Assembly: GCA_036769985.1 (NCBI GenBank)
Contig: DAIPKA010000011.1
Coordinates: 44,818-108,817 of the forward strand
DNA from: Candidatus Hydrogenedentota bacterium
Lineage (GTDB): Bacteria > Hydrogenedentota > Hydrogenedentia > Hydrogenedentales > SLHB01
Reading direction: 5' to 3'
Length of the DNA stretch: 64,000 nt
Shown: positions 1 through 64,000 of the stretch, piece by piece
Position numbering within the stretch: position 1 is the stretch's first letter
Layout: each line of letters opens with the position of its first letter
The notes under the pieces: model-generated
Seen by the model: the letters and a program-made list of their open reading frames with translations, nothing else
What the model was told of the DNA's origin: nothing
Databases searched by the model: none
Translations under genes and position numbers: made by a program

Positions 1-557
1 GGCCGGTATCCTTTAAGCCGCATCGCCGTGCGCACCGTGCCGAACTCGTGGGCGGCCATCGGGATGAACCGGATGGCCGTGACGGCCATGAAGGCAAACG
101 AGAAGGGAAACCGCATAGCGAGGAGGCCGCGTAGGAAGCGATCGGGATCCGTGGTGAAGCAGATGGCATATCCGGTGAGCATGACCGCGGCCAGGCGCAA
201 CGATTGGATGAGGCCATAGCGCAGTCCTTCGCGATAGATATTGAGGCCGTCGCGGAACAGGCCGTTCGACGGCACGAGTTGGACCAGAACGGTTCGCGGG
301 TACTCGCTGTAGAAAAAGCCTTGGCTGAGGACGGTGCCCCAGATGAGTAGGCCGAGCGACGCCGCCGTCAAGCCGAGTTGCGCCCGCGTCGGCCACGCCA
401 ACGCAAAGATCGTCAAGCCCATCAGCGCGAGGATGGCGAGACACGGCGGACTGCCCGCCAGGACGACCTGGACCGATATGAAGAAGCCCAGGGCGAGCTT
501 GACGCGCACGTCGAGCCGCCCCAGCGGCGAGCGTCCAGGCTCAAACCAATCCGTCAC
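1..557 (-). CDS. ECF transporter transmembrane T component (EcfT/CbiQ family); 3' end truncated by window edge
   Basis: The reverse-complement translation from a GTG at 557..555 reads VTDWFEPGRSPLGRLDVRVKLALGFFISVQVV...LTGYAICFTTDPDRFLRGLLAMRFPFSFAFMAVTAIRFIPMAAHEFGTVRTAMRLKGY. It is a hydrophobic polytopic protein with a CbiQ/EcfT-like C-terminal region. Its GTG start overlaps the TGA stop of the upstream duplicated ABC ATPase (GTGA). It is not in the ORF track because there is no in-window ATG and the gene is truncated. Confidence 0.6.
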   Translation of the reverse strand, partial: MTDWFEPGRSPLGRLDVRVKLALGFFISVQVVLAGSPPCLAILALMGLTIFALAWPTRAQLGLTAASLGLLIWGTVLSQGFFYSEYPRTVLVQLVPSNGLFRDGLNIYREGLRYGLIQSLRLAAVMLTGYAICFTTDPDRFLRGLLAMRFPFSFAFMAVTAIRFIPMAAHEFGTVRTAMRLKGYR

Positions 558-2167
558 GCGAGCCATGCCATCAACTCCTCGATACCGAGCGTCTTCACGC
601 CCAACCTCCGCCCGTATTCTTGAAGCCGGGTGGGTCGAATGCGCGAACCGACAAGCTTGTCTTCATCCAGCAGTACCTGCCTCGGCGAACCATCGGCTGC
701 TACGCGTCCGTTGGCGAGCACGATCACGCGGTTGGCATGGCGCGCGGCCGTCTCGACATCGTGCGTGCAGAAGACCAGCAAGTCGACATCCTCGGCGAGC
801 CCGTCCATCATGCGCTCGATCTGGTCGCGATCCTGGCCCGTCGTCGGTTCGTCCAACAGCATGACGCGCGGCCGTATCGACAGCACGGACGCCACGGCCG
901 TCCGTAGCCGCTGGCCGCGCGATAGCGCAAACGGCGCGTCGCCCGCCAGATCGTCGAGGCCCATGCGCCTGATCGCCGCGTCCACTGTATCCTCGCGGTG
1001 GTGGCGGTCGATTCCCTTGTGTTTCGGCGCAAAGGCGACCTCGTCGCGCACGGTTTCCTGGAAGAGCATGAGATCCGGCTGCTGCAGCACGAGTCCGATC
1101 TCCGGCGTGGCATCGGCCCGCCATTGCACATGGCCGGCTACCGGCTTGAGCGCGCCGGCCAGCAGATGAAGCAGCGTCGATTTGCCGGAGCCGTTCGCGC
1201 CCATGAGCGCCACGCGCTCGCCCCAGCGAAGATCCATATCGAGCGGCGGGATTACCTCGGGCCCGCCTTTCGCGTACCGAAAGCGGAGTCCGTCGAGTCG
1301 CGCGAGTACCGGCGCCGCGTCGCCCGCTCGAGGTTCAGCCTCGGCCGGCCTCGAGCGAAGGTCGAGAACAGGCGCCTCGTCGGCGTGCAGAGGCCGCTCG
1401 CTACGCCCCAAGCGCGAGAACAACTCGGCCAACTGCGGGACGGCCAGTCCGAGGCGCTGGAGCGGCGTCAGATCGACGAACGCGTTCGATCGCACCTGAT
1501 CGCACACGATTCGGCCTTGATCCATCAACACGATGCGATCGGCCAAGGCGGCGACATCCTCGATTCGGTGCTCGACGACAACCACGGCGCGGTTGTGCTC
1601 GCGCCGCAGACGGGCGATCACGCCGAGGATCTCCTCCGCGCCTTCCGGGTCGAGTTGGCTGATCGGCTCATCGAGGAGCAACACCTCCGGTTCGAGGGCC
1701 AGGGCGCACGCGATGGCCAGCCGTTGCTTCTGGCCGCCGGACAGCGTAGCCGTTCGCGCGGAGGCGAGATGTGTCAGGCCGACGATGTCGAGCGCCTCGC
1801 GAATGCGCTCGATCATGGTTACGCGATCGACGGCCAGGTTCTCGAGTCCGAAAGCGACCTCGGACTCGACGGTAGCGGTGCAGAGCTGCGAGTCCGGATT
1901 CTGGAACACCGAGCCGACCACGCGGCAGAGATCGACGAGCGGCGTCGTACGCACATCGCGGCCACAGACCTCGACGCGTCCGAGGACGGTGGCTTCGCTC
2001 TCGTGAAATAGGATGCCGTTGAGGCAATTGAGCAGTGTCGATTTGCCGCAGCCGGTCGGCCCGGTGATCAACACCATCTCACCGGCGGCGACGGCGAGCG
2101 AGGCGTCCATAACGGTCGGCCGCTCGCGACCGGCATAGGTTACGGTGAGGTGGGCGGCACGGATCAT
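554..2167 (-). CDS. ECF transporter ATP-binding protein, duplicated (EcfA1-EcfA2 fusion, CbiO-like)
   Basis: Two complete ABC ATPase domains are present. Each has a Walker A (GPTGCGKST and GANGSGKST), an ABC signature (LSGGQKQR and LSRGQRLR) and a Walker B (LLLDEP and MLLDEP). The true start is MIRAAHLTV at 2167, which overlaps the stop of the upstream gene (ATGA). The longer ORF-track extension to 2953 lies in another gene. Confidence 0.85.
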   Translation of the reverse strand: MIRAAHLTVTYAGRERPTVMDASLAVAAGEMVLITGPTGCGKSTLLNCLNGILFHESEATVLGRVEVCGRDVRTTPLVDLCRVVGSVFQNPDSQLCTATVESEVAFGLENLAVDRVTMIERIREALDIVGLTHLASARTATLSGGQKQRLAIACALALEPEVLLLDEPISQLDPEGAEEILGVIARLRREHNRAVVVVEHRIEDVAALADRIVLMDQGRIVCDQVRSNAFVDLTPLQRLGLAVPQLAELFSRLGRSERPLHADEAPVLDLRSRPAEAEPRAGDAAPVLARLDGLRFRYAKGGPEVIPPLDMDLRWGERVALMGANGSGKSTLLHLLAGALKPVAGHVQWRADATPEIGLVLQQPDLMLFQETVRDEVAFAPKHKGIDRHHREDTVDAAIRRMGLDDLAGDAPFALSRGQRLRTAVASVLSIRPRVMLLDEPTTGQDRDQIERMMDGLAEDVDLLVFCTHDVETAARHANRVIVLANGRVAADGSPRQVLLDEDKLVGSRIRPTRLQEYGRRLGVKTLGIEELMAWLA

Positions 2168-4032
2168 GGCCTCACCCTCCGGAGTCCTTGGCCAAGACCG
2201 CGTCCGAGATACACACCGATGATCGTGTAAAGGAAACCGGTGACGACCACGTTCATCGCGATGTACCAGTCGGCGTAATACAGGCGATACAACACGGCGA
2301 ACAAGGCCAGGCTCGTGAAGGTTGAGGCGGCGTCGGCGAGGCCCAAGGCCAGCATCATCGGAGCCAACGCCGGCGTACGGCTTTGCTTCGAGAAACTCGT
2401 GACGCGGAAGAGGACGAGGAATACCTCGCGGAACGCGATGGCCGAGCCGACGAAGAGCAGATCGGTGAGGCCAAAGGCGCCGAAAAGGATGCCGCCCATC
2501 AGGTATGAGACGAGTCCGGCGATGGTCATCGCGCCGACGCGGGGCAGTTGATAGAGAATGGCGGTCACGAGGAGGTACGTCAACATCTCGGTGAGGAAGC
2601 CGCCCACAAGGCAGTTGAACGGCCCGAGAATGGCATAGAGCGCACTCGAGACCCATCCGCCGGCGAAGGTCAGACAGAACTGGAGCGAGCCGAGGAGCGA
2701 CAAGAGCACCAAGGCGCGAACGCCCATGCTTCGAATGAGCCGGCGGTAGAACACGAGGATGCCGCCCAGCCATACGAGCGTTACGGCGGCAACGAGAGCC
2801 ACCCAGAGCGAGAAGAACGGTTTCGCGCGGACAATGCCCAGCGGCTGTGTAAGGGCAGCCAACACGCGATCCGATCCGAGGGGAGTGATTGTGACGCGCC
2901 GCATGTACCGGCCCGCCGGTGCGCCCGGACTGACGTGGATCGGCAACACACACGGCGCGGTAGCACCGGGCGCGAGCTGGACAAACGCCATCGTCGTGTT
3001 CGTGCCGCTGCCCGATTGCCAGCTCGGCGCGTCGAAGAACGGCACGCGCTCGCCCGTCCGCGCATCCCCGATCTCGCTGAGTAACAGGAGGCTGATCGGC
3101 TGCTCCGTGCGATTGACGAGGTCAAGCGTCTGGAAAGTGAACGGCCGCGCCGGATCGAATCGCGGCGGGCGAACGCCAAGTTGCGTGGCCAGGCGATCCC
3201 AAAGGGCGTTTGGCATGACAATCTGGTTCGACGGCCGACCGGCCTCGGAATGGCCGGTGGCATCGGTCGGCATGCGCCACGCCGCCACCTCGACGGCCGC
3301 CGCATCCAGCGTCGGCGGCACGCAATGGACATCGAGGTCGACACGGCATTCCGCCACGTCCACCGCGACACGCCATGGGCCTTGCGGTAGCCGTTCACCG
3401 ACGCCAATCCGCGTGGTCAGCATTGCTTTGTCGAGTTCGAAGCTCAGCGTCTCCTTCTCGTCCTGCCACGCCGGCTCGATGTCGAGCGCATTCGCGTCAT
3501 TCCCGGCGGCAAATTCCGAGTGAACCGCCACCGGAATGGGGTCGTCGTCGTCGATGATCTTCTCGACCTCGAGCAGTACGTCTACGTGCTCACCCGGCGC
3601 GAGCGGCAGAGCCACACTATGCTGCTCCGAGGGCGGGAACGGCCGCGCCAGGAAGAACTCATGCGGCGGCTGACCGAGGGGCGCGTGCAGGCGTACCGCG
3701 ACGGCCGGCGGATTGGCCGGCCCGCGGACGCTCGTTCGCGCGTCGCCCGCGACCACCTCGTAGATCTCGCCCGGCGTCCACGAGAGCGGCACCTCGAGCG
3801 CGGTGCCGCCGTGCGTCTTCGCCCGAGCCACCACGTGGCCGCGCGCGTCCAGTACCTCGACCTCGGCCGCGCGGCCATCGTGTTCGACGCGGAGCAGGCC
3901 GGATTGCGTGAACGAGGCCGAGAGTCCAGGCGCCGACCCGCGCGACGACGGCCAGTACCGCAAGGCCAAGAAGGCGGCGAGGATCACGAGCATGCCGCCG
4001 GCGATGTAGACAAACCGATTCATAGGCGTCAT
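2164..4032 (-). CDS. large membrane protein: N-terminal signal anchor, ~370-aa extracytoplasmic domain, C-terminal ~230-aa polytopic domain (candidate ECF S-component-like module)
   Basis: The ORF is 622 aa. It has an N-terminal TM (FVYIAGGMLVILAAFLAL), a long soluble region, and then 5-6 hydrophobic helices at the C-terminus. It is sandwiched between the GT-C gene and EcfA1A2 with 4-bp overlaps (4029-4032 and 2164-2167). The S-component assignment is inferred from this position in an EcfA/EcfT operon and from the size of the polytopic domain. Confidence 0.5.
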   Translation of the reverse strand: MTPMNRFVYIAGGMLVILAAFLALRYWPSSRGSAPGLSASFTQSGLLRVEHDGRAAEVEVLDARGHVVARAKTHGGTALEVPLSWTPGEIYEVVAGDARTSVRGPANPPAVAVRLHAPLGQPPHEFFLARPFPPSEQHSVALPLAPGEHVDVLLEVEKIIDDDDPIPVAVHSEFAAGNDANALDIEPAWQDEKETLSFELDKAMLTTRIGVGERLPQGPWRVAVDVAECRVDLDVHCVPPTLDAAAVEVAAWRMPTDATGHSEAGRPSNQIVMPNALWDRLATQLGVRPPRFDPARPFTFQTLDLVNRTEQPISLLLLSEIGDARTGERVPFFDAPSWQSGSGTNTTMAFVQLAPGATAPCVLPIHVSPGAPAGRYMRRVTITPLGSDRVLAALTQPLGIVRAKPFFSLWVALVAAVTLVWLGGILVFYRRLIRSMGVRALVLLSLLGSLQFCLTFAGGWVSSALYAILGPFNCLVGGFLTEMLTYLLVTAILYQLPRVGAMTIAGLVSYLMGGILFGAFGLTDLLFVGSAIAFREVFLVLFRVTSFSKQSRTPALAPMMLALGLADAASTFTSLALFAVLYRLYYADWYIAMNVVVTGFLYTIIGVYLGRGLGQGLRRVRP

Positions 4033-6266
4033 TCTACGCGATCGGATGCCGGCGAGATCGCCTCGATGCGCCGCTGGATGTCGGCGGCCTTATCGAGATC
4101 GCCCTGGGCGGTGTAGACGTTGACGAGGTTGTTGAGGGCCAGGGCGAAACCGGGATTCAACGCCAGCGCCTTCTCATACTCGGCCGCGGCCTCGTCCAGC
4201 CGCCCTTGCCGCTCGAAAAGATAGCCGAGACCGTTGTGCGCCTCCGGCGAATCTGGAGCGAGCTCCAACGTCTTCCTATACAACGCCTCGGCCTCGTCCC
4301 ATCGCCCCTCGATCTCGTGCACGCGCGCCATGTTTCGCAAAGCGACGGCGTTCTCGGGCTCGCGGCGGGCCACCTCGCCGTACTGCTCGAGGGCCTCGGC
4401 ATACCGGCCTTCGCCCGCGAGCGTGTTGCCGAGATTCATACGCGTGATCGAGAGCCCAGGTTGCGCTTCCAGAGCCGCCTGATAGTGTTGGATAGCCTCG
4501 TTGGCCCGCCCGAGCCCGGCCAGCGCATAGCCAAGGTTGTTGTGGGCCACCGCGTCGTCCGGGGCAATCTCGAGGGCCTTTCTCAGATGCTCGATGCTCT
4601 CGTCGATCCGCCCGCGCTCGAGCAGGAGCCGGCCCAGATTCGCTTCGACCGGCGCCGATGGCGGGCCAGCGCGTTCGGCCTCTCCGTACGTGCGAATCGC
4701 CTCGTCCGGATCGCCGTGCGCCGTCCACGCCAAGGCCTGCCTGAGGTACCATGTTTGCCGCGACGGCTCGTAGCCGGTGGGATTCCAGTACGCCAGCCGA
4801 AGGGCGGCCAGCGCGAACAATCCCCACAGCGCGAAGCGCCGCCCGTCCCGAGCGGCGGCGAACCGGCCCAAACGCACGAGGCCATAGGCGCCGAACAGCA
4901 GCAGAAACGGAATGATCGGCACGCGGTAACGGCCCGCGATGAAGAATGGAATCACCGAGAGGAAATACGCCACGATAAAGAGCAGAATCGCCACGGACGT
5001 TTCGTAGGCCACCGCATCGGTTGCCGCCGCCGCTTTCTCGGCCCGCCGATCTCGAAGCCACAGCGCCAGGCCCAAGGCAAACAACGCCACCACGAATGGG
5101 AATCCCGGCAACAACTGCAAGACGCGCGAGAAACGCTTGTCGTAGGCCATCACCGTGTCGTTCGTGACCTCGCGCGGCCCCCAGAAGAGCAACGCCTTCT
5201 TGGCCGTCTTCTTCACGAACTCGGCGGGATGATGGGCCACGAAATCCAGGCCTTGTCGATAGAAGTACGCATTCGCTTCAGAGAACGTCATCCGCTCGCG
5301 GCCTAGTTTGTTGGCCAGTCCGCGCACGATGGCCGCATAGTCGAAGCAGCACCAGTTGTCGATGCCGACGAGATCCTTGAGCTCGGGTATGCGCGGCTCG
5401 ACGCACGAGGCCTCGGCATTGTTGCCCACGTAGAAGTTCAGGCCGCCGTACGAGGATACGAAGACGAAATCGCGCGCCACGGCGAAGTTGCGCACGGCCC
5501 CCGGCGTCAGTACCGCCACCACGCCGATGGTCACGGCCACGGCACTGCGCCACCACCGCCGCCCCTCGCCGTGGCGATGGGCCACCCAGGCCATCCAAGC
5601 GACGAGCACCGGCGCATAGAGAAGGCCGTTCGGCCGGAATAGGCCGAAGAGCCCGAGCAGGAGTCCGACTGCGAGCGCCCGCCATACGCCACGGCCCGCC
5701 GCCCACCAGCGCACCGCCAGCGCCAGCGCCAGCAAAAGGAAGACGACGACGGCCGGATACGTCAGCAGCCCCTCGAAATAGATGAACGCCCAATAGGACA
5801 TCATCAAGGCCGCCGCCACAAGTCCCACCGTGCCGCCGAAAAGCGCCCGGCCTAGGAGGAAGATCAGCACGCCACTGCCGAGTCCAAGGGCCGTCTGCAC
5901 GAGACGCGGCGACCAATCGTTGACGCCGAACACCGAATAGACAGCGGCGAGAAACCACGGATAGCCCGGCGGCCGCCCGTGGGGCGTCGTGCGGATCTCC
6001 GGATCATTGACATCCGGCGGCAGCGTCCAGTCGCCCGTCACCAGGCCGCGCGCCCAATAATCGTTGTACTGCGGATCGTACAGCGGATGCGAGAACGTGG
6101 GTTCGCGGGCGATCTCGGCGAGGTACAGGGCGCGCAGACACAGCCCTGCCACCAGGATGATCACCAAGATCAGCCATGGACGGAGTCCACGCCTTGCCAC
6201 ACGGACGGTTTCCTGGGGCTTCTCGCTGTTGGTATCAACCACGCTACGCGCTCTTCGGTGGGCCAC
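4029..6266 (-). CDS. PMT/ArnT-like GT-C membrane glycosyltransferase (PMT_2 family) with C-terminal TPR repeats (TMTC-like architecture)
   Basis: The ORF is 745 aa. The N-terminal ~480 aa carry many TM helices and aromatic-rich loops typical of PMT_2/ArnT GT-C enzymes. The C-terminal ~260 aa are classic TPR repeats (AxxNLGxxLxxxGRxxEAIxxYxxAL, repeated at least six times). Confidence 0.75.
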   Translation of the reverse strand: MAHRRARSVVDTNSEKPQETVRVARRGLRPWLILVIILVAGLCLRALYLAEIAREPTFSHPLYDPQYNDYWARGLVTGDWTLPPDVNDPEIRTTPHGRPPGYPWFLAAVYSVFGVNDWSPRLVQTALGLGSGVLIFLLGRALFGGTVGLVAAALMMSYWAFIYFEGLLTYPAVVVFLLLALALAVRWWAAGRGVWRALAVGLLLGLFGLFRPNGLLYAPVLVAWMAWVAHRHGEGRRWWRSAVAVTIGVVAVLTPGAVRNFAVARDFVFVSSYGGLNFYVGNNAEASCVEPRIPELKDLVGIDNWCCFDYAAIVRGLANKLGRERMTFSEANAYFYRQGLDFVAHHPAEFVKKTAKKALLFWGPREVTNDTVMAYDKRFSRVLQLLPGFPFVVALFALGLALWLRDRRAEKAAAATDAVAYETSVAILLFIVAYFLSVIPFFIAGRYRVPIIPFLLLFGAYGLVRLGRFAAARDGRRFALWGLFALAALRLAYWNPTGYEPSRQTWYLRQALAWTAHGDPDEAIRTYGEAERAGPPSAPVEANLGRLLLERGRIDESIEHLRKALEIAPDDAVAHNNLGYALAGLGRANEAIQHYQAALEAQPGLSITRMNLGNTLAGEGRYAEALEQYGEVARREPENAVALRNMARVHEIEGRWDEAEALYRKTLELAPDSPEAHNGLGYLFERQGRLDEAAAEYEKALALNPGFALALNNLVNVYTAQGDLDKAADIQRRIEAISPASDRVE

Positions 6267-6455
6267 ACTCGCCGCTCGCTATCCTGCCGACAGGCCTAGG
6301 TCCTTTGCAAACACCTGCGTTCCGGGCGATGGGGCTTCCCTTACGCGGCGTCTGGTCTGCTATACTCGGCGCAGAGGCCGCGGGCGCGCTTCAGGCGCGG
6401 AGAGCCCGAGGCCCGCTGTGTTCGAGTGTTCCGAGGGAAGGTGTAACCAACCGGC

Positions 6456-7580
6456 ATGGACGAGTCTTCGGCGCCCAAGGATAGGCCCACGGTTTCGCTC
6501 ATCGTACCTACGTACCATGAGGCCGAGAACCTGCCTGAGCTTATCGAGCGGATCGAGGGCGTGCGCGATGCGAACGGCCTCGATATCGAAGTCCTCATCA
6601 TGGACGACAACAGTCGGGACGGCACCGAGGAGGCCGTAGCCAAGCTCGCCCGGCCATGGGCGCGCGTCGTCACGCGCACGGAGAATCGCGGCCTGAGCGC
6701 GGCGGTCGTCGACGGATTCCGCCTGGCCAAGAACGACGTCCTGATCGTCATGGACGCCGACCTCAGCCATCCCCCCGAGAAGATTCCGGAAATGCTCGAT
6801 GCCTTGGCGCAGGGCCACGATTTCGTCCTCGGCTCGCGCTACACGGCCGGCGGCTCGACGGATGAGGGCTGGGGCCTGTTCCGAGCCATTAACAGTCGGA
6901 TCGCCACGCTCCTCGCGCGGCCGTTTACCTCCGTCAAGGATCCGATGAGCGGTTTCTTCGCCTTCCAGCGCTCAAGTCTCGAGACCGCCGCGCCGCTGAA
7001 TCCCATCGGCTATAAGATCGGTCTCGAGATCCTCGTGAAATGCAATTGCCGCAACGCCTGCGAGGTGCCGATCCACTTCAGCAAGCGCCGCCACGGCAAG
7101 AGCAAGCTTTCGTTGCAAGAGCAACTGCGCTACCTGCAACATCTCCGGCGGCTGGCCGTGTTCAAGTACGGCAATTGGGCGCATTTCGTCCAGTTCGCCG
7201 CCGTCGGCTTCTCGGGCACCATCGTCAACCTGGCCGTGCTGACAATCCTCCTCTGGATCGGTGTGCCCATCGAGGTGGCGGTTGCACTCGCGATTTTCAT
7301 CTCGATGCTCTCGAACTTCGGCCTGAACCGGCGTATCACCTTCTCGTACGCGCGCGGCGGCTCGTTTTGGCTTCAGCTCGTCGGGTTCCTCGGCGCGAGT
7401 TCCATCGGCGCAGTCGTGAATTACGCGACCGTCATGGCCGTGCTGCGCGCGTGGCCGGCGCTCGAGCGGATTCCGCAGATCGCCTCGATGGTAGGCATCC
7501 TCGCCGGCCTCCTCTTCAACTACTTCGCGAGCCGCTACTTCGTCTTCGTGAAGCCCCACCGAGATCGCGGCCCAAAATAG
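6456..7580 (+). CDS. DPM1/Ppm1-like GT2 polyprenol-phosphate sugar synthase fused to C-terminal GtrA-like membrane domain
   Basis: GT2 motifs are present: SLIVPTYHEAENL, IMDDNSRDG and VMDADLSHPP (a DPM1-type DAD..SH motif). The C-terminal ~120 aa form four TM helices resembling a GtrA domain (FVQFAAVGFSGTIVNLAVL..). Confidence 0.8.
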   Translation: MDESSAPKDRPTVSLIVPTYHEAENLPELIERIEGVRDANGLDIEVLIMDDNSRDGTEEAVAKLARPWARVVTRTENRGLSAAVVDGFRLAKNDVLIVMDADLSHPPEKIPEMLDALAQGHDFVLGSRYTAGGSTDEGWGLFRAINSRIATLLARPFTSVKDPMSGFFAFQRSSLETAAPLNPIGYKIGLEILVKCNCRNACEVPIHFSKRRHGKSKLSLQEQLRYLQHLRRLAVFKYGNWAHFVQFAAVGFSGTIVNLAVLTILLWIGVPIEVAVALAIFISMLSNFGLNRRITFSYARGGSFWLQLVGFLGASSIGAVVNYATVMAVLRAWPALERIPQIASMVGILAGLLFNYFASRYFVFVKPHRDRGPK

Positions 7581-7623
7581 GGATGCCACCCTATCTCCTT
7601 AAATGGCTAATCGTTAAATGGTT

Positions 7624-7720
7624 AAATGGGGACAGTAACCCTTTATTTCGTCGTTACTTGTCGTCGAGTTGGAGTGGCTGCGGAATGCGGTGATGGAATA
7701 AAGGGTTACTGTCCCTATTT
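7624..7720. repeat. AT-rich inverted repeat (23-bp arms, 1 mismatch, ~50-nt loop) between convergent genes; candidate bidirectional terminator hairpin
   Basis: The left arm is aaatGgggacagtaaccctttatt (7624-7647) and the right arm is aataaagggttactgtcccTattt (7697-7720). The segment is flanked by tandem ttaaatgg repeats at 7599-7628. The whole 7581-7735 region is far more AT-rich than the flanking genes. Confidence 0.6.
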
Positions 7721-9200
7721 AACGCCTATTTAGCGTTTGGAGGTACTCGGCCACATAGTCGGCCACGATGGATGCCTTGAGGTCGATGCCGGCGTTCTTC
7801 ATGTGGCACACGTCGCCGAAGTATTTCCCCCCGCCCTGGATGTTCTCGGCAACGGGAATGTATCCGAAGTCGTTGCGCTTGCAGCAGTCGACCAGGAGCC
7901 GGTTGTAGAGTCGGATCGCGCGGCAGTATGTGGCGAAACTGACGTAGCGGCCGCCCCATTCGAGGTCGTTGTAGAAGTCGTAGTAGGCGCGTTCGTTGCT
8001 CGAAAGATGCTCGATATCCGGATGGGCGAAACTGCAAAACGCCATATCGACACCGCGCTCGGCGGCGTAATCGTGCATAAACTTGAGATTGGCGAAGGTG
8101 ACGGCGTCGAGATCGCGCATCATGCGCGCCTCGTCAGGCAAGAGCCACCGGTTCAGGTAGAAGTTGAGGAACCGTGATTGGCGCACGACGCGTTGCCACA
8201 GGCGCGCATCCGCCACCCATCGAGGGAAATGGTAGTGGCAAATATCGTTGACGGCGTTGTAGTAGACGATCAGATCCGGCTCGAGCGCCAGGTAGTCCGG
8301 TAGCCGCATCTTCTCTTTGAGTGTGTTGACGCCCGTTAGGCCGCAGTTGATGACATCAATGGACGGAGCATCGAAGCGCTGCTTGAGCTTCCGCTCGAGC
8401 AAGTTCGGATAGGTGACGGCGTTGGCATCCCCTTCTTCGGTGGTCGATCCGCCGATGCAGACGATTCGGAACACGCCCTCCGGCTTCGGTAGCACCACGT
8501 CGTCGTCGCGGAACCCGACGTTGTTCGTGTGGAACTCCTGATCCTCGCGGTAGGCGTGTTTCTTGTAGATGAAGAAGGGCTTCTCCCACATGGGATGGCC
8601 CGGATCGGCGGTATCGGCATGTTCGAGAAACGCGGCCGCCGCCTCGCCCTCGCGGCCTTCGCCGGCCAAGGGATACACGAACAGCTTGGTAATGATGCGG
8701 GTGCCTTGGCCGGCCGGTACGTCGAGCAAGGCCGACTCGCCCTTCGCCAGCGCGTCGCGTAGGACGTGAGCCACGGCGTCGCCATACACGGCCAAGAGCG
8801 AACCGGCGTCGGCGGCCTCCTCTCGCAACGAGTAGAACTGCACGGCTTCGCCGCGAGCGTCGAAGACGAGGATATCCTGGAGGTACATCTCGGCGAAGGT
8901 GGCCCGATCATCCTCGGAAAGCCGGGCGAAAAACGCGGCGCGCCGGCCAGCCTCATCGAGGGGCGTCCAGGTGGCAAGCTGCGGCCCGGCGGCTGGGGCC
9001 GTGGCGAGGTAGTCCTCGCGGAACTCGGCGTTGCTACCGTCCGGCCAAGGCACCGTGCCGTCTCGCGCGAGGACATAGGGATTCCGGCGCTCGATGTTTC
9101 GCCACTTGACGGCGAAGAACACCTCGAGCGCGCCGATGGTAGCCGCGATCCAAAAGAGGGCGACGGCCAAGAGAAAAGCGGTCCGAGCCAGCTTCCTCAT
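7719..9200 (-). CDS. membrane-anchored SGNH/GDSL-family hydrolase (esterase/acylhydrolase), paralog 1
   Basis: There is an N-terminal TM (AFLLAVALFWIAATIGAL). SGNH blocks are present: I VCIGGSTTEEG, II INCGLTG, III YNAVND, V DVCHMKNAG (DxxH). Its start overlaps the stop of the upstream paralog (9197-9200). Confidence 0.7.
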   Translation of the reverse strand: MRKLARTAFLLAVALFWIAATIGALEVFFAVKWRNIERRNPYVLARDGTVPWPDGSNAEFREDYLATAPAAGPQLATWTPLDEAGRRAAFFARLSEDDRATFAEMYLQDILVFDARGEAVQFYSLREEAADAGSLLAVYGDAVAHVLRDALAKGESALLDVPAGQGTRIITKLFVYPLAGEGREGEAAAAFLEHADTADPGHPMWEKPFFIYKKHAYREDQEFHTNNVGFRDDDVVLPKPEGVFRIVCIGGSTTEEGDANAVTYPNLLERKLKQRFDAPSIDVINCGLTGVNTLKEKMRLPDYLALEPDLIVYYNAVNDICHYHFPRWVADARLWQRVVRQSRFLNFYLNRWLLPDEARMMRDLDAVTFANLKFMHDYAAERGVDMAFCSFAHPDIEHLSSNERAYYDFYNDLEWGGRYVSFATYCRAIRLYNRLLVDCCKRNDFGYIPVAENIQGGGKYFGDVCHMKNAGIDLKASIVADYVAEYLQTLNRR

Positions 9201-10702
9201 TCGGTCGCCTCCGTCGTGCGCGGCGTCGCGCCGATCCTATCAGCCACGATATCTCGGATGGACTCGAACACGATCTCCGCCTTCCGCTCGATGCCGGCGT
9301 TGGTCATGTGACAGATATCGTCGAAACACTCCGATCCTCCACTTAACCGCTCGGCCACCGGGGCGTAGACGGCCCCGACCTCATCGCAAAGTTTCTTGAT
9401 TTCGCGATTGAGTTGATCGAGCGCGCGGCGATATGTCGCAAAGGTAACATACCGGCCGCCCCAATCGCGCATAAACGTGTACTCGAAGTAGTCTCGTTCG
9501 GCGCGCGACAGGCCGGTCTTGGCGGGGACCGCGAAACTGCACAGGACCATTCCGACGCCGGACTGCTGTGCCGCGTTCGCGATCGCGGCCATATGCGCCA
9601 ACGTTGTAGTCTTCGTCAAGCGCGTCACATCCTCGAGGGGCACCAACCACGCGTTGAGGTAGTCGTTCAGCGCCGCCGACCGCCGCACCAGTCGACGCAA
9701 AGGCGTAGCTTCATTCAGGTACACCGGGAACACGCCATGACAGAGATCGTTGACGGCATTGTAGGCCACGAGCAGGTCGGGGTCGAGCGCCAGGAAATCC
9801 GGCAATCGCAACCACTCCTTGAAGACGCTCATACCGGCGATTCCACAGTTGATCACCTCAATGGATTCCGTCTCAAAGGACTCGCGGAGTCTGCGCTCGA
9901 GGAGATTCGGATAGGTGTCCGCGTGCGTGGGGCCTTCTTCGGTTGTCGAGCCACCGATACAGACCACGCGGAACACCCCGGGAGGTTTGGGCAGCACGAC
10001 ATCGTCATCGCGGAATCCCACGTTATTCGTCCAGAAGTCCTTGCCTTCTCGGCTCACGCACGGTTTGTACACGAAGAAGGGCGCTTCCCACACCAAACGC
10101 TCCGACGTCGTGGCACCGGGGCCGGCCGGCTCTGCCACCAACACGGCCGCCGTCTCGCCATCGTGGAGCGGGTAAATTAGGACGGAATCGGCCTCGCCGC
10201 CCACGGATTGCGCATCGCGGGCGAGGATCTCGGGCCGGCCGCTTTCGATGGCCTGAGCCAAGTTTCGCCGGACAATGATGTCCGTGTAGGCACCCACGAT
10301 CTCCTTGAGTTCTGCCGGCGCATCGGTGCTCCACCCCCGGGCATACACGGAACGCAGGTTCGCCGACGCATCGGCAACGACGACGCGAACGCCGTACGAA
10401 TCCGCGAACATGCGTCGTTCAAGATCGGTGAGCCCTTCGAAGACGCTGAGCCGGCGCGATTGCACGGTCAACCGGTCCGCGAAGGCCGGCGGTGTGGGCA
10501 AGGCGTCCCGGGGTGGCGGGGATCCTTCGATATCCTCGCCCGAGGTCCACATCACGGCGTCGCCACGTTCGAGCACCAGGGGATTCGAGCGCTGTATGGC
10601 ATGCCATCGGAACGCGTGATAGCACTCCAGTCCGAGGAAGAGGATCAGCGTCCACAGGAGGGCCAACGACAAGACAAACGCTATACGGGCCGCCCTTCTC
10701 AT
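9197..10702 (-). CDS. membrane-anchored SGNH/GDSL-family hydrolase, paralog 2 (tandem duplicate of 7719-9200)
   Basis: The protein from MRRAARIAFVLSLALLWTLILFL onward aligns with paralog 1 along its length. Shared motifs are FFVYKP, TNNVGFRDDDVVLPKP, VVCIGGSTTEEG, VINCGIAG, YNAVNDLCH and DICHMTNAG. The ATG at 10702 overlaps the TGA of the upstream GT-C gene. The ORF-track start at 11047 lies inside that GT-C gene. Confidence 0.7.
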   Translation of the reverse strand: MRRAARIAFVLSLALLWTLILFLGLECYHAFRWHAIQRSNPLVLERGDAVMWTSGEDIEGSPPPRDALPTPPAFADRLTVQSRRLSVFEGLTDLERRMFADSYGVRVVVADASANLRSVYARGWSTDAPAELKEIVGAYTDIIVRRNLAQAIESGRPEILARDAQSVGGEADSVLIYPLHDGETAAVLVAEPAGPGATTSERLVWEAPFFVYKPCVSREGKDFWTNNVGFRDDDVVLPKPPGVFRVVCIGGSTTEEGPTHADTYPNLLERRLRESFETESIEVINCGIAGMSVFKEWLRLPDFLALDPDLLVAYNAVNDLCHGVFPVYLNEATPLRRLVRRSAALNDYLNAWLVPLEDVTRLTKTTTLAHMAAIANAAQQSGVGMVLCSFAVPAKTGLSRAERDYFEYTFMRDWGGRYVTFATYRRALDQLNREIKKLCDEVGAVYAPVAERLSGGSECFDDICHMTNAGIERKAEIVFESIRDIVADRIGATPRTTEATE

Positions 10703-12897
10703 CGCTTTCCTGAAGAGGCGGTCTCTTTGCGCGCCAGGGCTTCCTGAAGCCCCTCCTGGCCACGAATGTCGCCGGGATCCCACTCGATGGCCTTGCGGAA
10801 GTGCTCGATCGCCGTGTCGAACTCGCCTTTCTCCATGTAGGCCACTCCCAGGCACGTGTGAGACCATGCGTTGCCGGGGATTTCGACAAGCGATTGCTCG
10901 AGGAAGGGAATGGCCTCGTCGTACCGGCCGCGATCGGTGAGTAGCATGGCGAGGTTCACGAGCGACCAGGGATAGTCGTGGGGATCCAGGGCGACGGCCT
11001 TCTCGAAGGCAGGCAACGCGGCCTCGTCGTTGTGCATCTCGCGCCACGACATGCCAATGTACGAATATGCCCTCGAGTACTCGGGATCGATATCGAGCGC
11101 CCGTTCACACGCCGCGATGGCATCCTCGAAACGCTGCCAACGCCAGAAGGCCAGCGCCAGTTCACAGAATTCCCAGGGGCCATTCTCGGCTAAGTCGCCC
11201 GGCTTGGCCAGTACGATTCCATCGGGGTCGCGCATCACTTCGTAGACCAGCACGTGCTGGATTCCGCCGAACTCGCGGAACTGGAAGGTCATGGCTCGGT
11301 CACGAAGGGCCTGTTCAAACGAACGGTTCGGTCCGGCCTCGAAGTATTCGGTACGGATGATGGCCCAGGCCGTGCAGGGGCCTCCCTCCTCGGATGTCGA
11401 CGGCTTGTTAAGACCCACGTAGAAGGCACACTGGTCCGCGAGGACGTCAAACGACGTCGCGTAACCGATGACGTTCGGCGCGGGCCCCATGTTGAAGGTG
11501 AAGATGCGCTTGCAGAGCTCGTCGTGCACGAGGAGCAAGTCGTCGGGCCTGGCCTCCGCTCTGATGAACGCCGCCGCGGACTTCCAATCCGTGTGCTGGG
11601 GCCCGTCGAATACGAGCATCTGTTGGTAACCGTAGACCGCGGCCAAGACAGCCACGGCGACGACCTTGAAGGGCCGGCCGGGGATCCGCATAACCCCGGC
11701 AGCGAGAAGCAGGTACAGCGCCAGCGAACACTGGAGCGTGTAGCGCGGCATGACGCATGGGCGCCACACGCGCGACACCCCGTAGAGGATCACGGGCGGC
11801 ACCACCCACCAGAGCACCAGGAAGAACGTCCACGGCCATCGGCCATCGGGACGCTGGCCCTCGCGCTTGCGCAACGCGTCTCGAATGCTCACCAAACAGA
11901 GACCCAGCGCGGCGACGGCGAATCCAAGGGCGATCCATTTCCCGATCAGTTTGCGACCGGCTACCATGGCCGCGGCGCGCTCCGGCGGAAAGACGCGCTC
12001 CCAGGCCTGCGGCGTTGCCTGGAGCTGGTAGGTAAGGCCGACGCAATCATCCGCGACAACGTCCGCGATGAACTCGGTAGGCGTGGGGAGCCGCATCCAT
12101 GACTCGGTAGATTCGACGGACCAGAAGCGTATCGTGGCCACGTAGACGAGCGTGGGGATCATGATGACCGTGAGCAGGCCAATCCAGGCAACCAGTCTTC
12201 GGAAATCGCGAGGTCGGAACAGGAGGAAGAACAGCCCCTCCACGAACGGCACGAACAGGGCGAAGGGATGCGTCCAGAAGAGGGACAAACTGGCCAGGCC
12301 GTGAAGCGCCCACCACCGCTTCGTTCCGCCCTCGACGAGCCGAATAAAGGTGTACATCGACAGTGCCGAGCACAGTGTCATTAGCCCGTACATTCGGATT
12401 TCGGCGGCGAAATGGGCGTGAATGGGCGACGCAGCCACAAGAAACGCTGCGATGAGTCCGGCGTGGACGCCATACAGGTATCGGCCGGTAACGTAGACCA
12501 CCGGGACAAGGCACAGGCCGATGAGGATGGAGAGCATGCGCAGTCCCGTGGTGGATGGATCGACGTGCTCGTGCCACACGTACTCGAGAACGTAGTAGAG
12601 CGGCATGGTCGCGGGATCCATGCTCCGATTCTGTTTGAGGAAGCCGAGCAAGGAGGGCGCGGTCTCGCGACGGACGGTCTGGTTCCATAGGTCGTAGTGC
12701 GGGGATTCCTTCCAGGTTTGGGGCGGATCGAGGTGAATCATACTGCTGAACTCGTCCCACCACACCGACTCGTCCGCGATTCCGTGAACCCTGACGACCA
12801 GTCCAAGCAGAAGAATGAGGCCCAACGCGACGCGGACAATCCAGACGCGTCGTGGCGATGGCGATTTCGTCGGTGCGCTGTCCGTGGGTTCCGACAC
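10699..12897 (-). CDS. PMT/ArnT-like GT-C membrane glycosyltransferase with C-terminal TPR repeats (TMTC-like), paralog 2
   Basis: The N-terminal domain is polytopic with a VWWDEFSS loop, and the C-terminal repeats are TPR (AxxAIxxFxKAIExDP etc.). The longest ORF reaches 13065, but its first ~55 codons have AT-rich third positions atypical for this genome. A GTG at 12897 preceded by GGAGG with a 5-nt spacer is the more likely start. Confidence 0.7.
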   Translation of the reverse strand: MSEPTDSAPTKSPSPRRVWIVRVALGLILLLGLVVRVHGIADESVWWDEFSSMIHLDPPQTWKESPHYDLWNQTVRRETAPSLLGFLKQNRSMDPATMPLYYVLEYVWHEHVDPSTTGLRMLSILIGLCLVPVVYVTGRYLYGVHAGLIAAFLVAASPIHAHFAAEIRMYGLMTLCSALSMYTFIRLVEGGTKRWWALHGLASLSLFWTHPFALFVPFVEGLFFLLFRPRDFRRLVAWIGLLTVIMIPTLVYVATIRFWSVESTESWMRLPTPTEFIADVVADDCVGLTYQLQATPQAWERVFPPERAAAMVAGRKLIGKWIALGFAVAALGLCLVSIRDALRKREGQRPDGRWPWTFFLVLWWVVPPVILYGVSRVWRPCVMPRYTLQCSLALYLLLAAGVMRIPGRPFKVVAVAVLAAVYGYQQMLVFDGPQHTDWKSAAAFIRAEARPDDLLLVHDELCKRIFTFNMGPAPNVIGYATSFDVLADQCAFYVGLNKPSTSEEGGPCTAWAIIRTEYFEAGPNRSFEQALRDRAMTFQFREFGGIQHVLVYEVMRDPDGIVLAKPGDLAENGPWEFCELALAFWRWQRFEDAIAACERALDIDPEYSRAYSYIGMSWREMHNDEAALPAFEKAVALDPHDYPWSLVNLAMLLTDRGRYDEAIPFLEQSLVEIPGNAWSHTCLGVAYMEKGEFDTAIEHFRKAIEWDPGDIRGQEGLQEALARKETASSGKR

Positions 12898-13068
12898 AGA
12901 GGCCTCCGGTGACGCTACGCCTACAGGACACAAGAACGGCAGCCCCAGGTCGGACCTGCCGCTACGGCCGAGCCATTCTACCAACCTATTCCTTGAAAGG
13001 AATGATCGCATTTGGAATAATGGCGATGCAACAAGACGTGTCTTCCGCGGCCAAGTATCCCACACGAT

Positions 13069-14316
13069 TTGGAGTGCATACGTAGATTGTCTGGTGCTCT
13101 CAGAAATGCGACGCTGGCCGTAGGCTCGGTCCTGCTGGCGTTTGTATTAACACTGGCCGCTGATCACGTGGTGGGCGCCTTTGCCCCCACACCCACCCTC
13201 CCCGGAAGCATGGAACTCCTGTTTCCGCCCAACGCCGATCAGTCTTACGAGAGCCTTGATTTCTCCTACACGGCCCACATCAACTCACTCGGCCTGCGCG
13301 AGCGCGAGATCGGCAAAGAGCGAACAGAGGCATACCGCATCATCGCCATCGGCGATTCCTACACGTACGGATGGGGCGTCGAAAGCGAACAGACCTGGCT
13401 TCGCCTGATCGAAGAGAGCCTTCGCGGCGCAGGACTCAACGTCGAGACCATTAACATGGGCAAGCCCGGGGCTGGTCCTCCCGACTACGCCGATCTGGCG
13501 GAGGAAGTCGTTCCCCTGTTCCGCCCGGATCTCGTCCTCGTCGGCATGCTGCAAGGGAATGACCTCGCCGCGGCCGGTCCCGAAGTGATCGAGGAGGCCG
13601 CCGAGACATTCCTCGATAAGGTCCGTGGGCTCTATCCCCATTCGATCCGACTCATCGAGGACATGCGTCTGAGCCGCGATTACGCCTCGCGCACGCAGGA
13701 GATGCGCCCTCCTCAGAAGAGTTCGGCCGAGGATAACCGCCGTTGGACGGCGAACACGGCCAAGGAGTTCCTCGACGGAATGACGCCCGAGCATCGCGCG
13801 CGGTTCGACGCCTTCGACGATACGGTCAAGGAGGCGTTCCTGGCAGGACGGCTCAATCCGTACATGGTCGACCTGGCCATGCAGAATGCCCGTTTCTATT
13901 GCGGCACCTTGAACCTCGACGATCCCTGGACCCAGACCTGTCTTGAGCGAATGGGACACCACCTGGCCCGGATCAAGCGAGTGGCCGATTCATACGAGGC
14001 CGAGGTGCTCGTGCTGTCCATTCCGGATGGCCCATACGTGAACGCCGCCGCCGTCCGCAACATTCGCCGGGTCGGTTACGAGGTGCCGGACAACATTGTG
14101 GACTCCGACGCGCCGGACACGGCCATCCGCGAGGCCTGCGGCCATGCCGGTGTGCCGTTCCTCACCGTCACCCCTGCATTCAGACAACGCCGAGACAATC
14201 CTGGCCTGTTTTTCGAGCTCGACGGCCATCTGACCGCCGAAGGACACCGCCTGTATGCCGAGTCGCTGGCCCCGCTTCTCCTCGAACGGATCCGGAAACA
14301 CGCGCCGATGCGCTGA
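13069..14316 (+). CDS. membrane-anchored SGNH/GDSL hydrolase, member 3
   Basis: SGNH blocks are present: IIAIGDSYTYGWG (block I), NMGKPGAG (II), QGNDL (III), DGHLTAEGH (V). There is an N-terminal hydrophobic anchor. The annotated start is a TTG at 13069; the exact start is uncertain and the first codons are AT-rich. Confidence 0.65.
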   Translation: MECIRRLSGALRNATLAVGSVLLAFVLTLAADHVVGAFAPTPTLPGSMELLFPPNADQSYESLDFSYTAHINSLGLREREIGKERTEAYRIIAIGDSYTYGWGVESEQTWLRLIEESLRGAGLNVETINMGKPGAGPPDYADLAEEVVPLFRPDLVLVGMLQGNDLAAAGPEVIEEAAETFLDKVRGLYPHSIRLIEDMRLSRDYASRTQEMRPPQKSSAEDNRRWTANTAKEFLDGMTPEHRARFDAFDDTVKEAFLAGRLNPYMVDLAMQNARFYCGTLNLDDPWTQTCLERMGHHLARIKRVADSYEAEVLVLSIPDGPYVNAAAVRNIRRVGYEVPDNIVDSDAPDTAIREACGHAGVPFLTVTPAFRQRRDNPGLFFELDGHLTAEGHRLYAESLAPLLLERIRKHAPMR

Positions 14317-14327
14317 GGCCCTGCAGC

Positions 14328-15503
14328 ATGCCTGGAGATGCCATGGTCGATGCCAATCCGCCACAACGGCCGCCTATGGGATGGAAGCAATCCCTCGTCT
14401 ACGCCCTGTTGCCGGTGATCCTTGCCTTTGCCGTGCTGGAGGCGGCGGCGCGCATCGTTGAGATCTGGAGACCGCCCATAACGGTCGACCTCGGCCAAGG
14501 GTTCGGCCCCGAAAGCCGGCTCTTCGTGCCCAAGCAAGGCCATCCCGCGACCATGGTCACCCATCCCGACAAGACCCTCGCGTTTCGCAACCAGGCCTTC
14601 GAACGTCGGAAGCCGCAGGGGACCATGCGTGTCGTCGCCTTAGGCGGATCGTCCGTGAACTACCTCGACTACGAGTTTTCGGTGCTCAAGGAACGCCTCG
14701 AGGCCGCACTAGCACCCCGGTTCACGAACGTCGAGATCATCAATTGCGGCGGACTCTCGTACGGTAGCCATCGCCTCGTGATTCTCGCCGCCGAGGTCAT
14801 TGCGTACGAACCCGACCTGGTGCTCATCTACTCGGGCCACAACGAGTTCGAGGAAATCCAGCAGCTCGAGTTGGCCGACCTGCGCGCCGTGCCCATCCAG
14901 CGCGCCCTCTCCCACTCGGCCCTGTTCCGCTTCATTCGCGACCAATTCGCCGACCGACGCATTGCCGAACTGGAGGAGGATCGCGATCAGCGGAACCTGG
15001 CAACGTCCGTGCCCGACGCCTCGAAGGCGTGGATGTATCGGTTTTCCGAAGAGGAAATCACGGAACGCATGACGGCGTTCAGGACCAACCTAGGCCGGAT
15101 CATCGAGCTATGCCGGGAGCACCACGTGCCCGTCATCATCGGCACGGTACCCTCGAACCTGATCAAGCCCAGCCTTCCGGGAAAGGACGGACACCGCTAT
15201 CAGGAAGCGGAGGACCTCTTCGGCCGGGGGGAGTTCGAGCGTGGGCTCGCCATCGCACGCGAGGTCTTGCGGACCTCTTCCCCGCGCCATCAGTCCTCCG
15301 ACGAGGAGAACGCCGTAATTCGCGCAGTGGCCAGCGAATACGGCGTGCCACTGGCCGATGTCGAGGCCGCCGTTGTCGAGGCCGAGCCGCACCACGTGCC
15401 CGGCGAGACGCTTTTCAGCGACCACTGTCACCTGAATCCGGCTGGCAACGAGATCCTCCGCCGAGTGTACGAGGCCGAAATCCTCCGCTTGTTCCGGGAA
15501 TAG
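14328..15503 (+). CDS. membrane-anchored SGNH/GDSL hydrolase, member 4
   Basis: SGNH blocks are present: VVALGGSSVNY (I), INCGGLSYGS (II), YSGHNEF (III), DHCHLNPAGN (V). There is an N-terminal TM (LVYALLPVILAFAVL). An alternative start at 14343 (MVDANPP) has a GGAG 6 nt upstream. Confidence 0.65.
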   Translation: MPGDAMVDANPPQRPPMGWKQSLVYALLPVILAFAVLEAAARIVEIWRPPITVDLGQGFGPESRLFVPKQGHPATMVTHPDKTLAFRNQAFERRKPQGTMRVVALGGSSVNYLDYEFSVLKERLEAALAPRFTNVEIINCGGLSYGSHRLVILAAEVIAYEPDLVLIYSGHNEFEEIQQLELADLRAVPIQRALSHSALFRFIRDQFADRRIAELEEDRDQRNLATSVPDASKAWMYRFSEEEITERMTAFRTNLGRIIELCREHHVPVIIGTVPSNLIKPSLPGKDGHRYQEAEDLFGRGEFERGLAIAREVLRTSSPRHQSSDEENAVIRAVASEYGVPLADVEAAVVEAEPHHVPGETLFSDHCHLNPAGNEILRRVYEAEILRLFRE

Positions 15504-15569
15504 AGTGACGTCCCTATTCTTGGAGCCAATAAAGCCCGAACTGCCGCCGTTTGTATTGGTGAGAGGGCC

Positions 15570-16145
15570 ATGAACCAAACGGATGACGCCCTGATTGCGG
15601 CGTACCTCAAAGGTAGCATGCCGGCCTTTGAATCGCTTTTCGGCCGATATGAACGGCCTGTGCTGCGATTCATCGTGTCGCTGGGCGGTTCGCGCGAGCA
15701 GGCCCAGGACGCGGCGCAGACGACGTGGCTGAAGGTGGTTGAGGGTCTGGGCGCCTATGAGGCCCGCGGGCGCTTTCGCCCGTGGTTGTTCCGGATCGCG
15801 CATCGGGCATGGCTCGATCACGTGCGCGGCGCGTGGCAACGGCGGCGCATCCTAGTCGGCGAAGGGAACGAGTCCGATTTCGAGGGCCTGCCTATCGACC
15901 GCACGGCCTTTGGCGCGGCGATCTCGCCAGCCGACGCCGCAGCGGCCCGCGAAGAGCGCGATCAACTCTATGATGCGTTGGCCGGTTTACCGTGCGCGTT
16001 GCGTCAGACGGTCCTGTTGCGGATCGATGCGGAGATGACGTTTGCGGAGATTGCTGAGGCGATGGATTGTCCGCTCGGCACGGCGTTGTGGCGCGCCCAC
16101 GAGGCCGAGCGGCGGCTGAAGGACGCCCTGGGAGCAGAGAAGTGA
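15570..16145 (+). CDS. ECF-family RNA polymerase sigma factor (sigma-70 region 2 + region 4)
   Basis: It is 191 aa. Region 2-like segment: LIAAYLKG...FESLFGRYERPVLRFIVSL...AQDAAQTTWLKV. Region 4 HTH: LPCALRQTVLLRIDAEMTFAEIAEAMDCPLGTALWRAHEAERRL. Confidence 0.8.
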   Translation: MNQTDDALIAAYLKGSMPAFESLFGRYERPVLRFIVSLGGSREQAQDAAQTTWLKVVEGLGAYEARGRFRPWLFRIAHRAWLDHVRGAWQRRRILVGEGNESDFEGLPIDRTAFGAAISPADAAAAREERDQLYDALAGLPCALRQTVLLRIDAEMTFAEIAEAMDCPLGTALWRAHEAERRLKDALGAEK

Positions 16146-16600
16146 GAGTCGACGAGCCATTTACCGAAGACGAACAAGCGCTTAAGGCGATCTTCGAGGC
16201 GCGTCCTATGCCGCCATCGAACCGGCACGTGCGGCGGCGCGTGACGGCGGCGGCGCGAAGGCAGGTGTCGACACGGCGCGGTCGGTTCGGGCGCCCGACA
16301 CCGGCACTCGGCGCCTTGGCCGCGGCGGTTTGCATCATCGTAGGTATTTCCGTGTGGTTTGGCGCGCCGCCCGAGACGGCGACAGAGGCCACAACGACCC
16401 CCGCCGTGAGTTCGCGTACGCTCTTTGCGGAAGATGCGACGCTGGCGCTGGCCGACACGCGGCTGGCCGCCGTCGAGGCCCGAATCGAGAGCGTCGGCGC
16501 AAGTACTGCCTTCGCGCTCAGTACTTGGAAGATGGACACCCGGCAGTTGTTCACAAGAACGCAGCGATTGAAGGGAAGTCTGGCGCAGGATGTCGAATAG
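16142..16600 (+). CDS. putative anti-sigma factor (single-pass membrane protein)
   Basis: A GTG start at 16142 overlaps the sigma gene stop (GTGA). The product is 152 aa with a central TM (ALGALAAAVCIIVGISVWFGA). The call rests on position and topology only. Confidence 0.4.
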   Translation: MRVDEPFTEDEQALKAIFEARPMPPSNRHVRRRVTAAARRQVSTRRGRFGRPTPALGALAAAVCIIVGISVWFGAPPETATEATTTPAVSSRTLFAEDATLALADTRLAAVEARIESVGASTAFALSTWKMDTRQLFTRTQRLKGSLAQDVE

Positions 16601-16625
16601 ACGCCTCAACGGAAGGAGATGAAGC

Positions 16626-17414
16626 ATGTTTAGTCGATTCGGAGTCGCACTTTGGTTTGGACTGCTGTTGGTGGCCGCATGTCTATTGCCGGTATGGGCG
16701 CAGGAACCGCCTCGCGAAGCGCCGCCGCGTGAGCCGGAAATGAACCGAGAACCGAGAGAACTGCCGCCGCGCGGGCCGGAAATGGATCGAGAACTGCGGG
16801 AGCGCGGGCCGGACATGGAACGGATTCCTCGCGAGATAGTACCGCGCGATCCCGACATGCGGATCGAGCCGAGGCCGGAAGGCGAACGGGGCGAGTTGAG
16901 GCGGGCCCAGGAAGAAGCACGGCATGTGCTCAATGATGACATGAGGGCTTTCCTCCGAGAGGAATTGCCGGAGGCCATGGAACTCCTCGAGCGCAAGACG
17001 GCCGAGTCGGAGAGGCCGGGCGCGCCCATCGAGTCGAAGTTCGAAGTGTGCGAGATGGCACGCCACCTGGCGCGCACCGTCGAGGAATTACGCGATGCAA
17101 GAGAGCACCGGCCCGAGGCGTTCATGAAGATGAAGGAGTTCAAGCAACTCGAGCTTCAATCGATGCTGCTGGCCGAGGAGTACCATCGCCAACCGGAAGC
17201 GGAAGCACGCGAACAGCTCCAGCAGAAGATCCGCGAGGTCCTAGATCGGGGCTTTGTCGTTTCGCAGGAGCTTCGCGAGCTCGAGGCGAAGGCTATCCAG
17301 GGAGAACTCGACGAGATCTCGAACCTACTCGAGAGACGCCGCGAGAACCGCGAGCTGATTATCGATCGCCGCATGCAACAGTTGCTGCACGGCACGGATC
17401 CCTACGAGTGGTAG
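16626..17414 (+). CDS. secreted protein with N-terminal PxRExxxR tandem repeats and C-terminal coiled-coil region
   Basis: There is a signal peptide (MFSRFGVALWFGLLLVAACLLPVWA). Then come degenerate repeats such as PPREAPPREPEMNREPRELPPRGPEMDRELRERGPDMERIPREIVPRDPDMRIEPRPEGE, followed by a highly charged helical region. Confidence 0.5.
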   Translation: MFSRFGVALWFGLLLVAACLLPVWAQEPPREAPPREPEMNREPRELPPRGPEMDRELRERGPDMERIPREIVPRDPDMRIEPRPEGERGELRRAQEEARHVLNDDMRAFLREELPEAMELLERKTAESERPGAPIESKFEVCEMARHLARTVEELRDAREHRPEAFMKMKEFKQLELQSMLLAEEYHRQPEAEAREQLQQKIREVLDRGFVVSQELRELEAKAIQGELDEISNLLERRRENRELIIDRRMQQLLHGTDPYEW

Positions 17415-17500
17415 CGCGGATCGCGGCAACGGCTCACGCGGAGTAGTCTCGTCCTTTGCGGTCGGCGACTTCCCATGGGCGATCCTGTGCGGCGTCCTTC

Positions 17501-17529
17501 TTGAAACGACCTGAGTCGCATGATATACT
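17501..17529 (+). promoter_or_regulatory. sigma-70-like promoter (TTGAAA-17 nt-TATACT) upstream of the Hsp70-like gene
   Basis: TTGAAA is at 17501-17506, followed by a 17-nt spacer and TATACT at 17524-17529. A GC hairpin (gcgccggttggcgc) and a purine-rich RBS lie before the GTG start at 17625. Confidence 0.4.
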
Positions 17530-17624
17530 CCGCTATTCTGTGCGGTCGGAGGCGCTAAACCGCACCGCTCCAAACCATCAAGACGAGAGATCACTGCGCC
17601 GGTTGGCGCGGAGAGGAACAGGAA

Positions 17625-19073
17625 GTGCACAGACTCTCCTGTGGGCTGGACTTCGGCACGACGAACTCGAGCGTAGCGCTTTCCGACGGTGACGCGACTC
17701 GGGTTCTCGAACTCGATCCAGTCAATGATACGCCGACCTCATTGCCCTCGTTGCTGTACATTACGCGCAAGGGCGAAACCATCGTTGGGCGCGCGGCCGC
17801 CAATGCCTTCATCGAGCGGAACATCGACCGCGAGATTATCCTGCGCCAGGTCGACCTCGGTATCAATATCCAGGGCTATGTGGCTTCCGAGCCAGACAAG
17901 AGCGAGTCGTACCGCCCGCCGGATCCCGACCAGGACACGCCGACCGAAGCAGTGCGCGCCCGCGCCATGGTGGAGGTCAACTCGCCCGGCCGTCTGTTCC
18001 AATCGCTGAAAAGCATGTTGCGGCTGCGGTCCTTCCGGAGCACCGAGGTATTCGGCGAGCAGTATCAGATCGAGCAGCTCACCGCGATGATCCTCCGGCC
18101 CATCAAGGAAGCCGTGGATCGCGTTGCCGGCCAACCGGTAAACTCGGCCGTTTTCGGTCGGCCGGTATGTTTCTCGACCGATCCGGGCGAGGATATTGCC
18201 GCGGAGCAACGGCTCCTGGTGGCGGCCCAATTGGCCGGTTTCGAGGAGGTAGGCTTCTTCTACGAGCCGGTGGCGGCCTGTGTCGAGTACGCCATCGCGA
18301 CGGATCGCAAGCAGCGGCTCATGGTCGTCGATATCGGGGGCGGAACATGCGACGTGTGTGTGATGGAATTTGGGGGCGCACACGGCATTGCCGAGCGGCT
18401 TGCGGAGAGCCGCATCCTCGGTGTGGCCGGTTTGCCGGTGGCCGGCGATGCCATCGACCGCGAGATCATCCGCGAGAAGCTGTTTCCGAGGTTCGGTAGT
18501 TGCGCGCGTTACGGCCCGTCGAACCTGCCGATGCCGCAGTATCTCTACAATCAGATTCTCGATTGGCAGAACCTGTACCGACTGAATACCGAGGAGACGA
18601 TCAACTGGTTGATCGCGGCCGAAGTCAGCTCGGATCAGCCGGAGACCATGCGCGCGCTGCGCTGCCTGATCCAGCGCAACTACGGGTATCCCGTGGCGCG
18701 GGAGGTCGAGGCCGCCAAGAAACGCCTTTCCTACGGCCTCGAGACGGATATCGACATCTACAAAGAAGCCATCCAGATCCATGAGCACCTCGAGCGCGCG
18801 GAGTTCGCCCATATCATCGAGCACACTATCGACAAAATGGCAACCACCATTGAAGAGGCCCTGTCCGCCGCGCAACTCAGTTCCGACGATATCGACTATG
18901 TGCTCACCACCGGTGGAACGAGTCTTGTTCCCGCCATTCTGGATATGATCGGCGGGCGTTTCGGTCTGGACCGGGTGATCCAGCGTGACACCTTCACAAG
19001 CGTTGCGGCCGGGCTGGCGATCGTGGCGCAGTACGCGCAGAAGAACGGGGCCGTGCTCAAGAACGGCCGTTGA
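17625..19073 (+). CDS. Hsp70-family ATPase, nucleotide-binding domain only (YegD-like), no substrate-binding domain
   Basis: Actin/Hsp70 phosphate-1 motif: LDFGTTNS. Phosphate-2: VVDIGGGTCDV. Adenosine motif: LTTGGTSLVPAIL. At 482 aa it is too short to include an SBD. Confidence 0.7.
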   Translation: MHRLSCGLDFGTTNSSVALSDGDATRVLELDPVNDTPTSLPSLLYITRKGETIVGRAAANAFIERNIDREIILRQVDLGINIQGYVASEPDKSESYRPPDPDQDTPTEAVRARAMVEVNSPGRLFQSLKSMLRLRSFRSTEVFGEQYQIEQLTAMILRPIKEAVDRVAGQPVNSAVFGRPVCFSTDPGEDIAAEQRLLVAAQLAGFEEVGFFYEPVAACVEYAIATDRKQRLMVVDIGGGTCDVCVMEFGGAHGIAERLAESRILGVAGLPVAGDAIDREIIREKLFPRFGSCARYGPSNLPMPQYLYNQILDWQNLYRLNTEETINWLIAAEVSSDQPETMRALRCLIQRNYGYPVAREVEAAKKRLSYGLETDIDIYKEAIQIHEHLERAEFAHIIEHTIDKMATTIEEALSAAQLSSDDIDYVLTTGGTSLVPAILDMIGGRFGLDRVIQRDTFTSVAAGLAIVAQYAQKNGAVLKNGR

Positions 19074-19092
19074 ACCGGTTGAGGCACGCGCT

Positions 19093-20145
19093 ATGGCCAA
19101 GGGCTCGAACTACACGTCCGAACGAGCGTTCTTCACGGATTCGGTCTCCGGACTCCGCGTGACGCGCCTGTCTCACTATGCCTGCATCTCGACCAACCTC
19201 TACTTCGAGATGACCTCATTCACGGAAGACGATGCCCATGTCGTCTTCATCTCCCAACGCGGCGCCGGACGCGACGCGCCGTGGGACCTGTTTCGCGTTC
19301 AGACCGATGGGATGGCGCTCGTGCAGATGACCGAACGCGACGACCTCCGGGGCATCGTGGTCTGCCCGGCGATCGGCAAGGTCCTCTTCCAGTCGGAAGG
19401 CGCATTGTTCGGGATGGACATGCTTTCGCTCGAAGAGGAATCCATCGCGGAGATTCCTGGCGTGGTTTGCCGCACCCACGGATATTCGCTGGCCACCATC
19501 GACCGTGCCGGAACAACCTATTTCGGGAATTGCCTCGACCCTAAGGGCGGCGAAGTCATCTTCAAGGTCGACACGGCCTCGGGCGGTGTCGACCCGCTGC
19601 TTCACGCGGAGGCCGTGAACCATCTGCACGTCGATCCCGAGTGTAAGACATTGCATTTCAACATGTTGAACGGCTACGAGGGCCGGGCGTACCTCATGGA
19701 TACGGACGGCGGCCGGGTGCGGCAATCCGGTTTCGAGCGGTTTGCCCATCACACATGGTTCGGCACGACCGGCAAGATGCAGGGCACGCTCCTGCCGCCG
19801 GGAAAAGCCCTCGCCATCCGAGGCGAACGCGATCCGGAACCGGAGATCCTCGTCGAAGGGCGCTACTACTGGCACTCGTCGTGCAGCGCCGACGCCGAAT
19901 GGATCGTCAGCGACACGAACTGGCCTCAGGAAGGGCTGTTCTTACTCCACGTGCCGACCGGCCGCGTGACCTACGTGTGCGATCCGCGGTCGTCGTGTTG
20001 CCATCCTCAGTGGACGCATCCCCACCCGTCGCTGTCGCCCGGCTTGCGGTACGTCTCATTCAACTCGGATCTCACCGGCGTCGGGCAAGTCTACCTGGTC
20101 GAGCTCACCGACGAATTCCTCGCGGCGGCGCGTCAGCCGCGCTGA
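19093..20145 (+). CDS. oligogalacturonide lyase family protein (PL22, Ogl-like)
   Basis: The N-terminus MAKGSNYTSERAFFTDSVSGLRVTRLSH and the C-terminal THPHPSLSPGLRYVSFNSDLTGVGQVYLVEL resemble the enterobacterial Ogl N-terminus (MAKGKQIPLTFETF...VEVTRLT) and C-terminus (THPHPSFTPD...LYLAKV). The ORF-track start at 18985 overlaps the upstream gene, so the ATG at 19093 is preferred. Confidence 0.6.
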   Translation: MAKGSNYTSERAFFTDSVSGLRVTRLSHYACISTNLYFEMTSFTEDDAHVVFISQRGAGRDAPWDLFRVQTDGMALVQMTERDDLRGIVVCPAIGKVLFQSEGALFGMDMLSLEEESIAEIPGVVCRTHGYSLATIDRAGTTYFGNCLDPKGGEVIFKVDTASGGVDPLLHAEAVNHLHVDPECKTLHFNMLNGYEGRAYLMDTDGGRVRQSGFERFAHHTWFGTTGKMQGTLLPPGKALAIRGERDPEPEILVEGRYYWHSSCSADAEWIVSDTNWPQEGLFLLHVPTGRVTYVCDPRSSCCHPQWTHPHPSLSPGLRYVSFNSDLTGVGQVYLVELTDEFLAAARQPR

Positions 20146-20155
20146 CCCGCGTTCC

Positions 20156-21763
20156 CTATCCCAACTCCGGGCCGGCGCTGGCGAAGATCCGGCCCACATC
20201 GCCCGAGCCGGCATCTCCCCCCTTGAACATCCGCATGAACGGCCGCTGCGGCGACAGGCCCAGCGACCGAAGCCATTCGATCCAGGCCCCGGCTCGCGCG
20301 GGCGCGTCGATACCAGCGGTCCGCCCCTCGAGTGCCGCGAAGAGCCGCGAGGCCAGCGCGCGAGCCGTGACGCCATCGCGAGCGATGATCGGCCCGGCCA
20401 ACTCGAAGTGGTGACCGTGGCGGCCCAGGGCATAGCCGGCGACGTCGCCGGACGCGGCCTCGGCCACGAACGCGTACTCGGGGGCCATGCAGAACAACGC
20501 GTCGATGAGTTCGCGACGCGGCGCGCCGAACGCTTCCTCGTCGGTGGCCGCCACCGCCTCGATATCGGCTTCCGTCATGGCGCGGACACGATCCCCCTGC
20601 GGTAGTGTGATCACGGGCATGCACGGCGTGGTCATCCGGACGAGGGGGAACTCGGGCCGGAAGCCCACCTGCTCGTAAACCTTTTGCCCGGCAGGGGTTG
20701 CGTCTAGCTTGACGACGCGGCATCCCGCACAGGCCGCCTCGGCCTGGGCCAGCAGCCTACCCGCGATGCCGCGCCGACGGTGGGCCGGATCGACGATCAG
20801 CATAGCCACCCAACCGACTTCCGTCCCGTACGTGAGCGTGGCCACCGTGCCCACGACCTTTCCCTGTTCCTGGGCGACGAAGCAGCCCCCGTGGTTGACC
20901 GCATAGAACAACCGCCAGTCCTCGATCCGCTGGTTCCAGTCGACCGCCCGCGAGAGCCGTTCGCCGGCGACGAGGTCGCGTTCGGTCATCGGCCGGAGAA
21001 TCGCGGGAGGCTGGGCCGCATACGTGGCATTCTTGTCGAACCACTCGATGCGCTCGCGCGCAGCGGCGGCCAGGTTCTCGCGAATGGAAGCCGTGATAGC
21101 GTGGCCGGCCTCGGCCGAGGCGCCGCGCGGATCGCCCCAGACGCCGTTCGGCCGGAGGTGGCCGAGGCCGAGGTGGTTGAGATCGTTCTGTCGGGCGGAC
21201 TCGATGGCCACTTCAGGAATGACCGCCCCGCAGTCGCCCACGAACTGAGGAAACTGAGCGAGCATGATCGACGTTTCCCAGGCGCCGGCGTGGACTTCGC
21301 CGACACGCAACCGCTGGCCTTCCTCGGATCGGTCGTATTCCCAGTAGTTCAGCAAGACGATCCGGAGCGGTCGCTCGGCCCGGTTGATGTCGCGCACGAC
21401 CGTCGGCAACGCGTAGTTGCCGCCATGGCCGTTCAAGACGATGAGGCGCGTGAAATGCTGGCGTTCGAGTTCGTCGGCGATGTCGCGGAAGATGGCCATG
21501 AAGGTTTCGGGCCGGAACGAGACGCCGCCTCGGAATCCTTCGTGTTCGTAGCTCTGGCCGATGGGCAACGCCGGCAACAGCGCCACGTCGAGATCCTCGG
21601 CGAGTAGCCGGGCGAAGAACTCGGCTTTGAGCGTGTCCGTGGCCAGCGGGAGATGCGGCCCGTGCTGTTCGAAAGAACCGACCGGTAACACGGCCACCGG
21701 ATTCGCCAGCCGCTGCCAAGCCAAGGAGGGTGCGCAACCGTCCACATACGATGATTCGTTCAC
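20156..21763 (-). CDS. creatininase-family amidohydrolase fused to tandem GNAT acetyltransferase domains
   Basis: The N-terminal ~240 aa have creatininase/ArfB/MftE family signatures (LPVGSFEQHGPHLPLATD, VLNGHGGN, AGAWETS). The middle has a GNAT fold with a CoA-binding motif (RRRGIAGRLL). The C-terminus is a second, degenerate GNAT-like domain. Confidence 0.6.
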   Translation of the reverse strand: MNESSYVDGCAPSLAWQRLANPVAVLPVGSFEQHGPHLPLATDTLKAEFFARLLAEDLDVALLPALPIGQSYEHEGFRGGVSFRPETFMAIFRDIADELERQHFTRLIVLNGHGGNYALPTVVRDINRAERPLRIVLLNYWEYDRSEEGQRLRVGEVHAGAWETSIMLAQFPQFVGDCGAVIPEVAIESARQNDLNHLGLGHLRPNGVWGDPRGASAEAGHAITASIRENLAAAARERIEWFDKNATYAAQPPAILRPMTERDLVAGERLSRAVDWNQRIEDWRLFYAVNHGGCFVAQEQGKVVGTVATLTYGTEVGWVAMLIVDPAHRRRGIAGRLLAQAEAACAGCRVVKLDATPAGQKVYEQVGFRPEFPLVRMTTPCMPVITLPQGDRVRAMTEADIEAVAATDEEAFGAPRRELIDALFCMAPEYAFVAEAASGDVAGYALGRHGHHFELAGPIIARDGVTARALASRLFAALEGRTAGIDAPARAGAWIEWLRSLGLSPQRPFMRMFKGGDAGSGDVGRIFASAGPELG

Positions 21764-21903
21764 GGGCCACGCTCCTTTCCTGTGTGCTGCGAGTCATTGT
21801 AGCAAGGCGCGCCGAGCCGGGCGAAACCGATGGCCGCTTATGCTACACTCGTCAGCGCCCCGGCGAGGGCCGGTGGGCGGATGGCCATTTCGGAGCGAAC
21901 GGT

Positions 21904-22941
21904 ATGAAAGCGGCGATTGTCGAGCGTCCCGGTGAGCTGGTGGTTCGAGACGTTCCGGTGCCCGAGGTGGGCGAGTACGGCGTGCTGTGCCGGCTTCTCT
22001 ATGGTGCGACGTGCACCGGTACGGATCGACACATCATTGCCGGCGAAATGCACTTTCCCATTCCGTATCCCTGCGTGCTCGGCCACGAGAGCGTCGGCGT
22101 GGCCGTCGAGGTCGGCCCGCGCGTCCGCCACTTCCGGCCGGGCGATCTCATCACGCGCGTCGGCGCGCCGCCTGACGCCGACGGCCGCTATGGCATCGCC
22201 TGGGGCGGCTACGCGGAGTACGGCCTCGCACAGGACCACCGTGCCATGCGCGAAGACGGACTGCCGCCCGAGCGCTGGCACGGCTCTCGCGTGAACCAGC
22301 GCGTGCCGGACGGCATCGCGCCGGCCACGGCGACCATGATCATCACGTGGCGCGAGACCTTCAGCTACATCACGCGCCTCGGCGTCGGCGCCGGACATGC
22401 CGTCCTCGTGATTGGATCGGGCGGCAACGCCCTCGCCTTTGCCGCGCACGCGCACAATCTCGGCGCCGGGCCAGTGGTCATGGCAGGCCAGCCGGGCCGC
22501 GAGCCCAACGCCAAGGCCGTCGGCGCAGACGCGTTGTTCGATTATCGAGACGCCGATCCCGCCGGAGGCATCGCCGAGGCCTATCCCGACGGATTCGATT
22601 ACCTCATTGACGCCGTGGGCAAACGCGGCCAAGTGGATCGTGTGTTGCCGACGCTCAAGCCGGGCGGCGCCATCGGTATTTACGGCGTAGACGACTTCCA
22701 TCATGTCGCCATCAATCCGCGTCGTGCCAGGGGCTCCTTCACATTCATCGAGAAGGGATATGACGAGGAAGAGGCCCATGCGCGTGTCGTCGGTTTCGTT
22801 CAGGCCGGGGTGCTGGAAGCATCCGCCTGGTTCGACTCGAAGCGCGCCTATCCCCTCGAGGCCATTAAGGAGGCATTCGATGCGCTGGCGCGGCGCGAAA
22901 CGGTGAAGGCCCTCATTCGCTTGTCGTCCGGCCTCGACTGA
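21904..22941 (+). CDS. zinc-dependent alcohol dehydrogenase / MDR superfamily (threonine-dehydrogenase-like)
   Basis: MKAAIVERPGELVVRDVPVPE, a catalytic zinc ligand region GHESVGVAVEVG, and a Rossmann motif VLVIGSGGNALAFAAHA. The ORF-track start at 21730 overlaps the upstream gene, so the ATG at 21904 is preferred. Confidence 0.75.
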   Translation: MKAAIVERPGELVVRDVPVPEVGEYGVLCRLLYGATCTGTDRHIIAGEMHFPIPYPCVLGHESVGVAVEVGPRVRHFRPGDLITRVGAPPDADGRYGIAWGGYAEYGLAQDHRAMREDGLPPERWHGSRVNQRVPDGIAPATATMIITWRETFSYITRLGVGAGHAVLVIGSGGNALAFAAHAHNLGAGPVVMAGQPGREPNAKAVGADALFDYRDADPAGGIAEAYPDGFDYLIDAVGKRGQVDRVLPTLKPGGAIGIYGVDDFHHVAINPRRARGSFTFIEKGYDEEEAHARVVGFVQAGVLEASAWFDSKRAYPLEAIKEAFDALARRETVKALIRLSSGLD

Positions 22942-22953
22942 TGGCCGGGCCGA

Positions 22954-25900
22954 TCAACGCTCCGGATCTTGATGATCGACACGGTCGAGGGCTCGGTGGA
23001 TCAAGTGGCCGAGTTCGCTGACGCTGAACGGCTTGGTGATGTGCTCGCGAACGCCCATGGCCTTGGCCTGTTCCATCGGCAACAACTCGGCGAAACCGGT
23101 GGCAACGATGACGGGCATGTTGGGCCGCAGCATCAGGGCGTGCCGAGCCAGTTCCGCGCCCGTAACTTTCGGCATCAGGTGATCGGTGAGCAACAGATCG
23201 AACTGATACGGCGTAGCCTGAAGCGCCTCGAGGGCCTTCTCGGAATCCGCAAACGCCCGCACATCATAGCCAAGGTTGCGCAGCATCATCTCGCCCAGAT
23301 CGACGATGTCCGGTTCATCGTCAACGAGCAGCACGCGCTCGCCGTGGCCGGACGGCGGCGGGCCCACGTCCTCGATGGCGTCCGCATCGGCGCCGGCGTA
23401 TTGCGGCAGATAGACGCGAAACGTGGTGCCTTCGCCCGGAACGCTTGATACGGTGATGTCGCCGTTCAAGCCCGTCACGATTCCGTGCACCGTCGACAGG
23501 CCCAATCCCGTGCCTTGGCCCACCGGCTTGGTGGTGAAGAACGGATCGAAGACCCGTTCCTGCGTGGCGGCGTCCATGCCGCATCCCGTATCCCTCACAA
23601 CGAACTCGACGTAGTCCCCTTCGTGAAGCCGAGGATGGGCTGAGGCAAAGGCCGCATCGACCCGGAAAGGATTGAGTCGAACCTCGATTGTTCCGCCGGA
23701 ATGCAGCATCGATTGGTAGGCGTTCGTGCATAGGTTCATAACGACTTGGTGAATCTGCGTGGGATCGGCGAACACATGGCAGGAATCGCGCTCGATGGCA
23801 CGCATAATTCGGATGGTGGAGGGCATGGTCGAGCGGAGCATCTGCAGCGCCTCGCGCACGATGAGGTCCATCCGAATGGGTTTCCTCTCGGAATCGCCCT
23901 GACGACTGAACGTGAGGATCTGCTTGACGAGGTCCTGGGCGCGCCGCCCGGCCCGGAGAAACCGGCCAAAGTGGTCATGGGCAAAGGTGCCGGGCTGCAA
24001 ATCGTTCTGGGCCATGTCGGTGTAGGCGAAAATCACTGCCAAGATGTTGTTGAGATCGTGCGCGATACCGCCGGCCAAGGTGCCAATGGCCTCCATTTTC
24101 TGCGCCTGCTGCAGCCGGCGTTCGAGATGGATTTCATTGGTAACGTCGCGTTTGACGGCCACGTAGTGCGTGATCGCGCCACCGGCATCACGCACGCCGG
24201 ACACGGTGGTGTCTTCCTCGAAGAGGTGGCCGTCCTTATGACGGTTGATGAAACGGCCGTGCCACACGTCGCCGCGGCGGATCGTGGCGTAGAAATCCTC
24301 GAAGAAGGCCTCGTCATGCTCACCGCTCTCGAGAAAGTACGGTTTGCGGCCGAGGGCCTCGCCTATGGCGTAGCCGGACACGCGGGCGAATGCAGGATTG
24401 ACATAGAGGATGGTCTCGTCAAGGTCGGTGATCATGACGGTTTCCTCGGCCTGCTCGATGGCCGCTGCCAATAAGCGACGCTGCTCTTGAGAACGCTCGC
24501 GCTCGACGGCGGCCCCCAAGGTGTTGGCTGCCGCTTGCAGTGCCTCGATCTCGGCTACCGACCACTCGCGCTCGGCAACGCAGTCGTCGTAGCCCATGAA
24601 ACCCCACCAGGTGTCGCCGGCGAATATCGGCACCATGGCAATAGACTTGATTCCGCGACTCGACAGCACTTCGCGATCCGCGCCGGCAAAGTCTCGCACT
24701 GCGCCATACAGCGGCCGGCCCTCGGCCAAGGTTGACAAGGCACTGTGTTCCCACGGCACATTCTGGTGTACAAGCTCCTCTGGCGCCACAGTCGTATCCG
24801 CCCAGACATTCCACTCGATCCGAAGGCTGATGAGAGAGGTGCCGTCGGGCGCGTTATGCCTCTCGAAAATGCAGACGCGGCTCACCTTGGCCGCCGCACC
24901 CAACCGGGCCAAGACCTCGGCCATCTGATCGCGCCACGAAGCCGTGCGCAGGTAGCGTTCGGCGGCGAAGCTCACCGCACTCAAGATAGCCTCACGCCGT
25001 TGCAGCACCTGTTCGGCGCACTTGCGCTCGGTGATATCGCGTATCAGGCCTTGGATTAGCCCCGAACCCAGGCCGGCGGCCCGAGCGCTGATCTCAACAT
25101 CCACGAGGCTCCCGTCGCCGCGCCGAAGCACGGACTCGAACCGGCAGTGGCCCTGTTGCACGAGTTCGGTGAAATGCGCGCGCTGATCGGCCCGATAGGC
25201 TTCCGGATGCCACTCAATCACGTACGTGTCCAGAATCGCCGCGCGCGGCACAGCCACCATCTCGACCATCCGGGCATTCACATCGCGGATCCGGCCGCCG
25301 TAATCGCACACCACGATGGCGTCGTTCGAAGACTCGAACAGCGTCCGGAAGCGACGTTCGCTGCTCTGCACTTGGGCTTCGGCCCGCTTGCGCTCGGCCA
25401 ACGCCGCGGAGAACGTGAGGGAGGTCACGGCAATGAGCGCCTGGTACACTTGCAGGAGCACCAGCGAAGTGGCGGGAGACCCGATCACAAACGGCCCGAT
25501 GCCGCGCACGGTGTAGTAACCGGCAATAGCCGCGACGAAGGCGGTAGTCGAGACCGCGCCGCGGTGGCCAAACCGGAACGCGGCGTACCCGACCAGCGGG
25601 AATCCCAGGTATTCGAGGCGATACGTAAGCCCGGCCGGCAGTAGCTCGGGCGCCCGGAACGTGAACCAGCTCACGCCCACGGCCGCCCCAAAGACCACCG
25701 TCCATTCCACGGCCCGCCTGAACGTCCAGGAGATTCGCCACTGGGCCACCCAGATCAAGACGAAGGGCGCACTGAGCAGCACTTGCAGCGCGTTACCCGT
25801 CCACCAACTCAGCCAGAGCTGACGCCAGTCCGGGCGGAACGCTTCGTCCAGCACAGCAAGCACGCCCACGCCGGCCATAGCGCCCAAAACCGTTGGGAAG

Positions 25901-26397
25901 AGGGCCGCGTACGCGACGTACTTGAACACATTCTTCGCGGTCTGGAACAGACGGCCCGGGCCGATGAGTCGACGGACCAGATACACGCCCAGCACCGCCT
26001 CGAGGGTGTTCCCCACCGCGATGGCGCCGGACGCTACAATCGTCGCCCCCAGCCCGAAACCGCGATCGAGGAACGCCATGATCCCCGCCAGGAACATGCC
26101 GATCATGATGCCCGGACTGACTCGGTAGCCTCGCAGCAGTACGCCCGCAAAGGCCACACCGGCAGCGCACCACACGGGCGGTGTGCCCTCGTTTCCGATG
26201 CTCACCACAAGACCCAGCCGCGCGGCGGAAAAGTAGAGTGAGGCGAAGATCGCAATCTCAAGGACGTTCCGCGCCCGCGAGACCTTCCGCCACGGCATGC
26301 CGCTGCCATCGGCAGTCTCTAGAAGCTCGAACGGTTCGTCGAACGGTCTCGATACCGTCGAGGACCCCTCTGTTTTGCCGCCTTCCTCCGACATCAC
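22954..26397 (-). CDS. hybrid sensor histidine kinase: polytopic membrane sensor domain, PAS/GAF/PAS, HisKA, HATPase_c, C-terminal receiver
   Basis: It is 1147 aa. The N-terminal ~300 aa carry multiple TM helices. PAS-like segments are present (ERRFRTLFESSNDAIVVCD and EETVMITDLDETILYVNPAFARVSGY). The H-box is GIAHDLNNIL, the G-boxes are GCGMDAATQERVFDPFFTTK...GTGLGLS, and the receiver is RVLLVDDEPDIV...LLLTDHLMP. Confidence 0.85.
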   Translation of the reverse strand: MMSEEGGKTEGSSTVSRPFDEPFELLETADGSGMPWRKVSRARNVLEIAIFASLYFSAARLGLVVSIGNEGTPPVWCAAGVAFAGVLLRGYRVSPGIMIGMFLAGIMAFLDRGFGLGATIVASGAIAVGNTLEAVLGVYLVRRLIGPGRLFQTAKNVFKYVAYAALFPTVLGAMAGVGVLAVLDEAFRPDWRQLWLSWWTGNALQVLLSAPFVLIWVAQWRISWTFRRAVEWTVVFGAAVGVSWFTFRAPELLPAGLTYRLEYLGFPLVGYAAFRFGHRGAVSTTAFVAAIAGYYTVRGIGPFVIGSPATSLVLLQVYQALIAVTSLTFSAALAERKRAEAQVQSSERRFRTLFESSNDAIVVCDYGGRIRDVNARMVEMVAVPRAAILDTYVIEWHPEAYRADQRAHFTELVQQGHCRFESVLRRGDGSLVDVEISARAAGLGSGLIQGLIRDITERKCAEQVLQRREAILSAVSFAAERYLRTASWRDQMAEVLARLGAAAKVSRVCIFERHNAPDGTSLISLRIEWNVWADTTVAPEELVHQNVPWEHSALSTLAEGRPLYGAVRDFAGADREVLSSRGIKSIAMVPIFAGDTWWGFMGYDDCVAEREWSVAEIEALQAAANTLGAAVERERSQEQRRLLAAAIEQAEETVMITDLDETILYVNPAFARVSGYAIGEALGRKPYFLESGEHDEAFFEDFYATIRRGDVWHGRFINRHKDGHLFEEDTTVSGVRDAGGAITHYVAVKRDVTNEIHLERRLQQAQKMEAIGTLAGGIAHDLNNILAVIFAYTDMAQNDLQPGTFAHDHFGRFLRAGRRAQDLVKQILTFSRQGDSERKPIRMDLIVREALQMLRSTMPSTIRIMRAIERDSCHVFADPTQIHQVVMNLCTNAYQSMLHSGGTIEVRLNPFRVDAAFASAHPRLHEGDYVEFVVRDTGCGMDAATQERVFDPFFTTKPVGQGTGLGLSTVHGIVTGLNGDITVSSVPGEGTTFRVYLPQYAGADADAIEDVGPPPSGHGERVLLVDDEPDIVDLGEMMLRNLGYDVRAFADSEKALEALQATPYQFDLLLTDHLMPKVTGAELARHALMLRPNMPVIVATGFAELLPMEQAKAMGVREHITKPFSVSELGHLIHRALDRVDHQDPER

Positions 26398-26503
26398 CTG
26401 GTTTGCACACCTCGCGTTTCCCAGAATCCCCGCCCGGAACGCAGCATCATTCTACCGCATTACCCCGAGACAATCCCACACCGCACCGTCGAGCCGAGAT
26501 ACG

Positions 26504-29500
26504 CTAGGGTTGCTCGTCGAGCAACTCGAACTCGATTCGATCGATCCAGACGTTCCGATCCTCGGGCGGCGCGTAGAGATCGTTCATAAACGCGACGCGC
26601 AACACGTGTTCTCCTTCCGGCAGCAGTGTCACGAAGGTTTGCACGTGCCATTGTTCGGACACGCACTCGACTTGGCCAAGCGGCTGCTCGCCCAGTGCCA
26701 CCACTACGCGCGGCCACTCGCCGCCCGCCTCCGTGCCTTTGGTCCGGATCGTGACACGATATCGCCCGGCGGTCGCGCACACGACGGGACCTTCGATGAC
26801 ACCCGTCGAGCCGAGATAAATGTGATCGGCGTCGCGCCGGCAGTTGTTGAGGTTCGGTTGAGGTTCGAGCGTTTCGGCCTCGACAACGTCCGCGGGCCGG
26901 CGAGCGCTGAACCGAGCGCCGAGGCCGTGTAAGAGCGCGCTGTAGAACCGATCCGCGCGCGTAATGTTTCGTCCTACGTTGTCGGTTATCAAACCGTTGA
27001 GCACCACGCGCCCGGCGCCCATGGGCAACTCGAGCACAGCCGGTGGCGAGGTGACCGGCTCGAAAGCGAGTCCGTCCGGCCACGGCGTGATCGCGAATCC
27101 GTCGATCTCGAGGTTACGGTCTTGGGTCTCCGAGTTCGCATCGTTCGCAAAGGCGAGGCCAAGCGCGTGCGGCCCCTTCTCGGCCTCGAAGGCGACCGAG
27201 AAAACTCCTGTTATGCGGCCGTCCACATAGATCGTGCCAAGGGGCCGTCTGTCCAGGCGGGCCTCGACCACGGGATAAACGTCGTCGAAAGGCGTTCCGG
27301 ATGCACGCACACTCAGGATGTACCGGCCCGTTCGAGGGAGGCTGACATTCCAGGTGGCCGTGCCTACGGTGGCCAACACGACCTGGTCTTCGTCGCGGCG
27401 GACATGCGTACCTTCGAGCGTGACGTCATTCTCGGCTTCGCGCCAGGCCTCGGGAGACGGTTCGATGCTTGGCGCAAAGACGTACCGAGCCATATTCAGT
27501 GCGCGCGGCGTCGGACTCCAGTGCCAACCGCTGTGTTCGCCCAACCAGTAAAGGTCTTCGCGGGCAATGGCGTTGACGAGAGCGCTCGTGCCTTCCTCGC
27601 GCGTCACCGCTCCTCGGTAACGCGTCATCGACAGCCGCCAGTTTAGGGCGTCTCGCACCGTTGCGAACACTTCAGGCCGGGGCCGATTCCATAACACAGC
27701 GCCGCCCGCGTCGACGAAGGTGCGCAAGCGGTCCGTGTCCAGTGAGCCGCCGCAATTCTCGTCGAGAATCAGCAGGCCGGTTTCCGGATAGCGCAGCTCG
27801 GTCCAATTATCAAGGGCTGCGGCATCCACGTGCAGGCTCTGCAAACGATCGGCGAGTGGCGGCGCGCCGATGCACCGCGTCCGGCCGGCCGGCGGCGCAT
27901 AGTCCGCGAGATACTGAATCATCCGCTCGAGCAGGATCTGCGCCAGCGGCTCGAAACCGAGTTTCTCAACAACCTGGAACTGGCACAGCATCCACACGCC
28001 GTCGCCGTGCGGCACCTCGACGAGCGGCGCGTGGGCAATGCCTTGAGCCGAGCCCGTCACGACCAGGGCATGGCCGGGGCCGCCGACCGGCCGTTGGTAC
28101 TCATGTACGGTCACCATGTTGTCGCCGCGCCACCAACGCAGGTCGGCATCCGACAGGCCTTCGAGCACCGGGTGCCCGGGCTCCTGGACAAACGCCATGG
28201 TTGACTGCTGCGGCGTCGCGCGGGCCGGAAGCCACGCACCCGCGGCCGGCGCCTGCCCAATCGCCAGGACACGGCCGCCGGCGCCCACCCGCTCGTAAAG
28301 CGCCGCGCCGGCCGCGTTCACCGCGCCGATGACCGGCACATCACCCGCAGCGGCCGGGGTCTCCAGGGCGCCCGGGCCAAGAATCAGTACGCCGTCGCCC
28401 GGCCACGCATCGAGGGCATCGATGCGAACGAAGGCCACGCCGGCTTTGCGCCACGCCTCTTCGAGCGCACGCCGCGGATCGTGCACGTAGAGAGTCACGC
28501 CTGGAAGCGTCCAGCCAACACGACGGGGAAAGACCTCGATGGGCCATGTCTCGGAGAACAGGGCCTCTTCGCCGGCCGCGAGCCCGATCTCGATCCGCAG
28601 CGTCGTACGCACGTCGACGGAAGGCAGTGGGATGGTCAGCGGGATCTCGCGCTGCGCCCCGGACGCAAGATCGAGCGTCTGCCGATCGCGGGACAGCGTT
28701 CCGCGCTCCGACTCAAGACTCCAGGAGAGCTGCGTCTCCGGCCAGTCGCGCAAGCTATCGTTGAACACCCACAGCGTGCGGGCAAGGCGCTCTTCGCTCA
28801 AGAACCGCGCGTCCGACTCGCGAAGGAAGGCCGCCACGGGACGGTACAGGTCGCGCTGGGCACGCCAACACGGATTGGTCTCGTCGAGATCGCCATGCTC
28901 CCTAACCGTCCAAGGAGAGATGCCGCTCACGCCATAGTGCCGGTACGCGAGGATCTGCATGCGCCAACTCTCGGCCTTGGCACGGTCATGATACGCGCGG
29001 AAGTCGGCATAGGCCTGGTCACCGAAGAAGATGGTATCCGGCGCCGGGTCGCAGGCCGGCGCCCACAGGAATTCGCCGATGTACAGTGGTTTCTCGCGAT
29101 TCCAGAAGAAGGTATCGTCGTGCCAGAACATGTTGCCACGCCACGTGGTCGACGGCTCGTCCATCCAATAGGCATCGTTCGGCCAGCAGCGGCGTTCGGG
29201 ATACTCGTTGGGATAGTGTAGTCCAATCACATCCGCCACCCCGCCCGGATCGCCATCGGACTCGAAAGTGATGGGCCGCGTCGGATCGAATTCCTTAACC
29301 AGGCGGCCGAGCTGGGCGAGGGCATCTTCGGCGGGCGAGCCGTCTTTGGCCAGACCGCCCTGAAACTCGTTCTCAAGACTCCACATAACGACAGACGCGT
29401 GGTTGCGGAGATGCCGCACCATGGCGCGCACGTGGTCGGCGTAGTTTGACCAAAAAACCGCATCGCCCAAGCGGTATACGCTATCGTCGTTCCAGATGGC

Positions 29501-30655
29501 CGCCTCCGGGATCATCATTACGCCGAGTTCGTCGGCAACCTCATACCAGAGGCGGTGCCACGGCTGCGTGTGTGTCCGAAAACAGAAGGCGTTCATCGCC
29601 TTGATGCCGCGTAGCCGGGCCTCCACCTCGTCTCGACGCGGCGGCGTCGACGGCGGCCACCACGACGAGGCCAAGAGATGAACCCTGCGTCCATTGAAGA
29701 CAAAGTCGCCACCCTCGCACCATAATTCGCGAAACCCGACGCGTTCGCGGAGCACATCGGCGCCATCGTTCAATCGCACTTCGAGAATGTACAGCTTGGG
29801 GTCGTGCGGCCACCACAGATCGACCTGGGGCTCGGACAGTGTGAGTGTGACGCGGCTGTTCATTCCGGCCGCAACGGTACCGACCGGAACCGACGCAACG
29901 CCCACCGGCTCCCCCGTTACCGCCCACACGCCCGAGGACTCGCGCGGCGATCCATCGTAGGCATAGACTCGCGCCTGGACGTCGGCTGCGAGCGCGTCGG
30001 TAGAGTCGTTGACGACCGCGACGTCTATCTCGGCGCGATTCCCGCGTATCGATGGGCGGAAGGAGAGGTCGTCGAGATGGGCCGCCGGCATGGCCTCGAG
30101 TTCGACGGAATCCCAAATGCCGTAGAGGTCCACGTAGCCGCCGATGGGCGCGAGAACGCGATCGCGCGGTAGGGCGCGCAGTTCGCTACGATTGGTGGCC
30201 GCGCGGACATCGATCCGCTCGCCCTCGTCGAACACGCCCGTCCAATCGTGGACGCCCACCGACAGCTCGTTGGTTTCGCCTGGCCGAATCGCCGCCGTCG
30301 CGTCCACCTCGAAGGCGTCGTAGCCGTTGAAGCACTCGCCGACGCGATCTCCGTTTACCATGACGCGACTCGCGTACTTGACGCCGCCGAAGCGGACCAC
30401 CACGCGTCGGCCCGCCCAGTCCGCAGGCACTTCGAACGCGCGTCGGAACCAGGCACGCTCGTAGTCATGGCCTCGAAGCGTGCCGGGCACCTCGAACTCA
30501 ACCCAGCCGTCCGTAGGCGGCGGAACGTCCAGCGACTCGACCTTGACCATGCGCCACGCGCCATCGAGCGACACCACGGCTCGCGGAGTCGCGGCGGCCA
30601 TTGGCACGAGGAGTAAGGAAAGAATCATGGCGGTCAATGCGATCTTGGCCTGCAT
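26504..30655 (-). CDS. secreted glycoside hydrolase family 2 protein (beta-galactosidase/mannosidase-like) with ~500-aa C-terminal accessory domains
   Basis: It is 1383 aa. There is a signal peptide (MQAKIALTAMILSLLLVPMAAA). The N-terminus has a GH2 sugar-binding fold. The catalytic acid/base region is VVMWSLENEF. A long C-terminal extension looks beta-rich. Confidence 0.75.
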   Translation of the reverse strand: MQAKIALTAMILSLLLVPMAAATPRAVVSLDGAWRMVKVESLDVPPPTDGWVEFEVPGTLRGHDYERAWFRRAFEVPADWAGRRVVVRFGGVKYASRVMVNGDRVGECFNGYDAFEVDATAAIRPGETNELSVGVHDWTGVFDEGERIDVRAATNRSELRALPRDRVLAPIGGYVDLYGIWDSVELEAMPAAHLDDLSFRPSIRGNRAEIDVAVVNDSTDALAADVQARVYAYDGSPRESSGVWAVTGEPVGVASVPVGTVAAGMNSRVTLTLSEPQVDLWWPHDPKLYILEVRLNDGADVLRERVGFRELWCEGGDFVFNGRRVHLLASSWWPPSTPPRRDEVEARLRGIKAMNAFCFRTHTQPWHRLWYEVADELGVMMIPEAAIWNDDSVYRLGDAVFWSNYADHVRAMVRHLRNHASVVMWSLENEFQGGLAKDGSPAEDALAQLGRLVKEFDPTRPITFESDGDPGGVADVIGLHYPNEYPERRCWPNDAYWMDEPSTTWRGNMFWHDDTFFWNREKPLYIGEFLWAPACDPAPDTIFFGDQAYADFRAYHDRAKAESWRMQILAYRHYGVSGISPWTVREHGDLDETNPCWRAQRDLYRPVAAFLRESDARFLSEERLARTLWVFNDSLRDWPETQLSWSLESERGTLSRDRQTLDLASGAQREIPLTIPLPSVDVRTTLRIEIGLAAGEEALFSETWPIEVFPRRVGWTLPGVTLYVHDPRRALEEAWRKAGVAFVRIDALDAWPGDGVLILGPGALETPAAAGDVPVIGAVNAAGAALYERVGAGGRVLAIGQAPAAGAWLPARATPQQSTMAFVQEPGHPVLEGLSDADLRWWRGDNMVTVHEYQRPVGGPGHALVVTGSAQGIAHAPLVEVPHGDGVWMLCQFQVVEKLGFEPLAQILLERMIQYLADYAPPAGRTRCIGAPPLADRLQSLHVDAAALDNWTELRYPETGLLILDENCGGSLDTDRLRTFVDAGGAVLWNRPRPEVFATVRDALNWRLSMTRYRGAVTREEGTSALVNAIAREDLYWLGEHSGWHWSPTPRALNMARYVFAPSIEPSPEAWREAENDVTLEGTHVRRDEDQVVLATVGTATWNVSLPRTGRYILSVRASGTPFDDVYPVVEARLDRRPLGTIYVDGRITGVFSVAFEAEKGPHALGLAFANDANSETQDRNLEIDGFAITPWPDGLAFEPVTSPPAVLELPMGAGRVVLNGLITDNVGRNITRADRFYSALLHGLGARFSARRPADVVEAETLEPQPNLNNCRRDADHIYLGSTGVIEGPVVCATAGRYRVTIRTKGTEAGGEWPRVVVALGEQPLGQVECVSEQWHVQTFVTLLPEGEHVLRVAFMNDLYAPPEDRNVWIDRIEFELLDEQP

Positions 30656-30870
30656 GCGATGTCCTCCCGTTGCCTTCGTGTATGATACTCAACCGTCGGA
30701 AGGCGTGGCTGGTAGTATGCCAGAATGCCTTACCGCGCGGGCGGCTGAAATGAGCATTTGACGAAATGTCCGTGTGCTGGCAGAATGCGCTTCATCGGTT
30801 CTGAGTCGGAGTGATGGTGTGGATAGGCCGCTCGCCTATCGGAAGAGGGAGGCCAGGGGAGGAACCAAGA

Positions 30871-31635
30871 ATGCGAAACACAAAACGAATCGTTCTGCTG
30901 ACGGTGTTGTGCGTGGGAATCGCGGTCACCGCGGCTGTGGGGCAACCGCTATATGCTGTGGACAGCAGCAACATCGGCATGCTGCGCCTCATGGATGCAG
31001 GGAGTGGCTCGGACATTATGATCATCGGCCCGACCATGGTACCGCATGCCGTTGGTATGGCGATGGATCCAACGACCGGCATCATGTACCTCGCCAACGC
31101 AGTCACTCTATTCACGGTGAATCTGGCCACTGGTATGTCAACGCTGGTGGGGTCATTTCCGCCGCGCAACATGATGCTCGACCTCACCTGCGATTCCGCC
31201 GGCAACTTGTACGGCATAACGGACGCCCTCTCGGACAATTGGCTCGTCCAGATCGACAAGGCCACCGGCGCCACAACGGACCTCGCGGACCTCGACGGCG
31301 AAGACAACGGACTGGCCTACAATCCTCTTGATCCGACCTACCTCTACCACTTCTACGGTGGGAATGCCTTCGAGAAGATCCAGATAGGCACGTGGGCCAG
31401 AACCCCGCTGACGGTTGTTGGCACGGCCACCGGCCCCAAAGGTCTCGTGTACAACCGTTACGCAAACGCATGTTGTTTCTTCGATAGCCTAGGCAATTTC
31501 CAGCTGCTCTCTCTCGCCGAGCCCTTGGTATTAGTCATCGGTACCGGAGCCGACGACTCGGCGAATACCTTTGGGCTGGCCTTTGACCAGGCCACGACGC
31601 TGCCCGTCGAGTTGAGCGCGTTCAGTATCGAGTGA
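30871..31635 (+). CDS. secreted beta-propeller-like hypothetical protein
   Basis: There is a GGAGG RBS and a signal peptide (MRNTKRIVLLTVLCVGIAVTAAVG). Repeated Gly/Thr-rich beta-strand segments follow (LYAVD..., MYLAN..., LYGITD..., LAYNPLD...). No family was assigned. The ORF-track GTG start at 30811 is rejected in favour of the ATG at 30871. Confidence 0.45.
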   Translation: MRNTKRIVLLTVLCVGIAVTAAVGQPLYAVDSSNIGMLRLMDAGSGSDIMIIGPTMVPHAVGMAMDPTTGIMYLANAVTLFTVNLATGMSTLVGSFPPRNMMLDLTCDSAGNLYGITDALSDNWLVQIDKATGATTDLADLDGEDNGLAYNPLDPTYLYHFYGGNAFEKIQIGTWARTPLTVVGTATGPKGLVYNRYANACCFFDSLGNFQLLSLAEPLVLVIGTGADDSANTFGLAFDQATTLPVELSAFSIE

Positions 31636-32291
31636 TGTGCACAACGCGGCGTTTCTCCGGGGCACGATGAGAAGCCGGAAGCCAATCCCTGAGCGCTCGC
31701 CGGTGAGGATGACGGCCTTGTCGAAACGATTTGAAGAAGGCCCTCGTGAGGAACACGGAAGCCATGTGGACTGCGGTAGCTTGCTACCGCTCTTCTTCGG
31801 GGCAGCTTGCTTTCCCGCTGACACCGGGCACCGGACGGTTTGACCGCGCTTCACGCTCCACTGGCAGCCGAAGCGCGAGCCAGCCTGCGCACTCCACATA
31901 GCGGCTCGCACAGAGATGGTTGTCGTCGGTCCGTTCTCGTCGCGCCGCTGGGCACGGTTTGCGGCACAGCAGCAAGCATGCCAAGAGGCCGTTCGAGCGA
32001 ACGTATCGATAGGCCAAACGCCGACAGGCCGGATAGGAGGACCGCTCCATGGAAGAACGCCTACTGGCCCTGTGACCTCCAGTTGTGGCCAAGGGATCTG
32101 AGGCACGTCCATCCAATTGTTTCGGCGGCATGACGAGCGGTCTGAAAGGAAGCGGCGCGATCCCCGGCCCTGGGAAGCCCTTCTCATGGGCACCGTAGCG
32201 ATGGCGCTCCTGGCAGCGAGCAGAATGAATAGACCGATCCCTCGCTTCCGCGTTTCATAGAGGGCGCCTTGTATCATATCCGTCGTCCGCG

Positions 32292-33584
32292 TTATCTCGC
32301 GTCCAGCGCGAAGAATTCGAGGGCGTTCTCGCGCAAGATTCGGCGGGCCACCCAGGACGCTTCCTCCTCCGTCAAGTATCCGGCCTCGACCTTTTGCGCG
32401 AGGACGTGTACCGTGCTGCGCCGCGCGATCTTGCCGTGACCGTAAGCGCCCTCGACGTAGTTAGAGTCGCCACCGAAACCGAGGATCTTGTTGAGCGGAA
32501 TCGTCTCGAGCCACTGATCAAGCGTCTGTTCCGCAACCGTGGGCGAGATGGCGTGAATCCAGCACAGGTCGGCGCACACGTTCGGGAAGTTCTTCGCGAG
32601 GGCGGTCACCTCGCCCACGTAGGGATATCCCGCATGGAACACGTCGAACCGCGTGTCGCCGAATTCCATGAACAGGTTCGTCAAGAGCGTCGGTTTCGAG
32701 TTCTCGAGGTAGTTGCCGTTTCCTTCCTGGAGTCCCGTGTGGATTTGGATTGGTAAGCCGCGGTCGGTGGCAAGGCCGATGAGGTGGCGTATCACGAAGT
32801 CCTGCAGCGGTTTCATATCTTCGAACCGGAGATCCTGCACCTGAGACAACCAGATGCGATCGAAACAGCGCGCGGCGGTAGCTCGGGCCGCAGCCTCGAA
32901 GCGGAGTGTTCGCCGATACGCCAGAAAGATCTTGACGGCGGCGATGCCTTGCTCGACGAACGCATCAAGTTGGGTTTCAAGTGCTGCCAGCAATTGGTCG
33001 AGGGTCTGGATCGCGCAGTCGGACTCGGCCTCGAGCGCCTCGAGTTCGGCACGCGTTGACGCCATGGCGTAGTGATCGAGGATGGGCACCGCGCGAAACA
33101 GATCGCGATCCACGACGACGGATTGGCCCGGCCACGTGATGGTAAGCGCGGTGTCGATGTTCGCCTTGTCCTTGAGGACATGGCGGTACCAGCCGGGCTG
33201 GTGCGCCTCGCGAATGCGCGCGGAGATCTCGCGATAGGTGTGTTCGTTGACGTCGTCGATGCCGAAGAGGTCGTGCATGTATTCGAGCATGGCGCGGCCG
33301 TAGCCTGTCGTGCGCGCATACGGCCAGTACGGTGCCATGAGCGCCCAACGCTCGTCGAGCGATAGGCCGTTCGTCCTATTGCGCATCCGCTCGAGGGATT
33401 CTCGCGACATGCCGGCCGACACGAGATCCGATGACACGTAGTGTTCGAAGAAATCGAAGAAACTCGACTCGCGGCCGCAGACCGTTTCCTCGGGCGGAAT
33501 GTGCTCGTGCGTGTCGACCATGGCAATCGTGTCGACAACCCTCTGTAGCCGTTCATGCAAATCCTTGGATGACTTGGTCATGGT
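32292..33584 (-). CDS. amidohydrolase_2 family TIM-barrel metal-dependent hydrolase
   Basis: VDTHEHIPP (HxH metal ligands), IQIHTG, FHAGYPY and GGDSNY are typical of the PF04909-type family (ACMSD/LigI-like). The start was chosen at MTKSSKDLHERL (33584). The ORF track extends to 33635, overlapping the upstream gene. Confidence 0.65.
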   Translation of the reverse strand, partial: TMTKSSKDLHERLQRVVDTIAMVDTHEHIPPEETVCGRESSFFDFFEHYVSSDLVSAGMSRESLERMRNRTNGLSLDERWALMAPYWPYARTTGYGRAMLEYMHDLFGIDDVNEHTYREISARIREAHQPGWYRHVLKDKANIDTALTITWPGQSVVVDRDLFRAVPILDHYAMASTRAELEALEAESDCAIQTLDQLLAALETQLDAFVEQGIAAVKIFLAYRRTLRFEAAARATAARCFDRIWLSQVQDLRFEDMKPLQDFVIRHLIGLATDRGLPIQIHTGLQEGNGNYLENSKPTLLTNLFMEFGDTRFDVFHAGYPYVGEVTALAKNFPNVCADLCWIHAISPTVAEQTLDQWLETIPLNKILGFGGDSNYVEGAYGHGKIARRSTVHVLAQKVEAGYLTEEEASWVARRILRENALEFFALDAR

Positions 33585-34375
33585 TGGACTCCGTCCAGGC
33601 GTTCGCCGAGCAGCGGCGGCGACGCGCTGTAGCACTCCTCGAGATCGATCATGTGGCAGCCGGCGCGCCGGCCTTGGTAGACGCCCTTCACCTGGTAGGC
33701 GACGGGATCCATCGTGATGATGGCCACGGCTACGCCGGTGCCTACCGAGAGGCCGGCGCGATAGGCGTCGAGCATCGGTCCGCGCGCCAGCAAGCGGCTC
33801 GGCCCGGCGGCAACACAGGCCATGACGGCCACGGCGCGCGGGAAACCATCCGCGTCGCGGAAGGCGATGGCGCGCACGGCTCTAAGGCGCCTGAACTTCT
33901 CGAGCACGCGCGGCGGCATGATCGGCGATGCCGAGCGTCCAAACGCCCGTGCCGCGCATCGTGCGCATGCGTAGCCGGCGAGGAGCGCTGTTGGCGATAG
34001 CGTCGATTTCTTGGAGATTTCCTCGATCGCGATCGTTCCGGCGCTGCGTACGCTGGTATAGGCGTTGTACCGGAACAGGGGCTGTTGGTTGATCCAATCG
34101 ATGTGCGGCCCGGTGGTCTCGAAACCTCTAAAGGTTCCCTTAAGGCTCCATGCATCAAGACGGTCATTAAGCACCACGACGCCGACGTTCTCGTTGACGG
34201 CGAGGTTCTTGCGGCTCTTGTTCATGAAGAACTCGCCGAACACCAGCGTGGTATCGTCCCACGGGGCAATACTGATCACCGGAACGCAGTTGGGACGCCC
34301 TTCGCCATCGAGCGTAGCGAGGAACTTTGGCGTCATCTCGCCAGCCAGAACGTCTCTGAGATCAGGCGTTAGCAT
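33578..34375 (-). CDS. PNPOx-like (pyridoxamine 5'-phosphate oxidase-related, FMN-binding split barrel) family protein, possibly two tandem domains
   Basis: It is 265 aa. The N-terminal part (LATLDGEGRPNCVPVISIAPWDDTTLVFGEFFMNKSRKNLAVNENVGVVVLN) resembles general-stress-protein-26/PNPOx split barrels. The assignment is by pattern only. Confidence 0.4.
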   Translation of the reverse strand: MLTPDLRDVLAGEMTPKFLATLDGEGRPNCVPVISIAPWDDTTLVFGEFFMNKSRKNLAVNENVGVVVLNDRLDAWSLKGTFRGFETTGPHIDWINQQPLFRYNAYTSVRSAGTIAIEEISKKSTLSPTALLAGYACARCAARAFGRSASPIMPPRVLEKFRRLRAVRAIAFRDADGFPRAVAVMACVAAGPSRLLARGPMLDAYRAGLSVGTGVAVAIITMDPVAYQVKGVYQGRRAGCHMIDLEECYSASPPLLGERLDGVQP

Positions 34376-34381
34376 TCCGCG

Positions 34382-35332
34382 TCAGCTCTCCGGATCCGCA
34401 ACGCGTGTGGGGCCGCTCCAGCGCGCGTGCGGCGAGCCCGCGTCGCGCGCGACGCGACACAGGCGCTCCATGTCGTTGGCATCAAGCAGCGGCGTGTCCG
34501 CCAAGGCGAAAGGCCTGTCCAGTTGCGCGTACTTCGCCGTGCACAGATTCGAGAACGCCAGGAGATCGTGCCGCGTGCAGTGGCGGAACGTCTCGGCGAC
34601 GAATCGCGCGACGCGGCGTACGGACTCCTCATCGGCCGTGTAGCCTGGTATGATCGGTGTGCGCACCCAGACCTCGACGCCGGATTCATCCATGGTTCGC
34701 GCGGCGTCGCGCACGCGGTCGAAGGCCACGCCGGTGAAGGCGCGATGTCGTTCCGGATCCACCGTCTTGATATCGATGAGCACGAGGTCGGTCCATTGCA
34801 GCGCCGCTTTCAACGTATTCTCCGTGGCCACGCCGCAGGTGTCGAGGGCCGTATGAACGCCGCGTTCGCGTAGCGCCCGCAGCACGGCCGTAGCGGCCTT
34901 CGGCTGGAGTAGCGGCTCGCCGCCCGACAACGTTACGCCGCCACCGGACTTGGCGTAGAACGCCGCGTCCTTGAGTAACGTCTCGACGAGATCGTCCACG
35001 CCCATCCGGTGGCCGTGGATTTCGAGGGCGGCGGACGGACAGAAATCGACGCATGTGCCGCAACCTCGGCACCGGCTCCGGTCGATCGCGATTCCACTCG
35101 GTTCGGCGCGCAACGCCCCCTCCGGGCACACGTCGACGCAGCCGCGATCGCCCAGGCACCGGCCGGCATGCCAGACGACCTCAGGCTCGGGCCGGATGGA
35201 TTCCGGATTGTGGCACCAGGGGCATCGCATAGGACACGCCTTGAAGAACACCGTCGTGCGAATGCCCGGCCCGTCCTCGGTCGAAAACCGCTGGATGTTG
35301 AAGAGGGTCGCTTCGATGGACGTGGCCGTCAC
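34382..35332 (-). CDS. glycyl-radical enzyme activating enzyme (radical SAM, with two auxiliary 4Fe-4S ferredoxin-like motifs)
   Basis: FNIQRFSTEDGPGIRTTVFFKACPMRCPWCHN is a CxxxCxxC radical-SAM motif of the PflA type. Two Cx2Cx2Cx3CP motifs (CLGDRGCVDVCP and CRGCGTCVDFCP) follow, as in activases of non-PFL GREs. The GTG start at 35332 overlaps the GRE stop (GTGA). Confidence 0.85.
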   Translation of the reverse strand: MTATSIEATLFNIQRFSTEDGPGIRTTVFFKACPMRCPWCHNPESIRPEPEVVWHAGRCLGDRGCVDVCPEGALRAEPSGIAIDRSRCRGCGTCVDFCPSAALEIHGHRMGVDDLVETLLKDAAFYAKSGGGVTLSGGEPLLQPKAATAVLRALRERGVHTALDTCGVATENTLKAALQWTDLVLIDIKTVDPERHRAFTGVAFDRVRDAARTMDESGVEVWVRTPIIPGYTADEESVRRVARFVAETFRHCTRHDLLAFSNLCTAKYAQLDRPFALADTPLLDANDMERLCRVARDAGSPHARWSGPTRVADPES

Positions 35333-37722
35333 CGACACGGTGCCTCCCGAGCGATGATTTCCTCCTGGATCTCGCGGCCGAGATTCACGAAGTATGCGTT
35401 GTAGCCGGTGACGCGAATGATAAGATTTCGAAACTCGTCGGGATTCCGCTGGGCCTCGCGCAAGGTCGCGGCATCGATCATGTTGATCTGCAATGCCGAA
35501 CCGCCCTCGACGCAATAGCCGCGCAGGAAACCGGCCAGCTTCTCGACGTGTTCGGTGTCGCGCACCAGCGACGGCGGCAGCGAGATCGTATGCGACGCGC
35601 CATTCGGGATGACTTCGAGGCCGAGGTCGCCCACGGCGCGGGCGGCGGCCGTTGGGCCGGCTCTGTCCATGCCCGGCACCGCCGCGACACCATTCGAGAG
35701 GTACGTGCCGCGCGTGCGGCCATCCGGTGTTGCCGAGGTGAGCGGCGCATAGGCGATGCCATAGTTCCACGAAAGATAGCCGCCCCGATAGCGTCGCTTC
35801 GTCAACGGTGTCTCCAGCGTGGCGGCCTCCTCCGCCCACCAGTGCGTCAAGTTGTGCGCCATGTTGTCGGCTTCCGGATCATCGTTACCGTACTTGGGCG
35901 CTTTGTTAAGCAAGACCTGCCGGAGAAACTCGTCGCCGTCGAAGTTGCGATCGACGGCGCGGAGGAGTGCCTCCATGGACACGCGCTTCGCCTCGAAGAC
36001 GAGCGTCTTCACGGCCGACAGGGAGTCGGCGGCCGTCGCGAGGGCGACGCCCTCCACGGTGATGTAGCTGAACCGTGCGCCCCCCGCCGTGACATCACGG
36101 CATCCCTCGATACACCCGCCGACCAGCGCCGACAGATAGGGCGTAGGCTCGAACCGCGCGCGCGTCGTGTCCGCTTGATTGTTGAGCTCGACGAGCCGCC
36201 GCAGGCAGAACGACAACTGCGTGCGGAATGCGGCCTCGAACTCCGGCCACGTGCGCATGGCGCGCGGATCGGGTGTCCGAGGGCCGATCTGCTTTCCGGA
36301 GGCCTGATCGCACCCTTCGAAAAGCGCCAACTCGACCGCCTTGGCCAGGTTTAGGTTCACGTCCACCGTGCCGGACCGATCATCGCCCTGACGCGTGTTT
36401 TCGAGGCATCCGACCGGCGCGTAGTCCCAGAGGTCGACCTCCGGCAGGCCCTGCCAGCGCAGGCCGCGCATGGATGTTTCGTCGAAATTGAGCAGAAACG
36501 GCGCGCCCTGCGCCCGAGACAACAACTGGCACACGCGCGTCAGCAGGCGATCCGGTGTGCGCGCATGCAGGCGGACGTTCGGCTTGGGCTCAAGGAGGTT
36601 GAGCTCCTCGATGACGTCGAGCAAAAGGTAGGTGAGGTCGTTCGCCCGGTCCTCGCCATCGGGGCCACAGCCCGCCAAGGTGATGAGTTGACCGAACGAC
36701 GAGTTGATGCCCTGATGGCGGCCGACACGGCCTTGGTAGTCGTAGGCGTAGTTTGGTTTGATGAAGAAGCACCGGACAAACTCGCGGGCGTCGTCGCGTG
36801 TGAGCCGGCCCTCGGCAACATCGCGCTGGTAGTAGGGCCACAGGTACTGATCGATTCGTCCGAAGGACACGCCGGCCCCCGGATACGACTCGCTTGTGAG
36901 CACGAGCATGTGCGTCAGCCACAGCGCCTGAAGTGCCTCGTGGAATGTTTCCGCCGGCGCCCACGGTACCTTCCGGCAGACGGCGGCGATCTCGCGGAGT
37001 TCGGCGGCGCGAGCCGGCGCCGCGCCCAACGCCTGCCGTTCGGCCTCCGAGGCGTACCGGTCTGCCAGCGCGCCGGCCGCACGACACGCGATGGAAAAGG
37101 ACTCCAACACGTCCCGCCGGGCGGGATCCGGCTCGGAGTCCTGGGCGCGGCGTATCGCTTCGACGATGCCGCCGAATCCGATCCGGAGCACCTTCGGATA
37201 ATCCGGAATCAGATGGCCCGGCACCGCGCCGCAGTTGCCGAGTCCGAGATTCGACGTATCCGAAGCGGCCATCCGGAACGCTTCAGCGGCTTTCGCGCGT
37301 TGTCTGGCTTCCGATCGTGTCAGGCACAAGGACAAGGCCGAGTTGAACTGCCCGCCGACGATGAGCTCGCCTTCCAGAATGTCCACGGGCAAGTGGTGCG
37401 CGAGCACCTCGGCAAAGAACAGCGCCACGCGCACCGGCAGGGGCCGTTCCCAGAAACCGTTCGGCAACGGAACCACGCGCGCGGCGGCACATAGCGAATC
37501 CTCGTAGGCCTTCAGAAACGGCAGTATCTCCGGCACGATCGTCCAGCTCGCATACCGGTACACCGTGTCCCAAGGAGTACCGGTCGTGAACGGCATCACC
37601 TCGTTCCGGAATGGCCGTGTCTCGAACGAGAAGTACTCATCGCGCAGGCGTAGGATCCGATTCGAGAGGGCATCGGAAGGATTCCAGCACGCGGCGCGGC
37701 GCGATTGGGTGACGATGGCCAT
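35329..37722 (-). CDS. glycyl radical enzyme, PFL-like fold, eliminase/dehydratase type (substrate unknown)
   Basis: It is 797 aa. The C-terminal glycyl radical loop is IIRVTGYNAYFVNL (an RVxGY variant). The active-site thiyl loop PVGCLENTRQG carries the Cys-x-Glu dyad typical of GRE 1,2-eliminases (glycerol dehydratase, CutC, HypD). Its size matches the dehydratase clade. Confidence 0.85.
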   Translation of the reverse strand: MAIVTQSRRAACWNPSDALSNRILRLRDEYFSFETRPFRNEVMPFTTGTPWDTVYRYASWTIVPEILPFLKAYEDSLCAAARVVPLPNGFWERPLPVRVALFFAEVLAHHLPVDILEGELIVGGQFNSALSLCLTRSEARQRAKAAEAFRMAASDTSNLGLGNCGAVPGHLIPDYPKVLRIGFGGIVEAIRRAQDSEPDPARRDVLESFSIACRAAGALADRYASEAERQALGAAPARAAELREIAAVCRKVPWAPAETFHEALQALWLTHMLVLTSESYPGAGVSFGRIDQYLWPYYQRDVAEGRLTRDDAREFVRCFFIKPNYAYDYQGRVGRHQGINSSFGQLITLAGCGPDGEDRANDLTYLLLDVIEELNLLEPKPNVRLHARTPDRLLTRVCQLLSRAQGAPFLLNFDETSMRGLRWQGLPEVDLWDYAPVGCLENTRQGDDRSGTVDVNLNLAKAVELALFEGCDQASGKQIGPRTPDPRAMRTWPEFEAAFRTQLSFCLRRLVELNNQADTTRARFEPTPYLSALVGGCIEGCRDVTAGGARFSYITVEGVALATAADSLSAVKTLVFEAKRVSMEALLRAVDRNFDGDEFLRQVLLNKAPKYGNDDPEADNMAHNLTHWWAEEAATLETPLTKRRYRGGYLSWNYGIAYAPLTSATPDGRTRGTYLSNGVAAVPGMDRAGPTAAARAVGDLGLEVIPNGASHTISLPPSLVRDTEHVEKLAGFLRGYCVEGGSALQINMIDAATLREAQRNPDEFRNLIIRVTGYNAYFVNLGREIQEEIIAREAPCR

Positions 37723-37814
37723 AGGCCTGGTTTATCCTATCGCTTCGGAACGCTATCTGCATCATACTCGACCGAGTTGGATTTGGCAAAACGCTGCGGG
37801 GTTGAGGCGGGAAG

Positions 37815-37868
37815 CTTGTACGCACAAGTTATTCACTCGTTGACAAGCAATGGCGGATCGCGTAGACT
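37815..37868 (+). promoter_or_regulatory. candidate operator (CTTGT-N4-ACAAG inverted repeat, GntR-type GT..AC) followed by sigma-70-like promoter TTGACA-17-TAGACT for the regulator gene
   Basis: cttgtacgcacaag lies at 37815-37828. TTGACA lies at 37840-37845, followed by a 17-nt spacer and TAGACT at 37863-37868. The site is in the 196-bp divergent intergenic region between the GRE operon and the regulator. Confidence 0.35.
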
Positions 37869-37918
37869 ATGGCCGCTGCGGGTCGCTTTCGTGAGAGGCA
37901 GTGGTGAGCGTGGTGGTC

Positions 37919-39067
37919 ATGGGAAAGCCAACCCCTATCTACGAGTGTATCAAGCAAGATCTGCGTGACAGGATCGACTCCGGTGAGTTAGCCGAAGGCG
38001 CCTCGGTGCCTTCGGAATACCAGCTCGCCGAGCAGTTGGCCGTCAGCAGACACCAGACGCGCCAAGCCTTGCGCGAACTTGAACTCGAAGGGTACATTCT
38101 CCGTTCGCAGGGCCGTCGCTCGGTGGTGGCGCCGGCGAGCCGGAGGGCTCGGGCCGTTTCGGTGCCCGGGCCCGGCACGGTGGCCGTCGCGCTCCAGCAG
38201 CTTGACACGACTCACGTGCGCCGGATCTTCGAGGGGTTCGTGGCTCAGGCCGCTCTCCACGACGTGCAATATGTCCTGTACAGCCTTCGGTTCGAGCCGG
38301 AGGAGGAGCTCGACTTTCTGCGGCGGGTTCACGGGGCGGGATTCGCGGGTCTTATTGCCTGGATCCATAATGACCGTGTGGAGATTCGGAGGTCGCTCGA
38401 GGCCTGCCTCGGCTCGCATTTTCCAGTGGTGCTGGTGGATCGGTTCTTGCCGGGTCTCGAGACGGACTATGTGGTGACGGACAATGAGATGATCGGCTAC
38501 CGTTTGACCCAGCACCTCATCCAGCGCGGCCACGAACGAATCGGCTTCATCGGAACGCATGACGGGGCCTCGAGCGGCGCCTTGCGGTTCCAGGGGTATC
38601 GACGCGCGCTGAGAGAGGCCGGACTTGGATTCCACCAAGGCTTCTTCGGCCACATCCACACCGACTACGTTGCCGCTGCCGACACCGTCAAGAGCATTAT
38701 GTCCTTCAAGTCTGCGCCGACGGCTTTCGTGTGCATTCACGACCTATTTGTCCGTCAGCTTGTCGAGGCGCTCAAGCAGATCGAGTATCGCATACCGGAG
38801 GACATCGAACTGGCCATGGTGGGGGATGAGCGCAATGCCGTGGCTATTGGTGTTCCGGCCTTCACATTGTGCCAACCGAGTTTCGAGATTGGTTATCAGG
38901 CGACGGAAATCCTTCTCCGTCGCATCGAAGGTATGGATACAGCGGCGGAGCAGCGACGCCTTGCGCCGGTGGCGGCCTTGGCCTCAGGCCGCGACCGCGA
39001 ACTCAGCGGCGCGATGTCCGGCCGGCCAATCTGGCGCGATCACAGCAAGACCGCGTCGAAGCCGTGA
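37919..39067 (+). CDS. transcriptional regulator: GntR-type winged-helix HTH fused to LacI-type periplasmic-binding-protein-like sugar-binding domain
   Basis: The N-terminus [54 protein letters not shown] is a GntR HTH. The rest is a Peripla_BP-like domain (DGLIAWI.., FPVVLVDR.., IGFIGT...). An in-frame GTG at 37901 is an alternative start. Confidence 0.75.
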
Positions 39068-39093
39068 CGCCAAAAGGAGAGGATTCGGGTGTG

Positions 39094-40044
39094 ATGAAGA
39101 AAAGCATGGGCTTTACGCTGATTGAGCTGTTGGTCGTCATCGCCATCATTGGCATTCTCGCGGCCATTCTGTTGCCGGCCCTGGCGCGTGCGCGCGAGGC
39201 CGCACGACGCTCGAGTTGCGCCAACAATCTCAAGCAGATGGGTATCGTGTTCAAGATGTACGCCGGCGAGAACGCGGATGAGTTTCCGACGCTACGGATC
39301 ATCACGAGCAGCGACAACGAAGTGGAGTCGACCCGGTGCAATCGTTTCCAGGTCGGCACGATTTGCGATGGCCCACAGGTCTATCCGGAATACCTGACCG
39401 ACGTCAGCATTCTCTGGTGTCCTTCCGATCCCGACGGAGAAGACCGCGCCCGCGACAACTGGTTCTACGGGCCCGGCGACGGCACTTTCGATCCCTGCTC
39501 GATCGACCCGGATTCCTACAACTACATGAGTTGGGCGTTCCGCCCGGAGGACTATCTGATCGGCACCGGCGGCGACAATGCCCAGGATCCGCAGATCGGC
39601 CGCGACATTTCGCCCAACCTGATCACGGCCGTGGCGGAGGTACTGGCTTTCGCCACCACCGTGACGTTCTCGAGCCCGCCGGAGGCCATCCAGCGCCTGG
39701 TGGATCTGTACACCAACCCGGTGGAGTTCTACCATGAAGAGCGCGGCAATGTGGTGATCCAGCGACTCAAGGAAGGCGTCGAGCGGTTCCTGGTTGAGGA
39801 CGTGGCCGATGCGTCCGCCACCTCGGTAGGTCAATCCGAAATCGTCACCATGTACGACTCGATTACGTCCAAGCCGATCACGGGCGGCGCCTACGGCTTC
39901 ACGACGTTCAATCACGTACCCGGCGGCGCCAATGTGCTCTACATGGACGGTCACGTCGAGTTCGTGAAGTACCCATCGAAGTACCCGTGCAGCACGACCT
40001 GGGCCTTCATCATGACCTTCGCGTACGACATGTCCGGTTCCTGA
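39094..40044 (+). CDS. prepilin-type N-terminal cleavage/methylation domain protein with DUF1559 (H-X9-DG) domain
   Basis: [48 protein letters not shown] is the hallmark N-terminus of planctomycetal DUF1559 pseudopilin-like proteins. The C-terminal [10 protein letters not shown] is an H-X9-DG-like motif. A good RBS (AAAGGAGAG) precedes the start. Confidence 0.8.
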
Positions 40045-40060
40045 TGGCGTCCCGGGGGCG

Positions 40061-41194
40061 TTACGACCGCTGCTGAAAGCCCTTGAGCTTGTCGAGGAAG
40101 CGGAGGTGGATCGGATAGGTCTTGCTGTTGCTCTCGCGCTCGAACTCATCGAGGAGTTCCCGCTGGCGCTTCGAGAGTCTCGATGGGGTCTCGACCTGGA
40201 TCCGGACGATCTGATCCCCTTGGCGATAGCCGCGTACGTCCGGCATGCCAAGGCCGCGGAGCCGCAGCAGGGCGCCCGACTGGGTGCCGGGCGCGACGCG
40301 GAGCTCGGCCTCGCCGGTGAGCGTCGGAACGCGGAGCGTCGCGCCCAGCGCGGCCTCCGGGAAACTGATCGGGACCTCGCACAGAATCGTGTTCCCATCT
40401 CGCTCGAAGATGTCGTCCGGCTCGATCTCGATTCGAACGTAGAGATCGCCGCGCGGGCCGCCACCGAGTCCAGGCTCCCCCTCGCCGGACAGTCTCAGCC
40501 GCTGGCCCGTGTCGATCCCGGCCGGCACGTCGACGGACAGCTCGCGCGTGCTTCGTACATGTCCGCCGCCGCTACATCGGCGACAGGGATTGGCGATGTG
40601 GGCGCCCGTGCCTCGACAGCGCGTGCACGTGCGCGTCACACTGAAGAACCCCTGCGATACGCGCACCTGGCCCGTGCCATGGCATTCGGGGCAGGGCTCC
40701 GCCTGCTTGCCGCCCGCCGCGCCGGTGCCGTGGCACTCACCACAGGTCTCCATGCGGTCGAACCGGAGGTGCTTTTTGCACCCCAAAGCGGCTTCGCGTA
40801 GGGTGATCGACAAGCAGGTCTCGATGTCGTTTCCCGGCTGGGCGGCGCGCCGTCCGGACCCGCGTCCACCAGGACGACGGCCGCCAAACAGCATGTCGAA
40901 CAGATCCTCGAAGGGGGCGTCAAATCCACCGCCGCCGAACCCGCTGAACGGATCGGTACCCGAGAATCCTGCGCCGCTCGCCCCAAAGCGATCATACTGG
41001 GCGCGCTTCTCCGGATTCTTTAGGACATCGTAGGCCGCGTTGATCTCCTTGAGGTGATTCTCGGCCTCCTTGTCCCCACCGGTCTTGTCCGGATGGTACT
41101 GGTGGGCAAGCTTGAGATACGCCTTTCGAAGATCGGTCTCCGAGACGTCACGGCTCACGCCGAGTATTTCATAAGGGTCCCAGTGTTCGGGCAT
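40061..41194 (-). CDS. dnaJ: molecular chaperone DnaJ
   Basis: A J-domain carries the HPD motif (YHPDKTGGD). A G/F-rich linker follows. Four CxxCxGxG zinc-finger repeats are present (CGECHGTG, CPECHGTG, CTRCRGTG, CRRCSGGG). The C-terminal substrate-binding domains are present. Confidence 0.95.
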   Translation of the reverse strand: MPEHWDPYEILGVSRDVSETDLRKAYLKLAHQYHPDKTGGDKEAENHLKEINAAYDVLKNPEKRAQYDRFGASGAGFSGTDPFSGFGGGGFDAPFEDLFDMLFGGRRPGGRGSGRRAAQPGNDIETCLSITLREAALGCKKHLRFDRMETCGECHGTGAAGGKQAEPCPECHGTGQVRVSQGFFSVTRTCTRCRGTGAHIANPCRRCSGGGHVRSTRELSVDVPAGIDTGQRLRLSGEGEPGLGGGPRGDLYVRIEIEPDDIFERDGNTILCEVPISFPEAALGATLRVPTLTGEAELRVAPGTQSGALLRLRGLGMPDVRGYRQGDQIVRIQVETPSRLSKRQRELLDEFERESNSKTYPIHLRFLDKLKGFQQRS

Positions 41195-41324
41195 AGGTCA
41201 ACTGGACGCTTCTTGCTGCGCCAGGGCGTCGTCCGGTCGCGCGCAGACTGGCTCGCGGAGACCGGCGCCGCTTCTTGGTTTCGTTCCTAGGGCTGGATAA
41301 TGCACACACGGCCGCACATCGCCC

Positions 41325-43250
41325 TCAGTTGCTCGTTTCTTCATCGTCTACAACGCGAAAGTCCGCATCCATCGTGCTGCCGGTGCCGCCCGTCTTCGGC
41401 GACGGTCCTTCTGGCTCGGGACCCGGTTGGGGCCCGGCCTGCTGGGCCTGAGCCGAGGCTGCGTACAGGACCTCGGCCAGCTTGTGCGAGGCCTGCGTCA
41501 GCCGCTCGGTGGCCGACTCGATGGCAGAAAGGTCGCTTCCGTCAAGGGCTTTGCGCACATCGGCGATAGCCGACTCGATCGCGGCCCGCTCGCTCGGTCC
41601 GACCTTGTCGCCATGCTCGCGGAGCGTCTTCTCGGCCGAGTAGCACAGGGCATCGGCGTTGTTGCGGATCTCGACTTCCTTTTTGCGCGCCTGATCCTCG
41701 CTCGCGTGAGACTCGGCGTCCTTCACCATGCGCTCGATTTCGCTCTCCGAGAGCCCGCTCGACGACTCGATCCGGATCTTCTGCTCACGGCCGGTACCGA
41801 GATCCTTCGCGGACACGTGAACGATGCCGTTCGCGTCGATGTCGAACGACACCTCGATCTGGGGTATGCCCCGGGGGGCCGGGGGAATACCGATCAGGTC
41901 GAACCGGCCGAGCGTCCGATTGTCGCGGGCCAGCTCACGCTCGCCCTGGAGCACATGAATCGTGACCGCGGTCTGGCTGTCCGAGGCCGTCGAGAAGATC
42001 TGACGCTTCGTGACCGGAATCGTCGTGTTCCGATCGATGAGCTTGGTACAAATACCGCCCAGGGTCTCGATACCGAGCGACAGCGGCGTCACATCGAGCA
42101 GCAACACATCCTTCACGTCGCCCGAGAGGACGCCGCCCTGGATCGCGGCGCCGACGGCGACCACCTCATCTGGATTCACGCCCCGATGCGGTTCCTTGCC
42201 GAAGATGCTCTTCACGATGGCGCCGACGGCCGGCATCCGCGTCATGCCACCGACCAGGATGACCTCGTCGATATCACTGGGGCTCAACCCTGCATCCTCG
42301 ATGGCCCGATGGCACGGATTCTTCGTGCGTTGCAGCAGGGCGTCGCAGAGTTGCTCCAGTTTCGACCGGGTCAATGTGTAGTTGAGATGCTTCGGCCCCG
42401 AAGCGTCCGCCGTGATGAACGGCAGGTTGACATCCGTCGACATCGCCGACGAGAGCTCGCATTTGGCCTTCTCGGCGGCCTCCTTCAGTCGCTGAAGGGC
42501 CATCGGATCCTTGCGCAGGTCGATCCCCTGCTCTCGAAGGAATTCCTCGGCAAGCCAGTCGATGACGCGCTGGTCGAAGTCGTCGCCGCCCAGATGAGTG
42601 TCGCCGTTCGTGCTCAGCACCTCGAAACTGTCGTCACCGATGGCGAGCACCGAGACGTCGAAAGTGCCGCCGCCCAGGTCGTACACGGCCACCTTCTCAT
42701 CCTTCTTCTTGTCGAGGCCATAGGCGAGCGCGGCGGCCGTCGGCTCGTTGATGATACGCAGCACCTCAAGCCCCGCAATTCGACCGGCGTCCTTGGTGGC
42801 CTGTCGTTGCGAATCGTTGAAATAGGCCGGTACCGTGACCACCGCCTGCGCCACCTTCTGGCCCAGGTAGGCTTCCGCCGTCTCCTTCATCTTTTGAAGA
42901 ATCATGGCCGAGATCTCGGGAGGCCGATGGGTGGTTCCCTGGATCTCGACCTGGCAATCGCCCGTATTCGAGGCTGTCACCCGGTACGGCACAAGGCGCT
43001 CTTCTTCCGTCACCTCGTTGTGTCGACGTCCCATGAACCGCTTGATCGAGAAGACCGTGTTCTGCGGATTCGTCACCGCTTGACGTTTTGCGACGGCGCC
43101 CACGAGCCGTTCACCGCCCTTCGTGAACGCGACGACTGACGGCGTCGTGCGGCCGCCCTCGGCGTTGGCAATGACCGTCGCTTCGCCGCCTTCCATTACC
43201 GCGACACACGAGTTCGTCGTGCCTAGGTCGATTCCGATGACCTTACTCAT
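41325..43250 (-). CDS. dnaK: molecular chaperone DnaK (Hsp70)
   Basis: It is a full-length Hsp70 of 641 aa ([39 protein letters not shown]), with a substrate-binding domain and a C-terminal lid. Confidence 0.97.
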
Positions 43251-43286
43251 TGCGTGTTATCCTCCACAGGAACCGTCAAGGTTCCT

Positions 43287-43940
43287 CTAGTCGTCTGCGC
43301 CTTCGGCGGCCCCGGTGCAATCCGCCACGTTCTGCTCACGGTCGAGCGATACCGAGGGACCTCCGCTCACCACAACCTTAGACGGCCGCAACACAAAAGT
43401 GCCCAGCCGGTATCCTCTCTGAAACTCCTCGACAACCACATCGGCCGGATGCGTCTCCGACGCCTTCCGCATCACCGCTTCGTGCACGCTCGGATCGAAC
43501 GGTTCGCCCACGGCCTCGATCGCCTTCACGCCGTGGCGCCCGAGCGCGTCGCTCAGTTGCCGTAACACCATTTCCACGCCCTCGGCCAAACCGCCCGAGG
43601 CGCCATCGGCATGGGCCACGGCCCGCTCGAGATTATCCAGCACCGGCAGCAGATCGCCGATCAGATCTTGTGCGGCGCGCGCGCGCATTTGCTCATTCTC
43701 ACGGGCCGTCCGCTTGCGGTAGTTGTCGAACTCCGCACGCGCCCGGAGCAACTGATCCTTCAGCGCGTCCCGTTCCGCCGCAAGCGCATCGATATCCGCT
43801 TCGGCCGCCTTCGTTTCGTCGGTCGCTTCGACCTTGCCTACCGCGGTTTCCGTGTCGTCTGTCTGTGATGCTTCCGCCGCAGACAATTCCGCCTCCCATC
43901 GTTTCTCAAGTTCCGTCTTCTCTGGCTGCTTCTTACCCAT
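43287..43940 (-). CDS. grpE: nucleotide exchange factor GrpE
   Basis: LKDQLLRARAEFDNYRKRTARE...DLLPVLDNLERA...FDPSVHEAV...RGYRLGTFVLRPSKVVVS. The start was chosen at MGKKQPEKTE (43940). The ORF track extends to 44003. Confidence 0.9.
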   Translation of the reverse strand: MGKKQPEKTELEKRWEAELSAAEASQTDDTETAVGKVEATDETKAAEADIDALAAERDALKDQLLRARAEFDNYRKRTARENEQMRARAAQDLIGDLLPVLDNLERAVAHADGASGGLAEGVEMVLRQLSDALGRHGVKAIEAVGEPFDPSVHEAVMRKASETHPADVVVEEFQRGYRLGTFVLRPSKVVVSGGPSVSLDREQNVADCTGAAEGADD

Positions 43941-44027
43941 GCCACTTACCACCGCTTCGCCTGCTCCGCGCGAGTCATCGCGCTTAGGCACCACACGTGC
44001 CAACTCACTTGCGCACCCTAGGACACC

Positions 44028-45089
44028 CTACCCGGTAAGTCGATCCAGCAACCGACTCAACATGGCGGCGGTGTAGTCCACGACCGACGTCAACCGCGGA
44101 TAGGGCATCCGCCTCGGGCCCAGAACGCCAAGTCGGCCTACGGCCTTGCCCTGAACCCGATACGGGGATGTCACCACACTGATATCTTCATGACCCATCT
44201 CGGCGGCCTCGAGGCCGATCACAACCGACGAATGCGCCCCGGACTCCGCGCGCGTCACACCGGCCCGCAACAGCTCGACAAGCCGTTCGCGCTCGTCCAG
44301 TAGGCCGAGCACCTCGCGCGCCTTCGCCATATCATTGAACTCGGGCTGTTCCATCAGCTGCGCCGTACCCTCCAGAAACAGAGGCTCGGGACGGCCCGCC
44401 GGCAACAAGTCCAGCACACGCAGGGCCTGTTCCGCCAAACGTCGCTGCTCGTACAACCACTCCTGCATGTGCGCCCGCAGCGACATCGTCAAGCCACTCG
44501 TTGGAATGCCGGCGAGTTCGTCATTCAAGAACCCGGATAGCCGGGTCAGTTCCATCGCGGGAATCGGTTCCTCCAAGGCCACCAGCGTCGTCCGCACGCG
44601 GCCCAGACTATCGGCAATCAGAACCGCCGCCCGGTTGTCCGACACCGGAATGAGATCGATGCGGCGCACCTCGGCGCTCTCCGGAGCCGGCGCCTCCACA
44701 ATGCCGGTCTGATGCGTAACCAAGGCCAGCAAGTGACTCGTTTGGCGCATGAGGTCATCCACATCATTCAACTTCTCCGACAGCTCGCGCTCGATGCGCT
44801 GCCGCTCGCTCAGCGTCAACTCCTGCACCCGCATCAGGTAATCGACATAGTAACGGTACCCCAGGTCCGTGGGGACCCGCCCCGAGCTCGTGTGAAGTTG
44901 CTTCAGGAAACCGGTCTCCTCCAAGTCCGCCATCGTGTTGCGCACGGTCGCCGGACTCAGATCCAACTGAAACCGCTTCACGATCGTCCGAGAGCCCACC
45001 GGTTCCGCCGTCGTGATGTAACTGTGCACCACGGCGCGGAGAATGAGTTTCTCCCGGTCGTTGAGTTGTGATTCGGGACTCATGGGCAC
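44028..45089 (-). CDS. hrcA: heat-inducible transcription repressor HrcA
   Basis: The N-terminal winged helix is LNDREKLILRAVVHSYITTAEPVGSRTI. HrcA is the first gene of the hrcA-grpE-dnaK-dnaJ operon and sits immediately downstream of the CIRCE element. Confidence 0.9.
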   Translation of the reverse strand: MPMSPESQLNDREKLILRAVVHSYITTAEPVGSRTIVKRFQLDLSPATVRNTMADLEETGFLKQLHTSSGRVPTDLGYRYYVDYLMRVQELTLSERQRIERELSEKLNDVDDLMRQTSHLLALVTHQTGIVEAPAPESAEVRRIDLIPVSDNRAAVLIADSLGRVRTTLVALEEPIPAMELTRLSGFLNDELAGIPTSGLTMSLRAHMQEWLYEQRRLAEQALRVLDLLPAGRPEPLFLEGTAQLMEQPEFNDMAKAREVLGLLDERERLVELLRAGVTRAESGAHSSVVIGLEAAEMGHEDISVVTSPYRVQGKAVGRLGVLGPRRMPYPRLTSVVDYTAAMLSRLLDRLTG

Positions 45090-45098
45090 ACCCGCTCG

Positions 45099-45125
45099 TT
45101 AGCACTCGACATCATGGAGTGCTAA
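45099..45125 (-). promoter_or_regulatory. CIRCE operator (TTAGCACTC-N9-GAGTGCTAA), HrcA binding site
   Basis: A perfect match, ttagcactc gacatcatg gagtgctaa, lies 10 bp upstream of the hrcA start codon. Confidence 0.9.
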
Positions 45126-45316
45126 CAGCTGCGCCGAGTGTACCATACCCGCCAGCAACTGTCAAGGCGCCCGTGCCCGCGGCGCGACTTGCGGACAACG
45201 GTTGACACAACTCTCGTAACCTGATACTCTTCAGGATGTTAGATGAATCGGCGGAAGACCCGTTCCCGACTGGCTCCGGAGGCCCGCCTAGACACCGCGG
45301 AGATTGGCCGCGTTCC

Positions 45317-46441
45317 ATGCGAATCGGCTTCGACATCAGCCCCATTGCGCCCGGCCGCACAGGGATAGGCCAGTTCTGCTATTACCTTCTCAAAGGACTG
45401 ATGGATCTCGAGTCCGGCGATGAATTCTTCGGTTTCTCCTCCGGACGTTCGCGACCCGATCTCTCGGACCTGCGCCCGCACGTCTCGGGTTACCATATGC
45501 CCGTGCCCACGCGTGTGCTCTACCGCGTGTGGAGTGCCGTCGGTCGCCCGCGCGTTGACCGTTGGCTGGGCGGCGTCGACGTGTACCACGCGACGAACTT
45601 CTTTCTGCCGCCCACCGCATCCGCCCCCCGAGTACTGTCCCTATACGACCTATCGTTCCTGGTGCGCCCCGCGCTGTGCAGCCCGAAGATCGTCGGCCCC
45701 TTCTCGCGCGGTGTGCCCCGTTTCGCCCAAGCGGCCGACGCCATCGCGGCCTGTTCGGAAGCGACCAAGCGCGACATCGTCGAGCGCCTCGGCATTGCCC
45801 CCGACAAGGTGACGGTGACCTATGGCGCGGTGGCCGACGGGTTTGGGCCTCTGGATCCTGAGCAGGTGCGGGGCGCGGTGACAGCGCGCTACGGACTCGA
45901 GGCGCCTTTCCTTCTCTTTGTCGGCACCCTCGAGCCGCGCAAGAATGTCGTGGGGCTGTTGAAGGCTTTCGCCGCCGTGTCCCATCGGATTCCCCACACG
46001 CTGGCGCTGGTTGGTCCTTCGGGATGGGGCACCGGGCCCATCATGAAAGCCCTGCGGCCGCTCGAAGCGCAAGGGCGGGTTGTGCGCATTGGCTACCTTC
46101 GAGGCCATGAGGAGTTGGCATGGCTCTATGCGGCTGCCCGTGCTTTCGTGTTCCCGTCCTTCTACGAAGGCTTCGGCCTGCCCGTGCTCGAGGCGCTCAC
46201 CTGCGGATGCCCCGTGGTCACATCCAAGGTTTCCTCGCTGCCGGAAGTTGCCGGCGATGCGGCCGTGTATGTGGATCCTGAGGACGTCGACAGCATCGCC
46301 GATGGCATCCTTCGGATAGCGGAGGACGATGGATTGCGGCAATCGCTGAGTGAGAGGGGTCTCGTTCAGGCGCGGCAATTCTCGTGGCGTCGGTGCGCGG
46401 AGACCACGATGGGCATCTACCGGAGGGTGGCGCGGTGCTAG
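45317..46441 (+). CDS. glycosyltransferase family 4 (GT-B, Glycos_transf_1)
   Basis: The C-terminal GT4 core is LLFVGTLEPRKNVVGLLKAF...VFPSFYEGFGLPVLEALTCGCPVVTS, which includes an EX7E-like motif. The start was chosen at MRIGFDISPI. Confidence 0.8.
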   Translation: MRIGFDISPIAPGRTGIGQFCYYLLKGLMDLESGDEFFGFSSGRSRPDLSDLRPHVSGYHMPVPTRVLYRVWSAVGRPRVDRWLGGVDVYHATNFFLPPTASAPRVLSLYDLSFLVRPALCSPKIVGPFSRGVPRFAQAADAIAACSEATKRDIVERLGIAPDKVTVTYGAVADGFGPLDPEQVRGAVTARYGLEAPFLLFVGTLEPRKNVVGLLKAFAAVSHRIPHTLALVGPSGWGTGPIMKALRPLEAQGRVVRIGYLRGHEELAWLYAAARAFVFPSFYEGFGLPVLEALTCGCPVVTSKVSSLPEVAGDAAVYVDPEDVDSIADGILRIAEDDGLRQSLSERGLVQARQFSWRRCAETTMGIYRRVARC

Positions 46442-47547
46442 TGCTTCTCGACGGATTGCAGGCCGGCAATCGTAGCGGAACCGGACGGTACACCACAGAA
46501 CTCGCGCGTCGGTTGCCTCACGTCGCGGGCGATCTCGACCTGAGAATTCTCTGGCCCGACACGCAGCCGTGTCCCGACATCGGCCCGGCGAGCGAGGGCG
46601 TGTTCATGCGGTGTGCGGCGGGTACGCCGGCGCGGCGGCTCTACACGGAGCACATCGGCATACGAGCCCTTCAACGGGAACTGCGCGCGGACCTTGTTCA
46701 CTTTCCAGCGTCCGTTGCGGGCCTTCTCGCCGCCCGTGGCTCGATTGTCACCGTGCATGACGTGAGTTTCCTGCGCCATGCCGAGTGGTTCCGCCCGGGA
46801 CGCGCCGCCTACTACCGCCTCGCCGTTCGTCGCAGCGTGGGGCTCGCGTCGCGCGTGATAGCCGATTCCGAGGCCACGGCGCGCGATCTCATGGAGCTGG
46901 CAGGTGTCTCGCGAGACCGAATAGACGTGGTCCCTCTGGGCGTGGACGCGGCCTATCGACCGGCCGATTTGGCGGAGTGCGATCGCGTCCGCGCTCGGTA
47001 CGCATTGCCGGCCCGGTTCTTCTTGTATGTAGGCACCATCGAGCCCCGCAAGAACTTGGCGCGTCTCGTCGACGCCTGGTCGCGGATCGCCGAGTCCTGC
47101 GACGCCGACTTGGTGTTGGCGGGGCGCGAGGGATGGCGCATGGCGGCCCTGCGCGAAGCGATGGCCCGCAGCCCACGCCGCAACCGGATCCATCTTCCCG
47201 GTTTCGTGCGTCATGAAGACCTGCCCGGCATGTTGGGCGCGGCCCAGATCTTCGTCTGGCCGAGTCTGTACGAAGGATTCGGCTTGCCGCCCCTCGAAGC
47301 GATGGCTTGCGGCGTTCCCGTAATCACCTCCAACACATCGAGCCTGCCCGAGGTGGTTGCCGATGCGGCCATCACGGTGGATCCCTACGATGTCGAGGCC
47401 CTGGCGCAGGCCATGGCACAGTTGGCCCAGGACAGGGCGATGCGCGATACTCTCCGTCAGCGGGGCCTGCAACGCGCGGCCTTGTTCTCCTGGTGCCGGA
47501 CAGCCGAGTTGACGGTGGATGCCTACCGCAAGGCATGCCCGGTGTGA
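46435..47547 (+). CDS. glycosyltransferase family 4
   Basis: [20 protein letters not shown]...[30 protein letters not shown] start overlaps the upstream TAG. The ORF-track ATG at 46384 lies inside the upstream gene. Confidence 0.8.
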
Positions 47548-47566
47548 CACCCGACCGAGGTGACGA

Positions 47567-48664
47567 TTGAAGATCCTGCACGTGTACAAGGATTTCGACC
47601 CGCCGGTGCACGGCGGCATGGAGCGGCACATGGCGCTCATGTGTCGCTTCCAGCGGCAGTGGGCCCACGTCGAGGCGCTGACGTGCAGCCGCTCGCTGGG
47701 CACCCGCGTCACGGAGCGGGACGGCACCCGCGTCACGGAAGTCGGCGAGTTTGGGCGATTCCAGAGCGCACCGGTGTCGCCCCTATTCCCGTGGTACATG
47801 CGCCAAGTGAAGGCGGATGTCGTGGTCGTTCATGCCCCCAATCCTACGGCCGAGATCGGGTGGCTCATGGCGCGTCCCTCCGGGCGACTGATCGTGCGCT
47901 ACCAGAGCGATGTGGTCCGTCAGGCCACGGCGATGAAAGTGTACGCGCCGCTCCAAATGACATTCCTCCGGAAAGCTGCTATGATTCTCCCATCATCTCA
48001 GCAGTATCTCGATACGTCCCCGAGCCTCCAGCGCGTGCGAGATCGATGTCGCGTGATTCCACTCGGGATTCTTCCCAAGGAATTCGCCCTCCGAGATCCG
48101 GCGCGCGTTGAGGCGCTTCGAGCGGCGTACGGGGGTGGGTTTGTCTTGTTTTCCGGACGGCATCGCTACTATAAGGGTCTCGAGTTTCTTGTCCGCGCGG
48201 CCCCGCGCATCGAGGCGCCCGTGGTCGTGGCCGGCGCAGGGCCCGAGCGTGCGCGCTGTATGGCCTTGGCGCGCGCATTGAACGTGCGAATCGAGTTCCC
48301 GGGCCCGCTAGATCAGGAGGATCTCGTGGCCCATCTCCATGCGTGCGACGTGTTTGTGTTCCCCTCCGTGGCCCGGAGTGAGGCATTTGGCCTCTCCATG
48401 CTCGAGGCCCAGGCGTGTGGCAAGCCCGTCGTTGCCACGACGCTCGGCACGGGCGTCGAGTTGGTGAATCTACACGGCCAGACCGGTCTCAATGTGCCGC
48501 CGCGGGATCCGGAGGCCTTGGCCGATGCCGTGAATGCCCTGCTAGAGGACGAGGCACGGCGCGATGCGATGGGACGGTTCGCCCGGGCGCGCGTGGAGGG
48601 CGAGTTCCACGCCGAGCGGATCGCGCGCGCCGAGTTCGACGCATACCAGGAAGTGCTTGGATGA
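47567..48664 (+). CDS. glycosyltransferase family 4
   Basis: MKILHVYKDFDPPVHGGMERH, then VLFSGRHRYYKGLEFLVRA...VFPSVARSEAFGLSMLEAQACGKPVVAT. It contains an in-frame 8-aa tandem duplication (RDGTRVTE twice). Confidence 0.8.
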   Translation: MKILHVYKDFDPPVHGGMERHMALMCRFQRQWAHVEALTCSRSLGTRVTERDGTRVTEVGEFGRFQSAPVSPLFPWYMRQVKADVVVVHAPNPTAEIGWLMARPSGRLIVRYQSDVVRQATAMKVYAPLQMTFLRKAAMILPSSQQYLDTSPSLQRVRDRCRVIPLGILPKEFALRDPARVEALRAAYGGGFVLFSGRHRYYKGLEFLVRAAPRIEAPVVVAGAGPERARCMALARALNVRIEFPGPLDQEDLVAHLHACDVFVFPSVARSEAFGLSMLEAQACGKPVVATTLGTGVELVNLHGQTGLNVPPRDPEALADAVNALLEDEARRDAMGRFARARVEGEFHAERIARAEFDAYQEVLG

Positions 48665-49767
48665 GTACGCAACAGAATTGGTATCTCATTTTCGCCTACG
48701 CGCTCGGCGTGTCCTTTCTGGTATCGATTATCCTGACGGACCTGATCCGGCGTCTGGCCATCCGGTGGGACGTGCTCGACTATCCCGGCGAGCGCAAGGT
48801 GCACCAGGCGCCCATGCCGCTCATGGGCGGCGTGGCCATTGTCCTGACCTTCTACGCCGTCATCATTGTCCACTTGCTGGGCCTTCTGTCGGCGCAACGA
48901 CTGGGCGATGACTGGCTCAATGAGAACATCCTGTCGTTCCTGGGCACTCACGTGTGGCTCAAACTGGCGGGCATATTCCTTGGCGGCGCGGTCATCTTCG
49001 TGTTGGGCCTGGTCGACGACCTCAAGGCGCTCAAGCCGGAGATCAAACTGGCCGGCCAGATCTTGGCCGCGCTCATCTTGGTGTTGAGCGGGATCCGCGT
49101 GGATCTCTTCATTCCCAACGAATGGATCTCGATGCTCGTCACCCTGGGCTGGGTGGTGATGATGACCAACGCCATGAATCTGCTCGACAATATGGACGGG
49201 CTGAGTGGCGGCGTGGCCGTGATCTCCGCGTTCTCCTTTTTTCTATGCATATGGCCACATGGCGACGCCTTCGTGTGCGTGTTGCTGATGGTATTCGCCG
49301 GCTCGGTGGCCGGATTCCTGTACCACAACCTTAATCCCGCCCGGATCTTCATGGGCGACGCGGGGGCCATGTTCTGCGGCTATGTACTGTCTACCGTGGC
49401 CGTGCTTGGCACATTCCATACGGAGGCCACGCCGTCACGCGCCGCCGTGGCCGCGCCGATCCTTGCGCTGGCAGTGCCCATCTTCGACACGCTGAGCGTC
49501 ATCTTCATCCGTTGGCGCCGAGGCGAGTCCATCATGAAGGGGGACAAGCGCCACTTCTCGCACCGGCTGGTCGACCTGGGCATGTCGGCGCGACAAGCGG
49601 TCGAGTTCATCCTGCTGGTGGCCGTCGTCACGGGGCTAGGCGGCGCGTTGTTGCCGCAAGTCGGGCCGACCGGCACGGCGATCATCTTGGCGCAGACTGC
49701 CGGGGTGTTCCTACTGATTGTCTTGCTCATGAACGCCGGAAAACGATCGGGAGAACCGAAAGAATGA
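48661..49767 (+). CDS. polyprenyl-phosphate N-acetylhexosamine-1-phosphate transferase (WecA/WbpL/MraY family, PNPT)
   Basis: There are ten or more TM helices. The conserved cytoplasmic loops are MTNAMNLLDNMDGLSGG (an NxxNxxDGxDGL-type motif) and HHNLNPARIFMGDAGAM. The ATG overlaps the upstream stop (ATGA). Confidence 0.8.
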   Translation: MSTQQNWYLIFAYALGVSFLVSIILTDLIRRLAIRWDVLDYPGERKVHQAPMPLMGGVAIVLTFYAVIIVHLLGLLSAQRLGDDWLNENILSFLGTHVWLKLAGIFLGGAVIFVLGLVDDLKALKPEIKLAGQILAALILVLSGIRVDLFIPNEWISMLVTLGWVVMMTNAMNLLDNMDGLSGGVAVISAFSFFLCIWPHGDAFVCVLLMVFAGSVAGFLYHNLNPARIFMGDAGAMFCGYVLSTVAVLGTFHTEATPSRAAVAAPILALAVPIFDTLSVIFIRWRRGESIMKGDKRHFSHRLVDLGMSARQAVEFILLVAVVTGLGGALLPQVGPTGTAIILAQTAGVFLLIVLLMNAGKRSGEPKE

Positions 49768-52424
49768 CTAACAAGCCACATGCTGCGAAACCGGTGTCCG
49801 TCCGAGTGGAGAGCGCGGAGCCGATGCCTCTGTGGCAACGCATCCTACGAGAGCCGGTGGCCCTGTGTCTGACGGTGCCCGTGGTGCTCAGGCCGTGGCT
49901 GGACGGCATCACCTATCCGACGGATAACTTCTACTTCGTCTGGTACCTCACGGCGCTGTTCGCCGTGTGGGCGGTGCAGTTGCTCCTGCGCGGCGGGCGG
50001 TTACGGGCCGGCGCCTTCGTCGCAATGCTCGCGGCCTTCCTCGCCGTCGCCATCCTGACTGGACTCGGCACCATCCAGGTGAGCACCACCTACCGCATGA
50101 TGCTCCTCTGGGCCAGCTACTTCTTCCTCTTCGTCGTGGTGACGAACGGCATCGAAACCGAGCTGGGCGTGGGTATTGTCCTTGGCGCCGTGGTCGTCAC
50201 CTTTCTGGCAGAAAGCCTTTGGAGCCTATTGCATCTCCGGTATGTGCTCCCCTTCGTCCGCGACATGGTACAGAAGGATCCCCGCCTGCTCGTGCAGTAC
50301 TTCGGCACGGAGGAATTGACACCCGAGCTCGCCCATCGCCTCAATTCGAATCGAGCGTTCGGATCGCTCCTGTTCCCGAACGCCCTCGGCGCGTTCTTGG
50401 TCGTTGGGCTTCCCTACGTCGTGGCCGGTTTGTACAGCAGCCTGGTCGCGTTGCGCGACGAGAGCCGCCGGGGCCCGCGGGCCGAAGGATCGGTAGGCCA
50501 AGCCGTGCTGGCGGGCCTGGCGACCTTCGTTGTCGCGGTGGCGACGGCGTTCTTCCTGTTCACCTTCCTCGCCTTCTTCGCCTACGAGGGCGATTCATGG
50601 ACGGAGCATCCCGTGGCCTTCGGCCTCTACGTAATCGTGTTACCGCTGGTCTTGGCCCTGATTCCTCTGCTCGTGGCCCGGTTTCGCGGCCCGCGATTCT
50701 GCGGCCTAGTGGTTCGGGCCGTGGTCTTCTGTGTGTCGTTCGTGCTGGCGCCGCTGGGACTGTGGTTCAGCTATTCACGCGGCGCCATGATGGGCTTGAC
50801 GTTGGCCGGCCTCTTCACGGGCCTCTTGCTGCTCATCGCCCAGGGCCGGCACCGCGCGGCACACGGCGCCGCGAAGAGCGCGGCCGTGGCTTCGGCCCTA
50901 CTCGTTGCCGGACTGCTACTCTCGAATCCGAAGGGATGGGCTCAGGCCGTGGAAGAGAGCGCACAGCCCGCGCCCGTCGAGGTCGGACTGCCGCAGGTGT
51001 CCACAGAACTCCCCACCGAAGACGCTGAGGTCGGTGAGCCGGTCGCGGACAATATCCCTGGCGGCGGCACGCTGGTGATTGAGGGTCGACGTCTTGGCGT
51101 GAGCGACCTGACAAACCTCGGTTCGCTGCGGAACCGGATCTCGTACTGGCGGACGGGCCTGAACATGGCCAAAGCCCACTTCTGGACCGGCGTCGGTCTA
51201 GGCAACTTCCGAGCAGCCTATCCCGTCTACCAACCCCTAGGCGCCATGGACGTCCGGATGGCCCACAACGACTACCTCCAAACCCTATGCGAAACAGGCC
51301 TATTCGGACTCATCGCCCTGCTGGCGTTCTGGGCGTACTTCGCGTTTTGGGGCGCTGCGCGCATCGTGGCCGAGGCCGACGGGCAACGCCGGGCCATCCT
51401 GGCGGGATTGTACGCCGGGGCGCTGGCCTTCCTGATCCATTCCGGCGTCGATTTCAACTTTTACAATCCATCCCTGGTCTTCTATCTCTACCTGCTGGCA
51501 GCTTTGTTCTACGTGATGGTCTCGCCGCGCCCCGAGCCGAGGCCCGGACGCCTGAGCCACCAACTGCTGGCCGTGCCGTTTCTCGTGGCGGCGGCACTCG
51601 CGGCAGGCATGGCCCTGCGCGTGTTCTTGCCGGACTACATCCTGGGGGGACGCCAGATCGTGAATGTGGGCGACGACAAGGCCCGTATGATGAAATACCG
51701 CGTGGGTGAGTTCTTCCTGAAGGATGTCCGGGATAGCCAGACCTCCGGCAAGCCCGCGGCTGAGGCGATCGATGCCTTGGCCAATCTCATTCCGCTGCGC
51801 AGCCAGCTCGAGTCCTTCGGCCAGATCTGGGTACCATCGAGCGTCCCGGGCGGCCGCAATCGGCGCATTGCCTCCGGGGAACCCGTGCCGCCGGGCGCGT
51901 TCCTCGTCGTGACGCAGCCGACGCTCGCGCGCCAGGTGGCGGTGCAGGCCATCACACGCTGGCTCCAGGCCATCAAAGAGGCCGACGGCATCTTCCCGTA
52001 CGATCCCGAGACGGCTGCGCACCTTGTGGCGTGGTACGATCTGTTGCTCACCACAACCGACGATCCCGAAGAGAAACGCGAGTACACTCTGGCCTACCTC
52101 GAATGGGCCGCCGAAGGCGTCAAGCGAAGTCCCATGCAGGCCTGGCATCACCAATGGTACGCGAAAGGTTTGTGGCTGCGAGCCAATCTCGAGCATGGCG
52201 CCGCGAAGGACGAGTTCCTTCGTCAGGGGCTGGACGAGTTTCGCCGGGCCACGGAGCTCTATCCCACATCGCCGTCCTCGATGTGGGAATATGGCGACGC
52301 GCTCGGCAAGTTTGGCAACTACCTCATCAAGACCGATCGCGAGGCGGAGGGCCGCGAGTTCATCCGGCAGAGCGAAGAGGCGCTAGCACGAAGCAAGGAA
52401 CTCGCAGACTACCGGCCGGCGTAG
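49764..52424 (+). CDS. O-antigen ligase / Wzy_C family polytopic membrane protein with ~450-aa C-terminal soluble (TPR-like) domain
   Basis: It is 886 aa. There are ~12 TM helices and a large periplasmic loop carrying MAHNDYLQTLCETGLFGL (the WaaL/PglL/Wzy_C signature H..Y). A long helical-repeat C-terminal region follows. Confidence 0.7.
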   Translation: MTNKPHAAKPVSVRVESAEPMPLWQRILREPVALCLTVPVVLRPWLDGITYPTDNFYFVWYLTALFAVWAVQLLLRGGRLRAGAFVAMLAAFLAVAILTGLGTIQVSTTYRMMLLWASYFFLFVVVTNGIETELGVGIVLGAVVVTFLAESLWSLLHLRYVLPFVRDMVQKDPRLLVQYFGTEELTPELAHRLNSNRAFGSLLFPNALGAFLVVGLPYVVAGLYSSLVALRDESRRGPRAEGSVGQAVLAGLATFVVAVATAFFLFTFLAFFAYEGDSWTEHPVAFGLYVIVLPLVLALIPLLVARFRGPRFCGLVVRAVVFCVSFVLAPLGLWFSYSRGAMMGLTLAGLFTGLLLLIAQGRHRAAHGAAKSAAVASALLVAGLLLSNPKGWAQAVEESAQPAPVEVGLPQVSTELPTEDAEVGEPVADNIPGGGTLVIEGRRLGVSDLTNLGSLRNRISYWRTGLNMAKAHFWTGVGLGNFRAAYPVYQPLGAMDVRMAHNDYLQTLCETGLFGLIALLAFWAYFAFWGAARIVAEADGQRRAILAGLYAGALAFLIHSGVDFNFYNPSLVFYLYLLAALFYVMVSPRPEPRPGRLSHQLLAVPFLVAAALAAGMALRVFLPDYILGGRQIVNVGDDKARMMKYRVGEFFLKDVRDSQTSGKPAAEAIDALANLIPLRSQLESFGQIWVPSSVPGGRNRRIASGEPVPPGAFLVVTQPTLARQVAVQAITRWLQAIKEADGIFPYDPETAAHLVAWYDLLLTTTDDPEEKREYTLAYLEWAAEGVKRSPMQAWHHQWYAKGLWLRANLEHGAAKDEFLRQGLDEFRRATELYPTSPSSMWEYGDALGKFGNYLIKTDREAEGREFIRQSEEALARSKELADYRPA

Positions 52425-52466
52425 GCGCACGAGATGGAAGGACTCGGTCACACGGAGAAACGGAAC

Positions 52467-52898
52467 ATGAATATACTCGTCTTACACGGTCCCAATCTGA
52501 ACCTGCTGGGCACGCGCGAGCCCGAAATTTACGGCCGCATGAGCCTCGCCGACATCAACGCGATGCTGGCCGAGGAGGCCGGACGCCTCGGTATCGAACT
52601 GAAGGCCATCCAGTCCAACAGCGAGGGCGCCCTCGTTACCGCCATCCACGAGGCGGCCGAGTGGGCCGACGCGATCATTATCAACGCGGCGGCCTACACC
52701 CACACCAGTGTGGCGCTCCGCGATGCCATCGCCGCGGTCGGGGTCCCCACCATCGAGGTGCACCTTTCCAACGTCCACGCCCGCGAGGAATTCCGCAGCC
52801 ACTCGTACATGGCGCCGGTCGTGCTCGGCCAGATCGCGGGATTCGGTGCGGACAGTTACTGGTTGGCCCTGCAGGCCGCCGCCCGGCTCAAGCGCTAG
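52467..52898 (+). CDS. aroQ: 3-dehydroquinate dehydratase, type II
   Basis: [23 protein letters not shown]...[28 protein letters not shown]. The ORF track extends the start to 52434. Confidence 0.85.
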
Positions 52899-52925
52899 GC
52901 CCGGCCCCAAACGAAGGAACCTCCG

Positions 52926-53999
52926 ATGCACGAACGCCTCGAGAGACTACGCGCGCGCATGGCGGCGGCCGAATGCGACGGTTTCGTCAGCTTGTCGCCC
53001 GCGGCCAACCAATACCTTGCCGGGTTCACCGGAACGGCCTCGGTGGTCATCGTCACCGAGGACGAGGCGTTGTTCCTCTGTGACTTTCGATACACCGAGC
53101 AGGCCGCGCATCAGGTGACGGGATTCTCAATCCATCAGGTGACCGAGGCCTCGGAAAGTGAAGCCGGCCGGCGGCTGACGGCGCACGGCGCCCGGCGTGT
53201 CGTGTTTGACCCAACCGCCATGACCGTTGCCGGTTTCGACCACATCGAGGAGACCTTCATCGGCGCGCTCATTCCGGATGCAGACATGGTGGCGTCGCTA
53301 CGGGTCATCAAGTCAGCCGACGAGATCGAACGCATCCGCGCGGCCGTGAAGCTGGCGGAGGCGGTCCTGACCGAAGAGGTCCAGTCATTCAAGGAGGGGT
53401 TGACCGAGCGTGAACTGGCCGCCCGGTTCGAATACGGATTCAAAATGCGCGGCGCGTCCGAAGCGGCCTTCAAGACCATCGCCCTGTTCGGCGCCCACAC
53501 ATCGGTCGTGCACGGTGAGCCCGACGGTCGCCCCCTCGAGAAGGGCCATGCGGTGCTCGTGGACTTCGGCTGTCGCCTCGATGGATACTGTAGCGATTTG
53601 ACTCGAACGTACGTTTACAGTAAAATTCCGGGGGCTTGGTTTGAGGAGGTTTACCACCTTACCCTCGCGGCCCAACAACGCGCCCTTGAATCGATTCGGC
53701 CGGGAATGACGTGCCGAGAGGTCGACGCCGTAGCACGGGATGTGATTCGCGAGGCCGGATACGGCGAGCGGTTCGGCCACGGCCTGGGCCACGGTGTCGG
53801 AATCGATGTCCATGAGCAACCTCGGCTCGGGAGGCAGTCGGATACCGTTCTCCAGGTGGGAATGGTGGTCACGGTCGAGCCCGGCATTTATCTGCCGGGA
53901 CAGGGGGGCGTTCGTATCGAGGATCTCGTGGTGGTCACCGAAAACGGGTGCGAATGCCTGAGCACTGCGCCCAAATCGCTGAGGGTTCTGGAAGGATGA
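52926..53999 (+). CDS. M24-family Xaa-Pro aminopeptidase/dipeptidase
   Basis: Pita-bread fold metal ligands are present: VLVDFGCRLDGYCSDLTRT, HGLGHGVGIDVHEQP and GMVVTVEPGIY. Confidence 0.8.
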   Translation: MHERLERLRARMAAAECDGFVSLSPAANQYLAGFTGTASVVIVTEDEALFLCDFRYTEQAAHQVTGFSIHQVTEASESEAGRRLTAHGARRVVFDPTAMTVAGFDHIEETFIGALIPDADMVASLRVIKSADEIERIRAAVKLAEAVLTEEVQSFKEGLTERELAARFEYGFKMRGASEAAFKTIALFGAHTSVVHGEPDGRPLEKGHAVLVDFGCRLDGYCSDLTRTYVYSKIPGAWFEEVYHLTLAAQQRALESIRPGMTCREVDAVARDVIREAGYGERFGHGLGHGVGIDVHEQPRLGRQSDTVLQVGMVVTVEPGIYLPGQGGVRIEDLVVVTENGCECLSTAPKSLRVLEG

Positions 54000-54559
54000 T
54001 CTCGACAGCCGACTTTCGTAATGGCATGGTTATCGTCTTGGACAACGACCTCTGGGAAATCGTCGATTTCCAGCATGTCAAGCCCGGCAAGGGTGGCGCC
54101 TTCGTGCGCACGAAACTCAAGAACGTGTTGACCGCCCGCGTGCTCGAAAAGACGTTTCGCAGCGGCGAACGTATGGAGGAGGCCCGCATCGAGGAACAGG
54201 TATGGCAGTTCCTCTACAGCGACGGCGACTTCTTCCATTTCATGCATCCCGAGACCTACGAGCAGCTCGAGGTGGGCCAGGCCATTGTCGGCGACGGCGC
54301 CAAGTGGCTCAAAGAGAATGCCACCGCGAAGCTCATCTTCTACCAACACAAAGTCATCCGCTTCGAGCCGGCGATCTTCGTGGAACTGAAAGTGACCCGA
54401 TCCGATCCCGGCATTCAGGGCGATCGGGCGTCCGGTGCAACCAAGCCCGCGACGCTGGAGACCGGCGCCACGATCCAGGTGCCGCTTTTCATTGAAGAAG
54501 GCGATGTGCTGAAAGTTGACACACGCACCAGCGCTTACATCGAGCGCGTCAACCGGTAA
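53996..54559 (+). CDS. efp: translation elongation factor P
   Basis: MISTADFRNGMVIVLDNDLWEIVDFQHVKPGKGGAFVRTKLKN, containing the K34-equivalent loop KPGKGGA. The ATG overlaps the pepP-like stop (ATGA). Confidence 0.9.
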   Translation: MISTADFRNGMVIVLDNDLWEIVDFQHVKPGKGGAFVRTKLKNVLTARVLEKTFRSGERMEEARIEEQVWQFLYSDGDFFHFMHPETYEQLEVGQAIVGDGAKWLKENATAKLIFYQHKVIRFEPAIFVELKVTRSDPGIQGDRASGATKPATLETGATIQVPLFIEEGDVLKVDTRTSAYIERVNR

Positions 54560-54710
54560 CGGCGATTTGCCATTCCTGCGCCGGTGGCGTATCGTGGTGC
54601 AGTGTGGTCTTTTTGTGACGCCGCGAACGGAGCCGGTCGGGCTGCCGGTTTCGAAGGACGTGCGGCTTGACTCGAGGCCCGAGGGAAACTGTCCAAGAAG
54701 GTAGGCGCCC

Positions 54711-55424
54711 ATGAAAGTCCTGAACCTGCTTCTCTCGAAACTGTTGAGCCTGGTGGTGCTGTGCAGCGGTGTCGCGCTTATTGTGCTATGGGTGCGTGAA
54801 GATCAACTGCCCTTTGTGGTGTCGATCATCTCGGATGCCGTGCGTCAGAACATCGCGCTGCTCCTGCTAGGCGTGGGCGGTCTCCTCACGCTGCTCGGGC
54901 TCCTCGGCATCCTCCCTCGGCGGCTCAAAGACGGGCAGGTCAAGACCATCTCGTATCCCGGAACGTGCGGCGATGTTATCATCGAGCTTGATAGCGTCGA
55001 GGCAAACCTGAATCGCGTGATTGGTAAGATGGCCGAGGTGAAGTGGATCTCGGTCAGTGTCTTCCCGGATGAGGATCACAGCAAGGCACGGATCTCCGCC
55101 GACATCAAGCTGGTCAAGAAGGCCGACGAAACCGCCCGCGAGGCCGCCAACCGCGTGTCCGACTGCCTGTCCGAAACGGCCGCCAACTTGCTCGGCGTCG
55201 AGGATGTTACCCGGGTCGACCTGATCGTCAAGGGCATCAGCGTGATGGGTTCGTCGGCGAAGCCGGCAGGGGCAAATGCCGATGAAGCCGGGAAGCGTTC
55301 CGATTCCTCCGACGAGAAGGATCCTGGAAGAGACGGCGGCACCTCCCTCCAAAGCCCATGGGGAGGCGCCCGGTCACACGGCGAGTCTGAAGGCGAAACC
55401 GAGGAGAGACGGGACGACGTGTGA
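54711..55424 (+). CDS. hypothetical membrane protein (possible Asp23/Gls24-like domain with N-terminal double TM anchor)
   Basis: There are two N-terminal TM helices. An Asp23-like stretch follows (VIIELDSVEANLNRVIGKMAEVKWISVSV...VEDVTRVDLIVKGISV). The C-terminal tail is acidic and Ser-rich. Confidence 0.35.
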   Translation: MKVLNLLLSKLLSLVVLCSGVALIVLWVREDQLPFVVSIISDAVRQNIALLLLGVGGLLTLLGLLGILPRRLKDGQVKTISYPGTCGDVIIELDSVEANLNRVIGKMAEVKWISVSVFPDEDHSKARISADIKLVKKADETAREAANRVSDCLSETAANLLGVEDVTRVDLIVKGISVMGSSAKPAGANADEAGKRSDSSDEKDPGRDGGTSLQSPWGGARSHGESEGETEERRDDV

Positions 55425-55493
55425 TCGGCCGAAGCGCACCGATGCCTTGAGGTCGCCGGGCCAACGTTCGTCGATTTCCATCAACACAGAGCT

Positions 55494-56261
55494 ATGCTAG
55501 CCAAACGCATCATTCCCTGCCTGGACGTAGCCGACGGCCGTGTCGTCAAAGGCGTGAATTTCCTCGGCCTGCGCGACGCCGGCGATCCCGTCGAGATCGC
55601 CAAGCGGTACGACGAGGAAGAGGCCGACGAGATCGTCTTCCTTGATATTCGTGCCTCGACGGATGCCCGCGAGACGATGCTGGATGTCGTGCGGCGCACC
55701 GCTGAGCAAGTGTTCATGCCGCTCTGTGTCGGCGGCGGTATTCGCACCATCGAGGATATCCGCCGCCTCCTGGCCGCGGGTGCCGACAAGGTCTCGATCA
55801 ACACGCCGGCCATCGAAAATCCGGATTTCGTCAATCGCGCCTCGGCGCGGTTCGGTGCGCAGTGCATCGTTGTGGCAATCGACGCCAAACGCGATGCGCA
55901 AGGTTCCTATGTCGTCCACAGTCACGGCGGGCGCGACGGTGGCCGCCCCACGCCGCTGGATCCCATCGCATGGGCGGTCGAGGTCGAGCGCCGCGGGGCC
56001 GGTGAGATCCTCCTCACCTCAATGGATCGTGATGGCACCAAAGACGGCTATGACATCGAACTGACGCGCGCCATTGCCGAGGCCGTCGGCGTTCCCGTGA
56101 TTGCCAGCGGCGGCGCCGGCACACTCGAGCATCTCCGGGCCGCTCTGCAAGAGGGGGGCGCGGACGCCGCCCTCGCCGCATCCATCTTCCACTTCCGCGA
56201 ACACACGATTCGCGAGGCGAAGGACTACCTTGCAAAGCACGGCGTGCCTGTGCGATTATAG
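55494..56261 (+). CDS. hisF: imidazole glycerol phosphate synthase cyclase subunit HisF
   Basis: [23 protein letters not shown]...LCVGGGIRT...DKVSINT...ASGGAG. Confidence 0.92.
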
Positions 56262-56504
56262 GATCTGGTGATGGCGGTTCCTCGAATAGCCGGGGAACCA
56301 ATACGAGGAGAGAGTCCCATGCACGGTTACAGCGTGAGTGCTTGCGTGTGCACGGGAAGTCCGCATCACCGCCGCTCCCGCCGATGGCCTCGCCCCAGCG
56401 CCTGCTGACGCCGGACCATCGTTTCTTCCCTGTCTCGCGCTGAATAACTTTTCTCATCAATCCGGCGTACGCCCGCTCATGATCTACGTGAAGGAGAGAT
56501 TCCC

Positions 56505-56870
56505 ATGGACCTTGAGAACCTAGTCAAATTCGACCCCAAGGGCCTTGTCTGCGCCGTGGTTCAGGACTACGCCACGGGCCATGTGCTCATGGTCGGCTAC
56601 ATGAACGTCGAAGCGCTGACGCGAACATTGCAGACTGGCAAGGCCACGTTCTGGTCGCGCTCGCGAGGCAAGCTTTGGATCAAAGGGGAAACCTCGGGCC
56701 ATTTCCTGACCGTGAAAGAGATCCGCATTGATTGCGACGGCGATGCGCTCCTGCTCCGGTGCGAGCCCATCGGCCCTACCTGCCACACCAATGAGACCAG
56801 TTGCTTCTACCGTCGAGTCGAGCCGAGCGGCGTCGTCGTTCTGGACGGCGATGGCGTGGCTACCGAATGA
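56505..56870 (+). CDS. hisI: phosphoribosyl-AMP cyclohydrolase HisI (standalone, not fused to HisE)
   Basis: LVCAVVQDYATGHVLMVGYMNVEAL...TFWSRSRGKLWIKGETSGHFLTVKEIRIDCDGDALLL...PTCHT. Confidence 0.85.
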   Translation: MDLENLVKFDPKGLVCAVVQDYATGHVLMVGYMNVEALTRTLQTGKATFWSRSRGKLWIKGETSGHFLTVKEIRIDCDGDALLLRCEPIGPTCHTNETSCFYRRVEPSGVVVLDGDGVATE

Positions 56871-56921
56871 CCGACACAACCCTAATCGCGGCCCGAAAGG
56901 CCCGACCAGCGAGGTGAGATC

Positions 56922-58433
56922 ATGCTCCATCCAAGCCTAGACGAGTTCCGAGCCTTGGCCCGGCCTCAGGCCTTGGTGCCGGTGTACCGGGAAATCCTGG
57001 CCGATCTGGAGACGCCCGTGTCGGCGTACTTGCGCATTGCACAGGGCGCCGACTATGCGTTCCTGCTCGAGAGTGTCGAACAAGCGGACACGCTCGGTCG
57101 CTATTCCTTTCTGGGCGCCAATCCAACGATTGTGTTCCGTTCGAAAGGGCGGTCCGTCTCGATCATCCGAGGAACGCAGTGCGAAACGTATGAATCCGAC
57201 GACCCGTTGGCCGAGTTGCGCGCGCTCATGGCCGACTACGACCCCGTACGCGTCGAGGGGCTACCGGCCTTCCACGGCGGTGCCGTCGGTTACATCGGCT
57301 ACGATCAGGTTCGCTTCTTCGAACAGCTTCCGGACACCAATCCCGACGAGTTGGATGCCCCCGACCTCTATTTCATGATCACGGACACCATGTTGATCTT
57401 CGACCACGTCAACAATCGCATCAAAGTGGTGTCGAATGCCCACGTTCAGAACGATGCGGACGCCGCCTACAACGAGGCGGTCCGCAAGATCGACCAACTC
57501 GAGCGCGTATTGCGCGAGCCGCTGGTCGAGGAAACACAGCGGGTCCGGTCGGGCGATGCGCAGGCCGCCATCGAGTCGAACTTCTCGCGCGAGGCCTTCT
57601 GCGAGGCCGTGATCCGAGCCAAGGAGTACATCTGCGCCGGCGACATATTCCAGGTAGTGCTCTCGCAACGGTTCAAACGGCGCGTGTATGCCAGCCCCGT
57701 CAACCTATATCGGGCATTGCGTTGTATCAATCCGTCGCCCTACATGACACTGGTCAAGTTCCCCGATCTGACCTTGGTCGGATCGAGTCCGGAAGTCATG
57801 ACCCAGGTCAAACGAATCGGCGCCGAGCCGGGTGCCGCACGCCAGTGCATGGTGCGTCCCATTGCCGGCACACGACCCCGCGGCGCCACGCCGGAGGAGG
57901 ATCTCGCCCTCGAGAAAGATCTCCTCAGCGATGAGAAGGAAATCGCCGAGCATGTGATGCTGGTCGACCTCGGCCGCAACGACGTGGGGCGCGTCAGCGC
58001 GCCCGGCACCGTGGCGCCCGTCGCGTCGCGGAACATGGTCGTCGAGCGGTACTCGCACGTCATGCACATCGTCACCGAGGTCGCCGGGCGCCTCAAGGCC
58101 AGCGAGAACGCCTACTCGGCCTTGCGGGCGACGTTTCCCATGGGCACCGTCAGCGGGGCGCCCAAGATCCGTGCCATGGAGATCATCGACGAACTCGAAC
58201 CGATCCGACGCGGACCCTACGCGGGCGGCTGCGGCTACATCAGCTTCTCGGGCGAGATGGATACGTGCATCATCATCCGCACGATGGTCATCAAGAATAA
58301 CACCGCTTACCTCCAGGCCGGCGCAGGCATTGTGTACGACTCCGACCCCGAACGCGAGTTTCAAGAGACCGTCAACAAGGCCAAGGCCCTGTTCCGGGCC
58401 GTTGAACTGGCTGAGAAAGGGCTCGAACTATGA
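56922..58433 (+). CDS. trpE: anthranilate synthase component I family (TrpE; PabB-type ADC synthase not excluded)
   Basis: Chorismate-binding domain: LSQRFKRRV..., GTRPRGATPEEDLALEKDLLSDEKEIAEHVMLVDLGRNDVGRV, PMGTVSGAPKIRAMEIIDELE, GAGIVYDSDPEREFQET. Confidence 0.75.
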   Translation: MLHPSLDEFRALARPQALVPVYREILADLETPVSAYLRIAQGADYAFLLESVEQADTLGRYSFLGANPTIVFRSKGRSVSIIRGTQCETYESDDPLAELRALMADYDPVRVEGLPAFHGGAVGYIGYDQVRFFEQLPDTNPDELDAPDLYFMITDTMLIFDHVNNRIKVVSNAHVQNDADAAYNEAVRKIDQLERVLREPLVEETQRVRSGDAQAAIESNFSREAFCEAVIRAKEYICAGDIFQVVLSQRFKRRVYASPVNLYRALRCINPSPYMTLVKFPDLTLVGSSPEVMTQVKRIGAEPGAARQCMVRPIAGTRPRGATPEEDLALEKDLLSDEKEIAEHVMLVDLGRNDVGRVSAPGTVAPVASRNMVVERYSHVMHIVTEVAGRLKASENAYSALRATFPMGTVSGAPKIRAMEIIDELEPIRRGPYAGGCGYISFSGEMDTCIIIRTMVIKNNTAYLQAGAGIVYDSDPEREFQETVNKAKALFRAVELAEKGLEL

Positions 58434-59050
58434 TCGTGCTCATCGATAACTACGATTCATTCACCTACAACCTCGTGCAGTACTTCGGCCAATGCGGGGC
58501 CGACGTGCGTGTCTTCCGGAACGACGCCATCGATGTTGTCGGCATCCGCCGGCTCGAGCCCGACCATATCGTCGTCTCGCCGGGGCCGTGCACGCCCAAG
58601 GAGGCCGGCATCTCGTGCGACGTCATCCGAGCGTTGGGTCCCCGGATCCCTACCCTCGGGGTGTGCCTTGGGCATCAATGCATCGGCGACGTCTTTGGCG
58701 GCGACGTGGTGCGGGCCGACCGCATCATGCACGGCAAAGTGAGCGCGATTCGGCACCACGGCAACGTTCTGTTTCAGGGCATCGAGTCCCCCTTTACGGC
58801 CACGCGTTACCATTCCCTGATCATCAAACGAGAGACGTGCCCGGACGTGTTGCAGATTACGGCGGAGACCGATATCGGCGAGATCATGGGCGTTGCCCAT
58901 CGCGAGTACCCGATCTGGGGCGTCCAGTTTCACCCGGAGAGTTTCCTGACGCCGTGCGGCATGCGTATCATCGAGAACTTCCTGGACGCCGCGGCCGGCC
59001 ACGCCCGAAGAGCCACTCCAACGATCAAGGCTAAAGGCCCAGATTCCTAA
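58430..59050 (+). CDS. trpG: anthranilate/ADC synthase component II, class-I glutamine amidotransferase
   Basis: MIVLIDNYDSFTYNLVQYF..., the catalytic LGVCLGHQ, and HSL..., FHPES. The ATG overlaps the trpE stop (ATGA). Confidence 0.8.
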   Translation: MIVLIDNYDSFTYNLVQYFGQCGADVRVFRNDAIDVVGIRRLEPDHIVVSPGPCTPKEAGISCDVIRALGPRIPTLGVCLGHQCIGDVFGGDVVRADRIMHGKVSAIRHHGNVLFQGIESPFTATRYHSLIIKRETCPDVLQITAETDIGEIMGVAHREYPIWGVQFHPESFLTPCGMRIIENFLDAAAGHARRATPTIKAKGPDS

Positions 59051-59142
59051 GACTTAACGCGGTACGACGTTTGACATGACGTATGGCTTGTGATAGAGTA
59101 ACTTCACGGTTCGCGGCATCTGGCCGCCGGGAGAAACACGCC

Positions 59143-59754
59143 ATCATGAGTCTGAGTAAGAAGCAGCTTCGTGTCGTCGCCGAGCTTGAGCGCCGCGTCG
59201 AGATGACGCGGGAGTTCATGAATGATTGGCTCCTGTTCAATGAGATCATGAGCGCCTATCCGCGCCAAGGCGTGAACAAGGCCCAACTGGAGAATCAGTT
59301 TCTCAAGATCAAGAGCAAGTTGGCCCGCGAGTTCCGCGTTCTGAAGGACACGCTCGGACTGGACTACACCATCGACGCGGACGCGATGAACATCGTGGCC
59401 GGGGCCACGAGTCTCGAGGCCATCTACGTGCAGTCGGACGTGGCCATCAAGAAGCTGCAAAGCGAGTGGCATCGGGCGTTTATCTCGATTAACGAGACCC
59501 TGGGAGGCATCGAGGACAAGAAGGCTCGTGCCGAAGCGGGCGAGAAGATCTTCATCACCGAAGCGGGAACAGGCGCCGTGGCCAAGAGCGGCGGCATGTC
59601 GGACAAGACGAAGAAGAACCTCATCATTATCGTCATCGTCGTCGCCATCATCGCGGCCTTGTTTGTCATCCCTTCGCCGATACGAGACATATACCTCGAT
59701 GCATTGCACGACCTGGGAATCGGGCCCGGATCGGGCAAGAACCCTATGTTGTGA
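59143..59754 (+). CDS. hypothetical protein with C-terminal transmembrane anchor
   Basis: The start was chosen at MSLSKKQLRV. The protein is charged and helical. The C-terminal TM is LIIIVIVVAIIAALFVI. No family was recognised. Confidence 0.4.
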   Translation: MMSLSKKQLRVVAELERRVEMTREFMNDWLLFNEIMSAYPRQGVNKAQLENQFLKIKSKLAREFRVLKDTLGLDYTIDADAMNIVAGATSLEAIYVQSDVAIKKLQSEWHRAFISINETLGGIEDKKARAEAGEKIFITEAGTGAVAKSGGMSDKTKKNLIIIVIVVAIIAALFVIPSPIRDIYLDALHDLGIGPGSGKNPML

Positions 59755-59834
59755 GCCGAAGATCGGGGCGCGGTGCAGACGCCCGGAGAACGAGGGGGTG
59801 CATACGAGATGTCGGGATGTGAAAGGAGACGTTC

Positions 59835-60200
59835 GTGACTAAACGAGAACTCGTCATTGATGTGGCAGAACGGCTCGGCTACACGCAGAATGAAGTGGCG
59901 AACGTCGTTCAGGCAACATTGGAGGCGATTACGGAGTCTCTCGCGCAGGGCCAACGAATCGAGATCCGCAATTTCGGCGTGTTCGAGGTGAAGGTGCGCG
60001 ATGCGCGTATCGGCAGGAATCCGCGCACCGGCGATGAAGTACCCATCTCCGAAAAGCGCGTGGCAACCTTCAAGGCCGGTAAGGCGCTCAAGGAGACCGT
60101 CGAGCAAGGCGGCGACGATATCGCTGCGTCCGACCTGCCCGAGGTTGGCCCGTCTTCGAATCCCGGGGTCTCCCCCGAGGCCGGCGTGGGTCCGTTCTAG
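59835..60200 (+). CDS. HU/IHF family nucleoid-associated DNA-binding protein (with ~30-aa C-terminal extension)
   Basis: MTKRELVIDVAERLGYTQNEVANVVQATLEAITESLAQGQRIEIRNFGVFEVKVRDARIGRNPRTGDEVPISEKRVATFKAGKALKE. The RNPRTGEEV arm is diagnostic. Confidence 0.8.
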   Translation: MTKRELVIDVAERLGYTQNEVANVVQATLEAITESLAQGQRIEIRNFGVFEVKVRDARIGRNPRTGDEVPISEKRVATFKAGKALKETVEQGGDDIAASDLPEVGPSSNPGVSPEAGVGPF

Positions 60201-60343
60201 GGAACCGGTCGTAGTGAGCCGCGGGCCGGGTTGCCTCGGCCAGTGGCCAGCATCGTGAACCACAAGTCGATGTGAGCCATCATCATCGCCAAGCCTGGCG
60301 TCCTTCAAGACCTTCTGATGGGTACATGGGTTGCCCGACGGCG

Positions 60344-61138
60344 ATGGGTGTTCTTCGGGACGCGACAGTGAGGATCTCGAAAGTGTCGGACGACGAAGCC
60401 CGTATGACCTTCACCGAGCACTTGGGTGAGTTGCGGACGCGCATCGTGCGCGCCGGCGTCGCGCTCGTGATCGGTTTCGTCGTGTGCTATGCCCTGTCAA
60501 ACCAGATCTTCGCCTACGTCCGCTGGCCGCTCCGCGCCCTCGAAGACGCCTGGGTCGCTTTGAGTCCCATCGAGCCTGTCCTCGTGAAACTCAAGATCGC
60601 CGGTTACGGCGGCGCCCTGCTCATGTCTCCTTACATCTTGTACCAAGCGTGTGCCTTCGTGTTCCCAGGCCTCACGAGAAAGGAACGCAGCGTGGTGCGC
60701 GTTCTTCTCTTCGGTGGGGCGGCCCTTTCCGTCTTAGGGGTTGCGGTGGCCTACTGGGGCATCCTTCCGTTGGTGCTCCCCTATCTCATCGAGAAGTTGA
60801 CTCCGGACGGCGTCGTCAACCAACTACGCCTCAACGAAACCCTCTCTTTCATTGTGAAGGTGCTCGCCGGTTTCGCGATTGCGTTCCAGTTCCCCATGGC
60901 CGTCCTCGTCCTTGTGTACATGGACTTGCTGACGCCGGACACGTTGAAGCGATACCGCCGGGTTGCTATTGTAGGGTTAGCGGTGGCATCTGCGGTGCTC
61001 ACGCCTCCGGATCCGGGCTCGATGATTATCATGCTGATTCCCTTGCTGCTGCTGTACGAAGGCAGCATCTGGGCCTCCTACCTGGTCGTTCGGAAGAAGA
61101 AGGCATTGCCGGATCCCGCCGACAAGCAAACCGGTTAG
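60344..61138 (+). CDS. tatC: twin-arginine translocase subunit TatC
   Basis: TFTEHLGELRTRIVRAGVALVIGFVV... shows six TM helices and a TatC-family pattern. The start is uncertain: in-frame candidates lie at 60272, 60326, 60344 and 60404. Confidence 0.85.
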   Translation: MGVLRDATVRISKVSDDEARMTFTEHLGELRTRIVRAGVALVIGFVVCYALSNQIFAYVRWPLRALEDAWVALSPIEPVLVKLKIAGYGGALLMSPYILYQACAFVFPGLTRKERSVVRVLLFGGAALSVLGVAVAYWGILPLVLPYLIEKLTPDGVVNQLRLNETLSFIVKVLAGFAIAFQFPMAVLVLVYMDLLTPDTLKRYRRVAIVGLAVASAVLTPPDPGSMIIMLIPLLLLYEGSIWASYLVVRKKKALPDPADKQTG

Positions 61139-61160
61139 ACGGAGGAAGGAAGATACCCAT

Positions 61161-61700
61161 ATGCTTGGCGTAGGCATGGGCGAGATGGTCATCATCGCCG
61201 GCGTAGCGCTTGTGGTGATCGGCCCCGAGCGGTTTCCCGAATTCGCCAAGATCGTGTTGCGCACCGTTCGCGACCTTCGCGGCTACGTGGACGAGGCCAA
61301 ACGCGACATCTCGAAGGAACTCAAGCCCGTTCAGAAGGAAATCGAGAAACTCTCGCGCTACAATCCCGAGGACTACATCGACTCGCTCACCGGTGCCGTA
61401 ACAGGCGACGACAAGAAGAGCGACGCCCAGAAGGCGGCCCATTCCGAGGCGCTCGATACGGCCACGGGAACGGATCCCTATGGTCGTGCTCAGGATGATC
61501 TCGATGGCGAGTACAAACCTTACGAGAACACCGAACCGCAGGCCACGGCTGGGGAATCGGACGCTGCGGACGAACAGACCGTATCGGCCCAGGAAGGCGC
61601 CCCCGACCCCTACTACGATACGGGCGATTCCGAGTCACACCCACGGGAAGCGGAGGAGTCCTCTTCGGAATCCGACACCCCGGAGCGACTGGACGGTTAG
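61161..61700 (+). CDS. twin-arginine translocase TatA/TatB family protein (TatB-like, long acidic C-terminal tail)
   Basis: MLGVGMGEMVIIAGVALVVIGPERFPEFAKIVLRTVRDLRGY has a TM helix, the hinge Gly-Pro, and an amphipathic helix. A ~120-aa acidic tail follows. Confidence 0.75.
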   Translation: MLGVGMGEMVIIAGVALVVIGPERFPEFAKIVLRTVRDLRGYVDEAKRDISKELKPVQKEIEKLSRYNPEDYIDSLTGAVTGDDKKSDAQKAAHSEALDTATGTDPYGRAQDDLDGEYKPYENTEPQATAGESDAADEQTVSAQEGAPDPYYDTGDSESHPREAEESSSESDTPERLDG

Positions 61701-61724
61701 GAGCCAAGCACCGCGGGCAGCTAC

Positions 61725-62954
61725 TCAGTTCGACAGCGCGTACACGTGCACCTCGAAACGCTTCCACACGTCCGTGATACCGCCATTCTCAACGGCCACC
61801 GCGCGGCCGTCTTCACTCAGTACTGTGCCGTGCTGCCACGCCCCCAGTCCCGACAACGTGGCCCTGCAGATGTTCTTGTCCGCGTTACACGTAAACACGT
61901 AGCGCTTGCCCTCGAAATCCTTCACAAGCACCTGCACACCGTCATCCACCGAATAGCCCATCTCGTGGTAATCCACCACGACCGGAGCATCGGCGGTGCG
62001 TTGGGCCAGCGGTCCGGCGAGATCGGCGACTTCGCGCGTGACGCGCTTGAGGTCCGCCCAGAACGGCGATGGTTGAGGCGTCGTGTACGTGCCCCAGTAG
62101 ATGATGCCGTTGGCGCCCTTGATCAGTGACTGAAACGCCATAAATCGGCTCTGGCCATATGTCGGATAGAGGATCTTCTCCTCGCGGCGCTCGGCCTCGT
62201 CGACAAGATTCTCCCAAGCGAATCCCTGCAAGACCATGAAAAGCGGGCGGTTCGGGCCGGTGACGCGGCGCATTTTGTCGACGTACTCCCCGACCTGACT
62301 AATCTGCTCATTGTTGAGATCGCCCTGATGCCCATCGGGAAACAGTGCATACATCTGCTTGAGCCCGCCCGGATTCACTGGGTAGATATCCATGGCCACG
62401 ATATCCGTACCCGCATTGTAGGCCTGCATCGTCTTGACGAGGTTCGTCGGGGCGTGGTTCATGTACAGCAAATGGTTGGGATCAGCCTCGCGAATCAGCG
62501 GATAGGCTTCGGCAAAGGCGTGGGCCGGAACGCGCGATTCCGCCTTCATCCAGGTCCAAGCCGGTTCGTCCACGGTCTCGATAAACGCCAGGGCCGCGTG
62601 ATCCTTGATGGCGTTCACCCGCTCGACAAGCTGTAAGGCGCTGGCCTCTCGATTGTCCAGATCGATCGTGCCGATACTGGTCCAAGTCATGAGTCCCGCG
62701 GCGAGAGCCTGATCCATTTCCTCGGACTGACTACCGGTGTGCACGAGGTTGAATCCGGCCTCTGCCAACTCCGCATAGGGGCGATCCGAAGCCGCAGCGT
62801 AGTACGAACCGATGATGAGCGTGCGCGTGCCATTGACCAGAATCATGCCGTCGTCATCGTACCGAAGAGACAAGGGGGAAGCCGAGGCAGAGACGGTTAC
62901 TCCCAGCAGCACAACCAGCGCGGCGGATGAGTAGACAGCAGCCATGGACTTCAA
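61725..62954 (-). CDS. secreted TIM-barrel glycoside-hydrolase-like protein (family not assigned)
   Basis: There is a signal peptide (MKSMAAVYSSAALVVLLGVTVSASA). An alternating beta/alpha pattern with conserved acidic residues (ETVDEP, VLQGFAWEN) suggests a GH clan A-like fold. The assignment is by pattern only. Confidence 0.4.
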   Translation of the reverse strand: MKSMAAVYSSAALVVLLGVTVSASASPLSLRYDDDGMILVNGTRTLIIGSYYAAASDRPYAELAEAGFNLVHTGSQSEEMDQALAAGLMTWTSIGTIDLDNREASALQLVERVNAIKDHAALAFIETVDEPAWTWMKAESRVPAHAFAEAYPLIREADPNHLLYMNHAPTNLVKTMQAYNAGTDIVAMDIYPVNPGGLKQMYALFPDGHQGDLNNEQISQVGEYVDKMRRVTGPNRPLFMVLQGFAWENLVDEAERREEKILYPTYGQSRFMAFQSLIKGANGIIYWGTYTTPQPSPFWADLKRVTREVADLAGPLAQRTADAPVVVDYHEMGYSVDDGVQVLVKDFEGKRYVFTCNADKNICRATLSGLGAWQHGTVLSEDGRAVAVENGGITDVWKRFEVHVYALSN

Positions 62955-62990
62955 CTCCTTTTCTGCCGACGCGCGCCTACCGGGGACGCG

Positions 62991-63530
62991 TCACTTCACC
63001 AGAGGAAGAACCTTCTTGAACTCGGGGCTTGCGGCGTCGCGCAGCAATTCGAAGATGGCCATCTCGGCCGTGACAAGTTGCGCCCCGGCGCCGGCCATCC
63101 GCGTCAGTCCCGCGCTGTGATCGCTGGGCCGCCGCGAACCCATCGCGTCCTGCACCGCAAACACGCATAGATCCCGCGCAAGCCCCTCGATCACGGTCTG
63201 CATGACGCACACGTGGGTCTCGATACCCACTACGAGTAGTTGGCGGCATCGGGACACCGTCACGGCCCGCACAAATCCGTCTTCGCCGAAACAACCGAAC
63301 GACGTCTTCTCGATGGGCGAGATGGTGCCCACCGCATCCGCCACCGGCGAAACCGTTCGCCCCAAACCGTTGGGATACTGTTCGGTCAAAATCAGGGGGA
63401 TTCGCGTGAGGTGGGCGAATCGGATCAACCGAATGGCTTCCTCGACAATTGTGTCAGCATTGAAAATCCTGGGAAGGAGCTTCTCCTGAAAATCGATGAC
63501 CACCAGGGCGGTCTCTTCTCGGTTCATCAT
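62991..63530 (-). CDS. isochorismatase-family cysteine hydrolase
   Basis: TALVVIDFQEKLL (Asp), ILTEQYPNGLG (Lys region) and LLVVGIETHVCVMQTV (catalytic Cys). Confidence 0.75.
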   Translation of the reverse strand: MMNREETALVVIDFQEKLLPRIFNADTIVEEAIRLIRFAHLTRIPLILTEQYPNGLGRTVSPVADAVGTISPIEKTSFGCFGEDGFVRAVTVSRCRQLLVVGIETHVCVMQTVIEGLARDLCVFAVQDAMGSRRPSDHSAGLTRMAGAGAQLVTAEMAIFELLRDAASPEFKKVLPLVK

Positions 63531-63641
63531 GTGCGTTGCGTCTCCGGCATCGTCATCCCTGACGCTTGAAGGGACATCTCTCGGGAAGCCCTGTCCGTTG
63601 CCACCAACGGTGCCACCGTCTTGCCCTGAACAGCGGTGCGC

Positions 63642-64000
63642 TCAATCGCGCGGCCGCGATTCCGAGCCCCCCGGCTTGCGCGTATGGCGTTGGCGCCGCT
63701 TCCGCTCGCGCAGGGCGTTGGCCTTGTAGAATAACGCGGGCTCGATGATGGGCTCATGGAGGCCCTGCGTTTCCACCTCGCCATACCGAACACGGCCCCG
63801 GTACGTTCGATTCGACAAGATGATCGCGATGGCCTGCCGCGACCACCTGTTCCCCTTGCGCGTGAGAACGCCATGGGAGTGGAGATAGTTGACGACCTTG
63901 CCCGTGCTGCGATGCCGAAGGTACTCACGGAAGATCATGCGAACCACTTCGGCCTCGCGATCATCGACCATGAGGGACTCTTCACTCTCTCCGCCACGCC
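63642..64000 (-). CDS. large serine recombinase (Recombinase domain), partial - N-terminal catalytic domain lies beyond window end
   Basis: MVDDREAEVVRMIFREYLRHRSTGKVVNYLHSHGVLTRKGNRWSRQAIAIILSNRTYRGRVRYGEV matches the PF07508 Recombinase domain of serine integrases/resolvases. The same reading frame continues to the window edge. Confidence 0.7.
   Translation of the reverse strand, partial: RGGESEESLMVDDREAEVVRMIFREYLRHRSTGKVVNYLHSHGVLTRKGNRWSRQAIAIILSNRTYRGRVRYGEVETQGLHEPIIEPALFYKANALRERKRRQRHTRKPGGSESRPRD

Follow-up and report, generated by a model that had tools for sequence, protein, structure and literature searches.

We describe a five-gene operon of an uncultured Hydrogenedentota bacterium whose best explanation is a housekeeping, vertically inherited module that makes a lipid-linked oligosaccharide and then transfers it en bloc in the periplasm. 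Its last gene, g5, very probably encodes a member of the WaaL/PglL superfamily, an Und-PP-glycan transferase that faces the periplasm. Our analyses establish the gene content, fold, catalytic residues, predicted topology and synteny of the module; what is transferred is most likely a two- to four-sugar Und-PP-linked glycan, and our tentative preference is for a protein acceptor over lipid A-core or polymerisation.

Results

Gene content of the operon

The operon lies in a stretch of 64,000 nucleotides (the window). Its genes are

45317-46441, + strand: g1, GT4 glycosyltransferase, 374 aa (Pfam Glycos_transf_1, E 5e-30, and Glyco_transf_4)
46435-47547, + strand: g2, GT4 glycosyltransferase, 370 aa from GTG 46435 or 368 aa from GTG 46441 (Glycos_transf_1, E 2e-34)
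47567-48664, + strand: g3, GT4 glycosyltransferase, 365 aa, TTG start (Glycos_transf_1, E 1.5e-35)
48661-49767, + strand: g4, WecA-like polyprenyl-phosphate N-acetylhexosamine-1-phosphate transferase (PNPT), 368 aa (Pfam PF00953, Glycos_transf_4, MraY/WecA family; E 3e-33, 115.5 bits)
49764-52424, + strand: g5, 886 aa, Wzy_C (E 7.5e-20, residues 325-520), 15 TM helices and a periplasmic C-terminal domain

All five reading frames are present as the initial annotation had placed them, Pfam agrees on three GT4s, a PNPT and a Wzy_C protein, and the same genes appear in an independent JGI gene call from a 100% identical metagenome contig. Of the three overlaps claimed between neighbouring genes, the ATGA shared by g3 and g4 (48661-48664) is exact, and the other two depend on the start codon. 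The overlap of g1 and g2 is 7 nt from GTG 46435 and 1 nt from GTG 46441, the JGI start of g2; an ATGA overlap of g4 and g5 requires ATG 49764, the JGI start of g5 being ATG 49824 (866 aa). SD-like purine runs lie upstream of both g5 candidates, the longer N-terminus is found in ~58% of homologues, and in two related loci (L003 and L005) the g4 stop is followed immediately by the g5 start. A 19-nt spacer precedes the TTG start of g3.

Membership of GT4 is evident for g1-g3 from the Glycos_transf_1 C-terminal domain and an EX7E motif in each (g1 E284-E292, g2 E280-E288, g3 E272-E280), and none of them reached an equivalog in the NCBIfam scan. As g1 is 40% identical to g2, the two are tandem paralogues. 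Besides its PF00953 domain, g4 carries all three motifs of the PNPT (WecA/MraY) family, DD at 119-120, NxxDxxDG at 173-180 and HFSHR at 298-302 (WecA-type H-x-x-H-R); since its score against the NCBIfam WecA equivalog, 115 bits, falls under the 326-bit cut-off, its N-acetylhexosamine specificity is putative.

Synteny and surroundings

Synteny extends across Hydrogenedentota in the order GT4–PNPT–Wzy_C/TPR–(aroQ)–pepP: g3-g4-g5-(aroQ)-pepP is kept in ~30 of the 33 assessable loci, g4 immediately precedes g5 in 32 of these 33, and in nearly all loci of the phylum g3 adjoins the PNPT gene upstream (43-76% identity, mostly 62-71%). Identity across these loci is mostly 60-70% for g3 and g4, and only 27-60% for g5. 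The other two genes are accessory, g1 standing beside hrcA in L001, L003, L007 and L013 only and g2 occurring in about one third of the related loci. Outside the phylum, the PNPT–Wzy_C/TPR–aroQ-pepP order is also found in Omnitrophota and Abyssobacteria, and the PNPT–Wzy_C/TPR pair is adjacent in Planctomycetota too. It is this synteny in ~30 of 33 loci, together with the recurrence of the order in Omnitrophota and Abyssobacteria, that gives the module its housekeeping character.

The neighbours of g5 are GT4s, the PNPT, aroQ and pepP, outside any LPS-core locus, and the genes beside the operon include no pilin or S-layer protein that could be a candidate acceptor. The statement that the window holds no Wzx, Wzy or Wzz is borne out for all large ORFs by Pfam and for the JGI Pfam list of downstream genes. 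Pfam found no Wzz/PCP, OPX, Wzx or Wzc in the 64-kb window, none of these was called in the five related loci with gene lists (L001-L005), and no flippase was found in the window or in those five loci. Failure to find a flippase and an adjacent acceptor gene speaks against a protein acceptor, as does the absence of PglL_A/Wzy_C_2 and NCBIfam matches described below.

A second locus, at 4-15 kb, does contain glycosylation genes as had been noted: two PMT_2+TPR glycosyltransferases (4029-6266 and 10699-13065 of the window), one GT2+GtrA protein and four GDSL proteins. This PMT_2+TPR / GT2-GtrA locus is consistent with two separate envelope glycosylation routes, as the initial annotation proposed.

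The catalytic core of g5

The match of g5 to Pfam Wzy_C (PF04932; residues 325-520) reaches 71.7 bits at a cut-off of 31.7, and all 52 scanned relatives match the same model; no NCBIfam model matches g5. The protein has the WaaL-like membrane fold (GT-C_B), and its closest PDB match, by structure and by sequence, is WaaL, the sole solved relative, so that fold comparison cannot tell a ligase from an O-oligosaccharyltransferase (O-OTase). The parts of g5 that matter here are

50922-51299, + strand: large periplasmic catalytic loop, residues 387-512 (conservation, hydropathy topology, AlphaFold2, CmWaaL alignment)
51552-51644, + strand: TM15, the extra C-terminal TM helix, residues ~597-627 (hydropathy, positive-inside counts, AlphaFold2 helix 597-627)
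51645-51920, + strand: family-specific α/β subdomain, residues ~628-719 (AlphaFold2 strands and helices 638-716)
51921-52421, + strand: divergent TPR-like helical repeat, residues 720-886, seven helices (719-883), 3.5 repeats

The conserved Arg and His residues expected of the periplasmic loops are in place, R339, R458 and H501 being invariant in 103 sequences. R458 aligns to R265 and H501 to H313 of CmWaaL (Cupriavidus metallidurans); R339 is assigned by its SRG / TRA motif only. The equivalent Arg/Arg/His sets are R215/R288/H338 in E. coli WaaL and R224/R298/H349 in PglL, and ligases and O-OTases have been shown to depend on this set. With these invariant residues, and with a C-terminal domain that belongs to one gene (below), the reading of g5 as a WaaL/PglL-type Und-PP-glycan transferase with a periplasmic accessory domain is well supported. 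In Omnitrophota and Planctomycetota relatives R339 is often replaced by K or M, an observation that counts against a protein acceptor. The catalytic loop further holds the invariant Y461, W462 and GVGLGNF (476-482), and its insert at 390-430 is variable and acidic/Pro-rich, low AlphaFold2 pLDDT in the loop being confined to this segment.

Beyond the loop, H559-x3-D563 is near-invariant (99% and 97%) and aligns to S and Q in CmWaaL. In PglL, H400, E404 and P406, which follow the catalytic His, are specific residues (PMC3643930), and E404 and the PglS residue E379 matter for activity (PMC12800693). The H559-x3-D563 spacing is that of PglL H400/E404, an equivalence drawn from spacing alone, and the Pro spacing differs (P569).

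The C-terminal domain

The initial annotation described an appended ~450-aa helical-repeat domain; in fact four more TM helices (to ~627) follow the end of Wzy_C at 520, and the soluble part measures 264 aa (623-886). The suspicion that this part might be a frame artefact can be set aside, given ~110 full-length homologues (820-1012 aa) and one confident AlphaFold2 model, which spans the entire protein with a pTM of 0.90, indicating fixed packing between the domains. Hydropathy and AlphaFold2 give 15 TM helices with residues 623-886 on the side of the catalytic loop, and the extra 15th helix thus leads to a predicted periplasmic location of the C-terminal domain.

The domain is family-specific, and our searches found no informative homologues elsewhere. 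A profile of the α/β subdomain (HMM 'ins') matches every Hydrogenedentota member and no homologue from other phyla, and hhalign shows gaps at its position in Abyssobacteria and Omnitrophota homologues. In the TPR-like repeat, D741, P745, W781, R788 and P790 are conserved. A putative role of the domain in acceptor recognition, as initially suggested, is plausible. TPR domains serve in polysaccharide export scaffolds as well, a point against a protein acceptor.

The architecture had been called unusual, which does not hold, since Wzy_C proteins of ~620-780 aa with C-terminal TPRs abound in phyla of PVC type, with Planctomycetota, Verrucomicrobiota, Armatimonadota and Omnitrophota all represented. 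Those of Planctomycetota, Verrucomicrobiota, Omnitrophota and Abyssobacteria, called 'O-antigen ligase family protein', have the overall plan of g5: they share an N-terminal R-P-x-x-x-G, NR(A/V/I)F(G/S)…PN, RxxYW, AHNDYLQ and H-x3-D, the extra TM helix and a C-terminal TPR-type domain, and their genes often follow a PNPT gene directly and precede aroQ-pepP. They differ in being shorter, in lacking both the α/β insert at 628-719 and the additional TM7-8 pair of g5, in having TPRs canonical enough for Pfam, and in often carrying K or M for R339.

Likeness to known O-OTases

Together with Wzy_C, the domains PglL_A (PF15864) and Wzy_C_2 (PF11846) define the PglL/PglS classes (PMC12645811). Neither was matched by g5 in Pfam even at E<=10. 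Wzy_C_2 scored 25.9 bits in P0027, under its 28.5 cut-off, and of the 52 relatives a single one matched it at E<=0.01. With neither domain, g5 cannot be assigned to the PglL class. The general and pilin-specific O-OTases PglL and PglS (Neisseria, Acinetobacter) share with g5 the Wzy_C core and the same catalytic residues. Like PglS, in which a periplasmic C-terminal domain follows an additional TM helix (PMC12800693), g5 has this arrangement, and the H-x3-acidic motifs of g5 and PglL, ~55-62 residues after the catalytic His, may correspond. The differences are that the C-terminal α/β + TPR-like module of g5 is unrelated in sequence, that no pilin-like target is adjacent, and that the relatives are confined to Hydrogenedentota.

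A C-terminal TPR motif has been described for PglL and for WsfB, a predicted S-layer O-OTase of Paenibacillus alvei (PMC2943079). By description, WsfB resembles g5 in combining Wzy_C with a C-terminal TPR-type motif and in being clustered with glycan-assembly genes, but its host is Gram-positive and its target an S-layer tyrosine. Eukaryotic TMTC and bacterial PMT_2+TPR proteins also join a multi-pass lipid-linked-sugar transferase to lumenal or periplasmic TPRs, a comparable way in which acceptors might be recognised; this is an analogy only, as their fold is GT-C_A (PMT_2) and their donor a polyprenyl-P-monosaccharide, in contrast to the Und-PP-oligosaccharide of g5.

Discussion

The module may work as follows. 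The g4 enzyme would make Und-PP-HexNAc on the cytoplasmic face and g3 would add a second sugar, both sugar identities being presumptive; in this lineage g2 and g1 may add up to two more. A flippase presumably encoded elsewhere would bring the Und-PP-glycan to the periplasmic face, where g5, a WaaL-fold enzyme, is predicted to hand it on to a hydroxyl group of the acceptor; both the direction of this transfer and its acceptor are putative. If g5 works as WaaL and PglL do, the pyrophosphate would be bound by R339 and R458, and H501 would act on the acceptor, which the α/β + TPR-like domain might select or present.

That the acceptor is a protein Ser/Thr/Tyr, and g5 a PglL/WsfB-like O-OTase of a distinct clade, is possible and the reading we lean towards, at somewhat less than an even chance. 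Several features point this way: the PglS-like periplasmic C-terminal domain, its TPR-like repeat (a C-terminal TPR motif being described for WsfB and PglL), the H559-x3-D563 pair where CmWaaL has S/Q, and a position outside any LPS-core locus, with no Wzz or Wzx found in the window or the five related loci. A tandem duplicate of g5 in one locus (L034) and an unlinked paralogue in another (L022) fit diversified acceptor specificity and point to an O-OTase as well.

It is rather unlikely, though a serious contender, that g5 is instead the O-antigen or 'common-antigen' ligase of the phylum, with WaaL function, which attaches a conserved short glycan to lipid A-core and whose TPR domain docks to LPS-transport or other envelope proteins. 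Such a ligase would agree with WaaL as the best PDB match, with the missing PglL-class Pfam markers and with the database name of the family, 'O-antigen ligase family protein', and a constitutive step of LPS assembly would go well with synteny that is conserved, housekeeping-like and mostly single-copy. All long TPR-bearing relatives found, moreover, came from MAGs of Hydrogenedentota, Omnitrophota, Planctomycetota, Abyssobacteria and Latescibacterota, phyla generally regarded as diderm. However, WaaL-type proteins are ~400-420 aa long, have no soluble periplasmic C-terminal domain and are usually encoded in LPS-core clusters, and g5 departs from all of this. It has 15 predicted TM helices and roughly double the length of the characterised enzymes of C. 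metallidurans (PDB 7TPG/7TPJ; chain ~403-413 aa) and E. coli K-12 (419 aa, ending right after the last hydrophobic segment), neither of which has the 264-aa periplasmic domain; the E. coli waaL gene is flanked by waaC and waaU, while g5 adjoins a PNPT and GT4s and not core heptosyl- or glycosyltransferases. The conserved H559/D563 pair, too, is at odds with CmWaaL, and the TPR domain has no obvious role in lipid A-core recognition.

Distinctly less probable is a Wzy-type polymerase that would build a conserved envelope polymer from a PNPT/GT4-made di- to tetrasaccharide repeat, in parallel to MraY-MurG-SEDS; its TPR domain would then serve as a scaffold, either for export or for control of chain length. 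The minimal set of PNPT, GT-B and GT-C_B does mirror lipid II synthesis and polymerisation, some Wzy_C relatives are named 'O-antigen polymerase' in databases (P0119, P0207), and the title of one cited work (reference 99 of PMC2943079) presents TPR motifs as hallmarks of the polysaccharide export scaffold. Against this, a Wzy polymerase usually shares a cluster with Wzx and a Wzz/PCP, and neither these nor OPX were found in the window or the five related loci; the polymer would still need a ligase or anchor, none of which is linked. The invariant Arg/Arg/His set is, moreover, the one required in ligases and O-OTases, and g5 remains orthologous across lineages that carry anywhere from 1 to 3 GT4 genes. 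Transfer to some other envelope molecule (peptidoglycan, a membrane lipid or the lipid moiety of a lipoprotein), or a purely structural or regulatory C-terminal domain, is very unlikely: relatives fuse Wzy_C to other periplasmic modules, such as Peptidase_M14 in P0115, so that a variety of periplasmic partners is evidently sampled within the family, and the C-terminal domain is family-specific, but positive evidence for any such acceptor is lacking and the literature consulted yielded no Wzy_C-family enzyme that uses one.

Returning to the protein acceptor, the combination of Wzy_C core, extra TM helix, periplasmic TPR-type domain, H-x3-D and a PNPT gene immediately upstream might define an unrecognised, deep-branching class of bacterial O-oligosaccharyltransferases, a proposal that we regard as doubtful; the Wzy_C/TPR enzyme type is common, yet uncharacterised. 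If it were true, protein O-glycosylation by this clade would be general and constitutive in Hydrogenedentota, Omnitrophota, Abyssobacteria and Planctomycetota, its TPR-based acceptor recognition would be convergent with that of eukaryotic TMTC and OGT, and the Hydrogenedentota enzymes would form a specialised subclass with an added α/β module.

Operon structure and surroundings

Inspection of open reading frames in the window resolves five consecutive genes on the plus strand, spanning 45317-52424 and assigned with Pfam as follows.

45317-46441, plus strand: g1, GT4 glycosyltransferase (Glycos_transf_1 and Glyco_transf_4)
46435-47547, plus strand: g2, GT4 glycosyltransferase
47567-48664, plus strand: g3, GT4 glycosyltransferase
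48661-49767, plus strand: g4, MraY/WecA-type polyprenyl-phosphate sugar-1-phosphate transferase (PNPT; PF00953, E 3e-33)
49764-52424, plus strand: g5, Wzy_C protein (E 7.5e-20, residues 325-520)

The five-gene operon proposed in the initial annotation stands, with corrections, on the ORFs, the Pfam matches and the JGI gene call, which places the same five genes on a metagenome contig 100% identical to this region. Among the three overlaps claimed, the ATGA shared by g3 and g4 is exact, while those of g1/g2 and g4/g5 depend on the start codon chosen, the JGI starts being 46441 for g2 and 49824 for g5. The EX7E motif is present in each of the three GT4s, and g4 retains DD, NxxDxxDG and H-F-S-H-R, the last of which we take to resemble the HIHHR motif of WecA.

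The operon is flanked by the divergent hrcA-grpE-dnaK-dnaJ cluster on one side and by aroQ-pepP-efp downstream. We found no terminator-like site between g5 and aroQ, and neither an intrinsic terminator nor a convincing σ70 promoter delimiting the operon, and co-transcription with aroQ-pepP-efp is therefore possible. A functional tie between g1-g5 and aroQ-pepP-efp was dismissed, the latter being an ancient housekeeping arrangement with cytoplasmic products. The 230-bp divergent intergenic region common to hrcA and the glycan operon contains a perfect CIRCE inverted repeat just upstream of hrcA (45099-45125, TTAGCACTC-N9-GAGTGCTAA), and a σ70-like promoter lies on the hrcA strand at 45165-45137.

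Anatomy and catalytic residues of g5

A search of 5.8 billion proteins recovered about 110 full-length relatives of g5 (820-1012 aa, 28-60% identity), the named ones being 'O-antigen ligase family protein' entries from Candidatus Hydrogenedentes/Hydrogenedentota, and an AlphaFold2 model built from 103 sequences reached a pLDDT of 90.5 and a pTM of 0.90, with disorder confined to the loop 390-430. Together, the relatives and the model rule out a frame artefact joining two genes, a concern raised at the outset: g5 is a single gene. The relatives, together with the JGI contig and the related loci, assign the window to a member of Hydrogenedentota. Hydropathy and the model concur on 15 transmembrane (TM) helices and predict a cytoplasmic N-terminus and a large periplasmic loop at 387-512. 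The final helix, at about 597-627, is an extra one and is predicted to place residues 623-886 in the periplasm, so that the soluble domain comes to about 264 aa and not to the ~450 aa of helical repeats first described. In it, an α/β subdomain (~638-716) is followed by seven helices (719-883). The TPR models of Pfam find no match in g5 and match only a few of its relatives. Searched alone against 1.84 billion proteins, this domain returned just 177 representatives and was C-terminal in every full-length match (proteins of ~850-1000 aa); the module is family-specific.

The invariant residues of g5 include R166, R192, N196, R197, N206, R339, G340, R458, Y461 and W462, followed by G476, G478, G480, H501, G512, G515 and W781, and the near-invariant ones include H559, D563, D741, P745, R788 and P790. 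Residues 325-600 match WaaL in profile comparison (7tpg_B, E 1.2e-10), and the alignment to CmWaaL, the Cupriavidus metallidurans enzyme, pairs R458 with R265 and H501 with H313. With g5 alone as the query, phmmer returned only noise from the PDB sequences, WaaL being found by profile searches only, and no NCBIfam model matches g5. Arg/Arg/His sets are functionally required in Escherichia coli WaaL (R215/R288/H338) and Neisseria meningitidis PglL (R224/R298/H349) (PMC3643930), and R339, R458 and H501 would correspond to both by motif. E. coli K-12 WaaL was matched neither by the family profile in hhalign (probability 0.2) nor by the core HMM in hmmsearch; it is too divergent, and its residues were thus mapped by motif only. 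The periplasmic-loop Arg and His residues, whose loss the initial annotation had named as grounds for giving up its proposal, are present in g5 and all three are invariant.

Conservation within and beyond the phylum

In a comparison of 37 Hydrogenedentota-type loci, 32 of the 33 that could be assessed have g4 immediately before g5, and about 29 of 31 have g3 before g4; aroQ and/or pepP come after g5. Phylum-wide identity is mostly 60-70% for g3 and g4 and just 27-60% for g5. The paralogues g1 and g2, 40% identical to each other, are confined to a subset of lineages, where they invariably lie between hrcA and g3, and the conserved core is therefore GT4-PNPT-Wzy_C/TPR. In L007, the closest MAG (g5 identity 60%), genes for a DNA methylase and a restriction endonuclease of the Eco29kI type have been inserted between g2 and g3 (5033-7030), so that the two accessory GT4s no longer adjoin the core. 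Locus L034 carries two full-length tandem g5 homologues (9716-15386), each with core, α/β insert and TPR; its MAG is titled Bathyarchaeia, probably a binning error. The g5 paralogue of L022 (10001-12274) has no PNPT, GT4, aroQ or pepP neighbours, with 10 kb of upstream sequence, and some genomes thus hold an unlinked second copy. Among loci L007-L036, an operon of the Hydrogenedentota type is found in many MAGs whose titles read 'uncultured Nitrospirales/Nitrospiraceae', 'Rhodothermaeota' or 'Bathyarchaeia', which are likely taxonomic mislabels.

Other phyla have shorter proteins of ~620-780 aa that contain the g5 motifs and the additional TM helix and end in a TPR but have no α/β insert; hhalign probabilities were 100% for an Abyssobacteria homologue (E 2e-53) and 99.5% for one from Omnitrophota, and shorter proteins of this kind are present in Planctomycetota, too. 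The Wzy_C+TPR architecture is common, appearing in database records of many Verrucomicrobiota, Armatimonadota and Nitrospirota-labelled sequences. Several of the extra-phylum genes are immediately preceded by a PNPT gene and followed by aroQ-pepP. The order PNPT-long Wzy_C(+TPR)-aroQ(-pepP) was seen in four Omnitrophota loci (L039, L043, L045, L049) and in Abyssobacteria L038, and its sharing with Hydrogenedentota implies a module of ancient origin and conserved position. A related 797-aa protein, P0115, is a further case of a Wzy_C core with an extra non-membrane C-terminal module, here a Peptidase_M14 zinc carboxypeptidase domain. Our literature searches found no experimental characterisation of a Wzy_C+TPR clade member and nothing relevant on glycosylation in Hydrogenedentes.

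Acceptor and mechanism

To our knowledge, WaaL-type ligases and O-oligosaccharyltransferases (O-OTases) are at present indistinguishable by sequence; PglL, PglS, TfpO and TfpM, the O-OTase classes recognised so far, are mostly from Proteobacteria. Nor can the fold separate WaaL from PglL for g5, because the PDB matches included no O-OTase structure and PglS was still being studied through an AlphaFold model in 2025 (PMC12800693). Our comparison with PglL uses Pfam models and the residue numbers given in publications. The PglL/PglS classes are marked by Pfam PglL_A and Wzy_C_2 (PMC12645811), neither of which matches g5, which counts against its membership; Wzy_C_2 reaches E<=0.01 in one of 52 relatives only and is sub-threshold in the relative P0027 (25.9 vs 28.5 bits). 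On the other hand, O-OTase-like action is favoured by the periplasmic C-terminal domain following an additional TM helix, as described for PglS (PMC12800693), and by the C-terminal TPR motif described for WsfB and PglL (PMC2943079). H559-x3-D563 of g5 points the same way, as the profile alignment pairs it with S and Q in WaaL; judging by their spacing, H559 and D563 would be equivalent to PglL H400 and E404, and mutation of E404 strongly lowers PglL activity (PMC12800693). We tentatively take the acceptor to be a protein.

A lipid A-core ligase is a rather unlikely alternative, against which the S and Q of WaaL in place of H559 and D563 also count. Searches of plasmids by tblastn with the catalytic loop of g5 or CmWaaL returned generic 'O-antigen ligase' genes only. 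We consider a Wzy-like polymerase distinctly unlikely and give little credence to action on other acceptors. The initial interpretation of g5 holds in part: a WaaL/PglL-type enzyme with a C-terminal domain is upheld, an unusual architecture is not.

In the proposed mechanism, the PNPT would make Und-PP-HexNAc, the GT4s would lengthen it on the cytoplasmic face, and a flippase, presumably encoded outside the window as we found none within it, would carry the glycan across the membrane; g5 may then move it en bloc onto an acceptor chosen by its periplasmic domain. By gene count, the glycan would have two to four sugars.

Other loci in the window were also inspected.

4029-6266, minus strand: PMT_2+TPR membrane glycosyltransferase
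6456-7580: GT2+GtrA polyprenyl-phosphate sugar synthase
10699-13065, minus strand: PMT_2+TPR membrane glycosyltransferase

The gene content of 4029-15503, which also encodes four GDSL/SGNH proteins, fits the second TPR-fused lipid-linked-sugar route suggested earlier; that it is a separate route we infer. A glycyl-radical enzyme (PFL-like and Gly_radical, 35329-37722) adjoins a radical-SAM/4Fe-4S activase (34382-35839) on the minus strand at 34382-37722. Some 5 kb ahead of the operon, a pseudopilin-like protein (N_methyl and DUF1559 (SBP_bac_10)) is encoded on the plus strand at 38869-40044; pilin-like proteins are common O-OTase targets.

Discussion

The Wzy_C+TPR enzyme type is widespread and uncharacterised, and g5 is a new phylum-specific variant of it, with an extra TM pair, an α/β insert and a divergent TPR. 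The module around it is compact and unusually conserved, with the transferase that initiates the glycan paired across the phylum with a Wzy_C enzyme that bears a TPR, and so offers a tractable way to test if a periplasmic TPR is a mark of protein-directed glycan transfer. It is mainly of value for testing what this domain signifies in the WaaL/PglL superfamily. If transfer is protein-directed, a new interpretation would be due for very many 'O-antigen ligase family protein' entries of PVC-type and candidate phyla, and new enzymes would become available for bioconjugate engineering; if g5 is a WaaL, it would show how the LPS ligases of these phyla depart from the proteobacterial model.
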